From: Escherichia phage BF17
Sequence record: MW822008.1
DNA: 64,000 nucleotides
Reading direction: 5' to 3' (one strand)
Shown here: in pieces, positions 1 through 64,000 of the stretch
Numbering within the stretch: position 1 is the first letter of the stretch
Layout: each line of letters begins with the position of its first letter
Program-made: the position numbers and the translations under genes
Notes under the pieces: generated by a model
The model's database searches: none
The model's input: the letters and a program-made list of their open reading frames with translations, nothing else
Told to the model about the DNA's origin: nothing

Positions 1-75
1 ATTATTGAAGCTTTCAGTAAAGATGATATTTTGGCATTCATCGCTTCAGTAGAGGTTTCGAGCAACCCTAAATAA
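1..75 (+). CDS. 3' end of an upstream ORF (partial, last 24 codons)
   Basis: Open frame from window edge to TAA at 73-75; too short to assign function. Confidence 0.25.
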   Translation: MIEAFSKDDILAFIASVEVSSNPK

Positions 76-120
76 TAATGAAGAACACAAGTTCTTCGTA
101 ACAATTTGGGAGATACTATT

Positions 121-363
121 ATGCTCAGTTTTCGTGAACAATTAGCAAAAGGCCAATTCGCTGCTAAAGCTCAAACATCCATTCCTAAAAAGTCTGCTTT
201 CTTAGGGACGATTACAGAAGATGGTTATTGTGATTATGATGCACCAGAAGATTCATGGTACATTACGAAAGACACAAAACGTGGTAATAGACTTCACAAA
301 AGTACCATTGCTCGCAAACAACGAAAAGAATTGAAAAAAATTCGATTCGGTGAAGAAGAATAA
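121..363 (+). CDS. hypothetical protein
   Basis: ORF-track entry starts at TTG 106; ATG at 121 is preceded by GGGAGA; followed by hairpin terminator. Confidence 0.4.
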   Translation: MLSFREQLAKGQFAAKAQTSIPKKSAFLGTITEDGYCDYDAPEDSWYITKDTKRGNRLHKSTIARKQRKELKKIRFGEEE

Positions 364-374
364 AATATAAATTA

Positions 375-403
375 AGGACTCTGATTACAGAGTCCTTTCT
401 TTT
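375..403 (+). terminator. intrinsic terminator (hairpin AGGACTC/GAGTCCT + T-run)
   Basis: 7-bp inverted repeat followed by TTCTTTTC directly after stop at 363. Confidence 0.5.
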
Positions 404-414
404 CGGAGAATATA

Positions 415-891
415 ATGATACATGAACACCTAGGTAATTTGTTTGAATTATTCAACACTGTTACTGATGATCAAACCGCGTTGCATATAATCGCTCATGG
501 TTGTAATGCACAGGGTAAGATGGGTTCGGGTTTTGCAAAAGAACTAAGAAATCGTTATCCGATGGCATATGATGATTATAAAGCATATGAAAAGGAAATG
601 GGATTTCTAAGAACAGGACAAATTTCATATTCTTCTATAAGTGATGATTTGCTTATCGCAAACTGCATTACCCAAAAGTACTATGGTAATGACGGTTCTA
701 AGTATGTGAGTTATGATGCAATCGATGATGTTTTCAAACAACTCAATTACTTATGTAACGTTGAACGCACTGTTCATGTACACTTCCCGAAAATTGGAGC
801 CGATTTAGGCGGTGGTAACTGGAACGTTATCAAAGAAATCATTGACCACAGACTGGTTAATGCAGAAAAACACTTATACATTCTAAAATAA
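415..891 (+). CDS. macro-domain protein (TARG1/DarG-like ADP-ribose hydrolase fold)
   Basis: Motif AHGCNAQGKMGSGFA resembles TARG1-type AHCIS..MGAGIA; C-terminal FPKIGADLGGGNW resembles macro-domain FPAISTGVYGYP loop; GGAGAA RBS. Confidence 0.55.
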   Translation: MIHEHLGNLFELFNTVTDDQTALHIIAHGCNAQGKMGSGFAKELRNRYPMAYDDYKAYEKEMGFLRTGQISYSSISDDLLIANCITQKYYGNDGSKYVSYDAIDDVFKQLNYLCNVERTVHVHFPKIGADLGGGNWNVIKEIIDHRLVNAEKHLYILK

Positions 892-910
892 ACAAAAGGA
901 CTTGACAAAA

Positions 911-1219
911 ATGACTATGACCGTTAAACTACTAAACATCAACAGCGTTGGACCAGTACTAGCAATTCTACAAAATGATGCACCAGAAGCAGTAGTAGTT
1001 AACTACCCAGCACAGCTAGGTACTGACGAACAAGGTGAAATCATTCTACGTGATTACTTAGAATTCATTAGTTCTGAAAAAGGCGTTATTTTTTATAAAT
1101 CCAACATCATTAGTATCAGCGATGCAAACCCTGCACTAGTTGAAGCTTATGTTGAAGCAATCAAGGCAATCGAAGAAAAACCAGCACTGATTGTTCCTGA
1201 TAACAAAATCATCCTATAA
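911..1219 (+). CDS. hypothetical protein
   Basis: ORF track starts at TTG 902; first ATG at 911 with AAGGA RBS upstream. Confidence 0.4.
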   Translation: MTMTVKLLNINSVGPVLAILQNDAPEAVVVNYPAQLGTDEQGEIILRDYLEFISSEKGVIFYKSNIISISDANPALVEAYVEAIKAIEEKPALIVPDNKIIL

Positions 1220-1231
1220 TAGAGGTATCTA

Positions 1232-1609
1232 ATGGCTGCTCAAAACGTTAAAGTTAAAACTATCCAAGCTATTGTAGTACTGAAAGATTCTACTCCATCA
1301 CCAAAAGAACTGGTTATGGCTGGTATGACAATGCTACATCAGTACAATCCAGAATCACCTAACTATGTACTGGAATACGAAGCAAAGCAGTTTAAAGAAC
1401 ATTGGCAGTCATGGATTAAAGATAATGAAATGGAACAGGTTGTTTATGCTGCTGATGACATTTTCGAACTAGAACAAATCGAATATCTAGCAGGGCAACA
1501 ATCTGTACCATTGAGTAACTTCGGCAATGGGGAAGAAGTTTTAGTACTGGGACCATTTACCGCTGATGCCATCATGCACTTACTAAGTAATTGTAAAAAA
1601 GTTGGCTAA
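1232..1609 (+). CDS. hypothetical protein (weak PTH2-like pattern, unverified)
   Basis: 125-aa ORF with GAGGT RBS; C-terminal VLVLGPFTADAIMHLL loosely resembles peptidyl-tRNA hydrolase 2 C-terminus. Confidence 0.45.
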   Translation: MAAQNVKVKTIQAIVVLKDSTPSPKELVMAGMTMLHQYNPESPNYVLEYEAKQFKEHWQSWIKDNEMEQVVYAADDIFELEQIEYLAGQQSVPLSNFGNGEEVLVLGPFTADAIMHLLSNCKKVG

Positions 1610-1870
1610 AAAACAAATATTATCAGGTTACCGTAATAACACGTTGCACTACAATGACTTAAAGTACTGGGTTGACCCCCACAACAATAAGTCATTGTTG
1701 CTGTACAGAGATAAATTTCGAGATTTGTACGGTATATATGACACACAGTTAATATACTTAGTTGATACCGAACATTTTGCTCCTATAGTATACCTGTACT
1801 GCTTGTATAATTCCAAATAACTATTAGCACCTCTAAATAATGTATATAAACATTAATGAGGTGCTTTTTT

Positions 1871-2662
1871 ATGTCTTACGATTATATGGGTGGAAACCCA
1901 GATGCTCCAAACTTTGATCATCGTGAAAAACTGAAAGATGTTATCACTCAAATGTTAGGTGCTGGTGCAGTTGAAGTTGAAATTACTGATGGTCAATTGG
2001 AAATTGCGATTGATAATGCGGTATCAAACTACCGAGCATGGAGTTCTGCTTCAAAAGAAGAAGCATTCTTGAACATGAAATTCTATGATTCACAATCTGT
2101 ATACATGCTTCCTACTGAAGTTGAAATTGTTAAACAGATTTATCGTTATGGTAACGGTTATCTAAGTTCTGGTAGTGGTAACTCAGTTGACCCTTTTTCA
2201 CTTGCATTTACCAACACTTACCTTTTAACGTCTGCACGTAACGCTGGTGGTTATGACTTAACTACTTATGATTTTAGTTTTCAATTCCAAGAATTAGTTG
2301 GGCGTATGTTTGGTAGAGAAATCATCTTCCAGTTCAACCCAATGACCAAAAAACTAATAATTGATCGTGATATTCGCGGTACTGAAGAAGTGCTATTACA
2401 TGTATATCATAATATACCTGAACCATTGCTATTCCAACGTCAACAAAGCTATCCTTGGCTACGTGACTGGGCATTGTCTGAAGCTATGATTATGTTGGGT
2501 CGCAACCGTGCTAAATTTGCTACATTGCCTGGACCACAGGGTACATTCTCTATGGATGGTGATACATTACGTAATGAAGGTGCACAACTTCAAGAACAGC
2601 TTAAAGAACAGTTGAAGAGATACAAAGATGGTGGTGATCCACTTGGAATGATTATCGGATAA
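1871..2662 (+). CDS. hypothetical protein
   Basis: ATG at 1871 has GAGGTG RBS (ORF track begins at 1856); followed by strong terminator. Confidence 0.5.
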   Translation: MSYDYMGGNPDAPNFDHREKLKDVITQMLGAGAVEVEITDGQLEIAIDNAVSNYRAWSSASKEEAFLNMKFYDSQSVYMLPTEVEIVKQIYRYGNGYLSSGSGNSVDPFSLAFTNTYLLTSARNAGGYDLTTYDFSFQFQELVGRMFGREIIFQFNPMTKKLIIDRDIRGTEEVLLHVYHNIPEPLLFQRQQSYPWLRDWALSEAMIMLGRNRAKFATLPGPQGTFSMDGDTLRNEGAQLQEQLKEQLKRYKDGGDPLGMIIG

Positions 2663-2672
2663 AACAAAAAAA

Positions 2673-2698
2673 AGACTCCTATATGGGGTCTTTTTTTA
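2673..2698 (+). terminator. intrinsic terminator
   Basis: AGACTCC-TATAT-GGGGTCT hairpin followed by T7. Confidence 0.7.
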
Positions 2699-2702
2699 TA
2701 TG

Positions 2703-2714
2703 TTGTGATATAAT
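2703..2714 (+). promoter_or_regulatory. extended -10 element TGTGATATAAT
   Basis: Same 12-mer TGTGATATAATG as in promoters at 15043 and 44343; no clear -35. Confidence 0.4.
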
Positions 2715-2741
2715 GATAATATTAATCTAAAGGAACCTGAC

Positions 2742-3020
2742 ATGAATAACAACATAGATGTAATGTATGCAATGTATAACAAATATACTTGTGGAGCACC
2801 TACATTGGATTATGAATCAACCGAAAAGAACTGGAAATTTATAAAAGAATCAATCGTAGATGTTTTCGGTAGAGATCGAATAAACGCGTGGGCGAGTATA
2901 TGTCGTGATGATAATGGAGAAACATTCTACATCACTTATGTTACTATATATTATGGGAGCGAGTTTATAGTTGGATTACTTGAATGTTTAGTAGGAAAGG
3001 ATTTAGTAGTACTTATATAA
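2742..3020 (+). CDS. hypothetical protein
   Basis: 92-aa ORF with AAGGAA RBS. Confidence 0.4.
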   Translation: MNNNIDVMYAMYNKYTCGAPTLDYESTEKNWKFIKESIVDVFGRDRINAWASICRDDNGETFYITYVTIYYGSEFIVGLLECLVGKDLVVLI

Positions 3021-3038
3021 TATACATGGAGAAGTATT

Positions 3039-3665
3039 ATGGAAAGACAAATAATTGCAATTAACGGTACTATCGGTAGCGGCAAAGATACTTTTGGTGA
3101 AACTTTTATCAATAATGGTTACACAAGAATGTCATTTGCAACTAATCTTAAAGATTCAGTTGCTGCTATCTTTGGATGGGATCGTGAAATGCTTGAGGGT
3201 TCGACTAAGGAAAGTCGTAAACTCCGTGAAGAGCCAGACCAGTACTGGTGTGAGAAGTTGGGGCGTGATGATGTTTCCCCTCGTTGGGTATTACAGAATT
3301 ACGGTACTAATATTTTGCGTAAGTACTTTCATAATGATATTTGGGTCCATAGCTTAGAGAAGTCAATGCAATCTGTTGAAGGGAATATTATCATTACTGA
3401 CTGCCGATTTCCAAATGAACTAAAAATGATTCGTTCATTAAATGGTATTGTGATTGAAGTTCAGCGTACCCTCCCACACTGGTATGGTTTAGCAGCATCT
3501 TTTAATAAAGGTGATATTAGCATGAAACCAATTGAGTTAGAATCAGTTCATGAATCTGAATGGGCGTGGATTGGTATCAATAATCCTGATATCATTGTAC
3601 AAAATAATAGCACAATTGAAGCGTTGCACCAACAAGCATTGAGCGTTATTTATGCCAATAAGTGA
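3039..3665 (+). CDS. P-loop nucleotide kinase, dNMP-kinase-like (T4 gp1-like)
   Basis: N-terminal Walker A INGTIGSGKDT resembles T4 gp1 LSGVKRSGKDT; GGAGAAG RBS. Confidence 0.55.
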   Translation: MERQIIAINGTIGSGKDTFGETFINNGYTRMSFATNLKDSVAAIFGWDREMLEGSTKESRKLREEPDQYWCEKLGRDDVSPRWVLQNYGTNILRKYFHNDIWVHSLEKSMQSVEGNIIITDCRFPNELKMIRSLNGIVIEVQRTLPHWYGLAASFNKGDISMKPIELESVHESEWAWIGINNPDIIVQNNSTIEALHQQALSVIYANK

Positions 3666-3759
3666 AATTAAAACAATTAGGACTTGACATTCAAATCCTT
3701 CAATAAATAAGACTATACGAATATAATTCGAATAACCAATTATTTTTGGAGGATTTAAT

Positions 3760-6423
3760 ATGGCAGGAGATCTACTCTCACCTGGCGTTTCCATTTCAGT
3801 AACTGATGAAAGTATGAGTACTGCTGCTGCTCCTGGCACAGTACCACTATTTGTAATCGCTACTGCTGAAGACAAACTTGTTCCTGGTAGCAGTGCAATC
3901 GCTGCGGGAACCACTAAAGCAAACGCTGGTAAACTACAGCTACTAACATCACAGAAAAGCTCACTAGATACATTTGGCTCACCAATTTTCCAAATGAACA
4001 ATGGTTCAGTTGTTCAAGGTGACGAACTAAACGAATATGGTCTACATGCTGTATATTCTTATCTAGGCATCACCAACCGTGCATATGTTATTCGTGCTGA
4101 TATCGATTTAGCTCAACTATCACCAAGTGCAACTGCACCAACTGGTCCAGTACCAAATGGTACTCTATGGTTTGATGCTGCTCAATCACAAATTGAAGCT
4201 TATGTTGCTAAGAAAGACAGCCCAAGCAGCTTCTATGACTGGCAATTGAAGCCTGTTACCATCGTAAGTTCTGAAGAAGTTGACGATGTTAGCCTAGTTG
4301 GTCTAAACGTTGATGATCTAGTTCTACGTTATAAGCCAAGTAATGGTCAAATGCTTATGTACAAACGTGCAGCATCTGGTCTAGTACAGGTTGAAACTTA
4401 TCTATCACCAATCAACAAAGTTCCAGTTGGTTCAACTGTTGAACAAGGTAACGTATGGATTCGTGATGGTTATACTCAAAATGGTTCAAACTATTTTGGT
4501 ACTCGTTTTGTTCTAAAACGTTATGCATCTCTAACTCAAGTTTGGAATATCGTTCCAGCATATACTGGTAATTCTTTCCAAGAAGTTGAAGCTAAGAGTG
4601 GTGTACTAAACAACAGTTATATTGCTTGCCGTTTTGATGACGATAGTAAGAGTTTCTCTTTCTATATTCAAAGTGCAAAACTATCAGCAATTAGTGCTCC
4701 AGCAGTACCACTAGGTGAAACTGTTATTGAGCAAGCTGGTGAAGATAGTTATTTGACTTTCGCTTACCTAAACAAATCTGTTAAAGTACTTGCAGTACCA
4801 CAAGGTGGCGTAATTAATACTCAAACTATCATCGATAATCTAAATGTTAGTGCTGATCTTATCAATGATGGATTCAAATTCAAACGTGAATCTAATGGCG
4901 GTTTGGTAGTTACAAACACCAAAGGTTATAGCTTTAAAGTTACCCAAAGCGGTGATGATATTTTTGCAGCGAATGAACTAGCTAAACTAACTGTAGATAG
5001 TAACAACTATTCTCTAGTTAACGTTAATAACTTACGTGTTAGCTCTTCTGTTCCACGTAGTATTGCTAAAGACGGTACTATTTGGTATGATTTCGGTAAT
5101 TCCGATAACCTAACTGTTACCATGTACATTGCAGATGTTGCAAATGACGAATGGGATCTAGTACAAGAAGATAACAAATATGTTCAAGTTGATGAACCTG
5201 CGGCAGACCGTCTAATTTGGGTACGCCCTCTATCTCAAGGAATTGATGGTTATGATTTCTATCGTAACGTTGATGGTGAGTGGGTTAAACTAGACAATAC
5301 TGACCAAAGTACTCTAAACGGTATGATTTTCGCTGACTTTAACTTCCCTGAACAAGTTGCTTCTGCTGCTCTTTATCAGAATGGTATGCTTGCAATTGAC
5401 CTCGGTAATACCGAAGGTGTTGTTAAGAAAATGGTTAATGGTCAATGGCAAGTTGTTAGTGGTGTTAGTCTTGATGGTGCAGGTCTATTCGGTCGTGCAG
5501 CACAACGCAAACTAATCGTTGAAGCACTAGCTGCTGTAATCGTCGGTAATGATGATATCCGTTCTGAATTCATCGACTTCAACCTAATCTGTGTTCCTGG
5601 TTATGTAGAAACTCTAGATGAATGTATTACCCTAAACACTGATCGTAAAGAAACAGCGTTCATTGTAACTGATGTACCTGCTCGTTTGAACCCAACCGGA
5701 AACGGTAGTGCAGTTCAAGAATGGGCTACTAACGCGAATAACGCACCAAGTAATGGTTCAGTAGGCCGTACTTCTGCATATGATTATGCTGCTCAGTACA
5801 TGGGCTGGTGTCTAAGTACTAACGTTGATGGTGAAGAAGTAGCGGTTCCAGGCAGTACTGTTGCAATGCGTACCTATGCGTACAGTGATAGTGTTAGTTT
5901 TGTATGGTATCCACCTGCTGGTACTACTCGTGGTGTTGTAACCAATGCTGCAAGTACTGGTTTCATTAACAGTGAAGGTGAATATCAACCAGTAGTATAC
6001 AACCAAGGTCAACGTGACGTGATGTATACCAACAACATTAACCCAATTGCAATGCGTCCTAACCGTGGCTTGCTAGTATATGGTGATAAAACACTATCTG
6101 CTAACCAAACCTCTGCACTAAGCCGTGTTAACGTTGCTCGTTTGGTTGTTTACATTCGTCGTCAACTAGAAATCATCTCTGAACCATTCCTATTCCGTTT
6201 GAATACTCCAAGTACTCGTCAGGAATTCAGTGGTGTAGTGAATAGCTTCCTAGCTGAAATCGTTCAACAACAAGGTCTATATAACTTCGCAGTTGTTTGT
6301 GACGAAAGTAACAACACTTCTGAACGTATTGACCGTAATGAACTTTGGATGGATATTGCAATCCAACCTACTAAGTCTATCAACTTCATTTACGTACCTA
6401 TTCGTATTGAAAAGACTCAATAA
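3760..6423 (+). CDS. tail sheath protein
   Basis: 887 aa; N-terminus MAGDLLSPGVSISVTDES resembles T4 gp18 start LLSPGIELKE; followed by putative tube genes; GGAGG RBS. Confidence 0.75.
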   Translation: MAGDLLSPGVSISVTDESMSTAAAPGTVPLFVIATAEDKLVPGSSAIAAGTTKANAGKLQLLTSQKSSLDTFGSPIFQMNNGSVVQGDELNEYGLHAVYSYLGITNRAYVIRADIDLAQLSPSATAPTGPVPNGTLWFDAAQSQIEAYVAKKDSPSSFYDWQLKPVTIVSSEEVDDVSLVGLNVDDLVLRYKPSNGQMLMYKRAASGLVQVETYLSPINKVPVGSTVEQGNVWIRDGYTQNGSNYFGTRFVLKRYASLTQVWNIVPAYTGNSFQEVEAKSGVLNNSYIACRFDDDSKSFSFYIQSAKLSAISAPAVPLGETVIEQAGEDSYLTFAYLNKSVKVLAVPQGGVINTQTIIDNLNVSADLINDGFKFKRESNGGLVVTNTKGYSFKVTQSGDDIFAANELAKLTVDSNNYSLVNVNNLRVSSSVPRSIAKDGTIWYDFGNSDNLTVTMYIADVANDEWDLVQEDNKYVQVDEPAADRLIWVRPLSQGIDGYDFYRNVDGEWVKLDNTDQSTLNGMIFADFNFPEQVASAALYQNGMLAIDLGNTEGVVKKMVNGQWQVVSGVSLDGAGLFGRAAQRKLIVEALAAVIVGNDDIRSEFIDFNLICVPGYVETLDECITLNTDRKETAFIVTDVPARLNPTGNGSAVQEWATNANNAPSNGSVGRTSAYDYAAQYMGWCLSTNVDGEEVAVPGSTVAMRTYAYSDSVSFVWYPPAGTTRGVVTNAASTGFINSEGEYQPVVYNQGQRDVMYTNNINPIAMRPNRGLLVYGDKTLSANQTSALSRVNVARLVVYIRRQLEIISEPFLFRLNTPSTRQEFSGVVNSFLAEIVQQQGLYNFAVVCDESNNTSERIDRNELWMDIAIQPTKSINFIYVPIRIEKTQ

Positions 6424-6431
6424 AACACTAA

Positions 6432-6456
6432 GGGAACCTTTTGGTTCCCTTTTTTA
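6432..6456 (+). terminator. intrinsic terminator
   Basis: GGGAACC-TTTT-GGTTCCC hairpin + T6 directly after sheath stop. Confidence 0.75.
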
Positions 6457-6506
6457 TTGTTTAAAATTAAATACGTTATGTTATTAATTCAACGATCAGG
6501 AATAAT

Positions 6507-6653
6507 ATGGAAGAAATACTTAAAAAAACATTACAAGATGTAAGTAAAACTGTAGCAACACAGGACGATGCCGTAAAAATCCTTAAAGCTTTTATACAAA
6601 ATTTGGAACATTGTCGGTATAATTCGAGAATACAATGTTTACACAAATGGTAA
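6507..6653 (+). CDS. possible small ORF (48 aa) not in ORF track
   Basis: ATG with AGGA upstream in the 387-bp sheath-tube gap; translation MEEILKKTLQDVSKTVATQDDAVKILKAFIQNLEHCRYNSRIQCLHKW. Confidence 0.25.
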   Translation: MEEILKKTLQDVSKTVATQDDAVKILKAFIQNLEHCRYNSRIQCLHKW

Positions 6654-6810
6654 ATGGTCGGTTGGTGTAAACTATACAGATCATAAACAAGAAAAAAAGT
6701 ACTTGTATTGTGTGAATATAGATTGGTTTCCTGTTGATGAGATACTTCAATAAAAGTGTAAGTAATAGATAAATAATATAAAGATGTCATTCCATAACAG
6801 GAGAATATAA

Positions 6811-7497
6811 ATGGCTACAATGCTTGATCGATATGGCGTTCCGCTCGCTGGCGGTGGTCGTATCTCTATGAAACAACCTAAAGCAAAATATAAATTCCGT
6901 GTTGTTTTCTTTGGCTTCGGTGCTAACGACGATGGCAATATGATTACCCTAGATACCAACACCGTTGGTGCTGTATCTGTATCACATGAAAACGTCACTG
7001 TGCATAGTTATAACAGTTCTGCTCACTATAAAGGTAAGTATACTTGGGATACTATTGATGTGGCTTTCCGTGATTCAGTTGGTAATGCTTCTGCTAAAGC
7101 TCTTTATAACCAAATGCGTAAAGAATTTAACTATTACAGTCAAGAATCTCGTATGACTGATTCCCAGTTCAAATTTGAAATGTGGATTCAAGAGCTAGAT
7201 GGCTCCAATAGTGAAAACACTTCTAACCTTTTTGAAGGTACTTTGAGTACTTGGGTATGTCAAGGCTGCTTTATCGAATCTAGTAACTTTGGTGACTGGG
7301 ATTATTCCTCAAGTGAAGCACAAGTTATTTCTATGACAATTCAACCAGACGGCTGTGCAAAACTCGGTCCTAATGGTGAAGCGTTCGGTGATGAAATTAC
7401 TGGTTTCGGTAACCCATCCACTGCTACCTCTATTAGTGGTGCACAAACCAACATTAGTAGTACTACTCTACCAGATAGTAACTTCTACGAAAATTAA
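6811..7497 (+). CDS. putative tail tube protein
   Basis: Directly downstream of sheath; paralogous to next gene (shared YGVPL...QPKAKYKFRV and DSVGNASAKAL motifs). Confidence 0.55.
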   Translation: MATMLDRYGVPLAGGGRISMKQPKAKYKFRVVFFGFGANDDGNMITLDTNTVGAVSVSHENVTVHSYNSSAHYKGKYTWDTIDVAFRDSVGNASAKALYNQMRKEFNYYSQESRMTDSQFKFEMWIQELDGSNSENTSNLFEGTLSTWVCQGCFIESSNFGDWDYSSSEAQVISMTIQPDGCAKLGPNGEAFGDEITGFGNPSTATSISGAQTNISSTTLPDSNFYEN

Positions 7498-7515
7498 TTT
7501 TTCTTTTAAACGTAA

Positions 7516-7543
7516 GCCTCGAACTAGTTCGGGGCTTTTTTTA
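7516..7543 (+). terminator. intrinsic terminator
   Basis: GCCTCGAAC/GTTCGGGGC hairpin + T7. Confidence 0.6.
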
Positions 7544-7586
7544 TGCTAAATAAAGTATAATACCTTATAAAATAAAAGAGGTTGCT

Positions 7587-8363
7587 ATGGCAAATAACAT
7601 GATTAATAAATATGGCGTTCCTCTACCATCAGGACGTAACCGTTCAATGTTACAACCGAAAGCAAAATACAAATTTCGTGTTATTGTATATAATTTCGGT
7701 ACTGATATAGATGAGCGTGATCACATTGCATTAGATGTTGATAAAGTTGATAGACCTACTGTTACTTTCAGTACTCATAAACTATATCAATTTACAACAA
7801 ATACATCTTACATTGGTAGTCACGATTGGGACCCAATTACTTTAACTATCCGTGATTCAGTTGGTAATGCATCAGCAAAAGCCTTGTCACGACAATTACA
7901 GAAACAATTAGATTTTCAACGAAGAATTACTTCCAGAACTGACCATGATTATGGTTCATATAAGTTCGGAATTGTCATTCAGATGTTGAATGGTCGCAAC
8001 TCTGATGATACACTAGAAGACTTGGGAAGAAACACATTAGTTAATGCAACAACTGCCGCTACCAACAATACTGGATTAGTCAACGCTGTTGATCAGTTCA
8101 TTGGTGGTTCATCATACAATAGTGCTGGCGTTATGGAGTACTTTGTACTAACAGGATGTGTTATACAAAATATATCATATGATTCACTTGACTATAGTTC
8201 AAGTTCTCCTGTTGAAATGGTTATTACAATAAAACCTGATAATTGTATCCAATTCGATAATATCGAAGAAATGTACAGTACTAGAATAAATTCACTTTTA
8301 CCTGAAAACGTAAACCAAGGATTAGATATCATTGACCGTGTTTTCGGTAGCATTGGATTATAA
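7587..8363 (+). CDS. putative tail tube protein (paralogue)
   Basis: Paralogue of 6811-7497; AGAGG RBS. Confidence 0.55.
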   Translation: MANNMINKYGVPLPSGRNRSMLQPKAKYKFRVIVYNFGTDIDERDHIALDVDKVDRPTVTFSTHKLYQFTTNTSYIGSHDWDPITLTIRDSVGNASAKALSRQLQKQLDFQRRITSRTDHDYGSYKFGIVIQMLNGRNSDDTLEDLGRNTLVNATTAATNNTGLVNAVDQFIGGSSYNSAGVMEYFVLTGCVIQNISYDSLDYSSSSPVEMVITIKPDNCIQFDNIEEMYSTRINSLLPENVNQGLDIIDRVFGSIGL

Positions 8364-8374
8364 GGAGATAACCC

Positions 8375-9469
8375 ATGAGTGATTTTTTTGATTCATTTGT
8401 CAGTACTGGAACTAGTATAGTTAATGGTGTTATTGACAATATCAACATCATTAGAGAACCAGCTTTTGAGAATTATAACGCTGCACAACGTGTGTTTGGT
8501 ACAGCAGGTGAAATGGGTTTTTCATTCTATAATTTACCAAAATTTAAGAACAGTTTTATTATCGAATTTGTACTAACCCCGTTCGCAAAGAACTTTATTA
8601 AAACCCAACTCCCAGATACACATACTGATTTTGATGTTAATAATGTATCGTGCTTTGTAAAAGATGTAACACTTCCTAGTTTTTCTTTTAGTGTTGAAAC
8701 CGTAAACCAATACAACAAAAAACGTTTAGTTACTGGTGATATTGTTTATAAACCAAGTAATGTTGTCTTCTACGATACTGTTGATGGTGCTGGATATCTC
8801 CTAATGGACGCATATCGTAAGTTCTACTATGGTGACTTCTTTGACAAGAACCCACAATCTTACCGAAATGACGTACTCAGTACACCAGAAAATTTCAATG
8901 GTTTAGGTGGAAACTGGGGTCGTTCTGTAATGAACAATGGTAACTACGACAACCAGTACTTTTTCAAATCAATTAATATCTATGAAATTGATAATGAAAC
9001 CTATACAGTTCATAACATGATAAATGTATTCATCGAAGATATACAATTAGAAACTAAATCTATGGAAAGTGAAGGTGACCCAGCACTATTATCTTTGACT
9101 ATGCGTTATGAAGCGTGTAACAACTTTGGTCCTGAAGGGTACTTGAGTATTGGTGTCCCTACAATGGAAATTGCACAACTCATCACCGATACTGAAGGTC
9201 TTGGTGTGAGTGGATTCTTTAAGTACTTTGGTGAACTTGATGACAAAACTAAAGGAATTTCGACAGTTGGTAAAATTATCCGAGCAGGAACATCAGTTAG
9301 TGATATAATCAGTAGTGCTGGTGATATCCTTCGTGGTGACATTACTCCTGATACCATCCGAAACATAGGTTCCGCAGTGACAAGAGGTGCAAATGCTATT
9401 GGTTTAGGAAGCATCGTTTCTTCTGCAAGCTCAAAATTCGGATTAGGTAACATATTAGGAGATTTTTAA
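8375..9469 (+). CDS. hypothetical virion protein (possibly tube-initiator-like)
   Basis: 364-aa ORF immediately after tube genes; AAGGAG RBS; no motif recognised. Confidence 0.4.
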   Translation: MSDFFDSFVSTGTSIVNGVIDNINIIREPAFENYNAAQRVFGTAGEMGFSFYNLPKFKNSFIIEFVLTPFAKNFIKTQLPDTHTDFDVNNVSCFVKDVTLPSFSFSVETVNQYNKKRLVTGDIVYKPSNVVFYDTVDGAGYLLMDAYRKFYYGDFFDKNPQSYRNDVLSTPENFNGLGGNWGRSVMNNGNYDNQYFFKSINIYEIDNETYTVHNMINVFIEDIQLETKSMESEGDPALLSLTMRYEACNNFGPEGYLSIGVPTMEIAQLITDTEGLGVSGFFKYFGELDDKTKGISTVGKIIRAGTSVSDIISSAGDILRGDITPDTIRNIGSAVTRGANAIGLGSIVSSASSKFGLGNILGDF

Positions 9470-10486
<1,017 letters not shown>

Positions 10487-10513
10487 CTTAAACGACCTTA
10501 TGGAGTTATTAAA

Positions 10514-11047
10514 ATGAATAGATTACAACAAATCCTAACGGATAAAAAACCAGTTTTTGAATACCGAGTCAAGTTTGCAGTTGAACCTACCAATGAGCAA
10601 CTAAGTAAAGTATCACAACGCCTAATGGATCGTTATGATGCATTTGATATTGGTGCACTAAAGAAAACTATTTTCATGGAAAGACCACTAGATTTTTATG
10701 AATTAGATTGTGGTGAAATTTGGATGTTTGATTTCAAATGCCACCGTGGTGTTCAATCAAACGTACTAATGTATGAAATTGGCAACCTACTAAGTATGAC
10801 TGAAGCTCTAATCCGTGTACGTAGTAAAGATGAACCACGTCAACAAGAAATGACCGAACTCGAAGATGATATTGACTTTGACGATTACGAACCAGTAATT
10901 GGTGTTGATTTTGGCAAACCAGAAGACAGCCATGATTTAGCTGGTGAAGAACGTGCTGTAACCGCAGTTAAAGATGCGATTGAAGCAGTTAAAAGTGACA
11001 ATAAATACTCTCAATATATGAGTGCTGGTTTTGGTAAAAAGGATTGA
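10514..11047 (+). CDS. hypothetical protein
   Basis: 177-aa ORF with GGAG RBS. Confidence 0.45.
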   Translation: MNRLQQILTDKKPVFEYRVKFAVEPTNEQLSKVSQRLMDRYDAFDIGALKKTIFMERPLDFYELDCGEIWMFDFKCHRGVQSNVLMYEIGNLLSMTEALIRVRSKDEPRQQEMTELEDDIDFDDYEPVIGVDFGKPEDSHDLAGEERAVTAVKDAIEAVKSDNKYSQYMSAGFGKKD

Positions 11048-11050
11048 GAC

Positions 11051-11596
11051 ATGAGTATACTTAATGAAATGTTAGACTATAATGATGAAGAGCTAAATGA
11101 AGCTCGTCCATATAGTCGTTCACAAAGTGCAGTAGATAGTGCAAAAGGAAAAGTAAAAGGCTTTTTCGGTAGTGGTCAAGTAGAACAAGGTGCACAAGAA
11201 GTTGGTGCAGAAGCAAACCGTCTTTGGGCTGAATTTAAACGCTATGTTGGTCGCAAATACGGTAAAGCACAGCCATCAGTACCATATGCTGATGTTGCAC
11301 AATTCTTCAAAGGAAATAACCTTGATATAAAACACCTGGGAAATAACAGTCGTCGTACTTTTACTCCTAAAGATGTTGGTTCTGCTCTATTGGCAGCAGC
11401 ACGTGACTTGATGAATGATTATCGTGATGATGATAAAGGTGAAGAACAACAACGTCCTGCACCACAAGCTCAACCTGACAATGCTCCACAACCAGCACCA
11501 CAGGAACAGCCAAAAGCACAAGGTTCTAGTATCCCTGATGCTCTACAAAAATTAAGTCCAGAGCAGCGTGAACAACTTTTGCGTATGCTTTCTTAA
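11051..11596 (+). CDS. hypothetical protein with P/Q/A-rich low-complexity tail
   Basis: 181-aa ORF; AAGGA RBS; PQAQPDNAPQPAPQEQP segment. Confidence 0.45.
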   Translation: MSILNEMLDYNDEELNEARPYSRSQSAVDSAKGKVKGFFGSGQVEQGAQEVGAEANRLWAEFKRYVGRKYGKAQPSVPYADVAQFFKGNNLDIKHLGNNSRRTFTPKDVGSALLAAARDLMNDYRDDDKGEEQQRPAPQAQPDNAPQPAPQEQPKAQGSSIPDALQKLSPEQREQLLRMLS

Positions 11597-11609
11597 GGAG
11601 AATCAACAC

Positions 11610-13121
11610 ATGGATAATTTTTTCAGTACTGAAACTACCACAGTACCTAATGGATATGTATATACTTCTCACACTGGTGGCAAATATGTATTTCTAGAAG
11701 GTTTCTGGTTTAACGACAATAATATGTTAATGGTAGACCCTAAAAAATACCCATCCATGTACGCAAGTGCTCGACAACAGATTGTTGAGCACAATCTATC
11801 TTCTAGTGAATATAAAATTGGTAAAAAATATATTCTTGAAGGTAAAGAGTGTACATTTCTTGGTGAAAATCGTTTCAATTCTAAAGATGGAATTCTACTA
11901 ACTGAAAGTGAAATTATCACTGAACTAATGGCAGATGACCACCGTGTATATAATGTTTCAAAAGAAACTCTACAAAAAGAATGGAACTCCCTAAAATTCT
12001 ATATCCTTCCACCATATGCTGATGATATTTCTATTCCAGCAGGTATGGAAGTTAGTGGATTTAAATTCATCCCTAAAAATCACCGTTTTGTTGATGCAAA
12101 ATCTGGACGTCCAGTTGACCCAGCAATGACACGTAAACTTTCCGATGAAGGTATGCGTATTGCTCGCCAATTAGCACCAAAAAACAAACTAATTCCAATT
12201 AAATCTACATTAGTACAAGGTAATACTCGTTCAGAATGGAATGGTAAAGAATTTTGTGATAATGATGGTAATGTTGTAATTCCAGAACAAAATGCACATG
12301 TAATCTTTAATGCATATCAGCAATTTGTTAAGGCTAACCCTGGTGATTTTCCTTCACTAACTGGTGATCATGAATCAGGTGAACAACGTTTTGGTTCAGG
12401 TGAAAAGCCAGAACAACCTAAACAACCAGTAAAACAGCCAGTATTCGCAACAAAAGAATCCATTAATGAAGCAGATGAAGAGATTGAAGAAACTGAATCT
12501 GTTGTGGTTCCACATGGTTACCGCATTACTTCAAATAAAGGTAAAACATACATTAAACAAAAAAATGCATGGTTTGATGTAGAAACTAAAAAACAACTAA
12601 ATTCTAGTGCTGCAAAAAGTGTTGAACGTGCTGCTCAACGTGATATAATTCGCCATAATAGTTCTGGTGCAATGAAAATCGGAACTAAAGTAAAATCTAA
12701 GAAAGGCACAGAGTATTCTTATATCGGTGGTAACCGCTTTATCAGTGCAGAAGGTAAATTGATTCCAAAATCAACTGCTGATGACATTCTTGCTCGTTAT
12801 GATGCAGAACGTGCTGATAAGAAAGAAGAAGAACCTGAAGAGAAAGTAGATGCTGAAGTATCAAGTACTGATGTAGTTGAGCCAAAAGCTGAACCTACTA
12901 AAGAACCAGAACCTGTTGCAGAGCCAGAACCTGAAGTTCCTGCTGCTGGGGATGAAGTTCAATCATTAGCTTCACGAATTAAAGAATCACCTTACGCTAA
13001 GAAAATTACAGTACTCTTAACGCGTGGTGATGAGGTTTCTCTAATTGCTGCTGACATTTTACTATCTGGTAAAAAGGATGAAACAGTGCAAATTTTAAAA
13101 TCATTAAATAAGAATGATTGA
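11610..13121 (+). CDS. hypothetical protein with internal tandem duplication
   Basis: ATG at 11610 with AAGGAG RBS (track starts 11568); two copies of a ~110-aa module (VPNGYVYTSHTGGKY.. / VPHGYRITSNKGKTY..; YKIGKKY..GENRF / MKIGTKV..GGNRF). Confidence 0.5.
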   Translation: MDNFFSTETTTVPNGYVYTSHTGGKYVFLEGFWFNDNNMLMVDPKKYPSMYASARQQIVEHNLSSSEYKIGKKYILEGKECTFLGENRFNSKDGILLTESEIITELMADDHRVYNVSKETLQKEWNSLKFYILPPYADDISIPAGMEVSGFKFIPKNHRFVDAKSGRPVDPAMTRKLSDEGMRIARQLAPKNKLIPIKSTLVQGNTRSEWNGKEFCDNDGNVVIPEQNAHVIFNAYQQFVKANPGDFPSLTGDHESGEQRFGSGEKPEQPKQPVKQPVFATKESINEADEEIEETESVVVPHGYRITSNKGKTYIKQKNAWFDVETKKQLNSSAAKSVERAAQRDIIRHNSSGAMKIGTKVKSKKGTEYSYIGGNRFISAEGKLIPKSTADDILARYDAERADKKEEEPEEKVDAEVSSTDVVEPKAEPTKEPEPVAEPEPEVPAAGDEVQSLASRIKESPYAKKITVLLTRGDEVSLIAADILLSGKKDETVQILKSLNKND

Positions 13122-13143
13122 TAACTAAAAGGATTTATTTAAA

Positions 13144-14133
13144 ATGGCTAAAAAAATTAATGAAGCACAAGTTAAAATCGATATCGCAGGTCTAGAATCT
13201 GAAGATCTAGAAACACTATCTCGTATGCTTGCATTAGCTGGTCAAGCAGAGCGTCAAGCTTCTCCTGTTGCTGCTCCAGTTCCTTCTATGGGGTCTATGA
13301 CCCCTTCTCTACCACCAATCGCTCCACTCGACATGGATTCCATTGGTGCTGGTGCTGAAGAAGAAGTTGGTGGTACAATGGATGGTGCGATTGATGCACC
13401 AGTTGAAGACCCATTGGAAGTAGCTGCTGACTCACTATCTGCTGAAGCTGGTGATTTTGGTGGTGATTCTGAAGAAGTAAGTATGGATGCAGAGTTCGAA
13501 GAGCCTGGTGTTGCAGATGAAGAAGAGTTTTCTTTAGATCTTTCCGGTCAACCTCAACTAGAATCAGTTGAAGAAGAGGAAGAAGAAGAAATCATCGAAG
13601 AAGAATTCGATTTCAGTCGTATGCTATCTCTAGCTGGGCTTCAAGACGAACCAGAAGATGAATATTCAGTAGAAGGTAACCCAGATACTGAAGTTAAAGT
13701 TGAAGAAAACACTTTCCTACCAGACCTAACCATCTCTGAAGATGAAGAACAAGGTGACAGTACTGATTTTGGACCTTACAACACTGAAGCTGATGCCGTT
13801 CGTGACGGTCAAGCTAAAACTAATGGTGTAGAAGGTGACCACTTTGTTGTTATTACCAAGGGTAACAAGTTCTACTGGAGACGTGTCGTTGATGAAGATG
13901 TTGACAATCGTCCTGAACCAGAGTACTATGACAATGACGGTAACGAGAACCGTGTTCACAAATTTGAACCTAAGTTTCCAGGTACTGCTCTAGGTGACAA
14001 CCCACTCAATGTTAATGAGAGTGATGAGTCCGTGGAAGGTAACGAAGAACTAGAAGATGAAAGCGATGAAGAAGTCGAAGACATTTTCGAAAGTCTCCAG
14101 AAGAAATATCAACAATTTCTAGGGGACAAATAA
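13144..14133 (+). CDS. highly acidic protein (D/E-rich)
   Basis: 329 aa with long E/D runs (EEEEEEEIIEEEFDF); AAAGGA RBS. Confidence 0.5.
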   Translation: MAKKINEAQVKIDIAGLESEDLETLSRMLALAGQAERQASPVAAPVPSMGSMTPSLPPIAPLDMDSIGAGAEEEVGGTMDGAIDAPVEDPLEVAADSLSAEAGDFGGDSEEVSMDAEFEEPGVADEEEFSLDLSGQPQLESVEEEEEEEIIEEEFDFSRMLSLAGLQDEPEDEYSVEGNPDTEVKVEENTFLPDLTISEDEEQGDSTDFGPYNTEADAVRDGQAKTNGVEGDHFVVITKGNKFYWRRVVDEDVDNRPEPEYYDNDGNENRVHKFEPKFPGTALGDNPLNVNESDESVEGNEELEDESDEEVEDIFESLQKKYQQFLGDK

Positions 14134-14134
14134 G

Positions 14135-14527
14135 ATGGGATATAATTATCGTGAATTGGTTGAAGCATTAGATGAAATCACTTCTAGTGAAGAATCTACT
14201 GAAGAAGAAAGTTTTGCAGTTGAGACTCCTTCTGATGCTGTTGCCACCGATTTACTTAAAGATATCACCGAATGCCTTATCCACATTGTGGATAAGGTTA
14301 AATCAGGTGAAGATCAAAAAGAAATCGTAGAAAAGCTTCAAAAAGCGTGTGACATTTTATCGGATGTTCGATATAATGATGAAAGTACTGAAGAAGTTGA
14401 TGAATCCACTGATTGCTGCTTCGGAACCAAAGATATGGGTCCGAAAATTGGTAAAGATGGTGTCCAAGACTATAAAGTTAAAGATGCTCCTTCATATGCA
14501 GCAAGACAGGGTTTCGTGGGGATGTAA
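14135..14527 (+). CDS. acidic hypothetical protein
   Basis: 130-aa ORF, E/D-rich, GGGGA RBS, tightly packed after previous gene. Confidence 0.45.
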   Translation: MGYNYRELVEALDEITSSEESTEEESFAVETPSDAVATDLLKDITECLIHIVDKVKSGEDQKEIVEKLQKACDILSDVRYNDESTEEVDESTDCCFGTKDMGPKIGKDGVQDYKVKDAPSYAARQGFVGM

Positions 14528-14530
14528 TTT

Positions 14531-14908
14531 ATGATTCCTGAACCACACAACAGTACTGAATTTCAAAACGATGTACTTTTAAAAGTTAGAGAAGTACATG
14601 GATCAGACGCTGAATTAACAGACCGTATGCTTCTGATGTCAATTTTTGAAAATTTCAGAACTGGCGGTGGTTTAAGACTTAGCAAGTTTGGATATACAAT
14701 TTGTAAAGAAAACATTCTTTACGAATTTACAAAAATCCCCTTGCAAAGAGAGTTCAAAAGTTCTATAATCTTTACATCGCTTGATAGGATATGTACTTCA
14801 CCCTACTATGTAGAAGGGCAGTACATATACCTCTCGGACGCAATGATAGTTACAGAGTTAACATTGTGTGGTGATGATTTTAGAATGTTATTTTCGATGC
14901 ACATGTAG
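14531..14908 (+). CDS. hypothetical protein
   Basis: 125-aa ORF with GGGGA RBS. Confidence 0.4.
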   Translation: MIPEPHNSTEFQNDVLLKVREVHGSDAELTDRMLLMSIFENFRTGGGLRLSKFGYTICKENILYEFTKIPLQREFKSSIIFTSLDRICTSPYYVEGQYIYLSDAMIVTELTLCGDDFRMLFSMHM

Positions 14909-14933
14909 CTTCGAAAATAAAGAAAAAAAGATG

Positions 14934-14961
14934 TTGACAACGCCGAATGATGTGTTATAAT
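14934..14961 (+). promoter_or_regulatory. sigma70-type promoter P1 (TTGACA-N16-TGnTATAAT)
   Basis: TTGACA 14934-14939, TATAAT 14956-14961 with TG extended -10. Confidence 0.7.
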
Positions 14962-15025
14962 GACCACCACGAAGCAAGTTTTCAAAATCACAAGATGTGA
15001 GATTGAAAAAGAAATAAAAAAGTTG

Positions 15026-15053
15026 TTGACAAGCCTGAACGATGTGATATAAT
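15026..15053 (+). promoter_or_regulatory. sigma70-type promoter P2, tandem duplicate of P1
   Basis: TTGACA 15026-15031, TATAAT 15048-15053; ~40-bp block GTTGACAA...GATGTG.TATAATGACCAC repeated 92 bp apart. Confidence 0.7.
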
Positions 15054-15115
15054 GACCACATCAAGACGGCAAAGAGAAATGCCTTTTTAAATACATGGAT
15101 GATTCATGAAGTAAC

Positions 15116-15158
15116 AAAGGAACTGATAAGTTAAAAATTCTTTTAACACAGTTCCTTT
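15116..15158 (+). promoter_or_regulatory. long stem-loop in 5' leader of the AAA+ gene
   Basis: AAAGGAACTG ... CAGTTCCTTT 10-bp inverted repeat with nested GTTAAAA/TTTTAAC stem. Confidence 0.45.
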
Positions 15159-15184
15159 ACTTTTGCCCACGGATTGGCTATAAT
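15156..15184 (+). promoter_or_regulatory. possible third promoter (TTTACT-N17-TATAAT)
   Basis: TATAAT 15179-15184 with weak -35 at 15156-15161. Confidence 0.35.
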
Positions 15185-15224
15185 AGAAACCTAAACGATT
15201 TTATCCAACAAAAGGAAAATATAC

Positions 15225-16553
15225 ATGTCTACTCAAAACAACGATATCCTGAACGTAAAACTGACTCCTAAGAAAGCTAAAGAAGCAATGGCACTGGCTG
15301 ACATGATTCAAGATAGCCTGATGATTTGGGGTAGCCCTGGTATCGGTAAATCTGCTATCGCACGTCAATACGCTGATGAGAACTACCCACTGCGTAAAGA
15401 TAACGTGGCAAAAATTGAGTTCATGAAACAACAAATCGAAGCTGATACTGAAAATGCTGATCAACTTCGCCGTGAACTGGCAGCGTTTGAAGCCAAACTA
15501 ATCGACCAAGACACTAACTTTATCGATTTCCGTTTGTCTCAGATTGAACCAAGTGACCTTCGCGGTATTCCAGTTCCAGAGAAAGTGTTCCTTGATATGG
15601 ATGGTAAGCAACTGATTGAATCTGAACTGGCTAGTGCACAAGATTACATCGCTGAAACAGCAGTTGTGTGGGCAGCACCTAAAGTACTGAAACTGTCTCC
15701 AGATTGGAAAGGTGTTATTCTGTTTGACGAAATCAACTCTGCAATGCCGATTGTACAGGCAGCGTCTTATCAGCTAATCCTCGACCGTTGTGTTGGTGAG
15801 ATGAAGCTACCTAAGACTGCACTGATTCTCGCAGCAGGTAACCGTGAAACTGATGGCGGTGTAACGTTCTCTCTAGCTACACCACTGCGTGACCGTATGA
15901 CCCACATCGAAATGATTCCTTATCATCAAGATTGGATTAACGATTATGCGATTGGTAAGCGTTTGAACCCAGCAACTGTAGCGTTCATCAACAACACTGG
16001 TGCTAAACACTTCAACACCCTTAGCCCACAAGATCCTTCTCACTGTGGTGGTACTTCTCCACGTTCATGGGAAGCAGTAGCACGCTACGAAGATCTGAAG
16101 AAAGTTAAGAACATTGATAAAGAAGTGTTCCGTGCGATGATTGCAGGTCGTGTTGGTGAAGGCGTAGCAACTGAATACATCGAGTATGTTGATAACGTAG
16201 CTAAACTACCAGATACCATGTCCATCCTACAGGGTGAGATTAAAGAGATTGATGCTTCGCTTGATATTTCCGCGAACTACTTCATCACTCTGAATCTGGT
16301 TTACAAAATTATCGACCTCTACAATGAGAAGCAAGAACAACGTCTACCAGTGGAAGATTGGGGTAAGCTGTGCAACAACTTCATCACCTTCCTAGACCAT
16401 AACTTCTCTGCAACTCAAGCAGAACTGGCAGTACTGGCGATTCGTACCATCACGCTTCATAAAGTAGCGATTACGATTAAAGATGTACCAGCGTTTAAAG
16501 ACTTCGTTATGAAGTACTCTGACCTAGTACGTAAAGCACGCTCTCTTGGTTAA
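15225..16553 (+). CDS. MoxR-type AAA+ ATPase (AAA_5 / CbbQ-NorQ-CobS-like)
   Basis: Walker A GSPGIGKS, Walker B VILFDEINSA, AAGN and TPLRDRM motifs; single AAA module; AAGGA RBS. Confidence 0.75.
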   Translation: MSTQNNDILNVKLTPKKAKEAMALADMIQDSLMIWGSPGIGKSAIARQYADENYPLRKDNVAKIEFMKQQIEADTENADQLRRELAAFEAKLIDQDTNFIDFRLSQIEPSDLRGIPVPEKVFLDMDGKQLIESELASAQDYIAETAVVWAAPKVLKLSPDWKGVILFDEINSAMPIVQAASYQLILDRCVGEMKLPKTALILAAGNRETDGGVTFSLATPLRDRMTHIEMIPYHQDWINDYAIGKRLNPATVAFINNTGAKHFNTLSPQDPSHCGGTSPRSWEAVARYEDLKKVKNIDKEVFRAMIAGRVGEGVATEYIEYVDNVAKLPDTMSILQGEIKEIDASLDISANYFITLNLVYKIIDLYNEKQEQRLPVEDWGKLCNNFITFLDHNFSATQAELAVLAIRTITLHKVAITIKDVPAFKDFVMKYSDLVRKARSLG

Positions 16554-16575
16554 TAATTAAAAAGAGTGTTGACAA

Positions 16576-16606
16576 GAAGGATACCACATGGTATCCTTCT
16601 TTTATC
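16576..16606 (+). terminator. intrinsic terminator after AAA+ gene
   Basis: Perfect palindrome GAAGGATACCA-CATG-TGGTATCCTTC + TTTT; preceded by TTGACA at 16569. Confidence 0.65.
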
Positions 16607-16628
16607 TTAACTAAACGAGGAAATACAA

Positions 16629-18038
16629 ATGTCAGATAAACGTTTCAGTGATGTTACTCCGGCTCTCCAGAAAGAATGTCAAGATCGTCTGATCTTAGCT
16701 CGCACATCTTTAATGCTAACATTCCCATTCTTTGGTGTACTGGCTTCTCGTCTGCGTCCAGTTGCAAACAATACATGGTGTCGTACTTTGGCAGTAGATG
16801 GTAAGCATTTATTCTACAACGTAGAATTCATCATGGGTATTCAGGACCAATCCAAAAAGACCGCATACGAAGAAGCAATTCGTGAGAAACATCCTGAAGT
16901 AACTGAAGAACAACTTAAAGAAATGACAGAAGGTTTGACTGATGAAAACCTGATTGCAGTTATCTGTCATGAGATTCTTCACTGTGCATATGACCACTTC
17001 TTGCGTCGTGGTATGCGTGACCCGCAGCGTTATAACCGTGCTGCTGACTATGCAATTAACCAGATTCTTGTTCGTGATAAAATTGGTAAAATCCAAAGCC
17101 AATGGCTGTACGATAAAAAGTACGATGGCATGACTGCTGAAGAGATTTATAACATTCTCGAAGAAGAAGATAAGCAGGATCAAGACGGAGAAGGTGAAGG
17201 TAACCCACAGGCTGGTAGTGGTGAGGGCGAAGGTAAATCACGTGGTACTTTTGGCGATATCAAAGATGGTAAAGGCAAAGGTACAACAATTGACCAGCAT
17301 GACGTTCCACAAGAAGGTCAAGAGGGTGGTTCAAGTGAGAAACAAAAACGTGATTATATGGATGATTTCAAAACAGCAATGATGAATGCTGCTCGTGCAG
17401 GTGGTACTCCTGCTGAAATCGCACGTATGATTAACAACTTCAAAGAACCAAAGATCGACTGGCGTTCTAAACTTCACCGCACGCTACGTAGCTGGTTGAA
17501 GTCTGACGCAACTTATCAAAGTCCTAATCGTCGTTCATGGGGTGCTGGTTTTGGTAGTACTGGTTCATTCTACGGGAATCCAATCTTCCCTGGCATGAAA
17601 CCTGATGATGATATTGATATTGCAATTGCACTAGATGCATCCGGTTCTATCTCTGAAGATATGCTCCGTGATTTCATCAGTGAAGTACTGGGTATCACTA
17701 AGCAGTTTAAACAATTTAAAATCCGTATCATGACGTTCGATACTGAAGTTTATACTGTAAAAGATTACAAAACTGGTGAAGAGAGTAAGATTCTTGAATA
17801 TCCAGTGAAAGGTGGTGGTGGTACTGACTTTGAAGCAGTATGGGTTCATATGAAGCATGACAACTATAAGCCAAAACAGCTTATTATGTTTACTGATGGT
17901 GAGCCGTGGCAGTCATGGGGCGATCCTGATTACTGTAAGACACTGTTTGTTATCCACAGTAATCCTAACAAACAAGCACCATTTGGTGAAACTGTACACT
18001 ACGAATATGAAGCTGACAAAAAGCGTCAACGTAGCTAA
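16629..18038 (+). CDS. vWA-domain protein with N-terminal HExxH metallopeptidase-like domain (DUF2201-like), partner of the AAA+ ATPase
   Basis: HEILH motif; MIDAS residues DASGS ... GGGGTDFE ... FTDGEP; GAGGA RBS. Confidence 0.75.
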   Translation: MSDKRFSDVTPALQKECQDRLILARTSLMLTFPFFGVLASRLRPVANNTWCRTLAVDGKHLFYNVEFIMGIQDQSKKTAYEEAIREKHPEVTEEQLKEMTEGLTDENLIAVICHEILHCAYDHFLRRGMRDPQRYNRAADYAINQILVRDKIGKIQSQWLYDKKYDGMTAEEIYNILEEEDKQDQDGEGEGNPQAGSGEGEGKSRGTFGDIKDGKGKGTTIDQHDVPQEGQEGGSSEKQKRDYMDDFKTAMMNAARAGGTPAEIARMINNFKEPKIDWRSKLHRTLRSWLKSDATYQSPNRRSWGAGFGSTGSFYGNPIFPGMKPDDDIDIAIALDASGSISEDMLRDFISEVLGITKQFKQFKIRIMTFDTEVYTVKDYKTGEESKILEYPVKGGGGTDFEAVWVHMKHDNYKPKQLIMFTDGEPWQSWGDPDYCKTLFVIHSNPNKQAPFGETVHYEYEADKKRQRS

Positions 18039-18050
18039 GTACTAAATAAT

Positions 18051-18081
18051 GAGAACGGAAAATTCCGTTCTCTACTTTTTT
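18051..18081 (+). terminator. intrinsic terminator after vWA gene
   Basis: GAGAACGGAA-AA-TTCCGTTCTC hairpin + T6. Confidence 0.75.
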
Positions 18082-18147
18082 CAGCGGGACAGCTTGGAAA
18101 AAGGTGATATAATTATATTTGTAACAACATACATGGAGAGTATTAAA

Positions 18148-18378
18148 ATGGAACAAGAACCAGAAAAAATTCAACTAACACTAATCGACCTAATCAACGC
18201 TGCTAAAATCATGGAAGCTGCTGTGGCTCGTAATTCATTTAAAGTCGAAGAACTTGTTGATGTTGCTCCAGTCGTATCTAAGTTTGTTGAGTTTGCTAAC
18301 TCTGCACTCGAAGATATCAAAGCACAAGAAGAAGCTGAAGCTGCACAAGCTGCTGCTGAACAAAATAAAGGAGAATAA
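18148..18378 (+). CDS. small acidic hypothetical protein
   Basis: Track ORF 18049 overlaps the terminator; ATG at 18148 has GGAGAG RBS. Confidence 0.4.
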   Translation: MEQEPEKIQLTLIDLINAAKIMEAAVARNSFKVEELVDVAPVVSKFVEFANSALEDIKAQEEAEAAQAAAEQNKGE

Positions 18379-18380
18379 TA

Positions 18381-19034
18381 ATGGCTATTCGTCACGTTGG
18401 TGTAGTACGTAATACAGGTTCACGTGTATTTGTGGTATGGCGTTCACTCCCTGATGATCCAGAACATTGTCTCATTGTTTATCGCGATTCACTTCCTGAA
18501 GCATATGCTCAATCTGTTGCAGATTTAGTAATGAATCAAGGTCAATCGAATGTAGATTTGTGGGAAGTTATGCATAAGATTGGTCATCTAGACGGTCGCA
18601 AAATGCTAGATGTGCTTCATAATCTACAACATTTGCGTCGTGCACGTACTTGTGATATTGATATGCATGTTGGTGGCAACAGTAAGATTTCTCTTGATGT
18701 TCTAAACACCGCAATCAATGATAATGATGCTAAAAAACATGAAGATGGTAAAGTTAAAGAATACAACCCATTCAAGCCACAAGAAGTTGATACTTCTGTT
18801 GAAGAAGCTACCATTGTTGAGCAACTACTTAAAGATGCACAACGTTATGAGCAGTTGGCTAAAGAGCACTTTGAACGTGCTTACAACTTAGAACCATCTC
18901 TACGTCCACAAGTTCAAGCAACACCTGTAGCACCTGATAGCAAAACTTTCTATATTGAAATCCCAGAAGGAATTTCACAAACCAAAGCAATTGAGAAAGT
19001 TAAACAGGCATTTGCTGAACGTAAAGCAAAATAA
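18381..19034 (+). CDS. hypothetical protein
   Basis: 217-aa ORF with AAAGGAG RBS. Confidence 0.45.
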   Translation: MAIRHVGVVRNTGSRVFVVWRSLPDDPEHCLIVYRDSLPEAYAQSVADLVMNQGQSNVDLWEVMHKIGHLDGRKMLDVLHNLQHLRRARTCDIDMHVGGNSKISLDVLNTAINDNDAKKHEDGKVKEYNPFKPQEVDTSVEEATIVEQLLKDAQRYEQLAKEHFERAYNLEPSLRPQVQATPVAPDSKTFYIEIPEGISQTKAIEKVKQAFAERKAK

Positions 19035-19039
19035 TATAA

Positions 19040-19633
19040 ATGAATAAAATAGAATTAGATGAAGCAATCAATGGTTTATCTAATGTATGTTTCAGTGGCG
19101 GGGCAGCAGGTGCTGACCGCCTTTTTTCTATCTATGCAAAAGACAATGGATTTGAAGTAATAAATTTTTCATTCAAGGGTCACCAAAGCAGTGTAGATGA
19201 AAATACTATATTAGAAATTCCATCCAATATCCTTTGTGATAGTTCAATATTAAAACAATTAAACATTGCATGTTACTCTTTACGCCGTAAAGTTCCTAAG
19301 CCTGGTTCGTATGTATATAACTTACTTGCAAGGAATAGTTACCAGATACTTAATACTAAAAGAGTATATTGTATTGCAAATATTACATCACCCACGCAAG
19401 TTTCAGGTGGAACTGCATGGGCAGTACAGATGTATATGGATTCAGTTGACAATCCAGAAATATATTGTTATGATATGAACACTCGCTCTGTATTTTATTA
19501 TGATACAGTACTGAAAGAGTTTACTGAAACATTCTCAATACCAGCACCACACGGTAACTGGACTGGGATTGGTTCACGTAATGCTACACAAAAACACATG
19601 GAACACTTTATTACATTTTTCAAGGACGTATAA
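19040..19633 (+). CDS. hypothetical protein, possibly SLOG/DprA-like Rossmann fold
   Basis: N-terminal CFSGGAAGADRLFSIYA resembles the G-rich nucleotide-binding loop of DprA/LOG-type proteins; stop overlaps thyA start (ATGA). Confidence 0.3.
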   Translation: MNKIELDEAINGLSNVCFSGGAAGADRLFSIYAKDNGFEVINFSFKGHQSSVDENTILEIPSNILCDSSILKQLNIACYSLRRKVPKPGSYVYNLLARNSYQILNTKRVYCIANITSPTQVSGGTAWAVQMYMDSVDNPEIYCYDMNTRSVFYYDTVLKEFTETFSIPAPHGNWTGIGSRNATQKHMEHFITFFKDV

Positions 19634-20562
19634 TGAAACAACTACAAGAACTATATCAAAGAATTCTGGATCAAGGTGTCGAAAGCGTTGATCGTACTGG
19701 TGTTGGCACTATCAAGCTAATCGGACAACAAATGCGTTTTGACCTAAAAGAAGGTTTCCCAGCAGTAACTACTAAACGTTTAGCTTGGAAAGCAATGACT
19801 TCAGAATTGTTATGGTTTATTGAAGGTTCTCACGATGAGCGTCGTCTGTGTGAAATTTTACACGGGACACGTGATGTAGAAAAGAAAACAATTTGGACAG
19901 ACAACTACCTTAATCAAGGTGTAAGCCTTGGGTATTCTGATGGTGAGCTTGGCCCAGTTTATGGTAAACAATGGCGTGAATGGGAAGATTATAAATTCAG
20001 TTCCAGTACTGAAGAAATTCAAGAACTAAAAGATAAAGGGTATAAAGTTATTGATTATACTGGTTCACATGGTGTTATTATGCGTCGTGTAACTGACCAG
20101 CTAAAACAAGTTATTGAAGGTATCAATACTGATCCATACGGTCGTCGTCACATTCTAAGTGCATGGAACGTTGGTGAGCTTGATGCTATGACTTTGCCAC
20201 CCTGTCATAGCTTTGTGCAGTTTTGTGTTGTACAGGGTAAACTAAGTTGTATTCTTCATCAACGTAGTGCTGATCTATTCCTTGGTGTGCCATTTAATAT
20301 TAGTAGTTACTCACTACTAACTCATATGATTGCACAAATTACAGGGTTAGATGTTGGTGAATTTATTTGGAATGGTGGCGACTGCCATATCTATCAAAAC
20401 CATATTGAACAAGTAAAAGAGCAACTCCAACGTGAACCACGTACATTACCAGAATTATGGTTAGATCCTACTATTACTGATATTGAAGATTTCACTATGG
20501 ATTCTTTCAAATTAGTTAATTACGATCCAATGCCATCAATCAAAGCACCAATGGCTGTATAA
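19633..20562 (+). CDS. thyA: thymidylate synthase (ThyA-type)
   Basis: ELLWFIEGS, GPVYGKQWR, catalytic PPCHSF, QRSADLFLGVPFNISSY, GDCHIYQNH; Asn retained in PFN so dUMP-type rather than dCMP hydroxymethylase. Confidence 0.9.
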   Translation: MKQLQELYQRILDQGVESVDRTGVGTIKLIGQQMRFDLKEGFPAVTTKRLAWKAMTSELLWFIEGSHDERRLCEILHGTRDVEKKTIWTDNYLNQGVSLGYSDGELGPVYGKQWREWEDYKFSSSTEEIQELKDKGYKVIDYTGSHGVIMRRVTDQLKQVIEGINTDPYGRRHILSAWNVGELDAMTLPPCHSFVQFCVVQGKLSCILHQRSADLFLGVPFNISSYSLLTHMIAQITGLDVGEFIWNGGDCHIYQNHIEQVKEQLQREPRTLPELWLDPTITDIEDFTMDSFKLVNYDPMPSIKAPMAV

Positions 20563-20569
20563 AAGAAAA

Positions 20570-20594
20570 GGGAGACATAAGTCTCCCTTTTTTA
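20570..20594. terminator. bidirectional intrinsic terminator
   Basis: GGGAGAC-ATAA-GTCTCCC flanked by A-run and T-run between convergent genes. Confidence 0.8.
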
Positions 20595-22559
20595 TTATCT
20601 TAATGTAACCAGTGTACGTCCGGCAAATCTCACATCAGGAGTTGCAGGGATACTGAACACTACGCTTGTTCCATTGAATGTAACACTATCAACTTCAACA
20701 CGAGTGTAAACACCAGTACTTACGAGTTCTTGAATTTCAGCAGTTACTATGTTACTAGCAGTTACTGTTAATGTGTAATATGAGCCGTTTAAAACCCACG
20801 CTGACGCAACAAACGGGTCAGTACGAACAGAACCAGAACCAATTGGAACCCATTGTCCTTGAACCTTCTGCATCGATGTACGTTCGGTATTTGAGTATGC
20901 AATCATACCATCAACACCAACCGAGTTATCAATTGTAGCCAGTACTGGTAATTGAATACCATATCGGTTGAAACGAGTACGAATAACACCGTTATCATAT
21001 ATACTTACATCAGCATAACTTCCCATAGTGAAACGTAAGTCTGCACCAAGTAGTTTTATATCACTTTGGTTAGTAGTACTTTCTAATGTGAATACACCAT
21101 TCTCTAGTAAGTTTATGTTTTTGAATTTGTTATTAGTTCCATTGAAATTAGTATTTGCATTATAAGTACTAACACCATTAACTGTAATAGTGTCACCAGT
21201 AGTGTCACCTAGTGTTGTATTACCTTTAACAACTAAATTCCCGCTGGCATTGATGTTACCTGCGTCTAAATCACCAGTTAGTGATGTTGAACCATCTACA
21301 ATAATATTTCCATGAAAATGTGATTCACCATTTTTAAATTCAACTTGAACTTTATTCATTGAACTCAAAGAAATAATATTACTACTTGCACTTATCCCTA
21401 CGTTTGTGTTTGATGCATTATCAAAACGTATTACTGGCGTAGCTGCTGGTGTAGCGGTAGTTTGGAATAATGTTAGTGTTCCATTATTAATTCGAACACG
21501 TTCTGTGCCAGCAGTGCTGAACCCAATTGCGTCATCGGATGGATGAAATATACCAGTATTAGCATCGGACCACTTAGTTGGGTCATTACCTGGGTTATTC
21601 GTTGGGTCAAACGGATTATTATTAAATGTCAATGCTGGTGCTGCTGCACTGCCATACACCACCCCAAAACGCCCAGAGCCGTCTGTTCCATCATTATACA
21701 TGGAATCACCAGTTCTACGTAAACACTCAATCACAACGTTATCTATGGATGTTTGAACGGTCCCTGCGTTTGTTCTAAATTGACGATGATTTGCAATCAT
21801 TACAGTATTGTCATATAATACTGAAGCAGCGGAAATGCTTGTTCTTGACTGACGAAGACGTATATTCTTATCTTCAGTTATAATAATCCAATCGCCATCT
21901 GAAAGTGCAGTTTGGTTCATTGGAACACCAGATGCAAATGGTTTGGTCAAGTCAGTATCTGTTGCTAAATTTTCAAGGCCATCATGACCAGTACTAGGAA
22001 TAGATGCAGTAATAATTCTAGCAAAAGCGTATGTTACTAGTTTAGCACCAGATATATTTGGATTAGAGTCAACATAATATAAAATTTCAATCCAATTACC
22101 TTGTCCAGTTGGATTTGTAGGTGTAAATGTAACAGGACTTGTTTGTGGATTATTTGCTTCATAATGTGCTTGTGCGGCATCCATTATACCACGCACGACA
22201 TAATAATCACCATTAAGCGATGGTGATGGTGCTGGTAGTGGAGTTTGTGCTAAAGGTGGATCAATATCATCTGGGATGGGATTATATGTACCAACAAATT
22301 GTAAACCACTAGTTACTGAATCTGGTAATTGGGAAGTAAGAAGTTTACCGTTTGCATCTAGGTTTGCAAAACGTCTATATGCCATTGAACCATCTTCAAA
22401 GTCTAGTACACCTTCAAATGCTTTCCATCCTTTATTGTATCTAATCATCCCTGATCTAACCACATCAGCGGTTTCTTTAGTCGGTGCTTTAGGTAATTCT
22501 AGAAATGCCTGACTATCTATAATTACACCACCATCACCTCTAATTCGATTTATACTCAT
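20595..22559 (-). CDS. putative tail fibre / receptor-binding protein
   Basis: 654 aa, T/S/N/G-rich beta-type sequence, last gene of the minus-strand fibre operon; GAGGA RBS. Confidence 0.45.
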   Translation of the reverse strand: MSINRIRGDGGVIIDSQAFLELPKAPTKETADVVRSGMIRYNKGWKAFEGVLDFEDGSMAYRRFANLDANGKLLTSQLPDSVTSGLQFVGTYNPIPDDIDPPLAQTPLPAPSPSLNGDYYVVRGIMDAAQAHYEANNPQTSPVTFTPTNPTGQGNWIEILYYVDSNPNISGAKLVTYAFARIITASIPSTGHDGLENLATDTDLTKPFASGVPMNQTALSDGDWIIITEDKNIRLRQSRTSISAASVLYDNTVMIANHRQFRTNAGTVQTSIDNVVIECLRRTGDSMYNDGTDGSGRFGVVYGSAAAPALTFNNNPFDPTNNPGNDPTKWSDANTGIFHPSDDAIGFSTAGTERVRINNGTLTLFQTTATPAATPVIRFDNASNTNVGISASSNIISLSSMNKVQVEFKNGESHFHGNIIVDGSTSLTGDLDAGNINASGNLVVKGNTTLGDTTGDTITVNGVSTYNANTNFNGTNNKFKNINLLENGVFTLESTTNQSDIKLLGADLRFTMGSYADVSIYDNGVIRTRFNRYGIQLPVLATIDNSVGVDGMIAYSNTERTSMQKVQGQWVPIGSGSVRTDPFVASAWVLNGSYYTLTVTASNIVTAEIQELVSTGVYTRVEVDSVTFNGTSVVFSIPATPDVRFAGRTLVTLR

Positions 22560-22605
22560 TTAAATATTTCCTCAGAATAGATTATATATTAAGTATTTAT
22601 TTTAG

Positions 22606-22636
22606 ATAAAAGAAAAGGCCAACCATAGTTGACCTT
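22606..22636 (-). terminator. intrinsic terminator (minus strand)
   Basis: AAGGCCAAC/GTTGACCTT hairpin (one mismatch) followed on minus strand by T-run. Confidence 0.5.
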
Positions 22637-22649
22637 TAAAAAATATAAA

Positions 22650-23429
22650 TTAACGAGTACGCTCAGGAATATCAATACCTTCATATACCCATACAGCCGC
22701 CTGTTGTGCTTTATAAATTGCATCTTCATCAGCATCAGGAACTGCATCAATGTCAGCACATTGCTTATCACACTCTGCAAATAGGGATTCAACCATAGCA
22801 AATGCTTCAGTGTATAGTTGAGTCATTTCAGCAGCAGATAGTTTTACAATTGCGTCATCAAGGAAAATAGAAACACTATCAGCACCTGAAGTTACTTGAG
22901 TGTAATAGTTAAGAAGCATTTGACGACCAGCTAGATCAGTACTATAACGATGACCGTTAAACATATAACCAGCATTAATACGGTCACTACGAGATGATAC
23001 TGTGCGTGCTTTCAGATCAGATTTAACTGATGCAATGTCCATATCAACATAATTATAAGTTTTCAGTACTGTTAACTCTTTATATTCACCTTCTGCTTCT
23101 TCTAAGAATGTGATGACTGGTTGATTACTATCTAGTAGTTTAATATATTCCAAATTCTCATTAATTGCGTTCACGTTACCAACATTCTTATATTCCAACC
23201 ACCAGAAACCCTCTTCTTTACGAACAGCGTTATTAGGTTCAATTTCAGAACCATCTTTACTTGAAATACCATAAAGTGCACGAATATCGCTGTACAAATA
23301 ACGATATGTTTGTTCATCATCTGGAGTTGCTCCAGGGCGTTCTTTTAAACCCTTAACACCAACTGGGTTGGAGATGATGTTACCCAATTCATAATTTTCT
23401 TTAGAACTACCTTTTACATATGTAAACAT
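22650..23429 (-). CDS. hypothetical protein, possible fibre assembly or chaperone role
   Basis: 259-aa ORF between fibre genes; GAGGTAG RBS; function inferred from position only. Confidence 0.4.
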   Translation of the reverse strand: MFTYVKGSSKENYELGNIISNPVGVKGLKERPGATPDDEQTYRYLYSDIRALYGISSKDGSEIEPNNAVRKEEGFWWLEYKNVGNVNAINENLEYIKLLDSNQPVITFLEEAEGEYKELTVLKTYNYVDMDIASVKSDLKARTVSSRSDRINAGYMFNGHRYSTDLAGRQMLLNYYTQVTSGADSVSIFLDDAIVKLSAAEMTQLYTEAFAMVESLFAECDKQCADIDAVPDADEDAIYKAQQAAVWVYEGIDIPERTR

Positions 23430-23452
23430 ATAACTACCTCACTTGTTAAGAT

Positions 23453-23490
23453 GGTGTCACCATAATTGATGACACCGTTTTTTTTATTTT
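23453..23490 (+). terminator. plus-strand-oriented hairpin + T-run inside a minus-strand operon
   Basis: GGTGTCA ... TGACACC stem followed by GTTTTTTTTATTTT on plus strand. Confidence 0.4.
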
Positions 23491-23495
23491 AATTA

Positions 23496-26400
23496 TTAAG
23501 CAGTACGTTGTGCAATGAACAAATCAGTAACTGAACTTACACCATCATAAATTACTTGGTAAATGGTCACGCTACCAGCAGTTTTGTTTAGTTCACCATC
23601 AACAACAGCATAAGTACCATCAGTTGTAAAGTTTCTGTTACCAGTTGTATCTTGTTTAACATAGATGTATACTGATGCAGCTTTACCACCACCAATTAGG
23701 CCAGTAATTGGAGCCAACGTGGTATCTTGGTCTAGAGTGATGAAGTATACGTTACTTGTACCATCTGGAGTCCATGTTCCGGTTGGAGCAATTACTGATG
23801 ATGTAACTTGAGTTGGGATTACATCATACTTTTTGGTAGTTACTGTTGTAGTAGTTAAGTTAGCATTAGTAGTGGTTAGTTCACCAGTTACTGTTACTGC
23901 CTTATCAAACACAGCATTTTCTTTAAATGATGAAGTTGCATTAACGGTTAGAACGTCAGCCGCTGCGTCACCTAATGTTACGTTACCATTCGCAGTTAGT
24001 GCTCCTGTTACTGCTAGTGTTCCACCTACTGTTGCGTTACCAGTAACGGATGCACTTGCAAGTGTAGCCAAACCTGATGTTGTAATTGTAGAAACGGTTG
24101 TTGCACCGAATCCAGCAGTACCAGTTGCAGAGATATTACCACCTACTGTTAGGTTACCAGCAGTGATACCAACAGTACCAGTGATGTTTGCACCACTTGA
24201 CATAGTTACTGCACCACCAAATGAACCAGTAGTAGTAACTTCTAAAGTATTACCTTTAAGCAATCCAGTTGCAGTGATAGAAGTACCAGCAGTAATTGAA
24301 GTGTTAGCAGTAATTGAAGTGCCAGCCGCTACGTTGTTAGTTGCAGTCAAAGACTTAACAGCTACATCGGAATCTGCTTGGTTCAATTGTGCATTTAGTA
24401 CACCAGTAACAGTAAAGTCACCGTTGTTTACAACGTTACCATTAACGATTAGGTTGTTGTTTTGTGAACCGACTTCACCAATTGTTGCAGAACTTGAAAT
24501 AATTGCCGCACCAGCAGTAATATTACCAGCAGAAGATAAAGAATCGGATGCTATTACTGCAAACGGTTCTAGTGTTTGTCCACCAACATCGATATCTGCG
24601 TTAATACCACCTTCAACACGTAGTTTACCAGCAATATAAGTGTCTGGCATAATCTGTACAGTTTCAGGCTGCTCACCTAATGGTGTACCAACTGTTAGAG
24701 TTGCACCAGTTTTAACAGAACCTAGTGTTGTTTGACCAACTACACCTAGTGTACCACCAACGGTTGCGTTGTTAGTTACTGCTAGACCAGTTCCTGAACC
24801 ATTCAAGGTTGCAGATGGAGCAGTTACTGCACCAGAAGTTAGTGTTCCACCAATTGTTGCTAAACCAGTTACACCTAATGTTCCACCAAGGGTAGTATTA
24901 CCTGTCGCATTTAATGTTTCAGATAGAGTTAGTGTTTTAGCAGAGATATCTGCACCAGTTAGATCTAAGCTACCAGGAGTTAGTGTTCCAACTACAGTTA
25001 CATCGTTACCAAATGTCGCAGCACCAGTAACACCAAGAGTAGTACTGAAAGAGCCACTTGTTGCAGATACACCAGAAGTTACGATAGAACCAAGTGATGC
25101 TTGACCAGTTACTCCTAATGTACCACCAATAGTTGCATTATTAGTTACTGCTAGTGCAGTACCAGTACCGCTTAGGGTTGCCGATGGAGCAGTTACTTCA
25201 CCAGTTACACCTAATGTTCCACCTACTGTTGTGTTACCACCAAAGGAAGCTGCACCATCAGAGTGAATAGTTTCAGATACTGACAAACTCTTAGCTGTAA
25301 TGTCAGCAGTTGTTAGGTCTAAACCACCTGCTGGTGTGAATACACCTTCAACAGTTACATCGTTGTCAAATGTAGCTGCACCAGTAACATCCAATGTAGA
25401 ACTAAATGTACCAGTACTACCAGATACAGCACCGGAAACCAATGAACCAACAGTTGTTACACCAGTAATATTCGCAAGACCAGTTACAGTCAATGGACCT
25501 GAAGATAATGAGCCAGTTACACCTAATGTTCCACCAACGGTCGCATTGTTAGTAACACCCAAACTACCAGCATTCACTGTGCCAGATGCAGTAACATCAG
25601 TAGTACTTACACCACCACTTAGTGTGCTTAGGCCAGTTGCAGTGATGGTTGAAGCAGTTGCAAGACTATTAGCAGAAATATCTGCACCAGTTAGGTCAAT
25701 ACCACCTTGTGGAACCAATTCACCTTCAACTGTTAGTTTCTGAACAGTACTATCACCAGATACATTTAAGGATGCAGCACTTAGTGCAGCTACTGTACTT
25801 TGACCAGTTACATTTAAAGTGGTGTTTACTGTAGTGTTGTTTAAAGTTGTATCACCGGATACTAATATAGCGTTGGTATTGATACCACCAGCATCAACTT
25901 GAATACCACCAGTGCTTACAGTTACTTTCTTGCCGATATTTACAATATCAGTTAGGGTAGTTGCACCAGTTACTGAAGCAGTACCTGCGACTGAAAGGTT
26001 TCCAGATACGGATGGGCTACCAGTTACAACACCAGTTGTTAGTACTAGGTTACCACCAACGGTAGTATTTCCAGAACTAGCAAGGGTAATTGCTGAAACA
26101 TTGGAAGAACTTAAATCAATTGAACCATTAACAACTAGGTCACCACCAATTGTAGCACCTTCTGTAGTACTTAGGGATTTAGAACTAATATCGGTAGTAC
26201 TTAGGTCGATAGAACCAGGAGTAACAGTGCCAGATACGGTCAAATCACCAGTAATAGAAGCACTTTTCGCAATGTCAATTGTATCATTAACAGAACTAAT
26301 ATTATTAACATTTAATATACCATTAATGTTTGCATTATTGTCAACACGTAAACCTTCACCAACTCCATTTAGTACAATACTTGTAGCTGTTACTTCAGTA

Positions 26401-29216
26401 GCAGATACTTGTTTTAGTGTACTTGAACCAGTTGTTTCAATAGTATCTGCACGGACAGCACCAATAGTTGCATCAGTAGTAATTAGTTTTGGTAGAGTGC
26501 TAGAATTCACTGTATCAGAAACTGTAATAACACCAGCACTTGTAATTGTCTCTGCACTTGCAAGAGATTTCACAGACACATCAGCAGCACTTAGATCAAC
26601 TGTACCTGCTACCACAAGATCGCCACCAATTGTAGCACCTTCAGTTGTGGTTAGAGACTTAGAACTAATATCAGTAGTACTTAGGTCAATTGCACCAGGG
26701 GTCAATGTCCCAGATACGTCCAAATTACCAGTGATTGTAGTGTTATTGTTAATTGCTACACCATCAGCATTGCTGATTGACGCAGTTTCAACAGATGCAC
26801 CTTTTAATACGCCAGTAGCGGTAATGTTAGTTGCAGAAGTAATAGCACCAGAAGCGTTAACACCAGCTAGAGTTGATGTACCAGTTACATTTAGTGTGGT
26901 AGCATTTGCAGTGGTTGCAGTTACTGTGGTAATATTAGCTTCAGTACTGGAAAGTTTAGGTAGAACACTACTTACTGTACCTTCAGAACTAATAACTGCA
27001 CCAGTACTGGTTAGAGATTTAACAGCAACGTCAGCAGCACTTAGATCAACTGTACCTGCAACAACTAGGTCACCACCAATGATAGCACCTTCAGAAGTTG
27101 TTAGAGACTTAGCATCAATATCAGTAGTACTTAGGTCAATTGAACCAGGGGTAAGATTTCCAGTCACAGATAGATTACCTGCAATTGAAGTGTTGTTTGT
27201 TATTGACACACCAGCAGTGTTGCTAATGATTGCAGTTTCAACAGAAGATGCCTTTAGAGCACCAGTTTCAACGCTACCAGATTTAGAAAGACCAGTTACT
27301 ACAGATGATGCACCAGAAATTTCACCAGTTGCTGTAATAGTAGAGCCAGAAATTGCAGTACCTGCAATTGCACCAGTACTATTGATTGAAGTTGCTGTAA
27401 CACCAGCAAGAGTTGATTCACCAGCAACAGATAGAGTTGTTGTAACATCAACTTTGTTTGGAGCAATATCAAGACCGTCAACGTCAGCGATTGCAGTTAC
27501 ACCAGTTGAAGTTCCAGTTACTACCAAGTCTTTAACAGTGATTGTTTGACCAGTTACGGTTACATCACCACTGAAAGTGCCAGCTACAGCAGATAAATCG
27601 CCACTAAAGGTTGCGTTATCACCGCTAACATCCCCAGTAAAGGTTGCACTTGTACCGGATACTCTATCACTGAAGATACCTTTAGAACCACTAACATCAC
27701 CACTGAAAGTACCAGAGGCAGCAGATAATGCACCAGTAACAGTTGCAGCACCACCAACTTGTAGAGATGAACCTACAGTTGTTTGACCAACTGATTCAAG
27801 AGTTTGACCTTTGATTGCTTCAGCAGCAACTACTGATTTAGGAGTTAGATCTTGTCCACTCACATCAACAGTTAGGCCAGTTACAGTACCTGTAAATTCA
27901 ACATCATTAAGAATTGCTTTACCACCAACTTGTAGTTGTGGAGTTGCAGGGTTTTGTGTTGCGTTACCAGTAATTGTTAGATAATCTAATTTGTTTAGAC
28001 CATTACCAGTAATACCATAGGTAGATAGTGCAGCAGAACCGAAGGTTGCAGTTTGTAGAACGTTCAACTTAGCAGGAGACATTAGTTCAGATTGAACTTC
28101 GTTTGCTAACAAGACTGTTGGACGTGCACTAGGTGCAGTATATGCAAAACCTAGCTTAACGTTAGCATCAGCGGTATTTTGACCCAAATTGATTGCTTTG
28201 AATGTTGCAGTACTTGCTAGACCAGTGATGTTTGCACCCAATGTAACTGCACCAGTTAGTGCTGAAGCACCGGATACTGATAATGTTGTTGCTTGGATAT
28301 CATCTAAATCAAAACTACCACCAATAGTACCAGATACGTTGATGTTGTTAAAGTTTGCAGTACCAGAACTTTCGATATTAGGAATAGTTGCTACACCAGT
28401 TACTTCTAAATCAACAACTTTAGTTTTACCTTTAGTTACTTCAAGTAAAGGAGTGGTTGGTGATTGAATTGCGTTACCAGAAATAGTTACATAATCTAAT
28501 TTGTTTAAACCATTACCTGTAATACCGTAAGTTGAAAGTGAAGAATCACCAAATGTTGCAGTTTGTAGAACATTCAACTTAGCTGGTGACATTAGTTCGG
28601 ATTGAACTTCGTTCTGTAGAAGAACGGTTGGTCGTTGTCCTGGAACGGTGTAACCAAAGTTTAGTCTATATGCTTGACCTGCTTCATTAGGCCCGATACG
28701 AATATCACGGAAGTTTGCAGTACTTGCAAGACCAGTGATATTTGCACCCAATGTGACTGAACCAGTTAGTGCTGAAGCACCAGACACATTAAGTGTTGTA
28801 GCATTAATATCAGAAAGATTAAAAGTACCACCAAGTGTACCAGAAATGTTTACATCTTTAAAAGTTGCTGTGCCAGTTGAAGTAATATCAGTTGATTCAA
28901 CAGAATCAAATGATCCTGAATTAGCTTCTAAATTATCAAATTTTGCAGTTGTTCCGACAGCAGCAGTAATGTTTCCTGCAAATGTCGCAGCACCTGAAAC
29001 ATCAGCACCACCGGATAAGGTTGCCTTACCAGCAACATCCAATGCACCTGTGACATTCACAGAACCAGCGGTAATTGCAGTGAATACTGCGTTAGCAAAA
29101 GACACTTCCCCATTAACCGTTAGGTCATTACTGAATACTGCATTACCTTTGACCAAAAGATCCTTACCTACCGTGGAATTACCAGATACATCAAGATCCG
29201 TTTTAATCGAGTACAT
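23496..29216 (-). CDS. giant repeat-containing tail fibre protein (1906 aa)
   Basis: G/T/S/A/V-rich beta-repeat composition; paralogous to 29366-34282 (shared MYSIKTDLD start and TPDGT..VYIYV C-terminus); internal tandem repeats. Confidence 0.7.
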   Translation of the reverse strand: MYSIKTDLDVSGNSTVGKDLLVKGNAVFSNDLTVNGEVSFANAVFTAITAGSVNVTGALDVAGKATLSGGADVSGAATFAGNITAAVGTTAKFDNLEANSGSFDSVESTDITSTGTATFKDVNISGTLGGTFNLSDINATTLNVSGASALTGSVTLGANITGLASTANFRDIRIGPNEAGQAYRLNFGYTVPGQRPTVLLQNEVQSELMSPAKLNVLQTATFGDSSLSTYGITGNGLNKLDYVTISGNAIQSPTTPLLEVTKGKTKVVDLEVTGVATIPNIESSGTANFNNINVSGTIGGSFDLDDIQATTLSVSGASALTGAVTLGANITGLASTATFKAINLGQNTADANVKLGFAYTAPSARPTVLLANEVQSELMSPAKLNVLQTATFGSAALSTYGITGNGLNKLDYLTITGNATQNPATPQLQVGGKAILNDVEFTGTVTGLTVDVSGQDLTPKSVVAAEAIKGQTLESVGQTTVGSSLQVGGAATVTGALSAASGTFSGDVSGSKGIFSDRVSGTSATFTGDVSGDNATFSGDLSAVAGTFSGDVTVTGQTITVKDLVVTGTSTGVTAIADVDGLDIAPNKVDVTTTLSVAGESTLAGVTATSINSTGAIAGTAISGSTITATGEISGASSVVTGLSKSGSVETGALKASSVETAIISNTAGVSITNNTSIAGNLSVTGNLTPGSIDLSTTDIDAKSLTTSEGAIIGGDLVVAGTVDLSAADVAVKSLTSTGAVISSEGTVSSVLPKLSSTEANITTVTATTANATTLNVTGTSTLAGVNASGAITSATNITATGVLKGASVETASISNADGVAINNNTTITGNLDVSGTLTPGAIDLSTTDISSKSLTTTEGATIGGDLVVAGTVDLSAADVSVKSLASAETITSAGVITVSDTVNSSTLPKLITTDATIGAVRADTIETTGSSTLKQVSATEVTATSIVLNGVGEGLRVDNNANINGILNVNNISSVNDTIDIAKSASITGDLTVSGTVTPGSIDLSTTDISSKSLSTTEGATIGGDLVVNGSIDLSSSNVSAITLASSGNTTVGGNLVLTTGVVTGSPSVSGNLSVAGTASVTGATTLTDIVNIGKKVTVSTGGIQVDAGGINTNAILVSGDTTLNNTTVNTTLNVTGQSTVAALSAASLNVSGDSTVQKLTVEGELVPQGGIDLTGADISANSLATASTITATGLSTLSGGVSTTDVTASGTVNAGSLGVTNNATVGGTLGVTGSLSSGPLTVTGLANITGVTTVGSLVSGAVSGSTGTFSSTLDVTGAATFDNDVTVEGVFTPAGGLDLTTADITAKSLSVSETIHSDGAASFGGNTTVGGTLGVTGEVTAPSATLSGTGTALAVTNNATIGGTLGVTGQASLGSIVTSGVSATSGSFSTTLGVTGAATFGNDVTVVGTLTPGSLDLTGADISAKTLTLSETLNATGNTTLGGTLGVTGLATIGGTLTSGAVTAPSATLNGSGTGLAVTNNATVGGTLGVVGQTTLGSVKTGATLTVGTPLGEQPETVQIMPDTYIAGKLRVEGGINADIDVGGQTLEPFAVIASDSLSSAGNITAGAAIISSSATIGEVGSQNNNLIVNGNVVNNGDFTVTGVLNAQLNQADSDVAVKSLTATNNVAAGTSITANTSITAGTSITATGLLKGNTLEVTTTGSFGGAVTMSSGANITGTVGITAGNLTVGGNISATGTAGFGATTVSTITTSGLATLASASVTGNATVGGTLAVTGALTANGNVTLGDAAADVLTVNATSSFKENAVFDKAVTVTGELTTTNANLTTTTVTTKKYDVIPTQVTSSVIAPTGTWTPDGTSNVYFITLDQDTTLAPITGLIGGGKAASVYIYVKQDTTGNRNFTTDGTYAVVDGELNKTAGSVTIYQVIYDGVSSVTDLFIAQRTA
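24266..24490. repeat. near-identical ~210-225-bp segment shared with 30093-30300, with 18-bp unit copy-number difference
   Basis: Direct read: CCAGTTGCAGTGATAGAAGTACCAGCAGTAATTGAAGT ... CACCAATTGTTGCAG in both genes; this copy has an extra 18-bp unit (GTSITA x3 vs x2). Confidence 0.8.
26100..27260. repeat. three tandem copies of a ~450-bp coding repeat within the 1906-aa fibre gene
   Basis: Recurring block ...CTTAGGTCAATTGAACCAGGGGT... ; protein repeat TPGxIDLSTTDISSKSL.TTEGATIGGDLVVAGTVDLSAADV x3. Confidence 0.7.
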
Positions 29217-29316
29217 AGAGTCCCCTCCTATAACGATGAACTATATATTCATAACCCATCTTTTGTTAATATACTTATATTTAGTTTAATTCACAAAAAC
29301 ACTATTATCTAATACA

Positions 29317-29345
29317 AAAGAAAAAGCCAACTAAAAAAGTTGGCT
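29317..29345 (-). terminator. intrinsic terminator between the two fibre genes
   Basis: AGCCAAC/GTTGGCT hairpin followed on minus strand by TTTTCTTTT. Confidence 0.6.
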
Positions 29346-29365
29346 TTAATTATTAATTTAAAATG

Positions 29366-32300
29366 TTATACACGTTGTGCAACGAAGGTATCAAACACAG
29401 TACTGAAACCATCATAGATTACTTGGATAATACTTGTTTGACCAACTACAGCACTTACTGTACCAGAAACTACAGAGTATGCACCACCGAAGGTGAAAGT
29501 AGTATCAGCAACAGATGGAGTTACATAGATATACACTGAACATGCTTGACCACTACCAATTAGACCCGCGATGGAATCCATTGTAACACTTTGGTCAAGA
29601 GTTAAGCGATATACGTTAGTAGTACCATCTGGTGTCCAAGTGCCACCTACAGCAGCAGTAGAAGCAGTAACACTAGCAGGGATAACAGAATATTTCTTAG
29701 TTACCATGTTGTTTGTAGTGAAGTTTGCAGTGGTGGTGTTAATAGAACCAGTCACTGTTAGGTTCTTATCAAATGTTGCGTTCTCTTTAAATGTAGATGT
29801 TGCATTTACAGTTAAAGTATCAGCAGCAGCATCACCAATCACAGTGTTACCATTTGCAGTTAATGTACCACCTACAGTTAGATCACCAGTTACAGATGCA
29901 CTTGCCATTGTAACAGCACCAGTTGTAGTAATGGTTGTTGCAGTTAGTGCTTGGAAGCTTGATTCTTCTGTTGCAATTACTGAACCATCAACATGCATGT
30001 CACCACCTGAAACATCAGCACCACCTAGTAGGCTTACTTTACCACCGAACGAACCAGTAGTCGTGATAACAAGAGAGTTACCATTCAATGCACCAGTTGC
30101 AGTGATAGAAGTACCAGCAGTAATTGAAGTACCAGCCGCTACGTTGTTAGTTGCAGTCAAAGACTTAACAGCTACATCGGAATCTGCTTGGTTCAATTGT
30201 GCATTTAGTACCCCAGTAACGGTGAAGTCACCATTAGTTACTACGTTACCATTAACAGTTAGGTTGTTGTTTTGTGAACCAACATCACCAATTGTTGCAG
30301 CTTTAGAAACGATGGTTGCACCAGAAGTAATGTTACCAACAGCAGATAGTGTTGCAGCAGCTTCAATTGCATATGGTTCTAGTGTTTGACCACTTACGTC
30401 GATTTCAGCGTTAATACCACCGATTACACGCAATTTACCAGCAATATAAGTATCTGGAATGATCTGTACAGTTTCAGGTTGTTCACCAACTGGAGTACCA
30501 ACAGTTAGGGTTGTGCCAGTTTTCACTGCACCAGTAGCTGTTAGTGAAGATACAGTAGTAGCACCAGTAACATCTAGAGTGCCAGTTACACCCAAATTAC
30601 CACCAACTGATGCGTTTGCAGTAGAAGTTAAACTTCCAACAGTTGCTAGACCAGATGCAGTCACAGTAGAAGTACTAACACCACCACTTAGAGTACTTAG
30701 GCCAGTTGCATTGATAGTTGTTGCAGTAGTTAGACTATTAGCAGTAATGTCTGCACCGCTTAGGTCAAGACCACCTTGTGGGATCAATTCACCTTGGACA
30801 GTTAGTTTCTGAACAGTACTGTCACCAGAAACTGTTAGTGATGTCGCAGATACACCTGCTAGAGTAGAAGCACCAGTTACACCTAAAGTTCCAGTAATGG
30901 AAGTTCCTGCTAGAGTAGAAGCACCAGAAACGTTAATTGTGTTAGTATTGATACCACCATCAACTACCTGAATACCACCAGTACTCACTGTTACTTTCTT
31001 ACCGATATTAACAATATCAGTTAGGTTAACAGCACCAGTTACACCAAGAGTTCCACCGATTGTTGTATTACCAGAGATAGCTGGGCTACCAGTCACAACA
31101 CCAGTTGTTAGTACTAGATCAGTTCCAACAGTAGTAGAACCAGTACTTGCTAGACTTGCAGCTACAAGGTTAGTTGCACTTAAGTCGAATGCACCATCTA
31201 CAGTTAGGTCACCAGCAATGTGTGCGTTACCTAGTGAATCAAGAGATTTAACGGTTACATCAGTATTGCTTAGGTCGATTGAACCAGCAGTTAGTGTACC
31301 AGATACAGCTAAATCACCAGTGATTGCAGTATTTTTTGCAATATTAAGAGAAGCAGCAGTTGTTGTTAAAGAACCAACAGTTGCAATGCCACCAACAGAT
31401 AATGCACCACCAACGTTTGCATCATTATCAACTTGAAGACCAAGGCCACTACCAGAAAATTCAGCACTAGTAGCAGTTACTTGAGTAGCTGATACACTTT
31501 GTAGTACACTGTTGCCAGTTGCATTAATAGTACCTGCATTTACTGTAAAGAGTGTTGCATCAGTTGAAGTAATTTTAGGTAACGAACTAGTATTGGTTGA
31601 ATCGGTAACGGTAATAACACCAGCACTTGTAATTGTCTCTGCACTTGCAAGAGATTTCACAGACACATCAGCAGCACTTAGGTCAAAAGTACCATCAACT
31701 ACTAAGTTTCCACCAACATTAACATCAGCAGTAGTAGTTAGTGAGTTTGCAGTAATATCAACAGTTGTTAGATCAAGACCACCTTCAGGTTTGAATACAC
31801 CAGTGACAGTTAGATCTTTTGCCGCGACAACATTACTTGCTAGATTTAGTGTACCAGCACCAGCAGCTTCAGCTTGTAAAGTTGGAACTGTTACAGAAGT
31901 TGTGATTGTTGCAGTACCAGAAGACAAACGCGAACCAGATACTACACCAGTACTAGTTAGTGTTCCTACTTTCGCTGCACCAGTAGTAGTTAGTGTTCCA
32001 CCTGAAACGTCACCAGTTGCGACAACAGAAGATGCATTAATTACACCAAATGTACTTGGGTTAGTTGCACTAACTGATTTTGTTACTACATCAGCAGCAG
32101 ACAAATCAATAGCACCAGTTACTGCAAGAGAACCACCCACAGTTACGTTACCAGTAGTTGTTAAAGAAGCAGCACTTACATCAGTAGTGCTTAAATCTAT
32201 ACTACTCGGAGTTAGTGTTCCAGTAATAGTTACGTTATTAGCAAAAGTAGTGTCACCAGTAATACTTGGAACAGTTAGTGAAGCCATAGAACCAGCACCA

Positions 32301-34282
32301 GTTACTGCAAGAGAACCACCAGATAGTGCACCAGCCGCAGTTACTGTATTACCAGATACAGACGCACCAGTAACATCACCAGTACTGGTTACTGAACTAG
32401 CAGTTAGGCCAGCTAAAGTAGTGTCCCCAGCAACAGATAGTGTTGTTGTAACATCAACTTTATTTGGGGCGATATCAAGACCATCAACATCAGCTTGGGC
32501 AGTTACACCAGTAGTTGTACCAGTTACTACTAAATCACGTACAGTTACAGTTTGACCAGTAACGCTAACATCACCACTGAAAGTACCTTTAGCAGCACTT
32601 ACGTCACCAGTGAAGGTTGCAGCAGTACCAGTTAGTGCACCAACAACATTAGCTGTTCCACCAACTTGTAGGTTAGTTCCTACGGTGGTTTGACCAACAG
32701 ATTCAAGGGTTTGTCCTTTGATTGCTTCAGCAGCAACAACAGATTTAGGAGTTAGGTCTTGACCACTTACATCAACTGTTAGGCCAGTTACAGTACCAGT
32801 GAATTCAACATCATTTAGTACTGATTTACCAGCTACTTGTAGTTGTGGTGTTGCTGGACTTTGTGTACCATTACCAGTAATAGATAGATAATCTAGTTTG
32901 TTTAGACCGTTACCTGTGATACCATAGGTTGCAAGAGATGCATCACCAAAGGTAGCAGTTTTTTGTACATTTAGTACTGCTGGAGATACTAGTTCAGACT
33001 GAATTTCATTTTGTAGAATTACAGTTGGACGAGCACCAGGGGCAGAATAAGCAAAACCATACTTAACGTTAGCATCGGCTGCGTTTTGTCCTAAACTTAC
33101 TGCTTTAAAATTAGCAGTACTATTAGCACCGGAAATATCAGCACCCAAAGTTACACCACCAACAAGGCTAGTTAATCCAGAAACAGTTAGAGTGTTTGCT
33201 TCAATATCATCAAGACTGAAAGTACCGCCGAGTGTACCAGATACGTTGATGTTATTAAAATTAGCAGTACCAGTACTTTCAATGTTAGGAATAGTTGCAG
33301 TTCCTGTTACTTCGAAATCATGAACTTTAGTTTTACCTGAAGTTACTTGTAATAGTGGAGTTGTTGGATCTTGAACAGAGTTACCAGATACTGTTAGGTA
33401 ATCTAGTTTGTTTAGACCATTACCAGTAATACCAAAAGTGGATAATGACGAATCACCAAAAGATGCAGTTTTCAATACACTTAGGGTAGCTGGAGACATC
33501 AATTCTGATTGGATTTCGTTCTGTAGAATTACAGTTGGACGAAGACTTGGAGCAGAATAGTTAAAGCTCAAACGGTAGTTAGTGTTTGCAGCATTGGAAC
33601 CAATTTTAATATCACGGAAGTTTGCACTACTATTCACACCAGTAATGTTGGAACCTAATGTAACACCACCTTGTAGACTGGTCAAACCAGAAACAGTTAG
33701 AGTTGTTGCATTAACATCAGATAGACTAAATGTTCCACCTAGTGTACCGGAAATATTCACATCTTTAAAGTTTGCAGTTCCAGTTGATGTAATATCAGTA
33801 GTTGCAGTGTTTGTGAATGTTGCATCAGTTGCAGTTATTGTGTCAAATGCTGCGGTAGTGCCAGTTTCAGCAGTAATGTTACCTTTAAATGAAGAAGTTC
33901 CAAGAACATCCATTGATGCCACTTGGGTATCTTTTAGTACAGCAGTGCCAGCGGTTTGTGTTAGGTTACCTGCCATTGATACTGGGCTTTGGAATTGTGC
34001 ATTAGAATTAATCGTTGCAGTATCAGAACCAACAGGTAAATTACCAATTACGGAATTACCATGAACTTCAATTCCACCATTCAATGATGCTTTACCAGCA
34101 ACATCTAGTGTAGATGAAATGTCTACAGTTTCTGCTTCAATTGCAGTGAATACAGCGTCAGCAAAAGTTACAGTTCCATTAACTGTTAGATTTTTATTGA
34201 ATACTGCATCGCCTTTCACAAGAAGATCTTTAGCAACCGTTGCACCACCAGTTATATCGAGATCTGTTTTAATCGAGTACAT
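29366..34282 (-). CDS. giant repeat-containing tail fibre protein (1638 aa), paralogue
   Basis: Same composition and shared N- and C-terminal modules as 23496-29216; GGAGGG RBS. Confidence 0.7.
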   Translation of the reverse strand: MYSIKTDLDITGGATVAKDLLVKGDAVFNKNLTVNGTVTFADAVFTAIEAETVDISSTLDVAGKASLNGGIEVHGNSVIGNLPVGSDTATINSNAQFQSPVSMAGNLTQTAGTAVLKDTQVASMDVLGTSSFKGNITAETGTTAAFDTITATDATFTNTATTDITSTGTANFKDVNISGTLGGTFSLSDVNATTLTVSGLTSLQGGVTLGSNITGVNSSANFRDIKIGSNAANTNYRLSFNYSAPSLRPTVILQNEIQSELMSPATLSVLKTASFGDSSLSTFGITGNGLNKLDYLTVSGNSVQDPTTPLLQVTSGKTKVHDFEVTGTATIPNIESTGTANFNNINVSGTLGGTFSLDDIEANTLTVSGLTSLVGGVTLGADISGANSTANFKAVSLGQNAADANVKYGFAYSAPGARPTVILQNEIQSELVSPAVLNVQKTATFGDASLATYGITGNGLNKLDYLSITGNGTQSPATPQLQVAGKSVLNDVEFTGTVTGLTVDVSGQDLTPKSVVAAEAIKGQTLESVGQTTVGTNLQVGGTANVVGALTGTAATFTGDVSAAKGTFSGDVSVTGQTVTVRDLVVTGTTTGVTAQADVDGLDIAPNKVDVTTTLSVAGDTTLAGLTASSVTSTGDVTGASVSGNTVTAAGALSGGSLAVTGAGSMASLTVPSITGDTTFANNVTITGTLTPSSIDLSTTDVSAASLTTTGNVTVGGSLAVTGAIDLSAADVVTKSVSATNPSTFGVINASSVVATGDVSGGTLTTTGAAKVGTLTSTGVVSGSRLSSGTATITTSVTVPTLQAEAAGAGTLNLASNVVAAKDLTVTGVFKPEGGLDLTTVDITANSLTTTADVNVGGNLVVDGTFDLSAADVSVKSLASAETITSAGVITVTDSTNTSSLPKITSTDATLFTVNAGTINATGNSVLQSVSATQVTATSAEFSGSGLGLQVDNDANVGGALSVGGIATVGSLTTTAASLNIAKNTAITGDLAVSGTLTAGSIDLSNTDVTVKSLDSLGNAHIAGDLTVDGAFDLSATNLVAASLASTGSTTVGTDLVLTTGVVTGSPAISGNTTIGGTLGVTGAVNLTDIVNIGKKVTVSTGGIQVVDGGINTNTINVSGASTLAGTSITGTLGVTGASTLAGVSATSLTVSGDSTVQKLTVQGELIPQGGLDLSGADITANSLTTATTINATGLSTLSGGVSTSTVTASGLATVGSLTSTANASVGGNLGVTGTLDVTGATTVSSLTATGAVKTGTTLTVGTPVGEQPETVQIIPDTYIAGKLRVIGGINAEIDVSGQTLEPYAIEAAATLSAVGNITSGATIVSKAATIGDVGSQNNNLTVNGNVVTNGDFTVTGVLNAQLNQADSDVAVKSLTATNNVAAGTSITAGTSITATGALNGNSLVITTTGSFGGKVSLLGGADVSGGDMHVDGSVIATEESSFQALTATTITTTGAVTMASASVTGDLTVGGTLTANGNTVIGDAAADTLTVNATSTFKENATFDKNLTVTGSINTTTANFTTNNMVTKKYSVIPASVTASTAAVGGTWTPDGTTNVYRLTLDQSVTMDSIAGLIGSGQACSVYIYVTPSVADTTFTFGGAYSVVSGTVSAVVGQTSIIQVIYDGFSTVFDTFVAQRV

Positions 34283-34358
34283 TTAGTTCCCTCCAAATAG
34301 GCAAAAAGCATAAAATACATTTGACCTTGTTAATATACATATATTTAGTTATTGATAT

Positions 34359-34402
34359 AAAAAATCCAGACTAGATGAATCATAGTCTGGACTATTTTTT
34401 TT
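34359..34402. terminator. bidirectional-type hairpin terminator
   Basis: TCCAGACT ... AGTCTGGA 8-bp stem flanked by A6 and T8. Confidence 0.6.
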
Positions 34403-35300
34403 ATTTACCGGAAATTACTATTTTACCACTAAACGCTTCGTCAGAAGTGAATGTAACATTACCACTTGCATCAATTTGAGTTTCGGTTATTACCAGTTCA
34501 AATGGTGATGCTGCTGTGCTGCCTGGAGTTTTATTTGAATAAATTGAAATATACAAATTATCAGGTGTTTGGTTATGTTCAGACGCGGGGATAGTAATGG
34601 TGTATTCATCACTAGATACTACCCAATCCGCTTGGTTAATTAATTTACTATAAGGTACTGTCATTGTTGTTGCTCCTATGATGTTGACTTTGACACTTGT
34701 ATAATCAGTGATTTGACCAATAACATCAATCGTAATGTCACCAATACCACTCACAGTGACGTTAGTTTGGAATACAGTGTCAAGTGGGATGTTACCAGGG
34801 TCACCCTGTAGCTGAACCATAATATCTGGTCCACGACCATGTACTGATTCAGGTAAAGAATAAGTATATTGATCTGTTGTTCCAGGAACTAATGTAAATG
34901 CCGATACAGGAACGATTTCAGTAGTAACGTAAGAACTATCAGTACCTGGAGTTGTGCTTTGGAGAGGTTTCCAAACACCAAGGTCTTTAATATAGATCTG
35001 AATAATATTAGTACTGTCAACTAAGAAGTAAGCGTCACCATCTACACCGATTGATTCAGATGGTGCAATAGTTCCACGTAAAATACCGGAACCGCCACCA
35101 CCACCGCTATGTGTATTCAAATAACCCAATGTAACCAAGTGTGTATTTGCGGTTGGGTCACCTGCTGAAACAGGAAGAAGTTGTGTACCCGTGTAGTTCT
35201 GGATTTGAACAACATTACCATTAGTGGCAATTTGTGCACCATTTTTACCAAGTATGAAGGTCTTCTTCATGGTTCCTTCTAAATTAGAAAAAACTGCCAT
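34401..35300 (-). CDS. short tail fibre / receptor-binding protein sharing N-terminal module with the tailspike
   Basis: Starts MAVFSNLEGTM, identical to start of 35315-37456; G-rich linker then beta-rich domain. Confidence 0.5.
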   Translation of the reverse strand: MAVFSNLEGTMKKTFILGKNGAQIATNGNVVQIQNYTGTQLLPVSAGDPTANTHLVTLGYLNTHSGGGGGSGILRGTIAPSESIGVDGDAYFLVDSTNIIQIYIKDLGVWKPLQSTTPGTDSSYVTTEIVPVSAFTLVPGTTDQYTYSLPESVHGRGPDIMVQLQGDPGNIPLDTVFQTNVTVSGIGDITIDVIGQITDYTSVKVNIIGATTMTVPYSKLINQADWVVSSDEYTITIPASEHNQTPDNLYISIYSNKTPGSTAASPFELVITETQIDASGNVTFTSDEAFSGKIVISGK

Positions 35301-35314
35301 TTTTATAATCTCCT

Positions 35315-37456
35315 TTAAGATAGGGTGATATATGTTATTGGTTGAGCAGCTTTCAATAATGCCCCTGCTGCGGTAGCAGTAACAATCGGATCGGCAATAT
35401 CGATACGATACGCATTATTAACAACATAAACTGCTCTAGTGATATATGTTTTTAAATCTTCGCCGTTTTCCCCTGCTCCTGTGATTAGGATTTCGGTTCC
35501 AGCAGCTTTAGCATATTGATTTTCACCCCATGATACACCCAATGCTTCGATATAAGTTTGTCCTGCAACTGTTTGTCTAATTGTGTCATATCGACCAAAG
35601 AAAGAACCACCTACTGTAACAATAAATTTTCCACCTGATTGTTTATGGATAATTGTTCCTTCTGGGAAATATCTCCCACCAGGAAAAACATCATAAGGCA
35701 CGTAATACTGTTCAACTACAGGTATTACTACAGGTCCACGATGACCCGTTCCATCAATTGCAGTGGTTACTTTAAAGTTATTAGATGATTGGTCAATACG
35801 GTCAACATACATTCTTGAGAAACTATATTTTGATATGTTACAATCATCTTGAACAACACAATTAGTCCAGTTGGTATATGTATATTTAGAGCGAGTATAT
35901 AAGCCCCCTCCTTCACCTTCAGTTGCAAGGTGTTGTCCAATAACATCAAGTTCTTTAGTACTGATATTATTAAACTTGGAAGATGACGGCAATCCACGCC
36001 ATTGAATTCTACTACATGTAATATTAGAAAGTTCAGTAGTATTTAGCCAATTATCAGAGCCTGATGTATGCACAATAATAGACGACTCAGGAATGTGGAG
36101 ATTACATAATTTAAAGTTACGTGGAGGACCAGCAAATTTACCAGATGTTACACCCCAGTTAATAGAAACCATACGGTTAGTTACTGATGGATCATTTAAT
36201 AGATGTCCAGATAGGCCATCAATAATAAAATCAACAGAACCATAAGTAATTACACCAGCGGTTGTCAAACCAGTACCAATTGATACCAATGTCGATGGAT
36301 AAACTTCATTATTAAGAATTTTAAAGTCTTTACCCAATTCAACGTGAATACATTGACGAACATTGTATAAGCGGTTATTTTTTATAACGAATTTTTTTAC
36401 ATATTGTGAATCATCTGCATTCACATCATAAGGACCAGAACCAGCAACGCCGATACCAATACCCCAGTTTGAAAGAGGAATTGGTGCATCTGTACCATCT
36501 ACGTTTTCAATCAAGTTACCTTCTATTACAAAACCGTCTGGGTAATGTGAGTTGACTACGTTCAATTCAATTGCATCACCATATATATCATGGATGTGGT
36601 TGTATGAATAACGCCCAACTGTCATTTTCTCACCAGTGCCTTGCTGAAGAACACCGTACTTACATTGTGTCATTTCATTAAAGCAGAAGTCGATAGTACC
36701 TGATTCAGTCATACCTTGCATTAGAAATGCAGCAGTACTTGTAATATTAATAAATTTATTAAAATAAAATTTACCATTACCACCAAAGAATTTTAAATAA
36801 CATCCTGTTAATGTTGCTTGTTGGATTGTACTATTCAGTACTGATACCATTGTTCCACCGTTACCAGTGATTGTTCCACCAAACCATTGAATATCATTCA
36901 AATAAACAGCAGTTCTGATACGATAATTACCACCAGCTTGAATTTGGATTTGGTGTTCTTTTGCATAAACTGCACATGCGTTAACCGCCGCCGTGTCATC
37001 AGTGATGCCATCACCTTTTGCACCAAACTCTTCTGGAGTTATGTAAAACTGTGCCTGTTGGAGTGTTCCTCCAGTAATAAGTCCGATATAATCAGCACCG
37101 TTAACACTGGAAAGGACATTTTTATTAATGTATAATGATTTTACCCAAACATCATTTGTTTTTGCAAAGATATCAACAATACCCTCAGAATCAACTTGAA
37201 AATAAGTGTTGTTATTTTTACCAATGTCATTTGTTGGTGGAAGCACGCCAAATAAAGCATTTGGGTTATCTTCAAGATACCTAACGTTTACTGCGGAATC
37301 ATCGTCATTAGGAGTTCCCACCTTAACAGGTAGGAACGTTTCGCCTAAAAAGTCTTTGATTGCGACAGAATCGTTTACAAAATTAATAGAAGCACCACGT
37401 TTACCCAACTTAAATGTTGGCATCATGGTTCCTTCTAAATTGGAAAAAACTGCCAT
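35315..37456 (-). CDS. tailspike with pectate-lyase-like beta-helix (putative polysaccharide depolymerase)
   Basis: Motif EEFGAKGDGITDDTAAVNACA typical of the pectate-lyase-superfamily N-cap; N-terminal MAVFSNLEGTM module; 14-bp gap to next gene. Confidence 0.7.
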   Translation of the reverse strand: MAVFSNLEGTMMPTFKLGKRGASINFVNDSVAIKDFLGETFLPVKVGTPNDDDSAVNVRYLEDNPNALFGVLPPTNDIGKNNNTYFQVDSEGIVDIFAKTNDVWVKSLYINKNVLSSVNGADYIGLITGGTLQQAQFYITPEEFGAKGDGITDDTAAVNACAVYAKEHQIQIQAGGNYRIRTAVYLNDIQWFGGTITGNGGTMVSVLNSTIQQATLTGCYLKFFGGNGKFYFNKFINITSTAAFLMQGMTESGTIDFCFNEMTQCKYGVLQQGTGEKMTVGRYSYNHIHDIYGDAIELNVVNSHYPDGFVIEGNLIENVDGTDAPIPLSNWGIGIGVAGSGPYDVNADDSQYVKKFVIKNNRLYNVRQCIHVELGKDFKILNNEVYPSTLVSIGTGLTTAGVITYGSVDFIIDGLSGHLLNDPSVTNRMVSINWGVTSGKFAGPPRNFKLCNLHIPESSIIVHTSGSDNWLNTTELSNITCSRIQWRGLPSSSKFNNISTKELDVIGQHLATEGEGGGLYTRSKYTYTNWTNCVVQDDCNISKYSFSRMYVDRIDQSSNNFKVTTAIDGTGHRGPVVIPVVEQYYVPYDVFPGGRYFPEGTIIHKQSGGKFIVTVGGSFFGRYDTIRQTVAGQTYIEALGVSWGENQYAKAAGTEILITGAGENGEDLKTYITRAVYVVNNAYRIDIADPIVTATAAGALLKAAQPITYITLS

Positions 37457-37470
37457 TTATCAACCCTCTT

Positions 37471-38634
37471 TTAAATGTTATCTTGAATAGGCTGAATAGG
37501 TGCTTGCCATGATAAAGTACAAACGATCTTCATTTCACCAAATGAACTGTTGTTTACGGAATCATTGAATACACAAGAAATGATTTCATCTTTACTTGAC
37601 ACTTCATGGTTGGTTTCGTTAACAATGTAACGCATTTTGCGGTTGATATCGAAATAATCAACAGGTGCAATTACAGTACCACCAATATCTTCTTGTGCTT
37701 CACCACCGAAACGTACAAACATTTCACTTACTGGTTCATCATATGCTTGGTTAATATCAACTTCGATATTAGTTACTAGGTATCCAGCAGGGCATGTACC
37801 AATAACTAACAATGCGTTGGTCCATGAATGATCAATAGTGTTGATGATAACAACTGTATCTTTACCTGGTTCACCCTGAATACCTGGTTCACCTTGCTTA
37901 CCTTCTTCACCGTCTTTTCCACGGAATAAGATGCCAGCACTCCACTCTTTAGTTGGGGTGGATGATGTAGTTACGATATCAACATAATACAAATTACCAT
38001 CAGTAGTGTTATAGAAGCAATAATCTTGTGGTAGATTATCAATGCTTGGGAATTGACTACCAGTACTATCAATGTGGAAACGACCACGTAGACCCTGTTC
38101 ACCACGGAAAGGAACACCATCACTCCATGTTGCAGTTACGCTTTGATAGAAATATAATTTACCATCTTCAGTATTATAGAAGGTATAGTTATTGACGAGG
38201 CCAGTTGTTGGAAACACAGTACCGGAACTGTCAATGTGGAATGGTTTACCAGCTTCACCAGTATCACCTTTACCAAACTCTACACGGTTCCAAGTACTAA
38301 TTGTTTCTTGTGCATCGTTTGATTTAAAATATAAAGTACTAGTGCCGTTTGCAAGACTAAGATAACACCACCCTAGTTCTTCACCAACACGGAAGAGTTC
38401 ATTAGGAACTTCAAAACCTATCTCATTTGGATAAAAGTTTCTACCGTTAGCACCATTTTGTCCAACCACTAGACCTAAGTCTTGGATTGTATTGTCGGAA
38501 TAGGTTACAATTAAATGTCCAGCAGCGTTAATAACTAAACTTTTGATGCCAGAATTATTACATGAACCACCTGACCCATTGTTGAATGAAATTGTCATAA
38601 TATTTCCCTTGTATGAGTTAATGTCATATACCAA
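37471..38634 (-). CDS. fibre-like protein with collagen-like G-X-Y run
   Basis: GKDGEEGKQGEPGIQGEPGKD (7 G-X-Y triplets); duplicated FHIDS.G..FP motif; first gene of the operon. Confidence 0.5.
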   Translation of the reverse strand: MVYDINSYKGNIMTISFNNGSGGSCNNSGIKSLVINAAGHLIVTYSDNTIQDLGLVVGQNGANGRNFYPNEIGFEVPNELFRVGEELGWCYLSLANGTSTLYFKSNDAQETISTWNRVEFGKGDTGEAGKPFHIDSSGTVFPTTGLVNNYTFYNTEDGKLYFYQSVTATWSDGVPFRGEQGLRGRFHIDSTGSQFPSIDNLPQDYCFYNTTDGNLYYVDIVTTSSTPTKEWSAGILFRGKDGEEGKQGEPGIQGEPGKDTVVIINTIDHSWTNALLVIGTCPAGYLVTNIEVDINQAYDEPVSEMFVRFGGEAQEDIGGTVIAPVDYFDINRKMRYIVNETNHEVSSKDEIISCVFNDSVNNSSFGEMKIVCTLSWQAPIQPIQDNI

Positions 38635-38707
38635 TATTTATCAGTACAAAATACATTTCGTTGCCATTAATAAATAAATGAAAGTTCACTACTAAAAGGG
38701 CTTAACA

Positions 38708-39205
38708 ATGGCATTAAGATCAAAAGACTTCCTCTTCAAAAGAAAAACTAAAGATGGTTCATGGCAAGAATTTCCTGAATCAGATAGCTGGTATCCTGCT
38801 AACTTAGATTATCATTGGAACGAACAAACATTACCATTAGCTAGTGGCGGCTATTATGGTAGTACTACAGGATTACATACAATATCCTTTACCCTACGTA
38901 ACTTCATTGGTAGAATTTACGTACTCGCTACACTGGCAAGTAATCCATCTGACGATGATTGGTTCCCAATTAAATTTACCGAAAGCTGCAACTTCTATCT
39001 TGAATTTACTGATAATGTCATTCTTAACCCAAATGGTGGTGACCTTATTAGAGAACAAGGTACAACTGGTACATTCGCTGAAACCTTAACCGGAAACTTT
39101 ACCTATCTGAAAGTTGGTATTGACCGTGATTACATTAGCAAGTATCCATCTGATGTACAAAAAAGTTTAGCTGGTAAGTTAGAACAAATTTTAATTAACT
39201 ACTAA
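38708..39205 (+). CDS. hypothetical protein
   Basis: 165-aa ORF with AAAGGG RBS, divergent from fibre operon. Confidence 0.45.
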   Translation: MALRSKDFLFKRKTKDGSWQEFPESDSWYPANLDYHWNEQTLPLASGGYYGSTTGLHTISFTLRNFIGRIYVLATLASNPSDDDWFPIKFTESCNFYLEFTDNVILNPNGGDLIREQGTTGTFAETLTGNFTYLKVGIDRDYISKYPSDVQKSLAGKLEQILINY

Positions 39206-39214
39206 GGATTAGAA

Positions 39215-39823
39215 ATGAAATTAGAAACAGAACAACCAAAACTATTTGTTAAGGGTCATGTACTAATTACTGACGTTACTGATCCATCTAACCAAAAAAT
39301 CGTTTTGGATAAATCAAACGCAATTCACCCTGAAAATATGAGTACTGCTATTGCTAATGCGTTGGCTTATAATCAAGATAGTACTGGTATTCCTATTGGA
39401 TCTATTAGTGAGATGCGTTTTGGTAATGGTGGAACAGTAGTTTTGAGTACTGGTCGTATCACATACAAGAAACCACGCGTTACTTCTTTCGGTGGTCTAT
39501 ATTCTCAGACTTATCTGAAAAAAATCAACCCACGTATCTCTGCTGGTATTGATTCACAATATAACAACATTACAACTGTTCACATTCCAGGCCAAGCTTA
39601 CACTGATATTGTCTGTATTTGTACATTAGGTTTAGGTGAGCCATCTGACCAAGGTGTTAGCTCTGGTACTAGCATGGATGGGACATATGTATTTGACGAA
39701 TTGGGTTTATATACAAATGGTGATAGTGGTATTCCACTTACCCATATCATTTTTCACCCAGTTGAGAAAAGTGCTAACCGTGTTTTGCAAATCAAATACA
39801 CAGTTCGTGTCCAACTACAATAA
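39215..39823 (+). CDS. hypothetical protein
   Basis: 202-aa ORF with AAGGA RBS. Confidence 0.45.
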   Translation: MKLETEQPKLFVKGHVLITDVTDPSNQKIVLDKSNAIHPENMSTAIANALAYNQDSTGIPIGSISEMRFGNGGTVVLSTGRITYKKPRVTSFGGLYSQTYLKKINPRISAGIDSQYNNITTVHIPGQAYTDIVCICTLGLGEPSDQGVSSGTSMDGTYVFDELGLYTNGDSGIPLTHIIFHPVEKSANRVLQIKYTVRVQLQ

Positions 39824-39835
39824 TAAGGTGATGAT

Positions 39836-40936
39836 ATGAGTGTAAGTTATACAATTTATAGAAGTAATGGTAGCGTTTATGCTACCATTCCAAATAACGT
39901 AATATTAGGACCAAACCAACCTGGTAGTAACCCAGTACCGTTAAACTTTGCAGGTAGAAATAAAGTTGGTTACGGGCAAGCATGGAACGAAAACTTCCTC
40001 CACTTGGTTGAGAACTTCAGTGGGGCTACTGCACCTCGTGGTAACGTTAATGGTCAGATTTGGTACAGAAATACTGGCAACACTGGTGAACTACTTCTTG
40101 CATTAGTTGATAATGCTCGTCAACCAGTAGATACTGCATCTGAAGCTGACTGGGCATCTATCCCAATGATTTCAATTTTCAACACAGTACCAGATGGTGA
40201 AAATAGTATTATGGGTCGTATGGTTCTTACCAGCAATGGTGATTCCCTTCGTGTCCTAATGAAAAATAAAGAATGGCGTGAAATTCAAACATCTCGTCCT
40301 GAAAATAAAGAATACTCCACACTACTTGATATCAACTATGATACAGGTAAGAAATACATTGAATTTACACAAAGTAACAGTACTAAGCCATTAGCTTACT
40401 TCAATATGGGTGGCACTTCACAGGTTGATTCAAATAACTGGACAACATTCACAAATGGTACTGGGGTGTTTGAATTTGGTAGTAACTATTTTTATGAATT
40501 GAAAATTATGATTCGTGAAGTTAGTGATTCATCAGGTGAAATTGTTTCTCTTCCGTATAATTCAAAAACATTTTTCATTAAAGGTCAGTTCTATGTTGAT
40601 AACCAAGGTACATTTGTTCCTGGTTCAATTGGTGCAAGTCAGATTCCAGACCCACGTCGCATTACACAACTAGAATCAATCAAGGATGTAATTACCAGTA
40701 GTCGCCCTAATTGGGATGTATCTATGGTAATTAATGGTGTTGACCCAACTCTCCCAAATCCGAATGGTATTACAAAAGCGGATTACGAAAACTGGGTGGT
40801 TAACTCTCTTAACTCTAATAAAAACTTAGGGTTCCGCGTCGATGGTATAGTAAACAACCTTTCGGCGGGTGAGTCAGTTAAGCTTCAAGCATCTGTCCTA
40901 CTTAATATAACAGGTATCCCACTGATTGGGGTATAA
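39836..40936 (+). CDS. hypothetical protein, possibly tail-associated
   Basis: 366-aa ORF with AAGGTGA RBS; no motif recognised. Confidence 0.4.
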   Translation: MSVSYTIYRSNGSVYATIPNNVILGPNQPGSNPVPLNFAGRNKVGYGQAWNENFLHLVENFSGATAPRGNVNGQIWYRNTGNTGELLLALVDNARQPVDTASEADWASIPMISIFNTVPDGENSIMGRMVLTSNGDSLRVLMKNKEWREIQTSRPENKEYSTLLDINYDTGKKYIEFTQSNSTKPLAYFNMGGTSQVDSNNWTTFTNGTGVFEFGSNYFYELKIMIREVSDSSGEIVSLPYNSKTFFIKGQFYVDNQGTFVPGSIGASQIPDPRRITQLESIKDVITSSRPNWDVSMVINGVDPTLPNPNGITKADYENWVVNSLNSNKNLGFRVDGIVNNLSAGESVKLQASVLLNITGIPLIGV

Positions 40937-40968
40937 AAAGAAAAAAGGAGCCAATGGCTCCTTTTTTT
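40937..40968. terminator. bidirectional intrinsic terminator
   Basis: GGAGCC-AAT-GGCTCC flanked by A-run and T7 between convergent genes. Confidence 0.75.
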
Positions 40969-40969
40969 G

Positions 40970-41434
40970 TTAATATCGATATGGTAAGCTGTTGACAAAC
41001 TGTGTACCTTGACGTATACTTTCCCACAATGAATAAAAATCCTTCATTAAATTTGCGTTGAGTAATGTGTTTTTTGCACCAGGATGTAACGGTTTAGGCC
41101 ATGAGCCAATCTTAACCCATGCATAACCAGAACTCTCATGATTTAAAGTAGGTACGAATTCATTTTCAACTACAATGACAAATGAATAGTATTTAAATTT
41201 ACCATTCTTAGTGCAGAACACATCAAATGGTATAATATCTATTATCGTTGGAATAGAATCACCTAGTTCTTCTTTAATCTCACGCATAAGACCCTGTAAA
41301 GGAGTTTCATTATACTCAAGCTTCCCACCAACAAATGCCCAGTTGTTAGAATACGTACTTCTTTCTGATCTCAAGTTTAACATCATGTGTCCAGTACTTT
41401 TAGATAAAAATATAGCACCTACTGCTTCATTCAT
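40970..41434 (-). CDS. Nudix hydrolase
   Basis: Canonical Nudix box GGKLEYNETPLQGLMREIKEELG (G-x5-E-x7-REUxEExGU); AAGGAGG RBS. Confidence 0.8.
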   Translation of the reverse strand: MNEAVGAIFLSKSTGHMMLNLRSERSTYSNNWAFVGGKLEYNETPLQGLMREIKEELGDSIPTIIDIIPFDVFCTKNGKFKYYSFVIVVENEFVPTLNHESSGYAWVKIGSWPKPLHPGAKNTLLNANLMKDFYSLWESIRQGTQFVNSLPYRY

Positions 41435-41446
41435 AACAACACCTCC

Positions 41447-42790
41447 TTATTTGTCAGTGAAAGTTATTTTCCAATACCCCTGGCGATATACCGACATAAT
41501 ACTCTTATGCCATTTGAATTTGTCATTATATCTATAATATCCACTATCTTCCATATTATAAACATAGTTGTGTACTAGTGATGGTTCAATAAGTTCTGCT
41601 CCATCATTGGTAATTTTAAACAAATAGTTCGCTGGGATTTCAGTCTCTTTGTAAATGATGTTATGTATGCTATTATTTACATAATATTGTTCAGGTAGTG
41701 CGTTATATAACAAAGAGCCTTTACTAATGAATCCATGTATTGTATAATCAACAGTATAATTACTATTATCAAGCTGAACTACAATCTTGTTAGCATCAAC
41801 CCCTTCACCAAATGAAGAGATATGTCCTTTTAGTGGGTTATCCTCTTCTATAGCTTGTTGGAATTTAATACCTACAGTCTTGTCTTCATATTCTGGGTCC
41901 AAGTACTTAAGGTATTTTTCCCATGAATAAATCCCACCATTTGGTGATGTTTCTGATAGTGATTGACTAACAAGAGTAAGTTGGTAAGTATCTGGTATAT
42001 TAAGTTCAGAGTTTGTTATTTCATCAACTTTAATACATAAGTTCTTTGGTGTGAACACATCAGTAATGATATCGGAGTAATTACCAATTTCAAAATCAAG
42101 TTCATCACGAGCACCTTTAATATTGGTGGTGATTTGTTGGATAAGTTTTGGTTTCTCAACAATAGCTGGCAAAGAGAACCAAATTGTGGTTTCAAATGTC
42201 AATACCATTATATCCAAATCACTATCGGTTCCTTGTGGGAAACCACGAGTAGTAAATTGACAGTCAATCAACTCCACATCACTCAATGATGTCCAATCCA
42301 ATGGGTTCTCGGAGAGTTGTAATTGAATACTAGGAGCAAACAATGTTGAAATTTGCTCAAATAGTTCCATTTTAGTTTGTGTTTGTGTAACCCAAATATT
42401 AACATCAAACGTAAATGTCCAAGGTACTGGGTTATGACGAGTTACTTTATACTGTTTATCTAAGTCTTTAGTATATTCGTTAATTCCAGGGGACTTGTTA
42501 GTCCCCATAACTAATGTTTCATTTGCGTTTGAACGAACTGACTTGCGATCTAGTTTAAGTTGGTTTACACTAATGGTCATGATTGGTGCTGTTGGAAGCA
42601 CGTTCTCACTGTTACCATTAATAATTGCTGCTGCCATACGTGAAATATCTGCATAGCGGCAAGGAACTTTCTTATATTTTGGTTTTCCGTCAGCATCAAC
42701 ACCATTTTGTACTTGAAATTCACCAAACACTCTGATAAGATGTTTCAGTACTCGACGAAATTGACCATCATAATAATAATCTATTTTCAT
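41447..42790 (-). CDS. hypothetical virion protein
   Basis: 447-aa ORF; start overlaps upstream stop (ATGA). Confidence 0.45.
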   Translation of the reverse strand: MKIDYYYDGQFRRVLKHLIRVFGEFQVQNGVDADGKPKYKKVPCRYADISRMAAAIINGNSENVLPTAPIMTISVNQLKLDRKSVRSNANETLVMGTNKSPGINEYTKDLDKQYKVTRHNPVPWTFTFDVNIWVTQTQTKMELFEQISTLFAPSIQLQLSENPLDWTSLSDVELIDCQFTTRGFPQGTDSDLDIMVLTFETTIWFSLPAIVEKPKLIQQITTNIKGARDELDFEIGNYSDIITDVFTPKNLCIKVDEITNSELNIPDTYQLTLVSQSLSETSPNGGIYSWEKYLKYLDPEYEDKTVGIKFQQAIEEDNPLKGHISSFGEGVDANKIVVQLDNSNYTVDYTIHGFISKGSLLYNALPEQYYVNNSIHNIIYKETEIPANYLFKITNDGAELIEPSLVHNYVYNMEDSGYYRYNDKFKWHKSIMSVYRQGYWKITFTDK

Positions 42791-44295
42791 TCTGAATCCT
42801 TATGTATACGATACACTGTATTAGGTTTAACTGCATCATGTAATGGTACACGGTTCGGGCTATTAACAAATTCTGTTAGAGCAAGATCTGCACCTTCCCA
42901 CGGTTTTCTACCACCGTAATCGAAAATCACCCAAGAATTCTTGGACGCACTGTATTCCCATAGGGTTACTGGTGTATAATCGGTACGATAGTAGTAATCA
43001 CCATCAACTGCATCACTTGGGAACATGTTACCTTCAGGAACTGTACCTCGTGCTGGAGGAATCTTAGGACGATAATCTTGTTGTGAATCGATATTTCCAT
43101 AAACACTATTAGAAGTGAATGGGTCATTAACGTAAGTTACTTCTGGTTCTCCCCATTTACCATTTAAGTACTGATAAATGTGTGGTTCTTTGTATTCAAT
43201 ATAAAAATCATCAACCCCTTGTGGCGGTGTGCTTTCTGTAGTACACTCAACATCACAATTTAGCCACTTTTTGGCAGATTTGTCGTATTGATACAATGAG
43301 AAGCCAGTAACATCAGCCTCGTTTTCTTTAAAGAAGAAGTCACCATCCATCGGTTTGCGAGGAAAGATGGTTCCACGCTTGACTTCCACAGAAATCCATG
43401 TATCATTAGATAGTTCTTTCAGTACTGGGTAAGTTTTCTTGAGGAAATACATTTTATTTGCTGGTTCCTCTGGTAATTCGTATCCATTTAGCATATACTT
43501 AGACAAATCAACAGTATCTGGTCTGTCATCGAACAAGTGTTCGTTAGTAAAATGAATGTATGGTACTTCATCATCAGCTTGCATAATGATACGGTTCATA
43601 ATATCCATTTCATTACCATAGCTGCTGTTCTCTGAAGAGCCATCATCAGTATTACCATTGCCGTTGTTTGGATCATCTGGGTCATCAGGGTAGTTATTGT
43701 TACCTAGAAGGTCAGAGTACTCTGGTGAATCAGTAAGAGGTTTAACACGGAGTTTGTAAATGTGATGTTGCCATGTAACTGAGTAACCTTCTGACGTTCT
43801 AAACCCATCTTGTACTACATAGAAGCGGTTTAAACCAGAATCTTTACCAAGTACATCAAAATCACGTAAGTTAGGAAGTTCGATTACGTCACCTGGCATA
43901 ATTTTTCTTCCCAAACGCTGAATCATTGTGTTATAATGAATTGTGATGTCCATTGTGTTAAAATTGAAGAACAATCCTGGGATTTTCAAGTCAGGTGTTG
44001 CTTCTTGGACTTGGTAGACGCAACTTAAGGTGATAGCTTCGAGATTATAGTTACGGCTTGGAGTGTCCCCAAAAATTAAATCACCAATGCTTGACACAAC
44101 GGTACTATCTGATCCATAATAATCACCGCCGTATGATAAATCAGTGTTGTCAGCGACTTGTTTTGGTCCGACATAGGCATAAAGCCACATGTCAACACCA
44201 CCGATGTTGTATTGTTCTGCTATGGCAGAGTCAATGAACTTGTAATCATTGGTTCTACCTTTTTTCCACATTCTGTATGCCATGTTTGTCTCCAA
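42787..44295 (-). CDS. hypothetical virion protein
   Basis: 502-aa ORF with GGAGA RBS, divergent from the ClpA-like gene. Confidence 0.45.
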   Translation of the reverse strand: METNMAYRMWKKGRTNDYKFIDSAIAEQYNIGGVDMWLYAYVGPKQVADNTDLSYGGDYYGSDSTVVSSIGDLIFGDTPSRNYNLEAITLSCVYQVQEATPDLKIPGLFFNFNTMDITIHYNTMIQRLGRKIMPGDVIELPNLRDFDVLGKDSGLNRFYVVQDGFRTSEGYSVTWQHHIYKLRVKPLTDSPEYSDLLGNNNYPDDPDDPNNGNGNTDDGSSENSSYGNEMDIMNRIIMQADDEVPYIHFTNEHLFDDRPDTVDLSKYMLNGYELPEEPANKMYFLKKTYPVLKELSNDTWISVEVKRGTIFPRKPMDGDFFFKENEADVTGFSLYQYDKSAKKWLNCDVECTTESTPPQGVDDFYIEYKEPHIYQYLNGKWGEPEVTYVNDPFTSNSVYGNIDSQQDYRPKIPPARGTVPEGNMFPSDAVDGDYYYRTDYTPVTLWEYSASKNSWVIFDYGGRKPWEGADLALTEFVNSPNRVPLHDAVKPNTVYRIHKDSE

Positions 44296-44325
44296 AATAA
44301 ATCGGGTATATCTTTATTTACCTTG

Positions 44326-44353
44326 TTGACAAACGCAAAGAATGTGATATAAT
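44326..44353 (+). promoter_or_regulatory. sigma70-type promoter (TTGACA-N16-TGnTATAAT) for ClpA-like gene
   Basis: TTGACA 44326-44331, TGTGATATAAT 44343-44353; same architecture as P1/P2. Confidence 0.7.
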
Positions 44354-44391
44354 GTTTATTAATTAGAGTGACTACTCATTTAGGAGAATAC

Positions 44392-46680
44392 ATGAATCTT
44401 ACCCAATTGTTCAAAAAAAGCGACGAACTGGCAACTTCTCTGGGTCATACCTTCTTGACTATTGACCATCTAAGTGCTACAGTACTGACAATCGATAGCA
44501 TCAAAGCAGTGTTTGAGGATATGAACATCGATGCAGAGAAACTACACGGTCGTTTGATTGCATATCTGAAAAATACAGCATTCCCACATGCACCTAAAAG
44601 TGCTGATGGTGATGAAGCGAACCGCACATCACTTCTTGTGAACCGTGTAGTTCAGGAACTTTCTAAGAAATCAGTAATTGAGCAACTTAAACGTGATGAT
44701 TTCTCAATTGATGCTTATTTTGTACTGTTTGAGTGTTTGTCCTTCCCAAATACTGCACTAGAAGCAGCATTGCGTGAAGAGGGTATCACTTGTACTGAAG
44801 CAGCACGAACTCTTCAGAAGCACGTAGAAGCAATCGACAACGGAATTAACCTTCAAAGCATTAGTGATGAACCAACTGGGGAGAAAAAAGTGGCACAACA
44901 GCAACCATCGTCCAAACAAAAAGGTTTAGAAGATTACACCACTAACCTAACCGCACTTGCAAAAGAAGGTAAACTTGACCCAATGATTGGTCGCCAGAAA
45001 GAGCTTTCTGCACTGATTGAAACTCTGGCCCGTAAGACTAAGAAAAATGCTATCCTGACTGGTGAAGCTGGTGTTGGTAAAACGCAAATTATTGATGGTC
45101 TAGCACAGGCAATCGCTGATGGTGAAGTACCAGAGCATCTTAAAGATGTTGAAATTCTGTCTCTGAACGTAGGTGCACTGACTGCTGGTACTAAGTACCG
45201 TGGTGAGTTCGAAGAACGTATCGATAACCTACTAAAAGAACTGAAGAAACGTGAAAACACTATTGTGTTCATCGATGAAATCCATATTATGGTTGGTGCT
45301 GGTTCAGCAAGCAACGGTTCTATGGATATGAGCAACATGCTCAAACCTGCACTATCTCGTGGTGAGATTCGTGTAATCGGTGCAACAACTTACGATGAAT
45401 ATCGTAAAAACATCGAAAAAGATAGTGCACTAACTCGTCGTTTCATGAAAATTGATGTAGTTGAGCCAACAATTGATGAAACCCGTGCGATTGTGAATGG
45501 TTTGAAATCTACTTATGAAACTTTCCATAACGTAGAGTTCAGTACTGAAGCAATGGATGCAGTTATTACACTAAGTGATAAGTTCCTGAAGAACAAACAC
45601 TTCCCTGACAAAGCAATCGACCTAATGGATGCGGCAGCAGCGAAAGTACGTTCTCGTGAAACTGATGATAACATCATCACTGTTGCACTGATTCAAGAAG
45701 TTGTTGCAGGTATCGCAAACCTAGATATTAACGTGGTTGCTTGCACTGAAAGTGAACGTATGCGTAATCTACCAGATGCACTCCGTTCTCGTGTATACGG
45801 TCAAGAAGAAGCAGTACAGAAACTGGTTGATAACGTGATGGTAGCTCGTGCTGGTCTGCGTGATAAATCAAGTGTTCAAGGTGCATTCATGTTTGTTGGG
45901 CCATCTGGTACTGGTAAAACTGAAATTACCAAAGCACTGGCTGATGCAACTGGTTCTGAACTGATTCGTTTCGATATGTCCGAGTTTTCACAGGAACATA
46001 CTGTTGCTAAACTGATTGGTTCACCTCCAGGCTATGTTGGTCACGATTCTGGTAACGGTCTGCTACTCGACAAGATTGAGCAGTTCCCGAATGCAGTACT
46101 GTTGCTTGATGAAATCGAAAAAGCTGATCGTAAAGTACTACTAACCTTCCTACAGGTTCTGGACGAAGGACGTTTGACTGGTTCACAAGGTAAAACTGTT
46201 TACTTCAATAACGTAACTGTTATTATGACAACTAACCTTGGTGCAGCAGATTCAACCAAGCGTAGTATTGGGATGAGCGGTAGTGACACAGCACAAGATA
46301 AAGCGATTAAAGCATTCTTGCCACCTGAATTCATCAACCGTATCGATAGTATTGTGACATTCAAAGACCTAAGCAGCGAAGCGATTGACAGCATCATTGA
46401 TAAGTTCATGGGAAGTTTGAATGAACAAATCAAAGACCGCAAAGTTAAAGTTTCACTGACCAAAGCGGCACGTGAGTGGTTGGCAACAAATGGTGTTAAA
46501 GTTGGGATGGGTGCACGTCCAATGAAACGCACTATTGAGCAAAACATCCGTGTCCCACTAGCTAAAGAGATGTTGTGTGGTTCTCTGGTTAATGGTGGTA
46601 ACGTAACGTTTGATGTGATTGATGGTAAATTGGCTATCAAACCTAAACGAACTAAAGCAGTAGAAAAAGTTATTGCGTAA
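44392..46680 (+). CDS. ClpA-like two-ring AAA+ unfoldase (Clp/Hsp100 family)
   Basis: D1 Walker A GEAGVGKT and B IVFIDEIH; D2 Walker A GPSGTGKT and B LLLDEIE; sensor GARPMKR; no ClpB middle domain; SIGMSG loop where ClpA has IGL; ATG 44392 with TAGGAG RBS (track starts at GTG 44368). Confidence 0.8.
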   Translation: MNLTQLFKKSDELATSLGHTFLTIDHLSATVLTIDSIKAVFEDMNIDAEKLHGRLIAYLKNTAFPHAPKSADGDEANRTSLLVNRVVQELSKKSVIEQLKRDDFSIDAYFVLFECLSFPNTALEAALREEGITCTEAARTLQKHVEAIDNGINLQSISDEPTGEKKVAQQQPSSKQKGLEDYTTNLTALAKEGKLDPMIGRQKELSALIETLARKTKKNAILTGEAGVGKTQIIDGLAQAIADGEVPEHLKDVEILSLNVGALTAGTKYRGEFEERIDNLLKELKKRENTIVFIDEIHIMVGAGSASNGSMDMSNMLKPALSRGEIRVIGATTYDEYRKNIEKDSALTRRFMKIDVVEPTIDETRAIVNGLKSTYETFHNVEFSTEAMDAVITLSDKFLKNKHFPDKAIDLMDAAAAKVRSRETDDNIITVALIQEVVAGIANLDINVVACTESERMRNLPDALRSRVYGQEEAVQKLVDNVMVARAGLRDKSSVQGAFMFVGPSGTGKTEITKALADATGSELIRFDMSEFSQEHTVAKLIGSPPGYVGHDSGNGLLLDKIEQFPNAVLLLDEIEKADRKVLLTFLQVLDEGRLTGSQGKTVYFNNVTVIMTTNLGAADSTKRSIGMSGSDTAQDKAIKAFLPPEFINRIDSIVTFKDLSSEAIDSIIDKFMGSLNEQIKDRKVKVSLTKAAREWLATNGVKVGMGARPMKRTIEQNIRVPLAKEMLCGSLVNGGNVTFDVIDGKLAIKPKRTKAVEKVIA

Positions 46681-46712
46681 AAAAGAAAAGGAGAGCAAAT
46701 GCTCTCCTTTTT
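46681..46712. terminator. bidirectional intrinsic terminator
   Basis: GGAGAGC-AAAT-GCTCTCC flanked by A-run and T5. Confidence 0.75.
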
Positions 46713-46713
46713 G

Positions 46714-49700
46714 TTATTTAACTTCTAATAGATTTTTAATGTCATTACCACTTATTTGCAAACTATCGGAGTAAACAGATAGTTCGATTGGATAACTGTT
46801 AACACTATAACGTTTTAGTAAATTAACTTTACCTAAGTTCAAGCCATTAAATGAATATGTCACATTCTCTTTAAAGTCGTGTTCTGCACTATACATTACC
46901 CCACGGAGTAAGTTATTTGCAAAACGTACTTCAACTTTTTCAAAACCAAGAGAAATAATATCATTCATACTTGCACCAGCACCAGATAGAACATTATTAG
47001 TAACACTATATGGACTAACTGAATCTGGTTGTGAAACATAAGTAGCATTTTCTTCACTGATAGCAGTAATGTTAGTTACTGTTCCACCAACTACACCAAT
47101 ATATGTATCACTAACTAGTGGATATGCATATTCCCATACCCCGTCAGCATTCAGTACTGGTTGAATAATACCAACATCATACTCGAACACGTTAATTTCC
47201 ACACTATCAGTCATTTTGGTTCTCACTAACTCACTAAGAACACCTGCACCAGTAATTGGTAAGTTATATCCGTTATCAATGGTAACACCATCAACTTCAA
47301 ATATCTCGTTAGACACTACCCAAACATCAACGTCATCTGGTGTAATTCCATCATTATAAGAACCACCGTATAGTGTTGTGTCGTAGAATACTTCATAGTT
47401 CATTGCGTCGATAGCATAATTTCTATTTGTTTCATACAACTTAACACCATCAACCAAGAATTCTGGATCAGCAAAGGTTCTAATACGAACGATGTTCAAT
47501 GCTAGAGGTATTGCTGGTTCATTCTGTTGTTGTTTAGTGATGTTATCATAACGAAGCACAACTCCAGTACTATCTAGTAGTTCTACAGTTCCGTTCGCAG
47601 TGTTTCTTACTGTGTACAAGGTTGGTGTGGTGTCAGTTTTGATTTTTGATACACTCAAGATGGTTTCCCATGCATTGTTTTGGTATCTCACATAATCTTC
47701 ACCATCAGTTGTGAATATCATAACCTTATCACCATCAGATAGGGTATTGTCAATTACTTCAGCTTCTGTATCACTAACAATTGATTTAATTTTATAGAAG
47801 TATTTTTCATCATACTTACTGTATGATTTACTAATATCATTTTCAATCTTAGCGTAAGAAGGAATACTAACAATTGCTTCTGTTGTTTTATAAGGGTTGA
47901 TAATAACCATACCTTCAGTTTTATATCTACTATTGTCTCTCAATTGAACTAGTGAAACACTATTGAATCCATAACCATCAACTGTGAAGCGAATCTGACC
48001 AATCTTTCTTCCTGATGGGTTAATATCAGAAATGTCGATTATGTACGGATCTACTTCGTCACCTTCAACTTCCCATTTTAACTCGGAAGTTTGTGATTCA
48101 AGTGCTAGGTTATCAAATGCATTCATATCATCGTAGTACTTAGCATCGGTGATGCTATCTAGGATGTGCTGATAATCACTGTACATTGGGTTATTTCTAT
48201 CAAGAGGTAAGTCATCAAGATTTATTTCTGCCAATTGAACTAGTTGACCGTCAGTTATGAATTTGTCTTCCATGAAATCATCAATGCTTTGGTCATCTGG
48301 GATACTCTCGTATACACCATTAACATTAACATAAACATATTTTCGTGGCATCATAGTAAATGCATGAATATCAATAGGCATTCTACTTAGTATTTCTTCA
48401 GCCTTTTCATAATGGTCGGTAGCATCTTTGTCATACAAACCACGCATACCGGACAATACATGAATTGCGTCATTGTAGAATCGTTGATTTCCATTTTCAT
48501 CTACATGGCGATATGAATAAACACCATATTCAACTTCAAGTATAATTCTAACTTCATCATCAGTTGCAGTAGTATTGTTTTCTTTAATTAAAGAAACATA
48601 CTTATTATACAACTCACTACTAACTTCAAAGTAACCAAAGTTATAATCAGTACTGGATGCATAACCAAACGGTAGTCTGGTACTTGGATTATCATCATAG
48701 GTTAACCCACTAAATCCACATCCAACCTCATCATGAATTACTTCATCATCTGCACCTGTGTACAATTTCAAACGGTTAGAGAGTGTGTTATACTGAACAT
48801 AATGATTTACGTCATTAAACATTTCATTTTGTGTTGATTCTTTATATACACGATTCAACGTTTCTGTGAATTCTGCGGTTGCTACCAAATCATCTGCATG
48901 GTCTGCATACCATTGGTTAACACCGTAAGCAATCCCTAGAGTTACGTTCAATTCTGGGTAATACAATTGCATCTGATAAGCAACCAATAGGTCGAAATCT
49001 TCATCACTGTATTCTGGGAATGTATATTTGTAACGTTGTAATTCAAAATTACTAACAACATCTTGTGCATTAGATTGATATTTCTTATTCACTTCTTCCA
49101 ATACATCAACACTTGCCAAATTATCATTTGGTTTACATTGAGTGTTGTCGTAGTGCATGATAACATCAATTTCTTGGAAACGGCGATTAGGTGTTACGAA
49201 ATCACTTGGCAATTCACCAACTTGCTCCCAACGTTGAGTTACCTCATTGAATTGAGCATATTCATAATCCCAAATGTCTTTTTCCGTTTTAACCCAAGTC
49301 CCATCTGCAAATATATAGCCATTAGGATCTAAATCATTACACAAACCTTTAATTAAATCATCATCTGAAGTTTTCTGTTCAATCTGGGAACGAATCTTAG
49401 TTCTATATGGTTTAACTTCTTCAAAGTACTCAACGATTTGATTAATCAAGTTGTCGTTGGAATAGTTCTGTACTAATGATTGTTCTAAACCTACAATATA
49501 AATGTAAGATGTTTTGAATACCCAATCAACAACGCTTTGTTCTACGTGAACATACTTAACCATATCAAACACAATTTCACTCTGATGTAAGTCGAATGAG
49601 TTCTTCAATAAAGCTAGTGCTTTACGAACGTTAATCTCACGATTACTCAACGAACCATTAGCATCACGAACTGTATAGTCAGCGTATAACATATCATTCA

Positions 49701-52700
49701 ATTCAACTGTACTATTTTCACGACCAATTGCTTTCCAGTAAACTGAATCACGTGATTGTGCTTTAATGTACAATGTCCAGATGCCATCAACATCTGTAAT
49801 TCTGATAATGTCACCAACTTGATAGTTCTTAGTGTTTGCATCTTCTAGGCTGGATTCTTGTGTATATGCAGTATTTTTATCGTATCCAATATCATACCAA
49901 TCTGCTAGTGACCAGTACTGGGTCATGTCCAATGAAGTTCCTAGTGCTTCAACATAGTCTGATTGTTTAATCATTTTCTGTTGACCTTCACCACGGTTTT
50001 CCAATGTAATGGTAACCACACTACCAGCACTTGATGGACTATTCATTAGATGAATATAACCATTAGCATCAATATGCACAAAATATACAGAGCTAGTTGA
50101 TAGTGGGGTAGGTAATACACCACTAGTACTTACTAGTACTGCGTCGTTTTCTTTGAACTTGTCACTTTCAGGTGCAATGACTAATTCACTATTGTAAGTT
50201 AGCACACGATATGATACTTCATTCGGGTTAACTTCAGTAGTTTTAACATTAAACACTTCGTCCATTAGAACAGTGTTAGTTGTTATATTCTGTGAGCGAT
50301 AATAGTTATTTGCACTTTCTACAAAGTTTCTACGAGCTTCAATTACATCTTGGAACCAAGTCTTATTAGAACCTAAACCGTTTGGTACTAAAGGATATAG
50401 TAAATCAATAACAGTTCCTGATTCAGTAGTTTCTTGACCAATCATAGAATTCCACATAGAAGTCCAGATTGATGGATTGAAGTTATAGCTATCACCTTCT
50501 TTACATAATTGATACTGGTCATGTTTAATAACTTCAGTATTATCCATGTAATAAGAAACAGTTAAAATACTTGTGTCATCGTTGACTTCAAATTGCATAT
50601 TACTTAGAATGAACGAGCTTTCATTGATTGGTGCAAACCAAGGAATGTTAAGCTGTGCTGGTTCTTTAATAATACGAGCAATATCAGTACAAGATTTAGT
50701 TCTGGAATGTAATGGTGGTACATAAATTGTATCACGAACCCAGAAATAGTATTTTGTAACATAAGTATCAGTTGTGCTATCATATTCTAAGAACGTACTA
50801 TAATTATCTTCCAATGCGGTTCCGCTTGGTAGGTACATAGTGTTGTTTTTATTTTTGTTAGCAACGTCTTTACAGTATTTGTCCCAGTTATATGGTTCAA
50901 CTGGTGAACATACCCATTCAAGAACATCAACAGTACTGTGCGGTAACAATCTACCCCAGTTATAACGTTTATATTCATTTGTTGCATCAACATCCACATT
51001 ACCGTCAGCATCATAGATTGCACGAGTGTAATCTAAGTAGAAAGCAGTGCTGGTGTTCCACCAAACCTGACCAACTTTATCAGCACCCCATGCTTGAATC
51101 AATTCACCATTGCTGTTGTATTGTGCTGGGTCAACTGGAGATGTGTAGGTAACGTTCTGCATCGCTGCACCAGGAATAACACCGTTGATTGGGTCAAACA
51201 CGTTTAGGTACAACGCAGTAATGTTAGTACGTTCATCATATGTAGTTGGACGGTCAAACAAAGTACTTTGTGGAGCTTTAAAACTATATTTTCTGTCAAT
51301 GTATTCCTGACGCATCTCTTCAGTACTGAATCGTGAAACATAACGATACAAGCGTGGGCGAGTATCAGGATCAGTGAAGTCAATAGTGATTGAAGTGTCA
51401 AACGGAACTACCATAACTCTAGGGTCATTACCCGCAGTATAATATTGACTTTCTATAGTCAATGTATCTGGCATAAAGTTAGTTTCATCAACAAAGTAAT
51501 AATAATCACCATCATTTAGTGGGATATCATCACTTAGAGTTACTTTACAGAATTGTTCTGCATATACATCGGTATTTTCAATTGGAACGATAGAGAGCAT
51601 CTCAACTTCAGTGTCTACTAGTTCGAAAATATTCCACAAATCATTACCATCTTTAAACATCCATACAGAATCTGGGATTTCACCACTGTTATTCATATAA
51701 TTGATACGATCATTATATGCAGTACTGAAATCTTTAGTAACGTATGAAATTTCATCTAGTGTTACAGGACCAATGTCTGGAAGTTGGATATTCTCACTTC
51801 TTCCACTACGCATTGGGAATGAAAACTTACCATTTGGACGAGTAATCCAGCGTGAGTCAACCCCTTGTTCACCGTAATAAACAATACCATTACCAGTACC
51901 ATTTGATGTAGCATTAACATCAAACGAAACCATCTGTGGTTGTTGTTTAAATTGGTCATTGATTAGTTTAAATTGTAGATTTTTCTTACCATTGATATTA
52001 CCATAAGTACCAATCTTAAATGCCCATTCCTGAAGTGCTTTATATTCATCAGTGTCGTAAGATTTAGAAACGCGTAGTACTTTTTCCATTACTTGGTTAG
52101 TACCTTTGTCATGAATGAATCCTTTATAGAAATCAACACGACTAACATCACTACTAATCATACGTTGTAGATAATCACGAGTTTGATAGCCAATCAAGTG
52201 ATTTGATAACTCTTGAAGCTGAACATCACTCACAGGAGTTTCACTATTATAATATAATTCAAAATCAGTTACTAATTTTTCAAATGATGGTAAAGTTCCT
52301 GCTTCTAGGATAATGAAACCAGGTGCTTGTAGGCGACCAGTCCATGACCCAGTAATGTAACCATACATTTTAATCAATTCTTGAATAGCACCATAAGTTG
52401 GTTGGTAAATGTAATCACCAAAGATAGTTTTATCATCAAAAACAACTGCGTGTTCATATGAACTTAGGCTCAAACGAATCAACGCCATACGTTTTTGTGA
52501 TTCAGATGTAGTTCTCACTGTGAATACGTTACCGATACGCGAAGTTTCGATTTCATATTGACGGATGCCTTGGTTTTCATCATCGAGTAGTGACCAAACA
52601 CCACCACTATTCTGTGTAACAGATTGAACTGAACCAAAATCCGCACCAAATTTAGCATTAGCTGCACTTGGAGTACAGGAGATGAACTCACCAGTACTTA

Positions 52701-55700
52701 AATTATTCTGACTCCAAATAACAAAGTCTTTAGCAATAGTTGTCCAGTCTTGTTGAGTACCACTATCATTTACATCTTCAAAAATCCAGCCATGTTCTTT
52801 TAGATATTCACCATATCCACAAATGAAAGTATAAACTTCTTGGTATGTATTGAATATTTTACCATATTCTAATGTACCTTCAGATTTCCATTCATTGTAA
52901 TGAACAACAGTTCTGTCTTCCAATTTAAGAGTTACTTTTCTTCCATTTTTAACTGGAATTTTATATTTAAATTTAGCACCAACTAAATCATAACCATCAA
53001 TTTGATATGCACTACCATTCCAAGTAATTTTTACTGCACTCATTTGCTCATCGCGAATGTTATTGGAACGAACTAGACCGATAGTTTGGTTTTCTTGTGA
53101 AATCAAACCGAAAGATTTAGCAGTGAATGTCAATTGGTCTGCTTTAGTAAAGCCACCAATTTTGTGAGCGACATTGACATAAGAAGAACGAACAACGTCA
53201 CCGTATTTGGTGGTAATGTTCTTATTCTGATACATCAAATAGTCACTAACAAACATTTGATAACCGATAGTACGGGTGTTTTTCTCACCATGTACTAATG
53301 TAGTACTGTCAAAGTTTAGACGCTTACGGGTTTCACCATAAAGGAACTGTGAACCATCAGTATAAACTGGTTTAAGGTTATCATTACGGGTATCCCAGTA
53401 ATAGTTTGCAAACTGTGCTGGTTTTGCTTTGTATAGAAGAAGCATTTGGTCATAAGCAAACATCGCAGTGTTCATGTAAGTGAATTCCATGTCACCCATG
53501 TCACCATAAGACCACGGTTCTGCACGATGATCTAAATTACCACTAACAAGACCTAAAACTTCAGGTGCAATATACTCAACTTCACAAATATCAATACCAG
53601 TACTGGTTTTCTCGCCAGTCTTAGTGATTTTAAATGGCTGTACACCGAAACGCTTGTATTTGTCATATTGACCACGGCGTTCACCTGACAAAATAGTACC
53701 AGTACTGCTATCACCGATAGTACCATCAATATCCCACAATCCACTTGGGACCAAATCACCATTTTCATTCATTACTAGTGCTTCATACACATAAACAACA
53801 TCACCCTCACGTTCACCAACTTGAACTGCGGTTGGTTCGTATTCTTGGTTCCACCAAGTAGGACGTTGAGAGAAGCCCATCATTTCCCACGGATGGGTTG
53901 CTGGACGATATGTGCCATATTGGTCAGTATAGATTGCACGCCATGAACCACGAGCAGGAATTTCAGTACGTTGACCATCAACAACATAATAACTACCAGT
54001 ATAGTTCCAAGTTCTCCAGTTATTTGCATCATAATCATGAGTACTGTTACTAATGCCATTGGTTGCTGTGAAGTTAATGTAACCACGTAGTAATAGAGTT
54101 TTCTTTTCTTCTGCACTATAATCAGTACCAGTGAAATATGGAGTTGGGAATAGGTCTTCACTGTTTAGTACTGGTTTATAATCAATATCCTTGAAAGTAA
54201 GATCAATACTATTAAAGATACGATTTTCCAATTCAAAAACTACGTCATCCATTTTATCAACACCATTGATAACACGGTATGCTTTTGAAATAATACCAGT
54301 ATGACTGATATTATAACAGCTAGATTTACTACCAGCAGTTAAGAATGTTGCTTTTTGTGGTGTATAAGCTTGCAAAATACCCAAGAACTGTGGAGTTGGT
54401 GGGACAAATGCACGAATAAACCCAGCAGTGCTTGCAACGTTGTCATAGTAGAATGGGAATGTACTATCACGTCCCATATTAATAGCTGTTAGAATCGCAT
54501 CTACGATGTTTGATGCACTATTACCAAGAAAAGCACTTGGGTCTTCTTCATACAAACGAAGCATTTGAGTGTTGAACTTGTTAATGAAGCGGAAGTATTC
54601 TGCTTGCATAAACATGATTGATTCAAACAAATCAATATCTTCATTAGCGGTATGTGCCATTAGTGGTAACATGGACGCTTCGTTTTGAATAATTTTAGTG
54701 CCTACACCATTATTAACCAAACCAGCAGCCAAACGTTCTTCGTAATTGTTAAAGTCATCAGCAGAACCAGATGTAATATTCTTTTGAATAATATCTTGGA
54801 AGTGCAGGGTGTAATCACCTTGGTTGATGTATTCAATGTTTGAATTATATGGGTTATTTTGTAGATTAATTGGAACTTCATATGCACCCAACTCTTTATT
54901 AGGAGTGATAGTGCTACTATAAGTTCTGATTTGTACAACAGAATCTTCATCCAAATCAACAGAGCTATCAATTGTAATACTTTGTACTTGATTATTAACT
55001 ACAGTTTTTGTGTATTCTTTTATTTCCACACCATCAACAACTAGTTCGATAATATCATCAGAATTATCTAGTACTTTTTGTGCCAATTCAAATGTATGAT
55101 TGTACTTAACGCTTTGTACCCCATCACCAACGATAACATGCCAATCAAGATATGTTTCACGTTCTGCTTTGTAATATTGATAAGTTCTGTCAACTTCAAT
55201 TACATAAGCATACATTCCTTCAACTGGGTCTTTGAAACTTTCCATGTCATAAACAGTACTGAACACGCGGAACATTACTGTACGTTCAACCTGTGGAGTT
55301 TGTTTAACATATTGTTTGGAGTATTCAGTACTACGAACCCAATCAGTTTCTAGGTTCATTGTATTACCTTCACCAATTACGTTATAGTAATATAGTCCAT
55401 CAATTTCAACTTCCACACCCAAATGCTCGTAAGTATAACGAGTTGATTGTAGGAAATTCTCATATGTGTAATAATTGTAATCACCTAGTTCAATATTATA
55501 ACCATAAACGCTATCAGTTGCATAATTATAGTTAATTTTAAAACCAAATAGTGAAGAACCAGTAAAAGTACTTGATGGATAGGTAGTAGTGTTGTTTAGT
55601 TTAACACCATTACGGTCATACAATTGGAATTGTGGAAATACGTTCACAGAAGTTTTAGACTGTGCTTGAATCCAATGAGAACCGTCCCAATACATGGAAC

Positions 55701-56715
55701 TGTTACCAAATTCATTACCTTTGATAATAAGAACTACGTCACCATCTTGTGGTTCACCACTCGGACGGCTTTCAGATTCTTCGTCTGGATCTAATGCTAG
55801 ACCATACACACGTGTTCCATCTTGCATACGTTTAACATATACTTTATAAATTCGGTTGTTTTCACCATTGTTACCAATACTGGTGAAAAGAATACGCATA
55901 CCATCTTGTGGAATAATACCATCAATACGTATACCGCTGTTAATATCTTTTTGTACGATATCTTCAGGTTTAATAATATCAGAGAACAAATCAACTGTCC
56001 CACGGAATTTAGTACCGTAGTTCATTAGTTCGATATTTTTATTGTATTCGATAATTGGTGCACGAGCACGAACAAAACGGGAATCTTGCATTAGTTCTTC
56101 AGTTAGGATAGTACCATCTTCTAAAGTTTCACCTAATGTGTACCAGAAGTTTTGTAGTGACCAAGTGTTACCATTTTCTGCACCACGTTCCATTACAATA
56201 TAATCTGGAGTTGTGATATTATAGCTATTCTTGGAATCCCATAGGTATGAACTGTAGTTGTTCATTTTATTTGGGTTAATTGGTGGGGTCCATGAATAGA
56301 ACTTACCATTAAACAAACGGCTTTCATTTTCGGTTAGTGCACCGTAATGATTCATATAGCCAACTAGATCATCATAAAATTGAATTGAACGAATGCTGGA
56401 GTCATCATTTCTTGAGACATACGCAGTGGACAACTGATATAGTTGACGTGCGACTGTTGACTCGTGTAAGAAGATGTTCCCTGCTGCTGCCGGAGAACCC
56501 ATGTCACCAATGTAGCCGTCAACTAATTCGTTTTCAGCCGGATTAAACCATTGTTGGATAACATCATCACTGACTTTCTGAATATCTTCTAAGCCTTGCA
56601 TCCACTCAGGCAATCTTTTTATGAAAAGCTTCTTCTGTACTGCTTCAGCCATCTGTGTAGGTTGAAACTTAAAATTATTAGTCATTTTTGGACTCCATAT
56701 AATTCGTTCATTCAT
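46714..56715 (-). CDS. giant virion protein (3333 aa), putative baseplate or fibre-associated
   Basis: Single uninterrupted 10-kb ORF downstream of gp6-like gene; alternative start at 56685 (MTNNF) has GGAG RBS. Confidence 0.65.
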   Translation of the reverse strand: MNERIIWSPKMTNNFKFQPTQMAEAVQKKLFIKRLPEWMQGLEDIQKVSDDVIQQWFNPAENELVDGYIGDMGSPAAAGNIFLHESTVARQLYQLSTAYVSRNDDSSIRSIQFYDDLVGYMNHYGALTENESRLFNGKFYSWTPPINPNKMNNYSSYLWDSKNSYNITTPDYIVMERGAENGNTWSLQNFWYTLGETLEDGTILTEELMQDSRFVRARAPIIEYNKNIELMNYGTKFRGTVDLFSDIIKPEDIVQKDINSGIRIDGIIPQDGMRILFTSIGNNGENNRIYKVYVKRMQDGTRVYGLALDPDEESESRPSGEPQDGDVVLIIKGNEFGNSSMYWDGSHWIQAQSKTSVNVFPQFQLYDRNGVKLNNTTTYPSSTFTGSSLFGFKINYNYATDSVYGYNIELGDYNYYTYENFLQSTRYTYEHLGVEVEIDGLYYYNVIGEGNTMNLETDWVRSTEYSKQYVKQTPQVERTVMFRVFSTVYDMESFKDPVEGMYAYVIEVDRTYQYYKAERETYLDWHVIVGDGVQSVKYNHTFELAQKVLDNSDDIIELVVDGVEIKEYTKTVVNNQVQSITIDSSVDLDEDSVVQIRTYSSTITPNKELGAYEVPINLQNNPYNSNIEYINQGDYTLHFQDIIQKNITSGSADDFNNYEERLAAGLVNNGVGTKIIQNEASMLPLMAHTANEDIDLFESIMFMQAEYFRFINKFNTQMLRLYEEDPSAFLGNSASNIVDAILTAINMGRDSTFPFYYDNVASTAGFIRAFVPPTPQFLGILQAYTPQKATFLTAGSKSSCYNISHTGIISKAYRVINGVDKMDDVVFELENRIFNSIDLTFKDIDYKPVLNSEDLFPTPYFTGTDYSAEEKKTLLLRGYINFTATNGISNSTHDYDANNWRTWNYTGSYYVVDGQRTEIPARGSWRAIYTDQYGTYRPATHPWEMMGFSQRPTWWNQEYEPTAVQVGEREGDVVYVYEALVMNENGDLVPSGLWDIDGTIGDSSTGTILSGERRGQYDKYKRFGVQPFKITKTGEKTSTGIDICEVEYIAPEVLGLVSGNLDHRAEPWSYGDMGDMEFTYMNTAMFAYDQMLLLYKAKPAQFANYYWDTRNDNLKPVYTDGSQFLYGETRKRLNFDSTTLVHGEKNTRTIGYQMFVSDYLMYQNKNITTKYGDVVRSSYVNVAHKIGGFTKADQLTFTAKSFGLISQENQTIGLVRSNNIRDEQMSAVKITWNGSAYQIDGYDLVGAKFKYKIPVKNGRKVTLKLEDRTVVHYNEWKSEGTLEYGKIFNTYQEVYTFICGYGEYLKEHGWIFEDVNDSGTQQDWTTIAKDFVIWSQNNLSTGEFISCTPSAANAKFGADFGSVQSVTQNSGGVWSLLDDENQGIRQYEIETSRIGNVFTVRTTSESQKRMALIRLSLSSYEHAVVFDDKTIFGDYIYQPTYGAIQELIKMYGYITGSWTGRLQAPGFIILEAGTLPSFEKLVTDFELYYNSETPVSDVQLQELSNHLIGYQTRDYLQRMISSDVSRVDFYKGFIHDKGTNQVMEKVLRVSKSYDTDEYKALQEWAFKIGTYGNINGKKNLQFKLINDQFKQQPQMVSFDVNATSNGTGNGIVYYGEQGVDSRWITRPNGKFSFPMRSGRSENIQLPDIGPVTLDEISYVTKDFSTAYNDRINYMNNSGEIPDSVWMFKDGNDLWNIFELVDTEVEMLSIVPIENTDVYAEQFCKVTLSDDIPLNDGDYYYFVDETNFMPDTLTIESQYYTAGNDPRVMVVPFDTSITIDFTDPDTRPRLYRYVSRFSTEEMRQEYIDRKYSFKAPQSTLFDRPTTYDERTNITALYLNVFDPINGVIPGAAMQNVTYTSPVDPAQYNSNGELIQAWGADKVGQVWWNTSTAFYLDYTRAIYDADGNVDVDATNEYKRYNWGRLLPHSTVDVLEWVCSPVEPYNWDKYCKDVANKNKNNTMYLPSGTALEDNYSTFLEYDSTTDTYVTKYYFWVRDTIYVPPLHSRTKSCTDIARIIKEPAQLNIPWFAPINESSFILSNMQFEVNDDTSILTVSYYMDNTEVIKHDQYQLCKEGDSYNFNPSIWTSMWNSMIGQETTESGTVIDLLYPLVPNGLGSNKTWFQDVIEARRNFVESANNYYRSQNITTNTVLMDEVFNVKTTEVNPNEVSYRVLTYNSELVIAPESDKFKENDAVLVSTSGVLPTPLSTSSVYFVHIDANGYIHLMNSPSSAGSVVTITLENRGEGQQKMIKQSDYVEALGTSLDMTQYWSLADWYDIGYDKNTAYTQESSLEDANTKNYQVGDIIRITDVDGIWTLYIKAQSRDSVYWKAIGRENSTVELNDMLYADYTVRDANGSLSNREINVRKALALLKNSFDLHQSEIVFDMVKYVHVEQSVVDWVFKTSYIYIVGLEQSLVQNYSNDNLINQIVEYFEEVKPYRTKIRSQIEQKTSDDDLIKGLCNDLDPNGYIFADGTWVKTEKDIWDYEYAQFNEVTQRWEQVGELPSDFVTPNRRFQEIDVIMHYDNTQCKPNDNLASVDVLEEVNKKYQSNAQDVVSNFELQRYKYTFPEYSDEDFDLLVAYQMQLYYPELNVTLGIAYGVNQWYADHADDLVATAEFTETLNRVYKESTQNEMFNDVNHYVQYNTLSNRLKLYTGADDEVIHDEVGCGFSGLTYDDNPSTRLPFGYASSTDYNFGYFEVSSELYNKYVSLIKENNTTATDDEVRIILEVEYGVYSYRHVDENGNQRFYNDAIHVLSGMRGLYDKDATDHYEKAEEILSRMPIDIHAFTMMPRKYVYVNVNGVYESIPDDQSIDDFMEDKFITDGQLVQLAEINLDDLPLDRNNPMYSDYQHILDSITDAKYYDDMNAFDNLALESQTSELKWEVEGDEVDPYIIDISDINPSGRKIGQIRFTVDGYGFNSVSLVQLRDNSRYKTEGMVIINPYKTTEAIVSIPSYAKIENDISKSYSKYDEKYFYKIKSIVSDTEAEVIDNTLSDGDKVMIFTTDGEDYVRYQNNAWETILSVSKIKTDTTPTLYTVRNTANGTVELLDSTGVVLRYDNITKQQQNEPAIPLALNIVRIRTFADPEFLVDGVKLYETNRNYAIDAMNYEVFYDTTLYGGSYNDGITPDDVDVWVVSNEIFEVDGVTIDNGYNLPITGAGVLSELVRTKMTDSVEINVFEYDVGIIQPVLNADGVWEYAYPLVSDTYIGVVGGTVTNITAISEENATYVSQPDSVSPYSVTNNVLSGAGASMNDIISLGFEKVEVRFANNLLRGVMYSAEHDFKENVTYSFNGLNLGKVNLLKRYSVNSYPIELSVYSDSLQISGNDIKNLLEVK

Positions 56716-56733
56716 TTGATTTATTTATGATAT

Positions 56734-56757
56734 AAAAAAGACGTTCCGAAGAACGCC
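56734..56757 (-). terminator. intrinsic terminator with UUCG tetraloop
   Basis: Minus-strand RNA GGCGTTC-UUCG-GAACGTC followed by U6, in the 50-bp gap between gp6-like and giant genes. Confidence 0.65.
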
Positions 56758-56765
56758 TTAATGTG

Positions 56766-59700
56766 TTATGAACCAATGTTAATGTTACTCTTAGCCAAGG
56801 AATTGACTATCTGTACGTTATCAACTGATGCAGTACTTAAGAAAATCTGGTCAGAACGTGAAGGGATTTCAAATAGTGATCCAAATTTAGAGTTAGGGTT
56901 TTGAGCTACGATAACAATAGTACTAATATGTCGTCCTAATTGGGAGTGAATGTATGTACACAAGTCTGTGTAATAGAAACTTTCACCAAAATCCCAGTTG
57001 TCAACATTAAAATACTCGTTAGTTAGTGCTACGACATTTTGACGAATTTCATCATCACTCATTGTACTGTTAGGCAATTTGACGACTTTAAAATCTGCTT
57101 TATAATCTTCAGCAGCACTCGCACCAAATAATGGTAGATATTCTGCACTATGCCAAATAATACTGTCACTGATGACTATTTTTTGTTCAACTTCTTTAAA
57201 AATGTCTTTCAATTCAACAGATGTTGGCGGTTTAGGCATATTACCTTGTGTTCCATTCTTCAACCATACATCAACTTCAGTTTTGTATGAATTGGTTAAT
57301 ACATACATGTCAATCAAGTTTGTTCTACTTGGGTCAATGCGATTATCATCTGGTGCATAATGTTTCCAGTGGAAATCAATACCAGTTCTTGCATTCGTTT
57401 TTACGGTATATTGTGAAGTTACATCTTTATAACCATAATAATCTAACTTTTGGTTAACATCAGCATTAGTACCGATATTAACAATAGCACGATAAAACGC
57501 AAGTTCAGGAGTTGCAGCAGTTGTATCATCAGAATAGGTCAAGTTCTCAATTAATTGGTTTAAACGGTCATTATTATTACCAACAGTTTGTTCAATGAAG
57601 TAATATTTACCATCATAGTTAAAGCCAACTATAAAGCCTGAACCTTTACTATAGATACCACTCAATGTTGTTGATCGAATAGCATTGTTGCGAACAAATT
57701 CACTTCTCTTATACGCATTAGTTTCTGCAAGTGCCTGATCCATTGTATAAGCCCATGAAGAATCAAGAATAGTGAAAGTATCATTCGGTAATGACAGTAC
57801 TGATATAGTGAAATCATCGTTTTCTTGGAAAACCAATATACCACCATATTTAACTGAATCTTCACCAGTCCAATTTGGTACAATTTCTCTGAATTGATTA
57901 GGTTCTAGTGGGATTCCATTACTATCAACGTTTTCAGAGGTGATAACCACACGAGAACCATCAAGATACCCGTTTTCTTGTTGAATTGTGTCATAAATTT
58001 GGAAATCTATGTTACTTGTCAACCCAGCATTACTATTGCTTGTGGTATTTGATGATAAAATTTCAATTTTGTCACTTTGAACACTACCAGTACTAATATC
58101 AGTTATCTTTTTAGAAGAAACGAAGTAAAAACGAACTTTATCACCACCAACGAACACATATTCAACGCCATTCGCATCAAATTCCCAGGTTTCAGCAGTA
58201 TATTTGATGTTAATCATAACAAGAACTTCATTTCCATTATAAGAAATAGTATCTTCATCAGTACTGATTTCTAATGGAATCCAAGAAGTTGTTTCTTTAT
58301 CATGAATAATAACAAAATCTGTCTTTTTATCAAGCATTGCAGCGATTGCTTGCACTTCGACACTATTAAAACGTGTTCTGTATTGTAAAATGTACTCTTG
58401 TGCTTGCATATTTGATGAAACTGAAGTACTTAGAACGTAATATCCATTATCAAGAACACTAACAATACTAGCCCACACAGTAGTTCCGGCATTTGAAAAC
58501 TTAATCAACGTACCAACTTGATAATTTCCGAATACGTTACCTGTTGCCCCCATAATACGACCATACGTATTAGTTGCGTAATTAGAATTGTATTCAGGTG
58601 TCCATTTTTGTTGAATTTCAATACCAATTGTATTCGGTGGATATGCTTGATAACGTTGGATTACAGCATTCTCACCAATCAATGGCTGAATATTATCAAT
58701 TACAATACTAGCATTTGTTTTGGTAGTTGGTAATTGTAAAGATTTATTAAATTGTGTGTTTTCTTGATACATTGAACCATCATCACTAAACACATCAGTG
58801 TTTTGATACTTACCAGTTGGATCATTAATATCAATGAATCGTGACTGTCCACTATATAAACGGTTAATTGCTTTAGATTTAAGAACTGTGTTACCCAAAC
58901 TCAACGGAGCAATGTTATAGTCTTCGCCGTTAACAAAACGGTTTTGAGTGTAATACATTTGTGGAGCACGAGCCTTAATTTGTTCAATTGTTTCTGCACT
59001 TTGTGCACGATCTGATTCATATTGCAATGTGAAACGAATATCCAAAGTACTGGATTCATAGCTTGATTGTGTTTTGGTTCTATAGGTGTATTTTACACTT
59101 TTGTTCTGGATTTCAGACGTTTTAATGTTGTATGTTTCACCATTACTAACACGATACCATACACGATACGTCCCACGAGGAACAACACCACTACGAGAAT
59201 CAGGATACTTAATAGTAATCTGGTCTTTATCACGAGTTGTGACAGCAAAGATTGTTTTTAGTTGACGGTTAACAGTATTGTATGCGATACTTTCCATAGA
59301 TGGAACTTTGGTCCATTTAGTACGTACAATACCATCTTCGTTGATTTCCTGAACCCAAACATCAGTTTCGTTGATATTATCTACGTTGATGTCTTGGATA
59401 CGGTTTTCTTCACGAATATTATATTGGTAATCTTGGTATGTCAATGTCCCTTGAACAAAATAAACGAAGAAACCAGTATTTGGTGAACTAAATCCGTTAC
59501 CATCATTCTGATAAACGATATATTTTTGCTCTTGTGGTTCAGGGTGACGCTCTTCAACACCAACTGCTGTAATATCAGGGTTGACAACTTCAAATGTCAT
59601 CGATTCACCATTAACTGTAGCTGTGAATGGAAGACTTGGTGCTGACATTGGAATTGTATTCATACGATATAGCTGACGAGAAACACCATTGATATCGATA

Positions 59701-60227
59701 CGTTTAACCGGATTACCAAACTGGTTAGTACTGACAAATGAACTGTTCATAACTAGAATGAAGTTCTCATACCAGTTTGTGTCCATTGGGTCATTCCAAC
59801 GAATGATTTTATCCTTAAGTGATTCGTTAAAACTATTACGAACGTCTTGGTTGGTTTTTATTTCTGTTAATTTAGCAACTGCACGACCTGGATATGAACG
59901 GCGTGGAGAGTAAGAAATCATTTTTGCGAGTTTCAGTACTGATGCACGACGAGTAGCAGTATCTAGGAAGTTCTCACGAGTGTTTAAATCCATACGGAAT
60001 GCTAAGTTCTGTCCTAGCATAGAAATGGTATCTAGAATAAAGATGAACTGGTCGTTTTCGATCCAGTCGTTGAAAGAATCTGGGTACGTAGCACGTAGAT
60101 AGTCAATCATACTTTGACGGATTGTATCAAAGTCATAAGCTGTTAGATTGATCTTATAAAAGCTTTCATATACTTGAGTCCAATCTTCACCAGCGTATAA
60201 ATTTGATTGCCTTTTTTGTTGTGACAT
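56766..60227 (-). CDS. baseplate wedge protein, gp6/Baseplate_J-like (1153 aa)
   Basis: ENFLDTATRRASVLKLAKMISYSPRRSYPGRAVAKLTEI aligns by eye with T4 gp6 ESFMRTANLRSSVVQAAQDNGYLPTSKSAAQTEI (recalled); follows gp25-like gene. Confidence 0.6.
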   Translation of the reverse strand: MSQQKRQSNLYAGEDWTQVYESFYKINLTAYDFDTIRQSMIDYLRATYPDSFNDWIENDQFIFILDTISMLGQNLAFRMDLNTRENFLDTATRRASVLKLAKMISYSPRRSYPGRAVAKLTEIKTNQDVRNSFNESLKDKIIRWNDPMDTNWYENFILVMNSSFVSTNQFGNPVKRIDINGVSRQLYRMNTIPMSAPSLPFTATVNGESMTFEVVNPDITAVGVEERHPEPQEQKYIVYQNDGNGFSSPNTGFFVYFVQGTLTYQDYQYNIREENRIQDINVDNINETDVWVQEINEDGIVRTKWTKVPSMESIAYNTVNRQLKTIFAVTTRDKDQITIKYPDSRSGVVPRGTYRVWYRVSNGETYNIKTSEIQNKSVKYTYRTKTQSSYESSTLDIRFTLQYESDRAQSAETIEQIKARAPQMYYTQNRFVNGEDYNIAPLSLGNTVLKSKAINRLYSGQSRFIDINDPTGKYQNTDVFSDDGSMYQENTQFNKSLQLPTTKTNASIVIDNIQPLIGENAVIQRYQAYPPNTIGIEIQQKWTPEYNSNYATNTYGRIMGATGNVFGNYQVGTLIKFSNAGTTVWASIVSVLDNGYYVLSTSVSSNMQAQEYILQYRTRFNSVEVQAIAAMLDKKTDFVIIHDKETTSWIPLEISTDEDTISYNGNEVLVMINIKYTAETWEFDANGVEYVFVGGDKVRFYFVSSKKITDISTGSVQSDKIEILSSNTTSNSNAGLTSNIDFQIYDTIQQENGYLDGSRVVITSENVDSNGIPLEPNQFREIVPNWTGEDSVKYGGILVFQENDDFTISVLSLPNDTFTILDSSWAYTMDQALAETNAYKRSEFVRNNAIRSTTLSGIYSKGSGFIVGFNYDGKYYFIEQTVGNNNDRLNQLIENLTYSDDTTAATPELAFYRAIVNIGTNADVNQKLDYYGYKDVTSQYTVKTNARTGIDFHWKHYAPDDNRIDPSRTNLIDMYVLTNSYKTEVDVWLKNGTQGNMPKPPTSVELKDIFKEVEQKIVISDSIIWHSAEYLPLFGASAAEDYKADFKVVKLPNSTMSDDEIRQNVVALTNEYFNVDNWDFGESFYYTDLCTYIHSQLGRHISTIVIVAQNPNSKFGSLFEIPSRSDQIFLSTASVDNVQIVNSLAKSNINIGS

Positions 60228-60292
60228 AATTTATTCCTTTAAATCAGTAAAGTACTAGTTCAGTACTGGGAATTATATATAGAAATATTTAT

Positions 60293-60323
60293 CCAAAAAG
60301 AAAAGCACCCCGAAGAGTGCTTT
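60293..60323 (-). terminator. hairpin terminator between gp25-like and gp6-like genes
   Basis: AAAGCAC-CCCGAAGA-GTGCTTT stem with T-runs on both strands. Confidence 0.5.
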
Positions 60324-60329
60324 TATAAT

Positions 60330-60725
60330 TTACAAAGATGATACAGAATAGGTAGCCATTCTGTTGTTACTTCTTGCATCAAAAACTATAGTTAATTCTT
60401 CAAGAGTATTGAGAACAACATATTCAAGTACTATATCCATCTGATAACCGTACTCAATTCTTGATATTTGAAGTTTCTTTAAGCTTAAACGTGGGTCCAA
60501 GCTAATAATTCTACGGGCATCTGCTTCCAAAAGGTTGATTGTATTATAACCATCCAATTCAAATAGCAAATCCCACGCAATGAACCCATAATCAGCATCA
60601 AATGCACGTTCACCTTTTTTTGTATTGAAATGATTCATTAAATCCTGACGAACCAATTCACTGTCATACAATGTTTCAGTTCTTCCAACTACTGGAGTTG
60701 AAAAACCTTTAAAAACAATTGCCAT
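60330..60725 (-). CDS. baseplate wedge protein gp25-like
   Basis: TKKGERAFDADYGFIAWDLLFE matches T4 gp25 TRKGSRPFDPEFGCDLSDQLFE (recalled); 131 aa vs 132. Confidence 0.8.
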   Translation of the reverse strand: MAIVFKGFSTPVVGRTETLYDSELVRQDLMNHFNTKKGERAFDADYGFIAWDLLFELDGYNTINLLEADARRIISLDPRLSLKKLQISRIEYGYQMDIVLEYVVLNTLEELTIVFDARSNNRMATYSVSSL

Positions 60726-60740
60726 TATGTGTTTCCTTTA

Positions 60741-61229
60741 TTATACGGATTCGACGATGCGAGCCATCTTCTCCGCTCTGGATGTGGTTTGTTTGTACCA
60801 CGAACTATCACGCATTTCTTTACCAGCAGTTTTATAATCCCCACGACCGAGAGCAGCCATCGCTTTTTTGAAATTTAAAACTTTTGATTTACCCATTTGG
60901 AACACCATAAACCACAATACACGCTGAACCTGTACTGGAGCAGTCATTCCAAATTGATCATAGATTGATTTTGCGTCATTGTAAGCGGTCTGAGCATCTT
61001 TTATAAGGAGAGCATCAGCTTCTGCTTCAGTGAGTCCATTTTTGAAACTTTCACCCTTAAGTACAAGGTGACCGTAACCAATGGTATCAAGACCTAGACT
61101 GTCTTTATATACCCAAAACTTATCATTTTTAAAATAACCAAGTTTTTTCTGATACGCAATAGTACCTTCAAATTCTTTAATTTCTTTAAAAAATTGTTCG
61201 TCGGTATTTTTGATTTCCCATTTACTCAT
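60741..61229 (-). CDS. endolysin, T4-lysozyme family (GH24)
   Basis: EFEG...YKDSLGLDTIGYGH with Glu/Asp/Thr at T4L positions E11/D20/T26; MVFQMGKSKV and SSWYKQTTSRAEKMA motifs. Confidence 0.85.
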   Translation of the reverse strand: MSKWEIKNTDEQFFKEIKEFEGTIAYQKKLGYFKNDKFWVYKDSLGLDTIGYGHLVLKGESFKNGLTEAEADALLIKDAQTAYNDAKSIYDQFGMTAPVQVQRVLWFMVFQMGKSKVLNFKKAMAALGRGDYKTAGKEMRDSSWYKQTTSRAEKMARIVESV

Positions 61230-61266
61230 AAAGATTTCCTCATTATTATTTATAGTACTGAAATAT

Positions 61267-63930
61267 TTATTGACATGCCTCTAATCTACGTGCCATTAAT
61301 TCAGCACGGCGTGTAGTTTGACGATACCAAGCTGAATTTCGAATTTGAGCAGCAGCTTGCTTGTAGTTACCTTTAGCCATTTCAGATAGCATTGACTTAA
61401 ATTTCATTACACCACCTTTACCCATCTGGAATACCATTTGACATAGAACTTGTTGTGCCATGTAAGGTGTTTTCATCTTATAAGAAGCGTAAATGGATTT
61501 TGCGTCATATATAGCCTTACTACTATCACGCACCAACATATCATTGGCTTCCTGTTCGGTAATCCCACCAGAGAAGTTTTCACCACCAACAATCAAGTGA
61601 CCGTAACCAATAGTTGGGAATCCACGACTATCCAAATATCTCCAAAATTTACCATTGCGGTAATATCCTTTAGCTTGTTGATACGCCATTGTTCCTTCAT
61701 ATTCTTTCAATTCAGAAATAAATTGTGAATCACCCGGAACAACTTTCCAATCAATTGCAGTCTTATCAACATTACCCACATTGTATGATTCTTGTGCAGT
61801 AGGTGCTGGAGTACCCCCTGAACGTTGTGTTCTTCTACGACGAGGGACATGACGAGAACCACGTTGAGAATACCCAGTACCGATAGTTTTAATTTTAGTT
61901 GTTACAACTAATTCATCACTATCAACAGAAGGTTGAACAACAGCTTTCGGTGCTGCTTGGTTCGTTGCTTGTCCTGCAATTAATGTTTTATTTCCCGCTT
62001 CAGAACCTGTACCAGTCTGGGATGCATAGAATAATCCAGGGTCAACTGAACCACTAAATCCTAGTACGTTGGCAGAGGTAACTCTTATTTCAAATTGAAT
62101 AACACCATTAGCTTTACCGATAACTTGACCTTTTTGAACAACGTCTTTATTGAGCAAATCTGATTGAATATTATAAAATACAGATTTATATCCAGACTTA
62201 TGTTGAACCAATAAAGCACCATTAGTGATAACAACTACACCGCCATCTGGAGCTACAACATCACCCTTGCACTGTATTTCCCAGCCACTTCTATCAGCTT
62301 TACCACCACCACTTGTCGGGACACCTTTCCCCCAATAACCGTATTGGCGAATGGTTCCACTACACGGCATGAACATATGAAGACCTTCATACGTAATGCT
62401 ATAACCAGTCATACCAGGATCAGAAGTCATTAAATCTTGTGTTTGAACTTGTTCTGTTTCTGTTGTATAATTTACATATTGAATTGCTTCAGTGTCCTGT
62501 ACTGGAGCTAAAGTTGGAGCTACATCATTAGCAGGTTCAGGTTGAACTGGGGATTCACTATTCCCACTACCACCACCTTGACGTGGAGGTTCAACAGTAC
62601 TGCCGTGATTCTCAGCATCAACCCAAGCCGATATATCATGTATATGATCATTCAAGCCAGCAGATGGGGTGCGGAAGTTTGGTGCATTAAATTCAGCAGT
62701 ACCACTATTACCACCACTGTTAACAGTAAGAGTTTGACCACCACCACTAATAATAGCTGATGAAGAACCAATAAGATTAGCACTGGTAGCAGCAGAGATT
62801 GACGCATTAGAACCAGCAGTTATATCAGTACTGCTACCACTTTGCATACGTAATGAAGCTGCTGTTACTAAACGTAAATCTGCTCCAGCGTTAATAACAA
62901 CCTGACCACCAACTTTAGCATCCAATGCACCAACCAAATCTAGTTTAGTGTTTGCACCAACACGAGCATTGAAGTCTGCTCCACTTTCAATATTATATGA
63001 GCGTCCAGCAACCATGTTAATATCTTGACCTGCACGAATGTTAATATTCTTATCACAGTGCATTTCAATATCACCTTCACCAGTGAATTTAATACGTGCA
63101 GTACCATCACGGTTAATTAAAAGAACATCACCAGAGGCTTCAGATAACAACAACTGTGCACCACTACGTGTTTTAATTACAACGCCTTCATTTTTACGAG
63201 AACCAACACGAGTATCGTTCACTGGGTTATTGAATTGGGTATCCTGATAACCATCTGGATCTTGATCCCATGTAGGTGCTGTTAATTCTTCTTCTGTGTA
63301 ACCATCATCAATAATAAAACTGTTACCACGAGGTGAGGAAAGACCATAAACAGTACTGGTGGTCTGGCGAGTACTGCTACGGTTAGCAACACCCGCTTCC
63401 TCATCATAAAGTAAGTTTTGTTTTTTCAGACCTGCAATAATTGGAACGTTTGCATATTTGTCTTGAGTACTGGTAGAAATTGTATTACGGTCATAATCAG
63501 TTACGGGTAATGGCATATCAGTACCAGCATAGTTGCTTATTTCAGTAGCCATCCCAGGAACCATCGTATTCATACGTTGGTCATAAACACAACCAATCCA
63601 ATACGCTTGGAATGTTCTTGCTTGTGCAAATATAACAACAACAGTACATCCGACATCAGGTGGAACCGCCCAAAAACCATATCCCTTTGGATATTGACCA
63701 TAAGCATCAGCACTTGGTATCCCTGGAGTTTTGCCAGCGAATGGAGACATGTATGATGCTTCAATCCATGACTCTTTTGAATTTTTATCACTTTGTGAAC
63801 CTTGAATCCACACTTTTAGCTTACCGGATTTAGTTGGGTCACGGTTATCCATCACGGTTGCTAGTTGTGGGTACGAAGGGTCAAAACGACCCAACTGTTG
63901 TTGGGCATATTTCTTACTTGTATCTGCCAT
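61267..63930 (-). CDS. baseplate central spike with C-terminal lysozyme domain and degenerate M23-like domain
   Basis: N-terminal OB-type region (KLKVWIQG...WIEASYMSPFAG...YWIGCVY), central beta-helical repeats, M23-like block lacking conserved His, C-terminal GH24 domain (EYEG...YLDSRGFPTIGYGH). Confidence 0.7.
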   Translation of the reverse strand: MADTSKKYAQQQLGRFDPSYPQLATVMDNRDPTKSGKLKVWIQGSQSDKNSKESWIEASYMSPFAGKTPGIPSADAYGQYPKGYGFWAVPPDVGCTVVVIFAQARTFQAYWIGCVYDQRMNTMVPGMATEISNYAGTDMPLPVTDYDRNTISTSTQDKYANVPIIAGLKKQNLLYDEEAGVANRSSTRQTTSTVYGLSSPRGNSFIIDDGYTEEELTAPTWDQDPDGYQDTQFNNPVNDTRVGSRKNEGVVIKTRSGAQLLLSEASGDVLLINRDGTARIKFTGEGDIEMHCDKNINIRAGQDINMVAGRSYNIESGADFNARVGANTKLDLVGALDAKVGGQVVINAGADLRLVTAASLRMQSGSSTDITAGSNASISAATSANLIGSSSAIISGGGQTLTVNSGGNSGTAEFNAPNFRTPSAGLNDHIHDISAWVDAENHGSTVEPPRQGGGSGNSESPVQPEPANDVAPTLAPVQDTEAIQYVNYTTETEQVQTQDLMTSDPGMTGYSITYEGLHMFMPCSGTIRQYGYWGKGVPTSGGGKADRSGWEIQCKGDVVAPDGGVVVITNGALLVQHKSGYKSVFYNIQSDLLNKDVVQKGQVIGKANGVIQFEIRVTSANVLGFSGSVDPGLFYASQTGTGSEAGNKTLIAGQATNQAAPKAVVQPSVDSDELVVTTKIKTIGTGYSQRGSRHVPRRRRTQRSGGTPAPTAQESYNVGNVDKTAIDWKVVPGDSQFISELKEYEGTMAYQQAKGYYRNGKFWRYLDSRGFPTIGYGHLIVGGENFSGGITEQEANDMLVRDSSKAIYDAKSIYASYKMKTPYMAQQVLCQMVFQMGKGGVMKFKSMLSEMAKGNYKQAAAQIRNSAWYRQTTRRAELMARRLEACQ

Positions 63931-64000
63931 CTTAAATTATTCCTTATTCAATTATACTATCGTGACGTTTGAGTGCACGAATTACAATTGCAGCCTGAAT

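Follow-up and report, generated by a model that had tools for sequence, protein, structure and literature searches.

What is the role of a stable hairpin that stands between two apparently very strong promoters and the start codon of the gene they face? The question is raised by the window analysed in this work, a stretch of 64,000 nucleotides from an Asteriusvirus-type jumbo coliphage to which EC.P1, Ecwhy_1 and fEgEco12 are 99.9% identical. A first-pass annotation of this DNA had described a structured 5' leader between tandem promoters and the start codon of an AAA+ ATPase gene, and proposed that it might serve as an attenuator, an RNA-processing site or the terminator of a small RNA. The existence of such a leader is borne out by both sequence and folding. 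The element was compared across 23 distinct lineages belonging to five named phage genera, together with unclassified and metagenomic ones; the sample includes Asteriusvirus, RaK2, Munch-like phages, EJP2, Eneladusvirus, GAP32 and metagenomic relatives, with ATPase identity down to 54%, and the hosts named in the phage records are Enterobacterales in every case. Jumbo phages of the RaK2, 121Q and GAP32 types are being developed for therapy. In the literature searched we found no transcriptomes, RNA 3'-end data, expression data or promoter and terminator maps for Asteriusvirus-, RaK2- or GAP32-type phages. The reading which we favour, with a probability of about 0.7, is that the hairpin is an intrinsic terminator in the leader of the ATPase-vWA unit and has both an insulating and an attenuating effect.

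The hairpin occupies positions 15116..15158 and, like the other features of the locus described below, lies on the + strand. Its outer arms, AAAGGAACTG (15116-15125) and CAGTTCCTTT (15149-15158), form a 10-nt inverted repeat with 100% complementarity, and inside this outer stem GTTAAAA (15130-15136) faces TTTTAAC (15141-15147); the nested repeat of an outer 10-bp stem and this inner one is present exactly as first claimed. The calculation of folding energy which had been suggested as a check predicts a stable structure, with -14.6 kcal/mol for the 43-nt element by itself and -17.8 kcal/mol for the element with its flanks, compared with -9.0 +/- 2.5 for shuffled sequences (z = -3.45), none of which (0/200) folded as well. 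Within both the P1 and the P2 transcripts the stem has an ensemble pair probability of 0.99-1.00. It runs into the T-rich tail TTTACTTTTG (15156..15165), which would form the U-tract, and the RNA 3' ends are predicted at ~15163-15166; the tail as counted over 12 nt in the window, UUUACUUUUG, contains 7 T and is interrupted by AC. A simple terminator scan misses the window copy because its loop is longer than the 8-nt limit of the scan, and a search for the exact pattern found a single copy of the element.

Every lineage (23/23) has the hairpin and its tail 5' of its orthologue of the ATPase gene. The hairpin energy is held at -12 to -18 kcal/mol across differing loop architectures, from a tetraloop up to a loop of 23 nt, and all 21 tabulated lineages have a tail with 7-9 T in 12 nt, in whose alignment CTTTT is near-invariant. 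The lineages of Eneladusvirus and GAP32 have a 10-bp stem capped by a tetraloop; judged by this comparison, the inner stem GTTAAAA/TTTTAAC of the window is a lineage-specific expansion of the loop and no conserved second element. MAFFT alignment of full-length sequences placed the 5' arms wrongly where the loop is long, and pairs were therefore counted on sequences whose loops had been trimmed by hand to 4 nt in order to keep the register; RaK2, L015 and L017 do not wholly stay in register in this trimmed alignment, which makes the counts conservative. Paired cells amounted to 84.6%, against 20-49% when the partner was slid. Changes on both sides were seen at 7/11 stem pairs and there was no change on one side only, except that one cell of the outermost pair, which seldom forms, has G-U. 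The covariation score was 0.294, compared with 0.098 in shuffles, and none of 500 shuffles scored as high. Two metagenomic loci, L039 and L040, have a stem of different sequence (GGCTCC/GGAGCC) followed by an unchanged tail. No such element was found 5' of the ATPase gene in the PA5oct-like phage PAC2, whose ATPase identity is 28%.

It is this conservation over 23 lineages, together with the compensatory changes, the constant stability and the T-rich tail, that leads us to conclude that the hairpin with its tail is a predicted Rho-independent terminator, a conserved and fairly ordinary element in an unusually well conserved arrangement. The terminator option of the first-pass annotation is strongly backed by the hairpin with its T-tract and by its compensatory evolution, and also by canonical short-loop forms: the scan recognises the copies of GAP32 and pEa_SNUABM_50 as terminator-like, and each has a TG-extended promoter ~30 nt upstream. 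The homologous site in phage vB_EcoM_G17 (MK327931) is already annotated in GenBank as an ARNold terminator. Other terminators of the phage have the same style of A-tract, stem and TTTCTTTT, and score with the covariance model of the element. This model, made from the copies of GAP32- and Eneladusvirus-type phages, gave the window copy 26 bits and the ordinary terminators at 352-414, 60274-60346 and 46662-46725 similar scores; a paralogous family of the element in the window was therefore rejected, the matches reflecting a generic terminator likeness. On the other side stand the interrupted U-tract UUUACUUUU, the AT-rich stem and the long loop of the window copy, because of which the efficiency of termination may be modest. 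The structure, its stability, the T-tract, the placement relative to promoters and genes and the compensatory maintenance are all directly supported; that transcription actually terminates, how efficiently it does so and whether read-through is regulated, we infer only.

The open reading frames upstream encode virion structural proteins, and between 11568 and 15118 the scan called no other terminator-like site on the + strand. The element is the first predicted terminator 3' of the virion-protein operon, a point which had been missed in the first-pass annotation. Two promoters lie immediately before it. P1 (14934..14961, predicted start ~14968) is a TTGACA-16-TATAAT promoter with a TG extension, preceded by an A-rich UP-like tract (14913-14933), and P2 (15026..15053, predicted start ~15060) is its tandem copy. 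Both are real matches, each agreeing with this TG-extended consensus at 12/12 positions; only three such sites occur in the 64 kb, where 0.11 would be expected. They are part of a 55-nt direct repeat whose copies are 92 nt apart, with A-rich sequence upstream. P1 is kept across Asteriusvirus and RaK2, phage SP27 has a third promoter copy, and in every lineage a promoter is found 14-110 nt upstream of the terminator. A further promoter-like sequence, P3 (15156..15184, TTTACT-17-TATAAT, a 10/12 match, predicted start ~15191), which had also been missed, overlaps the tail of the terminator in such a way that TTTACT of the tail is the -35 of P3. Asteriusvirus and RaK2 retain its -10 as TATAAT or TATCAT; Munch-like phages, Eneladusvirus and GAP32 do not.

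Downstream, a Shine-Dalgarno sequence AAGGA (15212-16) and the ATG (15225-27), together 15212..15227, open the gene of a MoxR-like, N4 gp24-like AAA+ ATPase of 442 aa (15225..16553). This protein belongs to PHROG 1297 'ATPase' (E = 2.9e-105), its matches to Pfam AAA/AAA_3 are weak, and the orthologue in RaK2 is annotated as gp24-like. The second gene of the unit (16629..18038) encodes an N4 gp25-like protein of 469 aa, metallopeptidase-like in its DUF2201_N part and with a DUF2201/VWA-like part (Pfam PF13203, 2e-36, and PF09967, 9.7e-22). Between the two genes there is a hairpin with a T-tract (16575..16609, -16.5 kcal/mol in the scan) which is overlapped by a GTGTTGACAAG box, and phage Munch has an annotated terminator at the equivalent place. 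The unit is closed by a terminator at 18053..18085, annotated by ARNold in G17, and then comes a promoter-like GGGACA-16-TATAAT with an extended -10. To our knowledge, the role of the MoxR-like ATPase and its vWA/metallopeptidase partner during infection has not been established.

We propose the following model. Transcripts of the virion operon would end at the terminator, and the P1-P2 region would therefore become their 3' UTR. The same terminator would halt most of the RNA polymerases initiated at P1 and P2, which are predicted to be very strong sigma-70 promoters, and leader RNAs of ~197 nt (from P1) and ~105 nt (from P2) would be released unless the polymerase reads through. Only the read-through fraction would reach the ATPase and vWA genes, supplemented in Asteriusvirus and RaK2 by transcripts of the weaker promoter P3. 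The element would then act as an insulator and, at the same time, as a fixed or conditional attenuator which sets the level of the ATPase-vWA mRNA. Is insulation alone not sufficient to explain its position? A plain operon terminator normally stands before the next promoter and not after it, and the strictly conserved order of promoter, leader and terminator suggests that more than insulation is involved. In EJP2, another copy of the promoter separates the terminator from the ATPase leader, and termination within the leader is therefore not indispensable to the ATPase gene.

The leader contains several smaller elements. The P1 transcript has a hairpin of its own (14979..15009), with 14-nt arms TTTTCAAAATCACA and TGTGAGATTGAAAA that are 86% complementary and have a pair probability of 0.99; reading of the alignments showed hairpins of other sequence at this position in 121Q and EJP2. 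The first-pass annotation had also pointed to a short hairpin followed by T5 at 15068..15088. It is indeed present, with GGCA at 15068-15071, TGCC at 15080-15083, T5 at 15084-15088 and a fold of ~-5 kcal/mol in the window, but it is not conserved, since the pairing is lost in 121Q, UE-S1, JNE01 and A4, and it is specific to this lineage and probably without function. More constant is an A-N-GGA motif, in the window ACAUGGAUGA (15093..15102), 17 nt upstream of the terminator stem. ANGGA was found 9-21 nt upstream of the hairpin in 19/21 tabulated sequences (in GAP32 by eye) and is missing from L026 and from the displaced copy of EJP2; among the metagenome loci, L035 and L039 have GGA at this position and L040 does not. 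T[TC]AAGA just past the transcription start is likewise kept in most lineages. An ORF of 30 aa (14960-15052) that some records call, WPEC5 among them, is spurious, as its start falls within the -10 of P1 and the ATG is missing from 121Q. We also considered whether tandem promoters in AT-rich DNA could mark a replication origin primed by transcription, and rejected this: the curve of cumulative GC skew does not bend around 15 kb and turns only at ~20.5 kb, where gene orientation flips.

Could the hairpin do something other than, or in addition to, constitutive termination? The geometry is that of an attenuator: P1 ends at 14961 and P2 at 15053, the terminator follows at 15116-15165, and the ATG comes at 15225. 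The part of the attenuator proposal which stands is that a terminator separates promoter and start codon in all lineages; for regulated attenuation there is no sign. We found no conserved antiterminator alternative, the probability of the terminator stem being ~1.0 in both leader ensembles, and no conserved leader peptide: the candidate ATGGATGATTCATGA (MDDS) has lost its AUG in 121Q, JNE01, A4, Munch and L016, and in other lineages neither frame nor length is constant. Pairing of the U-tract with the Shine-Dalgarno region was rejected as generic pyrimidine-purine complementarity, the duplex energies being no better than those of shuffled tails or tails of other terminators, and a pause signal of the lambda Q type was rejected as well, AACGAT after P3 not being kept in JNE01 or A4. 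If, instead, the hairpin served mainly to process or stabilise RNA, as an RNase III site or, once processing has taken place, as a 3' barrier to exonucleases, it would divide the mRNA of the virion operon from that of the ATPase with no termination of transcription. RNase III sites have a length of ~20 bp or more of double-stranded RNA, and the window hairpin does extend to ~24 bp with internal loops (GAAGUAA/UUACUUU, then an outer stem of 8-10 bp and an inner stem of 7 bp), which is in the range of phage sites. That length is reached in the window lineage only, however, and the lower extension is not kept in A4 or RaK2, as read from the alignment. RNase III would need more than the conserved core, which in the Eneladusvirus and GAP32 types amounts to 10 bp of stem closed by a tetraloop, and apart from the stem the invariant feature is the T-tract, which processing does not need. 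Although each gene of the unit is marked off by a hairpin of similar kind, which points to frequent read-through and possibly to a role in transcript stability, the processing function offered by the first-pass annotation is a poor fit and we consider it hardly probable at all. Another reading is a stand-alone small-RNA gene. By prediction, its own promoter and its own terminator bound a short non-coding transcript, of ~60 nt in GAP32- and Eneladusvirus-type phages, as seen in GAP32 and pEa50, and of ~105 and ~197 nt here, whose single-stranded 5' part with the conserved UAAGA and A-N-GGA might act in trans through base-pairing or through Hfq, CsrA or ProQ, the ATPase being expressed from P3 or by by-product read-through. 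The placing of a promoter 14-110 nt 5' of the terminator everywhere is the reverse of the terminator-then-promoter order elsewhere in the window, T[TC]AAGA and A-N-GGA are kept amid an otherwise unalignable leader, and a 3' hairpin with a U-tail is a general Hfq-binding module (PMC5207318). Nevertheless, the sequence matches no Rfam family (14500-15400 gave only chance-level matches at a permissive E-value, far below gathering scores), and the 5' half of the Asteriusvirus leader diverges at about the genome-wide rate. The promoter of the GAP32- and Eneladusvirus-type phages belongs to the TGAAACG class, which has been described upstream of protein-coding genes (PMC5259590), and no other conserved promoter precedes their ATPase gene. 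In EJP2, the leader motifs and a further small stem-loop, hairpin 2, remain with the ATPase 5' UTR, whereas the terminator follows another promoter after a leader of 14 nt that has none of the motifs; this speaks for a role of the motifs in the mRNA leader and against one in a terminated small RNA. We therefore regard a separate small-RNA gene as unlikely.

More questions are raised by hairpin 2 itself, GCCCA-CGGA-UUGGC (15165..15178), a short stem with A(C/U)GGA in its loop which the first-pass annotation had missed. It is present in most lineages and absent from L039 and L040. Its GGA is unpaired in the loop, of 4-6 nt, in 20/21 folded sequences, the pair probability of its G-C pairs in the read-through RNA is 0.88, and changes on both sides were seen at 2/4 stem pairs. 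CLIP-seq in Salmonella has located CsrA on AUGGA in apical loops, with ANGGA as the general recognition motif (Holmqvist et al. 2016, PMC5207318). Is it possible that the leader is a platform for CsrA/RsmA, or a similar phage protein, a dimer of which could repress translation or alter termination? Expression of the ATPase-vWA unit would then follow host physiology. The display of A(C/U)GGA on a covarying stem and the second ANGGA which most lineages have 9-21 nt 5' of the terminator are in line with this, as is the distance of 43 nt in the window between the GGA of hairpin 2 (15171) and that of the Shine-Dalgarno sequence (15214). Enterobacterales hosts possess CsrA/RsmA, and a GGA spacing of 43 nt is within the bridging range of CsrA. 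Hairpin 2 is weak, however (-1 to -5 kcal/mol, in the window 3 bp, a mismatch and 1 bp), two lineages, L039 and L040, lack it, and the Shine-Dalgarno sequence of the Eneladusvirus- and GAP32-type phages has no GGA. In a leader of such length, the probability of a chance GGA is 0.25-0.6 for each lineage, and these are related to one another. Hairpins with GGA in the loop number 9 in the window, against 9.6 +/- 3.3 expected, and a regulon of such hairpins there was rejected for this lack of enrichment. Furthermore, should P3 be the promoter in use, its transcripts would begin 3' of hairpin 2, which would then not be part of that mRNA. Taken together, we find CsrA-type control of the leader very unlikely. 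The broader proposal, that promoter, leader and terminator form a regulatory RNA unit of the sampled RaK2-like jumbo phages in which A(U/C)GGA motifs of the short terminated RNA, of the read-through leader or of both, one of them exposed in the hairpin-2 loop, would recruit CsrA/RsmA or a phage RNA-binding protein, we likewise consider to have a low probability.

What would follow from the intrinsic terminator which we prefer, or from these alternatives? The element is a well-supported punctuation mark, at which the operon of virion genes has its 3' end and the ATPase-vWA unit is entered, and two consensus promoters that appear to fire into a terminator are a cheap target for experiments. If termination is conditional, it would reveal the timing of the MoxR-like ATPase and its vWA/metallopeptidase partner. 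If the regulatory RNA unit were true, the ATPase-vWA genes would be switched by the state of the host, or perhaps an abundant leader RNA would titrate a host regulator; binding of the leader RNA to CsrA or Hfq would mean that a lytic jumbo phage exploits a post-transcriptional regulator of its host. If neither conditional termination nor binding of CsrA or Hfq exists, the value for annotation remains, including the recognition of the spurious 30-aa ORF.

Several known systems resemble this locus in part. With CsrA/RsmA sites (PMC5207318) it has in common the A(C/U)GGA loop, the upstream ANGGA and the GGA of the Shine-Dalgarno sequence; it is a resemblance only, as the stem is very short here and the set of motifs is incomplete in several lineages. 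Like the leader attenuators of trp and pyrBI and the riboswitch platforms, it has an intrinsic terminator between promoter and first codon, but it differs from them in having no conserved antiterminator, no conserved leader peptide and no cis-regulatory match in Rfam. Promoter-coupled terminators have been described with a gap of <= 35 bp and a modal one of ~10 bp, in which the -10 directly follows the T-tract (Fletcher et al., bioRxiv 10.64898/2026.08.19.745784). The element shares with them a position between tandem genes and a predicted gap of ~26 bp (<35 bp) between termination and the start of P3, although its spacing is larger than the modal one and P3 occurs only in Asteriusvirus and RaK2. 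In lambda, transcription from the constitutive late promoter pR' yields a short 6S RNA with its end at tR', except when the antiterminator Q has modified the polymerase. In the present locus we identified neither a Q-like protein nor a Q-binding element, nor a conserved pause signal close to the promoter; the common features are a strong promoter, an intrinsic terminator within ~100-200 nt and genes beyond it, so that a short leader RNA would be the default product. The closest likeness is to the intrinsic terminators of E. coli and T4-like phages, with which the element shares the A-tract, the stem-loop, the T-tract, a stability of -12 to -18 kcal/mol and a place on the transcribed strand after an operon. 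Compared with these, its loop has grown into a second stem and AC breaks its U-tract, and it lies 3' of the next promoter or promoters and thus also inside a 5' leader.

Two stems nested one inside the other had been reported by the first-pass annotation in the leader of the AAA+ ATPase gene, and they lie exactly where it placed them, at 15116-15158 on the + strand. The outer arms, AAAGGAACTG (15116-15125) and CAGTTCCTTT (15149-15158), are 100% complementary and enclose GTTAAAA (15130-15136) and TTTTAAC (15141-15147). The proposed check by folding energy gave a stable structure: the 43 nt alone fold at -14.6 kcal/mol, and the flanked hairpin folds at -17.8 kcal/mol, against -9.0 +/- 2.5 kcal/mol for its shuffled controls (z = -3.45; 0 of 200 folded as well). 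The stem pairs reached probabilities of 0.99-1.0 in either predicted leader transcript, whether it starts at the promoter P1 (14934-14961) or at P2 (15026-15053). Together with the T-rich tail at 15156-15165, the hairpin shows in its sequence what defines a Rho-independent terminator, and three independent lines agree on this identity. The site is already known in one relative, where automated annotation marked it: the GenBank record of G17 carries at the homologous position a 'putative transcriptional terminator, -9.20, determined by ARNOLD'. A consensus scan scored the short-loop homologues of GAP32 and pEa_SNUABM_50 as terminator-like (10 bp, loop 4; tails CTTTTTTCAA and CTCTTTTGGC), and missed the window copy solely because of its loop limit of 8 nt. 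Lastly, a covariance model built from the short-loop copies also finds ordinary end-of-gene terminators of BF17 at 352-414, 46662-46725 and 60274-60346, which have the design of A-tract, stem and TTTCTTTT in common with the leader hairpin. An Rfam search of the hairpin region returned no family match.

The stretch of 801 bases around the hairpin is 99.5-99.9% identical to seven jumbo coliphage records found by sequence search (the near-identical ones include EC.P1, Ecwhy_1, fEgEco12, WPEC3/5 and vB_Ec-M-J) and ~85% identical to 121Q, PBECO4, G17 and phAPEC6 of the genus Asteriusvirus; a more sensitive search also matched RaK2/K64-1 (Alcyoneusvirus) and Munch-like Salmonella phages. We gathered the regions upstream of the orthologous ATPase gene from annotated phage records, IMG/VR contigs and metagenome contigs. 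Hairpin and T-rich tail were present in all 23 distinct lineages, in which the identity of the ATPase to that of the window falls from 93% to 54%; the region upstream of the gene in a PA5oct-like relative has no such hairpin. The stem itself reads GGAACTG/CAGTTCC in the window (Asteriusvirus), GGACTG/CAGTCC in RaK2, GGCACTG/CAGTGCC in Munch and Eneladusvirus, AGCACTGA/TCAGTGCT in GAP32-like phages and, among further sampled lineages, GACACTG/CAGTGTC in L015 and L017, GCACTGG/CCAGTGC in L026, GCACAGC/GCTGTGC in L035 and GGCTCC/GGAGCC in L039 and L040. When loops were trimmed to four bases, which keeps the alignment in register, 84.6% of the cells were paired, and only 20-49% with the 3' partner slid by 1-3 columns. 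Both partners had changed in 7 of the 11 stem pairs and one partner alone in none, the one exception being a G-U cell at the outermost pair, which rarely forms. None of 500 shuffles (0.098 +/- 0.015) reached the covariation score of 0.294. Between lineages the stem sequence varies by compensation. Eneladusvirus and GAP32-type phages have a tetraloop; in Munch-like, RaK2, EJP2 and Asteriusvirus lineages the loop has 12-22 nt and a small stem of its own. The inner 'second stem' therefore exists, but as a lineage-specific loop expansion rather than a separate conserved element. Despite this variation the folds keep a stability of -12 to -18 kcal/mol, and every tail has 7-9 T per 12 nt. Among the roles first suggested for the hairpin (attenuator, RNA-processing site or small-RNA terminator of a MoxR-vWA unit), that of a terminator in the leader is favoured by the compensatory stem, the tail and the ARNOLD annotation; judged from these comparisons, the element is a putative leader terminator kept by compensatory evolution across a group of jumbo phages.

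Other inverted repeats lie nearby. The upstream GGCA/TGCC hairpin with T5 is present, but 121Q, UE-S1, JNE01 and A4 have lost its pairing, and we do not regard it as functional. A 14-nt repeat (TTTTCAAAATCACA/TGTGAGATTGAAAA, 14979-15009) lies in the P1 transcript directly 5' of the UP-like tract of P2; 121Q and EJP2 have hairpins of other sequence in its place. A 13-nt repeat (TTATTTTCGATGC/GCTTCGAAAATAA, 14888-14920, 92% complementary), also visible in phage A4, spans the stop codon of the upstream ORF and is followed by an A-rich, not a T-rich, tract. Inside that ORF (14531-14908, 125 aa; its label 'transcriptional regulator HdfR' in fEgEco12 is without Pfam support, and its PHROG is of unknown function), the palindrome CCCT-ACTATGTAGA-AGGG at ~14797-14819 arises from the Pro...Gly codons of the motif PYY(V/I)xG, which is conserved, with CCCCT...AGGGG and CTCCA...TGGAG as equivalents in relatives. 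Either coincidence at the codon level or an RNA hairpin in the coding sequence may account for it. There is no GC-skew signal for a replication origin near the hairpin.

What could a terminator in this position do? All genes between 11.5 and 20.5 kb are on the + strand. Four ORFs (11568-14908), with three PHROG 'virion structural protein' families among them, precede the hairpin, and it is followed by the ATPase gene (15225-16553, +; PHROG 1297 'ATPase', weak Pfam AAA matches) and a DUF2201_N and DUF2201/VWA-like gene (16629-18038, +), a pair annotated N4 gp24-like and gp25-like in RaK2. A scan for hairpins with T-tracts found no other terminator-like site on the + strand from the start of the virion-protein ORFs to 15118, and the hairpin would therefore form the 3' end of the virion-protein operon. 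The order is unusual, since the promoters follow the stop codon (14908) but precede the terminator, and it is the same in every lineage sampled. The tandem promoters noted earlier are indeed there: P1 and P2 are perfect TTGACA-16-TATAAT matches with TG extension and A-rich tracts upstream, a type of site that occurs only three times in the 64 kb (0.11 expected), and lie within a 55-nt direct repeat whose copies are spaced 92 nt. A 30-aa 'hypothetical protein' of WPEC5 (14960-15052) starts inside the P1 -10, has no ATG in 121Q and is an annotation artefact. In phage SP27 (L005, 1520-1760) the promoter unit is repeated a third time in tandem, with the duplication junction directly after the leader ACGGA motif. 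The third perfect promoter of the window (TTGACA-16-TGnTATAAT, 44326-44353) has no terminator in its leader and drives a ClpA/ClpB-like double AAA+ gene (44392-46680; AAA_2, AAA, ClpB_D2-small), so that all three consensus promoters in 64 kb precede AAA+ ATPase genes. The promoter type varies by lineage: Asteriusvirus and RaK2 have the TTGACA type with UP-like tracts, Munch-like phages have GGGACA...TGTGATATAAT, and GAP32- and Eneladusvirus-type phages have TGAAACG...TGGTATAAT. The TGAAACG class was described as a divergent RpoD-like promoter upstream of DNA-metabolism genes (CBB paper, PMC5259590).

Assuming a start ~7 nt past each -10 and release in the U-tract, leader RNAs of ~105 nt from P2 and ~197 nt from P1 are predicted, and one of ~60 nt in GAP32-type phages. 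Expression of the ATPase-vWA pair would then depend on read-through of the terminator. In Asteriusvirus and RaK2 an additional source of its transcripts could be P3 (TTTACT-17-TATAAT, 15156-15184, 10/12 match), whose -35 is the terminator T-tract and which is not conserved in the other lineages. Each gene of the pair is also followed by a hairpin with a T-tract, at 16575-16609 (+) past the ATPase gene and at 18053-18085 (+) past the vWA gene, and within this unit partial termination appears to be usual. Between the two genes (16563-16609), a GTGTTGACAAG box, a motif that P1 and P2 also have in their -35 regions, directly abuts a -16.5 kcal/mol hairpin with the tail TTTATCTTA, so that promoter-like box and terminator-like hairpin share DNA; Munch has an annotated terminator at the equivalent place. 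We found no sign of a switch in the leader: folding of the predicted transcripts gave no competing antiterminator fold, comparison across lineages no conserved leader ORF and the Rfam search of the hairpin region no riboswitch-like family. The U-tract paired with the Shine-Dalgarno region no better than shuffled or unrelated tails did. The reading with the best support is that of an insulator combined with an attenuator, either fixed or dependent on a factor.

Among the features not explained by a plain terminator are a small hairpin just past its tail (hairpin 2, GCCCA-CGGA-UUGGC, 15165-15178, +) and an upstream A-N-GGA motif. The stem of hairpin 2 differs between lineages (GCTTA/TAAGC, CAAAT/ATTTG, CAGAT/ATCTG, CCAAA/TTTGG, GCTCAA/TTGAGT), with both-sided changes in 2 of 4 pairs, while A(C/U)GGA is kept in the loop and 20 of 21 folds leave GGA unpaired. 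It is weak (-1 to -5 kcal/mol) and missing from L039 and L040. In most lineages the second ANGGA precedes the terminator by 9-21 nt (ACAUGGAUGA, 15093-15102 in the window), within sequence that cannot be aligned between lineages; T[TC]AAGA just past the predicted transcription start is also kept. In phage EJP2 (L008, 1210-1530) the intergenic region is rearranged into promoter copy, 14-nt leader, terminator, consensus promoter, leader, hairpin 2 (CCAACGGATTTTGG) and ATPase gene. The terminator is uncoupled there from the ATPase leader, and the leader motifs and hairpin 2 stay beside the gene, which suggests that they are part of the mRNA leader and not of a small RNA ending at the terminator. 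The hairpin 2 loop resembles CsrA/RsmA sites, and since CsrA is reported to bind apical loops that carry AUGGA, the general motif being ANGGA (PMC5207318), a CsrA/RsmA-responsive leader as an overlay on the terminator is possible but unproven. The GGA of hairpin 2 is 43 nt from that of the Shine-Dalgarno sequence in the window, the Shine-Dalgarno sequences of Eneladusvirus- and GAP32-type phages lack GGA, and GGA-loop hairpins are not enriched in the 64 kb. That a conserved phage regulatory RNA or a CsrA-type binding platform controls the ATPase-vWA pair seems to us improbable.

Our literature search found no paper on the conserved arrangement of promoter, leader, terminator and hairpin. The closest formal analogue of this module is pR'-tR' of phage lambda, which yields 6S RNA; it differs in that no antiterminator is known for the BF17 leader. 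The position of P3, overlapping the terminator tail, also recalls the promoter-coupled terminators recently described in bacteria, in which the termination site lies <=35 bp from the downstream start (bioRxiv 10.64898/2026.08.19.745784).

Follow-up and report, generated by a model that had tools for sequence, protein, structure and literature searches.

The DNA analysed here, a 64,000-nt window of sequence record MW822008.1, comes from Escherichia phage BF17, a jumbo phage of E. coli. The locus of interest is a compact unit of four genes, comprising a 76-aa ORF, a 217-aa ORF, the gene for a 197-aa protein of the SLOG fold, and thyA (Table 1). The 76-aa ORF is kept upstream in most loci of the clade with at least 50% identity, and in each of the clade's 15 loci the 217-aa ORF precedes the SLOG gene by one or two genes; a homologue of this ORF, phAPEC6 gp262c, has been detected in virions by a single peptide. 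No tRNA genes were found in the 64,000-nt window.

Table 1. Positions of the genes, motifs and putative signals discussed in the text
Feature	Position	Strand	Remarks
dNMP kinase gene	3039..3665	+	between head-tail adaptor and tail sheath genes
Terminator-like hairpin	18051-18072		after the DUF2201 gene, just before the promoter candidate
Sigma-70-like promoter candidate of the four-gene unit	18086..18113	+	GGGACA-16-TATAAT with TG; consensus match only
76-aa small ORF, first gene of the unit	18148..18378	+	phrog_13789
217-aa ORF, second gene of the unit	18381..19034	+	phrog_15894
Gene for 197-aa SLOG-fold protein, third gene of the unit	19040..19633	+	phrog_768; motif order suggests circular permutation
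S19-G-G-A-x-G-x-D26 glycine-rich loop	19094..19117	+	loop of the sequence-only reading; YpsA-clade GxD/E signature
R98-N99-x-x-Q102 helix motif	19331..19345	+	compare FPRRNRII in E. coli Smf
G123-G-T125 ... A128 ... Q130 loop and helix	19406..19429	+	counterpart of LOG PGGxGTxxE
G176-I-G-S-R180 'GSR' strand-loop	19565..19579	+	C-terminal here, N-terminal in DprA
AAGGA Shine-Dalgarno and TAATG stop/start overlap	19622-19626; 19631-19635	+	read from sequence
thyA, 309 aa	19633..20562	+	Pfam E 3.7e-101
ThyA insert 2, lineage-specific	19984..20085	+	residues 118-151 (~29-34 aa), after QWREW
Bidirectional intrinsic-terminator-like hairpin	20564..20593	.	ends the four-gene unit and a convergent 654-aa structural gene

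Both the SLOG gene and thyA are real genes. The 197-aa ORF is unbroken in every one of the 85 phage records in which the gene occurs, and its family, which comprises 2687 cluster representatives at E ≤ 1e-3, is present in coliphages 121Q, PBECO4 and phAPEC6 and in RaK2-like Klebsiella phages. Two tiny ORFs annotated in phAPEC6, considered as a sign of gene decay in relatives, proved to be wrong-frame calls; the 197-aa ORF is intact there.

The sequence-only reading had described the junction of the two genes as an ATGA overlap. Those letters are found at positions 19633–19636, but the TGA that they contain is not an in-frame stop of the SLOG ORF, which ends instead in a TAA (19631–19633) that shares one base with the thyA start codon (ATG, 19633–19635), giving a 1-nt overlap, TAATG. 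A true ATGA overlap is found in phages fEgEco12 and vB_Ec-M-J, where the SLOG CDS has one more codon (198 aa). Translational coupling of the two genes is plausible with either form of the junction.

Searches of the PDB by sequence, using both the 197-aa protein and the family profile, gave noise or nothing, and the fold was therefore taken from structure prediction. The AF2 model of the protein (mean pLDDT 97, pTM 0.92) has a Rossmann-like three-layer fold that matches solved members of the SLOG superfamily. Its sole Foldseek match in the PDB at E ≤ 1e-3 was 3imk, deposited as a ‘putative molybdenum carrier protein’, which we take to be a structural example of the cpYpsA family (PF12694). A fold search had been named beforehand as a possible refutation of the earlier SLOG assignment; it gave only SLOG-superfamily proteins at the top, and the assignment stands. 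We conclude that the product of the gene is a single-domain SLOG (Smf/DprA-LOG) Rossmann-like protein of the YpsA/DprA-like branch. No threshold-level family was found for it in Pfam, NCBIfam or PADLOC. PHROG 768 (‘DprA-like DNA recombination-mediator protein’) matched with an E-value of 4.1e-27 (residues 4–164 against profile positions 23–184 of 191), and the gene is already annotated as ‘DprA-like’ in near-identical phages. The literature searched contained no experimental characterisation of any phage SLOG protein.

The glycine-rich loop that had been pointed out earlier is present as CFSGGAAGADRLF at residues 17–29. In an alignment of 40 sequences with 26–86% identity to the window SLOG protein, S19, G20, G21, A22, G24 and D26 are invariant. 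GxD/E is the signature motif of the YpsA-like clade (PMC6459960), and the window protein carries it as the invariant G24-A-D26. In the same alignment R98 and Q102 are invariant and N99 is kept in at least 90% of the sequences; GGT and A128 are invariant, with Q130 nearly so, and GIGxR is invariant as well. The SGGAxGxD, GGT and GIGSR segments thus supply the conserved glycine-rich nucleotide-binding loops that characterise SLOG proteins.

The order in which these motifs occur is unlike that of DprA. The GxGSR strand-loop that opens the DprA domain lies at the C-terminus here: the canonical order in DprA/Smf (PF02481) is GSR ... SGxAxGID ... RNR ... SGS, whereas the phage GIGSR (residues 176–180) follows all of the other motifs. 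We infer that this arrangement arose by circular permutation. The order of motifs and that of secondary-structure elements in the AF2 model both fit a canonical first strand displaced to the C-terminus. When the last 32 residues were shifted to the front, matches to the DprA Pfam model rose from 9 of the 40 sequences (best E 8e-3) to 17 (best E 2.7e-5), and the re-ordered family profile matched DprA of S. pneumoniae in an alignment that spans the artificial junction (E 0.076), where the native order gave no match; these shifts are in the direction expected of a permutation, yet they stay below family thresholds. An hhalign comparison of the re-ordered alignment with the single E. coli Smf sequence, which is a comparison without power, recovered the RN motif only (E 0.44).

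Judged from its sequence, thyA is a canonical, ordinary thymidylate synthase gene. Its product shows 46% identity to E. coli ThyA and scores above the cut-offs of two NCBIfam equivalogs (342.9 bits against 327 for NF002497, and 329 bits against 108.35 for TIGR03284). The catalytic Cys and the Asn of the PFN motif, reported earlier as kept, are found as Cys191 (TGT, 20203–20205, within LPPCH) and Asn222 (AAT, 20296–20298); together with the tail IKAPMAV they align with C146, N177 and IKAPVAI of E. coli ThyA. Every residue compared with E. coli ThyA and T4 Td for a part in catalysis or substrate binding is retained in the window protein, and these also include the R21-equivalent, R171-R172, R211, D214 and the H-I-Y motif. 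Conversion of the enzyme into a dUMP or dCMP hydroxymethylase, which would lead to modified DNA, was considered and rejected on the strength of the equivalog scores, Asn222 and the C-terminal closing tail, whose presence distinguishes the protein from a hydroxymethylase, and the earlier hint of modified bases finds no support in view of the same scores and tail. A paper on T modification in YerA41 proved to have no relevance to the window ThyA. The insertion of ~25 aa described earlier needs correction, since the protein exceeds E. coli ThyA by 45 residues and the difference is divided between two inserts. The first of these, ~16 aa before GELGPVYG, is common to T4 Td. The second has a fixed position and a variable sequence across the clade, and no counterpart to it was present in any solved thymidylate synthase found.

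Of 80 viral loci, 15 have the SLOG gene linked to thyA, and these all share at least 50% identity; phage XaC1 shows the linkage as well. In all 15 loci of this clade and in XaC1, thyA adjoins the SLOG gene or sits one or two genes away, and in most of the thyA-linked loci one or two unrelated small ORFs lie between them. The linkage is specific to one enterobacterial jumbo-phage lineage and XaC1, and because it is so confined it is weak evidence when taken alone. A second linkage, to a dNMP kinase (PF21448), is independent of the first, more widespread, and points in the same direction. In 25 of the 57 distant loci with gene calls the kinase gene immediately precedes the SLOG gene, in the same orientation. 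At 60% SLOG identity these 25 loci form 10 groups, and pairwise identities reach down to 34%; the kinase and SLOG ORFs share 4 nt in 11 of the 25 loci and 1 nt in two. The dNMP kinase of the window is itself 45–49% identical to the SLOG-linked kinases of distant phages. The pair occupies a conserved slot in the structural module, in the order adaptor, kinase, SLOG, tail sheath, and part of the adjacency may therefore represent inherited synteny and not joint function. No kinase–SLOG fusion was present among 249 family proteins.

The reading that we favour, with a probability of roughly 45%, is that the 197-aa protein is a permuted SLOG domain with a pocket for a (d)NMP-type ligand that acts alongside dNMP enzymes and not as a DprA, and that the neighbouring thyA is an ordinary one. 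The three glycine-rich loops, along with R98, Q102, D26, N99 and Q130, would come together in one pocket, and by analogy with LOG–AMP and DprA–nucleotide complexes the ligand of that pocket would be a small molecule of the nucleoside-5'-phosphate type. Binding or processing of such a ligand is, on this analogy, the most likely activity of the protein. It would bind a (deoxy)nucleoside monophosphate or a closely related compound, might cleave the N-glycosidic bond of that ligand, and would work beside the dNMP-level enzymes of the phage; its usual partner in related phages is the dNMP kinase, in place of which the enterobacterial jumbo-phage lineage has thyA as the adjoining gene, presumably making ordinary dTMP. 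The role in nucleotide metabolism that had been proposed from the coupling to thyA is upheld only in part: it gains from the widespread kinase linkage, and loses from the restriction of the thyA linkage to a single lineage. If the protein does handle nucleotides, it would represent an extra step in phage dNTP supply.

A bolder reading would make these proteins a new enzyme family in phage dNTP-precursor metabolism, permuted SLOG N-glycosidases, or tight binders, that remove or sequester unwanted (d)NMPs before these pass through the dNMP kinase and ThyA into replication. We consider this a long shot. If the N-glycosidase reading were true, the targets could include modified or damaged dNMPs derived from degraded host DNA, the protein would perform for the phage a sanitation of the nucleotide pool of the DNPH1 type, and the same module would have found further use in virion proteins that are injected and in bacterial loci under WYL regulators.

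Several members of the family are found in other company. A NADAR domain stands beside the SLOG domain in a protein of 2942 aa (P0209), and a histidine-phosphatase is fused to the SLOG domain in another (P0162); at two loci (L111/L112) an ADP-ribosylglycohydrolase gene precedes the SLOG gene by two genes, and in Atu_ph07 an NAD synthetase gene does so by the same distance. In Flavobacteriaceae the SLOG gene is paired with WYL regulators, which are typical of defence loci. In phage Pylas the domain is inserted in the N4-like virion RNA polymerase, and in a crAss-like phage it lies within a protein of 5801 aa. The NADAR, ADP-ribosylglycohydrolase, NAD synthetase and WYL contexts point to NAD/ADP-ribose conflict biology rather than to dNMPs, and the insertions in virion RNA polymerase and giant proteins point to injected virion proteins rather than to a dNMP role; these associations count further against the nucleotide-metabolism proposal. 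They favour a role in anti-defence or host manipulation, in which the pocket would bind or cleave a compound derived from NAD, be it ADP-ribose, an isomer of cADPR or another immune signal of this kind, and the protein, as either sponge or hydrolase, would act early in infection, a timing that the sigma-70-like promoter candidate of the unit would fit. Iyer, Burroughs and Aravind have proposed such a role for viral YpsA-like SLOG domains, so that a published prediction covers exactly this class (PMC9503650; PMC7824862); 31% of jumbo phages have SLOG domains (PMC9503650), which are mostly YpsA-like and fused to Macro or NADAR (PMC9503650; PMC7824862). Set against this, the commonest tight partner is the dNMP kinase, replaced here by thyA, and neither is an NAD or ADPr enzyme; no Macro or NADAR gene adjoins the SLOG gene in the window; and the window protein matches no PADLOC model. 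We regard the anti-defence role as somewhat unlikely on balance. If the protein does handle NAD-derived signals, it would be a candidate anti-Thoeris-type factor in phages that are being developed for therapy.

The proximity to thyA might also have no functional meaning, with the SLOG gene an accessory gene in a permissive slot and the compact spacing a product of phage genome economy. The confinement of the thyA linkage to one lineage and XaC1, the small ORFs that intervene in most of the linked loci and the very diverse neighbourhoods of distant members all lean this way, and a promoter-like site within the SLOG ORF (19446–19474, an 11/12 match) could express thyA alone. The SLOG gene recurrently overlaps or adjoins a gene for a dNMP enzyme, of which there are two different ones (the kinase and ThyA), and it is intact in every phage record that carries it; both points argue otherwise, and we find this explanation distinctly improbable.

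Very unlikely, in our estimation, is a DprA-like mediator whose Rossmann-like domain binds ssDNA and helps load a recombinase: the PHROG label and GenBank annotations, the four DprA-type motifs, a gene placed directly after the gp46/gp47 recombination nuclease genes in phage Cr30, and the suggestion by Iyer et al. that DprA/Smf gives jumbo phages an additional ssDNA binder (PMC7824862) speak for it, and the scores, permuted motifs, lack of flanking domains, charge, and usual neighbours (thyA or the gene of a nucleotide kinase, instead of genes for a recombinase or SSB) speak against it. The family label of ‘DprA-like recombination mediator’ stands on thin evidence, and is made doubtful by the permuted motifs, the kinase and thyA partners and the occurrence of the domain inside injected virion polymerases. 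The SLOG/DprA-like label given to the protein earlier thus holds for its SLOG half, and for ‘DprA-like’ in the PHROGs sense, and fails for DprA proper.

Comparison with named SLOG families bears this out. The phage protein and DprA/Smf have in common the SLOG fold and the motifs GSR, SGxAxGxD, RN and SG(G/S)-x-x-T. Every family member falls short of the DprA/Smf gathering score of 29.6 bits (the maximum, ~26 bits, belongs to a fusion relative), the phage protein is a single 197-aa domain without the flanking domains of DprA and occurs in other gene contexts, and with a pI of 6.1 (family median 7.0) it is not basic. It is not a canonical DprA, and we infer that neither is it a recombination mediator in the strict DprA sense. 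The LOG family motif is PGGxGTxxE, with a catalytic Glu. Relative to LOG/PpnN nucleotide 5'-monophosphate nucleosidases, the phage protein has SGGTAWA, with the invariant A128 at the position of the Glu (the register was set by eye), a permuted motif order and no Pfam match; LOG-type hydrolysis is not to be assumed, because an invariant Ala replaces the catalytic residue. Among known defence SLOG proteins (ThsA, ShosA), a weak local match to the PADLOC ShosA model (E 1.3e-5) was given by a distant member (P0103). YAcAr/DUF2493 (PF10686) is weakly matched by 19–20 of the 40 aligned members, centred on SGGAxGxD; the window protein scores 19.1 bits against a cut-off of 28.2 (E 1.2e-3) over ~30 aligned residues (15–44), and a relative in fEgEco12 is annotated as a DUF2493 protein. 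The cpYpsA family, to which the structural match belongs, is matched by none of the 40 aligned members at E ≤ 1, and the best match in the wider family is a fusion protein (E 8.5e-4, 19.5 bits against a cut-off of 26.2). Compared with cpYpsA, the phage protein has ~40 more residues and an additional beta-hairpin region (residues 150–164), and carries signatures of its own, RNxxQ and GGTxWAxQM.

The 197-aa SLOG ORF and thyA are clearly both real genes, as the sequence-only reading had held, with two of its details (the type of overlap between them and the size of an insert in ThyA) corrected here. The 197-aa ORF is intact in all 85 of 85 phage records carrying the SLOG gene (a single tblastn piece, coverage of at least 80%). 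Over positions 18000–21000, Escherichia phage Turkey3 is 99.4% identical; EC.P1, Ecwhy_1, fEgEco12, WPEC3/5 and vB_Ec-M-J are 99.0–99.2% identical, and the 121Q/PBECO4/phAPEC6 group ~83%. The window's near relatives are jumbo myoviruses of 350–385 kb in the genus Asteriusvirus.

The junction reads ...AAGGACGTATAATGAAA. The SLOG ORF ends in an in-frame TAA (19631–19633), the final base of which also opens the thyA ATG, and the genes therefore overlap by 1 base (TAATG) rather than by the ATGA originally described; an ATGA overlap does end the SLOG CDS of fEgEco12 and vB_Ec-M-J, which is longer by one codon. The pair completes a unit of four close-packed genes (18148–18378, 18381–19034, SLOG gene, thyA), spaced by gaps of 2 nt and 5 nt and then the 1-nt overlap, and the closing hairpin separates thyA from a convergent 654-aa structural gene (20595–22559).

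Features of the window at and around the SLOG gene
Feature	Position	Strand	Remarks
dNMP kinase	3039–3665	+	45–49% identical to SLOG-linked kinases; 16 kb upstream of SLOG gene
Terminator-like hairpin	18051–18072		3' of DUF2201 gene; consensus match
Promoter-like site	18086–18113	+	After hairpin; consensus match
SLOG ORF	19040–19633	+	197 aa; CFSGGAAGADRLF at residues 17–29
thyA ribosome-binding site	19622–19626	+	AAGGA; good match, from sequence
thyA	19633–20562	+	309-aa ThyA
Lineage-specific ThyA insert	19984–20085		After QWREW; residues 118–151; conserved GY core
Likely bidirectional terminator	20564–20593		Hairpin with 13-bp stem, T-runs both sides; closes unit; consensus match

A further promoter-like site lies inside the SLOG ORF (19446–19474, + strand; TTGACA-17-TATGAT, 11/12, with TG), ~160 nt before the thyA start, and as a predicted site could allow thyA expression independent of the upstream genes. 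Two perfect tandem sigma-70 consensus promoters (14934–14961 and 15026–15053, + strand; TTGACA-16-TATAAT, 12/12, each with an extended −10 TG) stand upstream of a MoxR-like ATPase gene (15225–16553), within a block of genes for virion structure. The region 15225–18038 (+ strand) encodes this MoxR-type ATPase and then a protein with Pfam matches to DUF2201 metallopeptidase (E 2e-36) and VWA (E 1e-21), whose name in PHROG-based annotations, ‘HNH endonuclease’, looks like a misnomer.

The published virion proteome of phAPEC6 lists the MoxR ATPase (gp265c), ThyA (gp259c, 3 peptides) and the 217-aa neighbour of the SLOG protein (gp262c, 1 peptide). The phAPEC6 genome (MK817115.1) carries an intact 197-aa SLOG ORF at 2557–3150, annotated as the wrong-frame mini-ORFs gp261c and gp260c; if this annotation supplied the mass spectrometry database, SLOG peptides would have been undetectable.

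Judged from its sequence, the thyA product is an ordinary thymidylate synthase. It matches Pfam Thymidylat_synt (E 3.7e-101), clears the cut-offs of the curated equivalogs NF002497 and TIGR03284, and shares 46% identity with E. coli ThyA along its full length. The catalytic Cys and the Asn of the PFN motif are kept, as first noted (Cys191 and Asn222, aligned with E. coli C146 and N177), as are the dUMP-phosphate-binding arginines and the C-terminal IKAPMAV tail, which serves active-site closure for hydride transfer. We saw no sign of a hydroxymethylase or of modified DNA, given the equivalog cut-offs passed and the presence of Asn222 and the tail. The excess over the E. coli enzyme is 45 residues in two inserts, rather than the ~25 aa first estimated. 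One, of 16 aa before GELGPVYG, aligns through with T4 Td (1tis); the other (29–34 aa) lacks a counterpart in any solved thymidylate synthase found, and across the phage clade its position is fixed and its sequence variable.

The 197-aa protein almost certainly has a SLOG fold. An AlphaFold2 model built from a 40-sequence alignment (the window protein and relatives 26–86% identical to it) had a mean pLDDT of 97, and its sole Foldseek match at E ≤ 1e-3 was 3imk, which we take to be a member of PF12694, titled ‘circularly permutated YpsA SLOG family’ in Pfam. The two methods thus agree with the fold originally proposed, and no unrelated fold, the outcome named as counting against it, was returned. 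Searches by sequence gave weak results when taken alone: Pfam gave YAcAr only (19.1 bits versus a cut-off of 28.2, across 30 residues), NCBIfam and PADLOC searches gave no match, and PDB sequence and profile searches gave noise or no match. PHROGs placed the protein in phrog_768, ‘DprA-like DNA recombination-mediator protein’ (E 4e-27), and this label is the source of the ‘DprA-like’ name in recent GenBank records. By those families' own sequence criteria the protein is not a DprA, YAcAr, cpYpsA or LOG member; its place is in a separate SLOG family, carried mostly by phages and already recognised by PHROGs. A 50% cluster library contains 2687 of the family's representatives at E ≤ 1e-3 (692 at E ≤ 1e-30), and the majority of members are standalone proteins of 175–215 aa. 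Nothing here is categorically new, and near-identical genes carry annotation already.

Our preferred reading, to which we give a probability of about 0.45 as a whole, is that the SLOG protein would bind or process a ligand of the nucleoside-5'-phosphate type, in a role linked to dNMP metabolism. A role in nucleotide metabolism had been suggested from the coupling to thyA, which proves to be a lineage feature; the role is best supported by linkage to a dNMP kinase. A scan of IMG/VR gave 79 SLOG loci. ThyA was encoded within 6 kb of the SLOG gene only in the 15 loci with SLOG identity of at least 50%, all from the kin of 121Q, RaK2, GAP32, CBB, Serratia BF and Yersinia fHe-Yen9 among enterobacterial jumbo phages, and near it in none of 65 more distant loci. 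Most of the 15 have a 100–125-aa ORF between the two genes; two small ORFs separate them in Xanthomonas phage XaC1 (SLOG identity 44%).

The recurrent neighbour in distant loci is a 200–250-aa P-loop protein with an above-cut-off match (E 1.7e-11) to PF21448, which Pfam names deoxynucleotide monophosphate kinase. Of 57 gene-called loci, 31 have it within four genes of the SLOG gene, and in 25 it is the immediately preceding gene, on the same strand. Grouped at 60% SLOG identity, these 25 make 10 groups whose pairwise identities go as low as 34%; the kinase and SLOG reading frames share 4 nt in 11 of the 25 loci and 1 nt in 2 others. The genes around the pair differ, with tail sheath found before or after it and a PTH2-like gene or an adaptor among the others; the order is reversed in two loci, and Atu_ph07 has NAD synthetase, kinase, SLOG gene and tail sheath in that order. 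Part of this adjacency could be synteny inherited within one large phage lineage. The window's kinase gene sits between a head-tail adaptor (1870–2661) and the tail sheath (3760–6423), the slot of the kinase-SLOG pair in distant phages. On one reading, an older pair may have been split in the window lineage, and the SLOG gene would have relocated beside another dNMP enzyme.

The main rival to the dNMP reading, which we consider rather doubtful, is a role in NAD/ADP-ribose signalling, following the view put forward in PMC9503650 that YpsA-like SLOG domains of viruses act in sensing or processing molecules derived from NAD/ADP-ribose. The virion-protein, NADAR, WYL, ADP-ribosylglycohydrolase and other non-kinase contexts fit that view. 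The domain, with all four motifs intact, lies within the virion RNA polymerase (3820 aa) of Pylas, an N4-like Klebsiella phage, and within a 5801-aa protein of the crAss-like phage cr130_1; a NADAR domain directly follows it in a 2942-aa protein; and its other fusion partners include a histidine phosphatase in one protein (P0162) and, in two bacterial loci, a UPF0227/FSH1 serine hydrolase. The gene directly follows gp47/gp46 in the T4-like Caulobacter phage Cr30, and two Bacteroidales loci encode an ADP-ribosylglycohydrolase two genes ahead of it. Among the bacterial genomes scanned, most occurrences are on chromosomes of Flavobacterium, Paenimyroides and Myroides, and 20 of 25 gene-called bacterial loci have a WYL-WCX regulator next, a conserved two-gene cassette (loci L086–L108). 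A true DprA-like ssDNA role, as the PHROGs label implies, is the least likely reading and quite improbable.

Several of these loci have features of their own. The Pylas copy (6001–6492 of locus L083) is complete, ~980 residues into the protein, with HSGGAVGSD, LLQRNYYQV, GGTGWAVQM and FAGVGTR. The cr130_1 domain (locus L084) contains two in-frame TAG codons (about 6163–6165 and 6256–6258), one of which stands precisely where the family has an invariant Gln (RNFY*V), a pattern consistent with TAG-to-Gln recoding. The Paenimyroides/Myroides cassette is flanked by a miaB-like and a topA-like gene (identified by eye in the sequences), and some Flavobacterium, Paenimyroides and Myroides loci (among L086–L108) carry SLOG copies in tandem.

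The glycine-rich loop that had been picked out, S19-G-G-A-x-G-x-D26, is invariant across 26–86% identity, together with A77, R98, Q102, G123-G-T125, A128 and G176-I-G-x-R180; N99, Q130 and S179 are kept in at least 90% of the 40 sequences. E. coli Smf has the order VGSR ... SGLARGID ... FPRRNRII ... SGSLVT, whereas the window protein has the GSR strand-loop last, an order that fits its predicted C-terminal strand (174–178) and helix (184–191). When the last 32 residues of all 40 sequences were transferred to the N-terminus, members matching DprA in Pfam rose from 9 to 17 of 40 and the best E went from 8e-3 to 2.7e-5, with alignments running from GIGSR over the artificial junction to SGGAxGxD. 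The re-ordered profile matched S. pneumoniae DprA (E 0.076; tGIGsR...SGGAaGaD with VVGSR...SGLAKGID), whereas the native-order profile gave no match to it. Because the re-ordered scores fall below family thresholds, circular permutation of the SLOG domain has good support, short of proof. Where the LOG motif PGGxGTxxE has its Glu, this family has an invariant Ala, so LOG-type catalysis should not be assumed. A GxD/E motif defines the YpsA clade (PMC6459960), and G24-x-D26 of the window protein corresponds to this signature.

Follow-up and report, generated by a model that had tools for sequence, protein, structure and literature searches.

The window, i.e., the whole 64,000-nt stretch of DNA that was analysed, carries two giant tail-fibre genes in tandem, here called A and B. 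With a probability of roughly 85%, they are independently promoted paralogs of Rak2/121Q-like phages which exchange segments by recombination. We infer this exchange from sequence patterns, namely short tracts of reduced synonymous divergence, patches of one gene within the other in near-identical isolates, and a related phage, TH47, with a single gene of B/A type.

Tandem fibre genes at a conserved locus

The region stems from an Asteriusvirus, a 121Q/Rak2-like jumbo coliphage, which is 99% identical to Turkey3; identity of the locus to WPEC3, WPEC5, and CMSTMSU amounts to 97-98%. The preliminary description had listed genes of 1906 and 1638 aa, and both open reading frames were recovered on the minus strand with exactly the boundaries given there:

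23496-29216, minus strand: fibre gene A, 1906 aa (open reading frame and translation)
29366-34282, minus strand: fibre gene B, 1638 aa, tandem paralog with a divergent C-terminal tip (open reading frame and translation)

A and B lie on the same strand in direct orientation, and each is complete, with its own start codon and ribosome-binding site. They align collinearly over 1578 codons with 66% aa and 70% nt identity and a dS of 0.80. The homology of the start and end modules, which had been described as shared, is real, but it extends over this whole collinear alignment rather than the ends only, with similarity lowest at the very C-terminus (45% aa identity).

The phrog_4549 'tail fiber' profile matches A (E=5.3e-203) and B (E=2.4e-182) in multiple stretches each, and by these profile matches both are members of the Rak2-like 'long tail fibre' family phrog_4549. 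Neither Pfam nor NCBIfam returned a hit for A or B, not even when sub-domains were searched at E<=10, and blastp found no further paralogs of A among the other large open reading frames of the window. Full-length relatives were found by tblastn in 31 phage records. Word-indexed protein searches returned only 3 and 6 relatives, mostly fragments, from the same phage clade in E. coli assemblies, which put a deep alignment out of reach. A metagenome scan yielded one contig, which ends within a fibre gene, and no additional A/B recombinants emerged from the IMG/VR or metagenome scans.

The neighbourhood comprises genes for a colanidase tailspike, a DUF4376 structural protein, and the baseplate wedge and hub. 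The order thymidylate synthase, 654-aa structural gene, DUF4376 structural gene, fibre, 299-aa structural gene, and colanidase tailspike is unchanged in 121Q, phAPEC6, JP4, and fEgEco12; CBB matches it from thymidylate synthase to the structural gene after the fibre, and no colanidase is annotated in this CBB stretch. A single fibre gene is located between the same flanking genes in 121Q, phAPEC6, JP4, and CBB, while two tandem copies with different tips are present in the window phage, Turkey3, WPEC3, WPEC5, CMSTMSU, fEgEco12, EC.P1, Ecwhy_1, and vB_Ec-M-J. Seven independent assemblies have two genes at the locus. The single-copy relatives 121Q gp571, phAPEC6 gp256, JP4 CDS0665, CBB_226, and GAP32 share with A and B the locus, the N-terminus, the 170-aa modules, the repetitive shaft, and the C-terminal domain, and differ from the A/B type with its two copies and different tips. 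By mass spectrometry, the orthologs phAPEC6 gp256 (180 kDa) and CBB_226 are present in virions (PMC7247149, PMC5259590), and via these orthologs A and B are predicted to be virion proteins.

Three candidate expression signals accompany the genes:

29263-29286, minus strand: promoter/operator-like 24-nt motif upstream of A (AACTAAATATAAGTATATTAACAA); only 2 occurrences in the window, 0 expected by chance
34327-34350, minus strand: second copy of this 24-nt motif, preceding B and matching the first at 23/24 positions
29323-29347, minus strand: terminator-like hairpin followed by a T-run, between the stop codon of B and the upstream motif of A

A candidate motif for each gene and the terminator-like hairpin between them suggest that A and B are separately expressed. 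In 121Q, JP4, and phAPEC6, the single gene is likewise preceded by the motif, conserved at 21/24 positions. Within one Asteriusvirus sub-lineage, a single ancestral gene and the 24-nt motif preceding it would have become two copies, through tandem duplication or because a divergent allele was inserted beside the resident one. Relationships among A, B, and 121Q change segment by segment, and thus a history of one duplication followed by divergence is too simple. Our literature search found no paper describing this duplication or the A/B recombination.

23499-23846, minus strand: distal C-terminal domain of A (aa 1791-1906), putative receptor-binding tip, aligned with the C-terminal end of the phiTE fibre; B counterpart ~29369-29710

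It is the C-terminal third of A that resembles an ortholog of the single 121Q/phAPEC6 gene, and the last 268 aa of A are 90% identical to 121Q gp571. The C-terminal blocks of B (aligned to A aa 1740-1905) reveal 54-69% nt identity to A or 121Q. Between A and B the distal C-terminal domain shows a dN of 0.41, and each type is 98.6-100% conserved among isolates. A may have kept the ancestral distal tip and B would carry a different one; since the tips differ, the virion probably displays two fibre specificities. Selection presumably keeps the two C-terminal domains distinct, and by homology a receptor-binding role can be assigned tentatively to A and B.

Repeated modules and near-identical tracts

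The following internal repeats were detected with a tiling query; a self-BLAST of the whole protein does not report them.

27855-28889, minus strand: two tandem 170-aa N-proximal modules in A (aa 110-279, 280-454); 510-nt spacing, repeat families D3/D6, 68-74% aa identity
32762-33796, minus strand: two tandem 170-aa N-proximal modules in B (~aa 163-332, 333-507)
25857-27266, minus strand: three tandem 150-160-aa units in A (aa ~651-1120); repeat families D4/D5, 480/450-nt spacing, 58-74% aa identity
24708-25778, minus strand: three tandem ~119-aa units in A (aa 1147-1503); repeat family D18

The N-proximal modules are of two types, both conserved in A and B, with 62-74% aa identity across the two genes. 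Their duplication in each gene had been recognized before and is real, but the module measures 170 aa (510 nt) and not ~150 aa; the three tandem repeats of ~150 aa reported for A reappear here as the 150-160-aa units with 58-74% identity. Two of the ~119-aa units make up a 236-aa insert that is found in A only. JP4 differs from 121Q by +170 aa and +112 aa, i.e., by whole internal repeat units, the two being 97-98% identical elsewhere. Unequal crossing-over between internal repeats would gain or lose whole 170-aa and ~115-aa modules and so alter the length of the fibre. The collinearity of A and B and their make-up of repeated modules would keep exposing both to homologous recombination, be it within one genome or between co-infecting relatives.

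Superimposed on the overall divergence of A and B are three tracts of high identity:

24264-24491, minus strand: putative conversion tract 3 in A (aa 1576-1651), block 1; 18-nt TSITAx micro-repeat indel, dS 0.21
30092-30301, minus strand: putative conversion tract 3 in B (aa 1328-1397), partner of 24264-24491
26523-26594, minus strand: putative conversion tract 2 in A (aa 875-898), block 2; B partner 31610-31681, dS 0.10
27780-27908, minus strand: high-identity tract 1 in A (aa 437-479), 128 nt; B partner 32687-32815

The preliminary description had pointed out two near-identical DNA blocks, and both are found. Block 1 (24266-24490 vs 30093-30300) aligns over 208 nt at 94.2% identity, allowing an 18-nt indel, and includes two stretches without a mismatch, one of 80 nt (24322-24401) and one of 38 nt (24265-24302). 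Block 2 (26521-26600 vs 31606-31685) is identical at 76/78 positions with a perfect run of 71 nt (26524-26594). With perfect runs of 80 and 71 nt, the self-alignment reveals collinear identical blocks and more than compositional similarity. Tract 1 was absent from the blocks noted earlier; it is 91.4% identical here, with dN=0 and a dS of 0.48, and reaches 94.5-96.9% in Turkey3, WPEC3, WPEC5, fEgEco12, EC.P1, and Ecwhy_1.

In 5000 shuffles of the A/B match vector, with its background of 70% nt identity, the longest run was <=43 nt, compared to the 80 and 71 nt observed. When the shuffle was conditioned on aa identity, the 26-codon identical run had P<2e-4 and the 23-codon run (tract 2) P=6e-4. 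The dS values of tracts 2 and 3, 0.10 and 0.21, respectively, stand against 0.67-1.08 elsewhere in A/B and are thus 4-8 times below background, which argues for gene conversion and not for protein constraint. A 40-aa stretch with 100% protein identity shows synonymous divergence at background level; hence, protein constraint alone makes no such blocks.

Polymorphic patches, the TH47 gene and alternative explanations

The recombination comparison covered 12 related genomes, and the isolates compared for patches are 97-99% identical overall. An A-type patch of ~250 nt with both boundaries visible occurs in B of WPEC5, fEgEco12, EC.P1, and Ecwhy_1 (A aa ~1651-1720), and B of WPEC3 has a shorter, patchy form of it. 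Over A aa 1640-1721, the four B alleles are 93-95.5% identical to A and 63-65% to B of the window, and their flanks are B-type at 99-100%. The reciprocal case, a B-type patch within A, was identified in Ecwhy_1 and vB_Ec-M-J. In vB_Ec-M-J, the N-terminal and middle parts of A are foreign (52-81% nt identity) and are fused to a C-terminal part that is 93-99% identical; B of this isolate carries a 14-nt frameshift, and the isolate may be a natural delta-B. With 92-95% rather than 100% identity to resident A, the A-type patches either date back some time or were donated by the A allele of a relative in a co-infection. Gene conversion, as short non-reciprocal exchanges of ~70-420 nt, would homogenise segments of the shaft in both directions.

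24267-24296, minus strand: B/A crossover interval of TH47 in A, from codon-by-codon informative sites; B partner 30095-30124

TH47 has one gene, which is 97-100% identical to B over aa 1-~1370 and 96-100% identical to A over the last ~270 aa, with an intact reading frame of 1652 aa. The crossover maps within a 30-nt identical stretch of block 1, and by codon-by-codon informative sites the left boundary of the A-type patch in B of the other isolates falls into the same interval. The ancestral single-gene state is ruled out for TH47, whose halves are 96-100% identical to present B and A, while A and B differ by a dS of ~0.8. As the halves match present-day B and A, the gene goes back to a two-gene genome or to the mis-assembly of one. 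In the former case, unequal crossing-over between the copies would have deleted an interval and joined the shaft of B to the tip of A. The latter case, in which an assembler collapsed the paralogs at their shared block and no real deletion took place, is a serious possibility that we nevertheless do not favour. The record is marked UNVERIFIED and derives from 2x250 MiSeq reads (SRX8326090) at 74x, joined by the mismatch-tolerant Geneious de novo assembler, so that the chimera may be a repeat collapse, and its junction sits in the block of highest identity. However, the crossover offers only ~30 nt of identity beside an 18-nt indel, far below the read length, the record contains no second copy of the missing segments, and the frame of 1652 aa is not disrupted.

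The two-way patches among near-identical isolates, found in the comparison with related genomes which had been proposed as a check for cassette shuffling, the TH47 chimera, and the low dS of the blocks bear out the earlier claim of homologous recombination between the fibre genes. Domain swapping, which had been claimed with it, holds for patches of the shaft, but the distal C-terminal domains are distinct in all two-gene isolates and a swapped tip is seen in TH47 only, where it could stem from a collapsed assembly. The identical tracts, regarded before as substrates of recombination, are at least as much its products.

Two further explanations address the same tracts without exchange between resident paralogs. 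Strong purifying selection might keep blocks near-identical in paralogs that do not recombine, whether its target is the protein or a nucleotide element within the gene, such as an internal promoter or an RNA structure. Tract 1, with dN=0 and its intermediate dS of 0.48, would fit such selection, as would the relative conservation of tract 2 in 121Q (83-88% identity, vs 60-69% in the flanks). We nevertheless hold this to be very improbable: tracts 2 and 3 are near-identical at synonymous sites, whereas the fully conserved 40-aa stretch is not, and selection gives no reason for one and the same B segment to have 65% identity to A in two isolates and 93-95% in four others whose remaining sequence is 99% identical. 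Alternatively, tracts and patches could be cassettes from the fibre genes of other phages, in line with the patches being just 92-95% identical to resident A, the foreign parts in A of vB_Ec-M-J, and the segment-wise varying relationships of A, B, and 121Q. Such inter-genome mosaicism is an unlikely source, given that every patch donor is clearly of A or B type of the same clade, that the closest sequences are alleles of sister isolates, and that the patch boundaries coincide with A/B identity tracts. Furthermore, if two genomes co-infect a cell and A of the first recombines with B of the second, this still counts as paralog recombination, and to this extent the two explanations overlap.

Programmed variation is known from phage fibre genes, where the Gin inversion of Mu, the Cin inversion of P1, and the diversity-generating retroelement of Bordetella phage BPP-1 are established systems. 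For A and B, this general precedent, and nothing else, speaks for an invertase-driven cassette switch or a retroelement, and we give the idea practically no credence. Both genes are complete and in direct orientation, each with start codon, ribosome-binding site, and upstream motif, and they diverge along their whole length rather than in a C-terminal variable repeat. Within 22-36 kb there are no inverted repeats longer than ~30 nt or of good quality, and the 18 neighbouring open reading frames scanned include no recombinase or reverse transcriptase. With no convincing inverted repeats in this region, variation by an invertible segment or a retroelement is rejected, and recombination between the tandem paralogs is retained as the preferred explanation.

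Virion position and comparison with known systems

Among all PDB sequences, the only hit (phmmer, E<=1) is the phiTE tail fibre 9cuy_g (E=1.4e-29), whose chain g we take to be the 'long tail fibre' of the phiTE paper. This long fibre is a trimer on the baseplate wedge with a long predicted beta-helix, and the part homologous to A/B lies outside the experimental model (PMC11972413). The phiTE tail fibre (9CUY/9MJN chain g, 793 aa) and the rV5-like (Vequintavirinae) 'tail fiber protein 2' share with A and B one 170-aa module, the VDVxGxDLxPxSV shaft junction, and the C-terminal domain. In contrast to A and B, the phiTE fibre is 2-2.4 times shorter, is present in a single copy, has another N-terminal attachment region, and lacks repeat arrays of the 150-160-aa and 119-aa kind. 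The names 'T4 gp34-like' and 'long tail fiber proximal subunit' are unsupported, as no gp34 match was obtained in Pfam, NCBIfam, or the PDB, among whose searched sequences gp34 fragments are presumably contained. AlphaFold2 monomer models of the first 170-aa module (8-sequence alignment, pLDDT 38) and of the C-terminal 217 aa (5-sequence alignment, pLDDT 53.5, strands of 3-4 residues with a period of ~6) were too poor to use.

The 1289 aa of T4 gp34 span ~70 nm. For the 793 aa of the phiTE fibre, a length of 512 Å is predicted (PMC11972413). Extrapolating these ratios of length per residue, 1638-1906 aa correspond to ~90-125 nm, and by analogy the A and B fibres are probably ~100 nm long, trimeric, and beta-helical. 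They may be baseplate fibres or tail 'hairs'. That they are the 'hairy' whiskers of ~100-120 nm which phAPEC6, fEgEco12, and CBB-type jumbo phages carry on the tail sheath, and not baseplate fibres, appears rather doubtful to us. In CBB, hairs of 119 +/- 10 nm and baseplate fibres of 28.6 nm were measured, and the authors left the hair gene unassigned (PMC5259590). If A and B were hairs, the duplication would allow a sub-lineage to mount two hair types, e.g., at different annular positions, and gene conversion together with gain and loss of modules would tune hair length and specificity.

Jumbo coliphages of the 121Q group are being isolated for possible use in therapy, and which hosts they infect depends on an elaborate array of fibres and tailspikes. 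Copies with two tips in one sub-lineage, segment exchange, chimeric collapse, and gain or loss of modules together account for much of the fibre-gene variation among otherwise near-identical isolates. Short-read assemblies of the fibre locus can be unreliable. For the engineering of chimeric fibres, the 30-nt TSITAx region and the borders of the 170-aa modules provide natural junctions.

In the fibre genes of T-even phages, P2, Mu, P1, and lambda, crossovers take place at conserved islands, and the distal parts that bind receptors are swapped. A and B differ from this mosaicism in that the exchange partners are adjacent paralogs in one genome and that natural isolates, nearly identical otherwise, directly display both the conversion tracts and a putative deletion chimera. 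Between tandem paralogs, ectopic gene conversion is a general phenomenon of molecular evolution, and A and B resemble it in their short low-dS tracts, sharp boundaries, exchange in both directions, strain polymorphism, and a chimeric single gene, whereas the setting, a structural gene of a lytic jumbo phage, is unlike that of the general cases. The mechanism is ordinary for phage fibre genes, and A and B are a new, clean example of it rather than a new principle.

Two tandem fibre genes and their surroundings

The two giant fibre genes, A and B, lie on the minus strand with exactly the coordinates and lengths assigned to them in the preliminary description. Across the 10.8-kb fibre region, identity is 99.0% with Escherichia phage Turkey3 and 97-98% with WPEC3, WPEC5, and CMSTMSU, which are Asteriusvirus (121Q/Rak2-like) jumbo coliphages of ~350-390 kb each. 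The content of the window corresponds to a morphogenesis block for tail and baseplate.

Features of the window
22650-23429: DUF4376 structural protein
23496-29216, minus strand: fibre gene A, 1906 aa
24267-24320 (A aa 1633-1650) and 30095-30130 (B): TSITAx micro-repeat
29263-29286, minus strand: 24-nt motif AACTAAATATA(A/T)GTATATTAACAA before A
29323-29347: terminator-like hairpin between B and A
29366-34282, minus strand: fibre gene B, 1638 aa
34327-34350, minus strand: the same 24-nt motif before B
35315-37456: colanidase tailspike
46714-56715, minus strand: 3333-aa ORF, virion protein, end-to-end match to phrog_10938 'virion structural protein'
56766-60227: baseplate wedge
61267-63930: baseplate hub/lysozyme
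Elsewhere in the window: gp15-like sheath stabiliser

Matched by size, phAPEC6 gp245 (382 kDa, detected by mass spectrometry) is the apparent counterpart of the 3333-aa ORF. Plus-strand ORFs of up to 545 aa lie wholly inside the fibre genes in antisense (23833-24639, 25912-27549, 29571-30389, and 31512-32555); they are probably artefacts arising from a coding sequence that is repetitive and rich in T/G/S/A/V, not genes.

In a MAFFT alignment, A and B are collinear across 1578 codons with 66% amino acid and 70% nucleotide identity, so that their homology extends far past the start and end modules to which sharing had been ascribed. These modules are indeed shared, but the extreme end, i.e., the last 49 aa, is the least similar part (45%). 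The main length differences are a 53-aa insert found only in B (B aa 71-123) and a 236-aa insert found only in A (A aa 1260-1495).

Related fragments occur in the databases. Two partial proteins deposited as 'Escherichia coli' (P0001 and P0004, from 2-8-kb contigs) are 99-100% identical to gene A, and a 74%-identical fragment (P0007) is deposited under the actinomycete 'Actinomadura adrarensis'; all three probably stem from phage DNA that contaminated bacterial assemblies or was carried over into them. The 58-kb metagenome contig OEQX01000033.1 terminates within a fibre gene (positions 1-3328), the last 332 aa of which are 88% identical to the A C-terminus, and is possibly another Asteriusvirus fibre variant.

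Near-identical tracts and exchange between the copies

Self-alignment of the fibre region revealed collinear near-identical blocks. Block 1 (24266-24490 / 30093-30300) is 94.2% identical over 208 aligned nt on either side of an 18-nt indel; its perfect runs measure 80 nt and 38 nt. Block 2 (26521-26600 / 31606-31685) has 76 matches in 78 positions and a single perfect run of 71 nt. Both are near-identical, as previously described, and far exceed chance: in 5000 shuffles of the A/B match/mismatch vector, the longest run had a mean of 21 nt and a maximum of 43. When codon identity was permuted only among codons already encoding the same amino acid, the identical-codon runs of 26 and 23 gave P<2e-4 and P=6e-4, respectively.

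Selection alone, without recombination between A and B, is contradicted as an explanation of these blocks. It is at odds with dS values of 0.10 in block 2 and 0.21 in block 1, compared to 0.67-1.08 in the remaining A/B segments, and with patches that are polymorphic among isolates. Protein constraint alone is insufficient because A aa 441-480 in the window encode a protein stretch 100% identical to B and yet retain codon divergence at background level. Cassettes imported from a third-party phage would likewise yield shared patches, but these are plainly clade-internal, of A or B type; with a co-infecting relative as donor, this reading overlaps with exchange between the copies. Variation by programmed inversion or a DGR disagrees with the direct orientation of A and B, with a divergence distributed over their full length, and with a search of 22-36 kb, in which no inverted repeat was longer than ~30 nt or of good quality.

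The polymorphic patches emerged from comparing isolates that are otherwise 97-100% identical, a comparison suggested earlier as a check for cassette shuffling. Opposite A aa 1640-1721, B of the window and of Turkey3 are each 65% identical to A, whereas B of WPEC5, fEgEco12, EC.P1, and Ecwhy_1 is 93-95.5% identical to A and 63-65% to B of the window. An informative-site map of this patch shows ~95 A-type sites in an unbroken series with both edges sharp, and the following segment is 99-100% B-type once more. WPEC3 B has a shorter, patchy version of the A-type tract. In a further tract (A 27780-27908, aa 437-479 / B 32687-32815), A/B identity is 91% in the window, against 94.5-97% in the six further isolates with both genes that were analysed. 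Conversely, A of Ecwhy_1 and of vB_Ec-M-J carries an 18-site B-type patch, and the exchange is thus bidirectional. Comparison of isolates shows gene conversion in tracts of ~70-420 nt, in both directions. In A of vB_Ec-M-J, the N-terminal and middle regions are foreign (52-81% nucleotide identity) and are joined to a C-terminal part that is 93-99% identical; this gene is an inter-phage mosaic.

Escherichia virus TH47 has one fibre gene at the locus (1652 aa), which is 97-100% identical to B for aa 1 to ~1370 and then 96-100% to A. The switch is bounded by the 18-nt TSITAx indel on one side and A codon 1651 on the other, and lies in 30 nt identical in A and B (24267-24296 / 30095-30124) inside block 1, and the gene is the product expected of unequal crossing-over between paralogs. 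A deletion leading to a chimeric single gene is shown in this one record, with a caveat as to assembly: the record is UNVERIFIED and was assembled by Geneious from 2x250 MiSeq reads, so that a repeat collapse is another reading, which we consider less likely than not. Low-dS tracts, polymorphic patches, and this chimera support the earlier proposal that the identical tracts are substrates for recombination and domain swapping. Mosaic tail fibres, conversion between paralogs, and unequal crossing-over are all textbook knowledge; we found no description of A/B duplication or recombination in the literature, including the fEgEco12, phAPEC6, CBB, and JP4 papers.

The C-terminal blocks remain distinct. 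In the blocks examined (A aa 1740-1905), conservation within each type is 98.6-100% across two-gene isolates, while A and B share 58-67% nucleotide identity; A/B dN is 0.41 over A aa 1791-1906. This fits selection maintaining two distinct distal tips, presumably with two receptor specificities.

Repeat modules, regulatory signals, and history of the pair

Both proteins contain a duplicated N-proximal module as previously noted, which measures 170 aa (510 nt) instead of ~150 aa. The two modules are of distinguishable types, each kept in A and B; their duplication is thus older than the gene duplication. The three tandem repeats reported in A were recovered (aa ~651-1120) and measure 150-160 aa each. 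A additionally has three ~119-aa units (aa 1147-1503), absent from the preliminary description, which account for the insert found only in A; in B, the mid-protein repeats are recognisable only in weak form. An 18-nt hexapeptide micro-repeat (TSITAN/TSITAG/TSITAT) is present three times in A and twice in B, and A and B are further set apart by two 6-aa indels, at A aa ~1681-1686 and ~1734-1739. The single fibre genes of JP4 (L011, 3001-9390) and 121Q (L002, 8001-13526) are 97-98% identical orthologs, and the JP4 gene is longer by exactly two pieces: a third N-proximal module, +170 aa, and one more unit of the ~119-aa type, +112 aa. Comparison thereby shows module gain and loss, and such copy-number variation changes fibre length.

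Within the same flanking genes, 121Q, phAPEC6, JP4, and CBB have a single fibre gene; the tandem pair is present in Turkey3, WPEC3, WPEC5, CMSTMSU, fEgEco12, EC.P1, Ecwhy_1, and vB_Ec-M-J. A GGAGG ribosome-binding site precedes each copy, and the 24-nt motif, containing the inverted repeat AATATA-NN-TATATT, lies 44-46 nt upstream of both ATGs, with no further copies in the window. In 121Q, JP4, and phAPEC6, a version of the motif conserved at 21/24 positions precedes the single gene; the spacer to the ATG is not conserved. The motif is likely a promoter or operator. As each copy has its own ribosome-binding site and motif, with a hairpin separating B from A, the copied unit spanned the motif through the stop codon. 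A and B are two expressed-looking paralogs.

Overall A/B dS is 0.80, and the divergence is old. A single recent duplication is too simple a history because the relationships among A, B, and 121Q vary by segment: the C-terminal 268 aa of A are 90% identical to 121Q, at the tip, B has 45-66% identity with both A and 121Q, and the N-terminal architecture of B, including the 53-aa segment, is that of 121Q. The B tip either diverged rapidly or originated in a more distant allele.

Two records deviate. In CMSTMSU (L001, 6001-16779), the pair is split into ~12 small CDSs named 'flagellar hook-length control protein FliK', which looks like frameshift-ridden draft sequence with misleading annotation. 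In the vB_Ec-M-J B copy (L006, 7429-12349), a 14-nt deletion (ACTGGTTCTACTAC) at ~nt 3138-3151 of the gene causes a frameshift and splits the gene into a 1049-aa and a 582-aa ORF. This is either a natural pseudogene or a sequencing error; a true pseudogene would imply that B is dispensable.

Protein identity and comparison with known fibres

Several GenBank records already label these genes tail fibres, and A (E 5e-203) and B (E 2e-182) match phrog_4549 'tail fiber'. Pfam and NCBIfam domain searches gave no match; the T4 gp34-like name used in GenBank, 'long tail fiber proximal subunit', is unsupported by these or by PDB searches. Single-gene orthologs at the same locus, phAPEC6 gp256 (180 kDa; PMC7247149) and CBB_226 (1553 aa; PMC5259590), are virion proteins by mass spectrometry. 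By tblastn, full-length relatives occur throughout the Rak2-like genera and the module also in ~145-kb rV5-like phages. AlphaFold2 models of the 170-aa module and the C-terminal domain were too low in confidence to use. From these matches, we infer that A and B function as fibres.

The sole PDB relative is chain g of 9CUY/9MJN (E 1.4e-29), a 793-aa protein from Pectobacterium phage phiTE named 'putative tail fiber protein', which, given its length and sequence character, is probably the long tail fibre described in PMC11972413. Rough scaling from the length predicted for phiTE (793 aa, 512 A) gives ~105-125 nm for A and B; CBB has hairs of 119 +/- 10 nm and baseplate fibres of 28.6 nm (PMC5259590). 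By this length-per-residue scaling, A and B could be the ~120-nm tail-sheath hairs of this phage group instead of short baseplate fibres, a reading we consider unlikely. The long tail fibre of phiTE is trimeric, attaches to the baseplate wedge, and is predicted to contain a long beta-helix; residues 14-171 alone were modelled, and the part homologous to A and B lies outside the experimental structure (PMC11972413). What the phiTE fibre has in common with A and B is one 170-aa module, the shaft junction, and the C-terminal domain.

Follow-up and report, generated by a model that had tools for sequence, protein, structure and literature searches.

The two giant tail fibre genes described here, F1 and F2, differ by one unit of an in-frame tandem repeat, which is present three times in F1 and twice in F2. 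We consider it likely that F1 gained its additional unit in a single, old event, that the 3-versus-2 count has been fixed, and that the F1 array of the window (the whole 64-kb stretch of DNA that was analysed) and of phage Turkey3 was recently altered by conversion between F1 and F2 at a module common to both genes. Each array would then be a brief series of six-residue units (G/N-T-x-I/L-T/S-A) within the distal shaft of a duplicated fibre, and the F1 of the window clade would have gained one extra unit, once and long ago. In the window/Turkey3 lineage the F1 array would have been overwritten by F2-like sequence via short-tract gene conversion, possibly combined with exchange between units, which would leave near-identical units at a count of still three. 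The module beside the array would supply the homology for these conversions and for swaps of the cassette that lies beyond.

Two tandem fibre genes with hexapeptide arrays

Both genes are encoded on the minus strand, F1 at 23496-29216 (1906 aa) and its tandem paralog F2 at 29366-34282 (1638 aa). They belong to PHROG 4549, and the matches to phrog_4549 (tail fiber protein) have E-values of 5.3e-203 for F1 and 2.4e-182 for F2. At the nucleotide level F1 matches 31 phage records, 30 from Escherichia and one from Salmonella, and is 99.3% identical to Turkey3 and 97.6% to fEgEco12. In annotated relatives the gene order is thymidylate synthase, a 654-aa protein, a 259-aa protein, F1, F2, a 299-aa protein and a colanidase tailspike. 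The window shares this order, with the fibres placed between the genes for the 259-aa and 299-aa structural proteins and near the colanidase tailspike gene. The window belongs to an Asteriusvirus-type jumbo coliphage. The known Asteriusvirus fibres (121Q gp571, phAPEC6 gp256 and fEgEco12 g316/g317) are homologous along their length, lie in the same neighbourhood and have the same conserved module followed by hexapeptide units; F1 is related to both 121Q gp571 and phAPEC6 gp256. In phAPEC6, mass spectrometry of virions found gp256 with 15 unique peptides and 15.9% coverage (PMC7247149).

Full-length F1 and F2 gave no significant Pfam family. In the Pfam search the Hexapep profile (left-handed beta-helix) had no match in the fibres, and bactofilin (PF04519) stayed below threshold with 22 bits versus a cut-off of 27.9, at residues 252-325 of the F2 C-terminal fragment and away from the array. 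The exact F1 and F2 proteins were absent from a collection of 15 billion proteins. When the C-terminal 401 aa were used in a word-indexed protein search, low-complexity candidates swamped it and only three weak matches came back, and a protein-based scan of IMG/VR returned 121Q itself only.

The F1 array (24270-24323, minus strand; F1 aa 1632-1649) is built from three 18-nt units, which read GGCACTTCAATTACTGCT, AACACTTCAATTACTGCT and GGTACTTCTATCACTGCA on the coding strand and encode GTSITA, NTSITA and GTSITA. These units are arranged head-to-tail, in frame, and are near-identical. In the F2 array (30098-30133, minus strand; F2 aa 1384-1395) the two units are GGTACTTCAATTACTGCT and GGTACTTCTATCACTGCA, both encoding GTSITA. 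Tandem Repeats Finder (TRF) reports an 18-nt period for both arrays, with 3.1 copies in F1 (24271-24326, score 77, 81% matches) and 2.1 copies in F2 (30099-30136, score 62). A preliminary description of this DNA had given the 18-bp unit as present three times in one fibre and twice in the other, and these copy numbers, together with the in-frame reading of the arrays, bear this out. Its translation of the units as GTSITA x3 versus x2 is right for F2 and for units 1 and 3 of F1, but the middle unit of F1 is NTSITA.

Both genes are full of degenerate internal repeats, with 20 direct-repeat families in 11 kb, so that the arrays might be seen as a chance by-product of low-complexity, Gly/Thr/Ser/Ala-rich fibre sequence that has no repeat history at all. 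We regard this as extremely improbable. When the codons of both ORFs were shuffled 200 times, only 1 shuffle scored as high in TRF as the F1 array (77 or more), and 10 had at least 62. The 16-mer AGCAGTAATTGAAGTG is found exactly at 24288 and 24306, 18 nt apart, and with one mismatch at 30116; allowing up to two mismatches there are four matches in the 64-kb window versus 0.06 expected. The hexapeptide periodicity is moreover conserved in homologues at the exact position of the array.

Other repeats are found elsewhere in both genes. An in-frame tandem repeat of 11 residues (33 nt), with the unit [GA]-T/I-F-S/T-G/D-D-V/L-S-x-x-x, is located at 27549-27713 (F1 aa 502-556) and at 32555-32620 (F2 aa 555-576). 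It has five units in F1, two in F2 and four in the JNE01-type fibre B (P0005), and like the hexapeptide array its count is constant in all examined orthologues of the window clade. The top-scoring tandem repeat of both genes in TRF has a 33-nt period as well (F2 31945-32017, 2.2 copies, score 83). Large internal duplications cover 26054-27266 and 27928-28876 in F1 and 31123-31776 and 32835-33783 in F2 (repeat families D3-D6; periods 510 nt and 450-480 nt); successive duplications of segments of about 150-170 residues evidently gave rise to the fibre shafts. Far from the array, a 71-nt stretch is exactly identical between F1 (26524-26594) and F2 (31611-31681) in surroundings of about 60-75% identity, and it may be a second conversion island.

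Unit number among related phages

The array was read directly in 15 further phage genomes and six metagenome loci. Nine genomes carry both F1 and F2 (the window, Turkey3, fEgEco12, WPEC5, EC.P1, CMSTMSU, WPEC3, Ecwhy_1 and vB_Ec-M-J), and in all nine of them F1 has three units and F2 has two. Phages of the 121Q type have one fibre gene with two units, in contrast to the two tandem paralogs of the window clade, where F1 has three. Two units were read directly in 121Q, TH47, UE-S1, ph0011 and phAPEC6, in fibre A of JNE01 and of Turkey5, and in a 121Q-like metagenome contig (L017). For 15 further 121Q-like records, which represent 14 phages, the tblastn matches are six residues short of the F1 query, like that of 121Q, and from this match length we infer that they carry two units as well. 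Two units are thus the common state and probably the ancestral one, as far as can be read from mosaic genes of imperfect orthology. No copy-number polymorphism was found among close relatives, that is in nine F1, nine F2 and the F2-like or 121Q-type fibres of more than 20 further records, and the fibre genes compared diverge by up to about 25% in nucleotides.

Over the family as a whole, proteins have between about one and three units. Distant homologues, giant proteins that start with MYSIK or MYNI and retain the pattern LxVNGNVxxxGxFxVxGxIxGTLDQSxSxVxVKSL, have about one unit, or two in the case of one protein (P0007). Fibre B of JNE01 has an F1-like C-terminus with about one degenerate unit. 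Since the count is invariant within orthologous groups, yet varies from one to three across the family, it has changed rarely; units have been gained or lost in the evolution of the family, but seldom and over long times. The gain in F1 is dated as old because the three units are diverged from each other in most relatives. The 3-versus-2 difference is accordingly read as a fixed, paralog-specific character and not as a live length polymorphism.

At the site of the fibres, 121Q, phAPEC6, ph0011 and UE-S1 have a single giant fibre gene, while the window clade, JNE01 and Turkey5 have two in tandem. The second fibre seems to have arisen within the genus, by gene duplication or by acquisition. In the CMSTMSU record (MH494197) both fibre genes are broken into many short ORFs labelled 'flagellar hook-length control protein', and in that of vB_Ec-M-J (OQ718158) F2 is broken in two. 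These splits probably stem from frameshift errors in the database entries and have no biological meaning.

The preliminary description had taken the array for a repeat of the kind that changes by slippage. Parts of this stand: the repeat is an in-frame tandem, the paralogs differ by one unit, and the family covers a range of one to three. What does not stand is the expected instability, as the count is fixed in nine of nine F1 and nine of nine F2 genes. Equivalent variation among related phages, which had been named as the point on which slippage could fail, is absent from these two sets, and this speaks largely against active slippage. In its full form such an explanation would see the array as a slippage-prone locus of the VNTR or contingency type, whose fluctuating copy number tunes fibre length or register. 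As in such loci, the units are head-to-tail and in frame, and the copy number differs between gene copies. The two exact 16-mers 18 nt apart would be a suitable substrate in the window lineage, the unit number differs between the paralogs and across the family, and a second six-residue indel is found nearby. Unlike VNTR or contingency loci, however, the orthologues are free of count polymorphism (no variant in nine F1, nine F2 and the single fibres of more than 20 further records), two or three units make a very short array, and the units of most relatives have diverged too far for slippage. The nearby indel does not help either. F2 has a length of 4917 nt in some relatives and 4935 nt in others, and this 18-nt difference was considered as a repeat change and rejected, as the indel (TVGITA) sits outside the array, about 40 codons away, and goes with a swapped distal cassette. 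Taken together, we hold active slippage to be quite improbable.

Sequence exchange between F1 and F2 at a common module

The array borders the distal end of a module, about 430 nt (about 140 residues) in length, that the two paralogs have in common and that lies on the N-terminal side of the array. Its F1 copy spans 24324-24750 and its F2 copy 30134-30560, both on the minus strand. The module encodes TLTVGTP..GEQPETVQI..NNLxVNGNVVxNGDFTVTGVLNAQLNQADSDVAVKSLTATNNVAA and is also kept in distant homologues. In every phage the F1 and F2 copies are 80-100% identical in nucleotides, and outside the module the genes share only 40-70%. F1 and F2 have their longest exact match, 80 nt at 24322-24401 and 30132-30211, directly beside the array. 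A block of about 210 bp common to both fibres had already been described, and it was recovered here as 196 of 207 identical positions (94.7%) with a single 18-nt gap between F1 24265-24490 and F2 30093-30300. The similarity reaches well past this block, with 80-100% identity up to about 24750. Crossovers and conversion tracts start in this module, as they should wherever identity is high, and the array is situated at its boundary.

On the C-terminal side of the array each gene continues into a distal cassette. That of F1 (24090-24269, minus strand; GLLKGNTLEVTTTGSFGGAVTMSSGANITGTVGITAG...) is 88-98% identical to the F2 cassette in fEgEco12-type phages, versus 38-75% in the window. The F2 cassette of the window (29897-30097, minus strand; GALNGNSLVITTTGSFGGKVSLLGGADVSGGDMHVDG...) is one of three alleles and is devoid of TVGITA. 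These alleles of about 200 nt are found in close relatives as a window/Turkey3 type, a WPEC3 type and an fEgEco12 type, the last of which has the six extra residues TVGITA. Directly past the array, the F2 of the window diverges both from F1 and from the fEgEco12-type F2. This allele pattern looks like cassette exchange at a segment that may be receptor-proximal.

Near-identical F1 units are confined to the window and Turkey3. In the F1 of the seven other two-fibre relatives the units are diverged (GTTLSA-GTAITA-GTSITA), and unit 1 shows at least 6 differences in 18 positions to each of the other units. A comparison of the window F1 with that of fEgEco12 localizes the change. Over most of the distal region the two are 97-100% identical, with 90-95% in two intervals near 24200, and identity goes down to 80% only in the two intervals that span the array. 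Of the 16 differences in a 205-nt stretch, 13 fall inside 60 nt at the array, a clustering with a binomial P of about 1.6e-9 given a background of 2.4%. The new sequence resembles F2: unit 3 of F1 equals unit 2 of F2 at 18 of 18 positions, including a TCT codon that is private to the window/Turkey3 lineage, unit 1 of F1 differs from unit 1 of F2 at one of 18 positions, and the GCG GCT upstream of the F1 array is F2-like. The near-perfect identity of the F1 units is therefore owed to a recent local sequence replacement and not to a recent change in copy number. The match of this patch to F2 suggests gene conversion between the paralogs that left the number of units unaltered.

How the conversion proceeded can be modelled in two ways. 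If the F1 array is modelled as an F2 array with unit 1 duplicated, four mismatches are left in the array (GGT to GGC and GGT to AAC). One route would be a conversion from F2 followed by duplication of a unit, with four further substitutions. The other would be one heteroduplex between a three-unit and a two-unit array, in which the extra unit was kept as a loop, with five further substitutions. Both are about equally good, and with four versus five substitutions they are inseparable. The F1 array of the window was also considered as proof of a recent unit duplication; this was rejected, because a heteroduplex with the third unit as a loop fits about equally well.

The donor might also have been a third phage allele outside our sampling, which would account for the leftover mismatches about equally well; in this case the F1 array of the window and Turkey3 would have been imported and not converted from the resident F2. 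Among the sampled F1 and F2 alleles, none has the AAC codon seen in the middle unit or the GGC codon seen in unit 1, and with three F2 alleles the distal cassettes are clearly exchanged between phages, both of which would suit an import. However, the patch is only about 60 nt long, and it has the lineage-private TCT codon and the GCG GCT flank in common with the resident F2. No other donor was found among 50,697 phage records or in the scanned metagenome and viral contigs, where an exact-pattern scan with a 35-nt conserved anchor gave no match. An import is thus unlikely in our view, and conversion between the resident paralogs stays the preferred reading.

Further traces of exchange are found in F2. 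The F2 of WPEC5 carries an F1-like patch over unit 2, which the F2 of EC.P1 and of fEgEco12 are free of, and the F2 of the window and of Turkey3 have the same patch as WPEC5. At the diagnostic sites upstream of the module, the F1 of vB_Ec-M-J mostly has the bases of F2, and past the module it has those of F1; this gene is a paralog chimera whose breakpoint lies in the module. Exchange between F1 and F2 is thus recurrent, with an unchanged unit count in every case. Our literature searches on tail-fibre genes returned nothing specific on slippage of tandem repeats or on gene conversion between paralogs, and the passages on Asteriusvirus retrieved by keyword make no mention of the repeat or of paralog exchange.

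Fibre structure and comparison with known systems

Homology to the long tail fibre of Pectobacterium phage phiTE (PDB 9CUY/9MJN chain g; E=2.4e-13 for 9CUY chain g) covers the C-terminal 250 or so residues. phiTE has a trimeric fibre, whose unresolved part was modelled with AlphaFold and has been described as a highly extended beta-helix (PMC11972413). Of its 793 aa only residues 14-171 are modelled experimentally, and the region equivalent to the array has no solved structure. An AlphaFold2 monomer of the C-terminal 434 aa of F1 reached a pLDDT of 41 when run without an alignment. With an alignment of nine sequences, the array had a pLDDT of about 49-64 and no intrachain secondary structure, and the terminal globular domain (fragment residues about 300-400) had a pLDDT of 79-92. 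A Foldseek search of the F1 C-terminal model against the PDB gave no match at E <= 0.001, the best being the Pa223 capsid spike (E=0.014, TM about 0.2). By analogy with phiTE, each unit probably forms a single short beta-strand in every chain of an elongated shaft that is itself probably a trimer. The additional unit of F1 would then increase the length of its fibre, which has about 1900 residues, by far less than 1%. Two independent six-residue indels are found within 50 residues, and this hints at six residues as the tolerated step size.

Mosaicism is a known theme in phage fibres. Tetart and co-workers in 1998 and Sandmeier in 1994 reportedly described the T-even distal fibre genes (gp37/gp38) as mosaics that arise by recombination at short conserved motifs. 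The situation in the window is similar in that exchanged segments are bounded by a conserved island within fibre genes that are otherwise divergent, and the conversion patches and swapped cassettes of the window fibres start at or beside the module, comparable to the T-even motifs. It differs in the proteins and motifs involved, and exchange takes place also between the paralogs of one genome. Short-tract conversion between the two genes at a common module hence belongs to a type of process already familiar from phage fibres. One may speculate, albeit with considerable doubt, that module and array form a built-in recombination joint for cassette exchange, both between the two resident fibres and with relatives that co-infect the cell, and that selection holds the counts at three and two. 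Selection is proposed here since the array was overwritten repeatedly while its number of units stayed the same. If such a joint existed, the number of six-residue rungs would set the register or length that is required for each fibre.

What appeared to be a hypervariable repeat is thus a fixed character that separates two paralogous fibres, and taken alone it matters little. F1 and F2 exchange short tracts and distal cassettes at the common module, and this is useful to consider in annotation, in host-range comparison and in fibre engineering. Here, the module may serve as a natural splice point, and the unit count as a simple marker that distinguishes F1 from F2.
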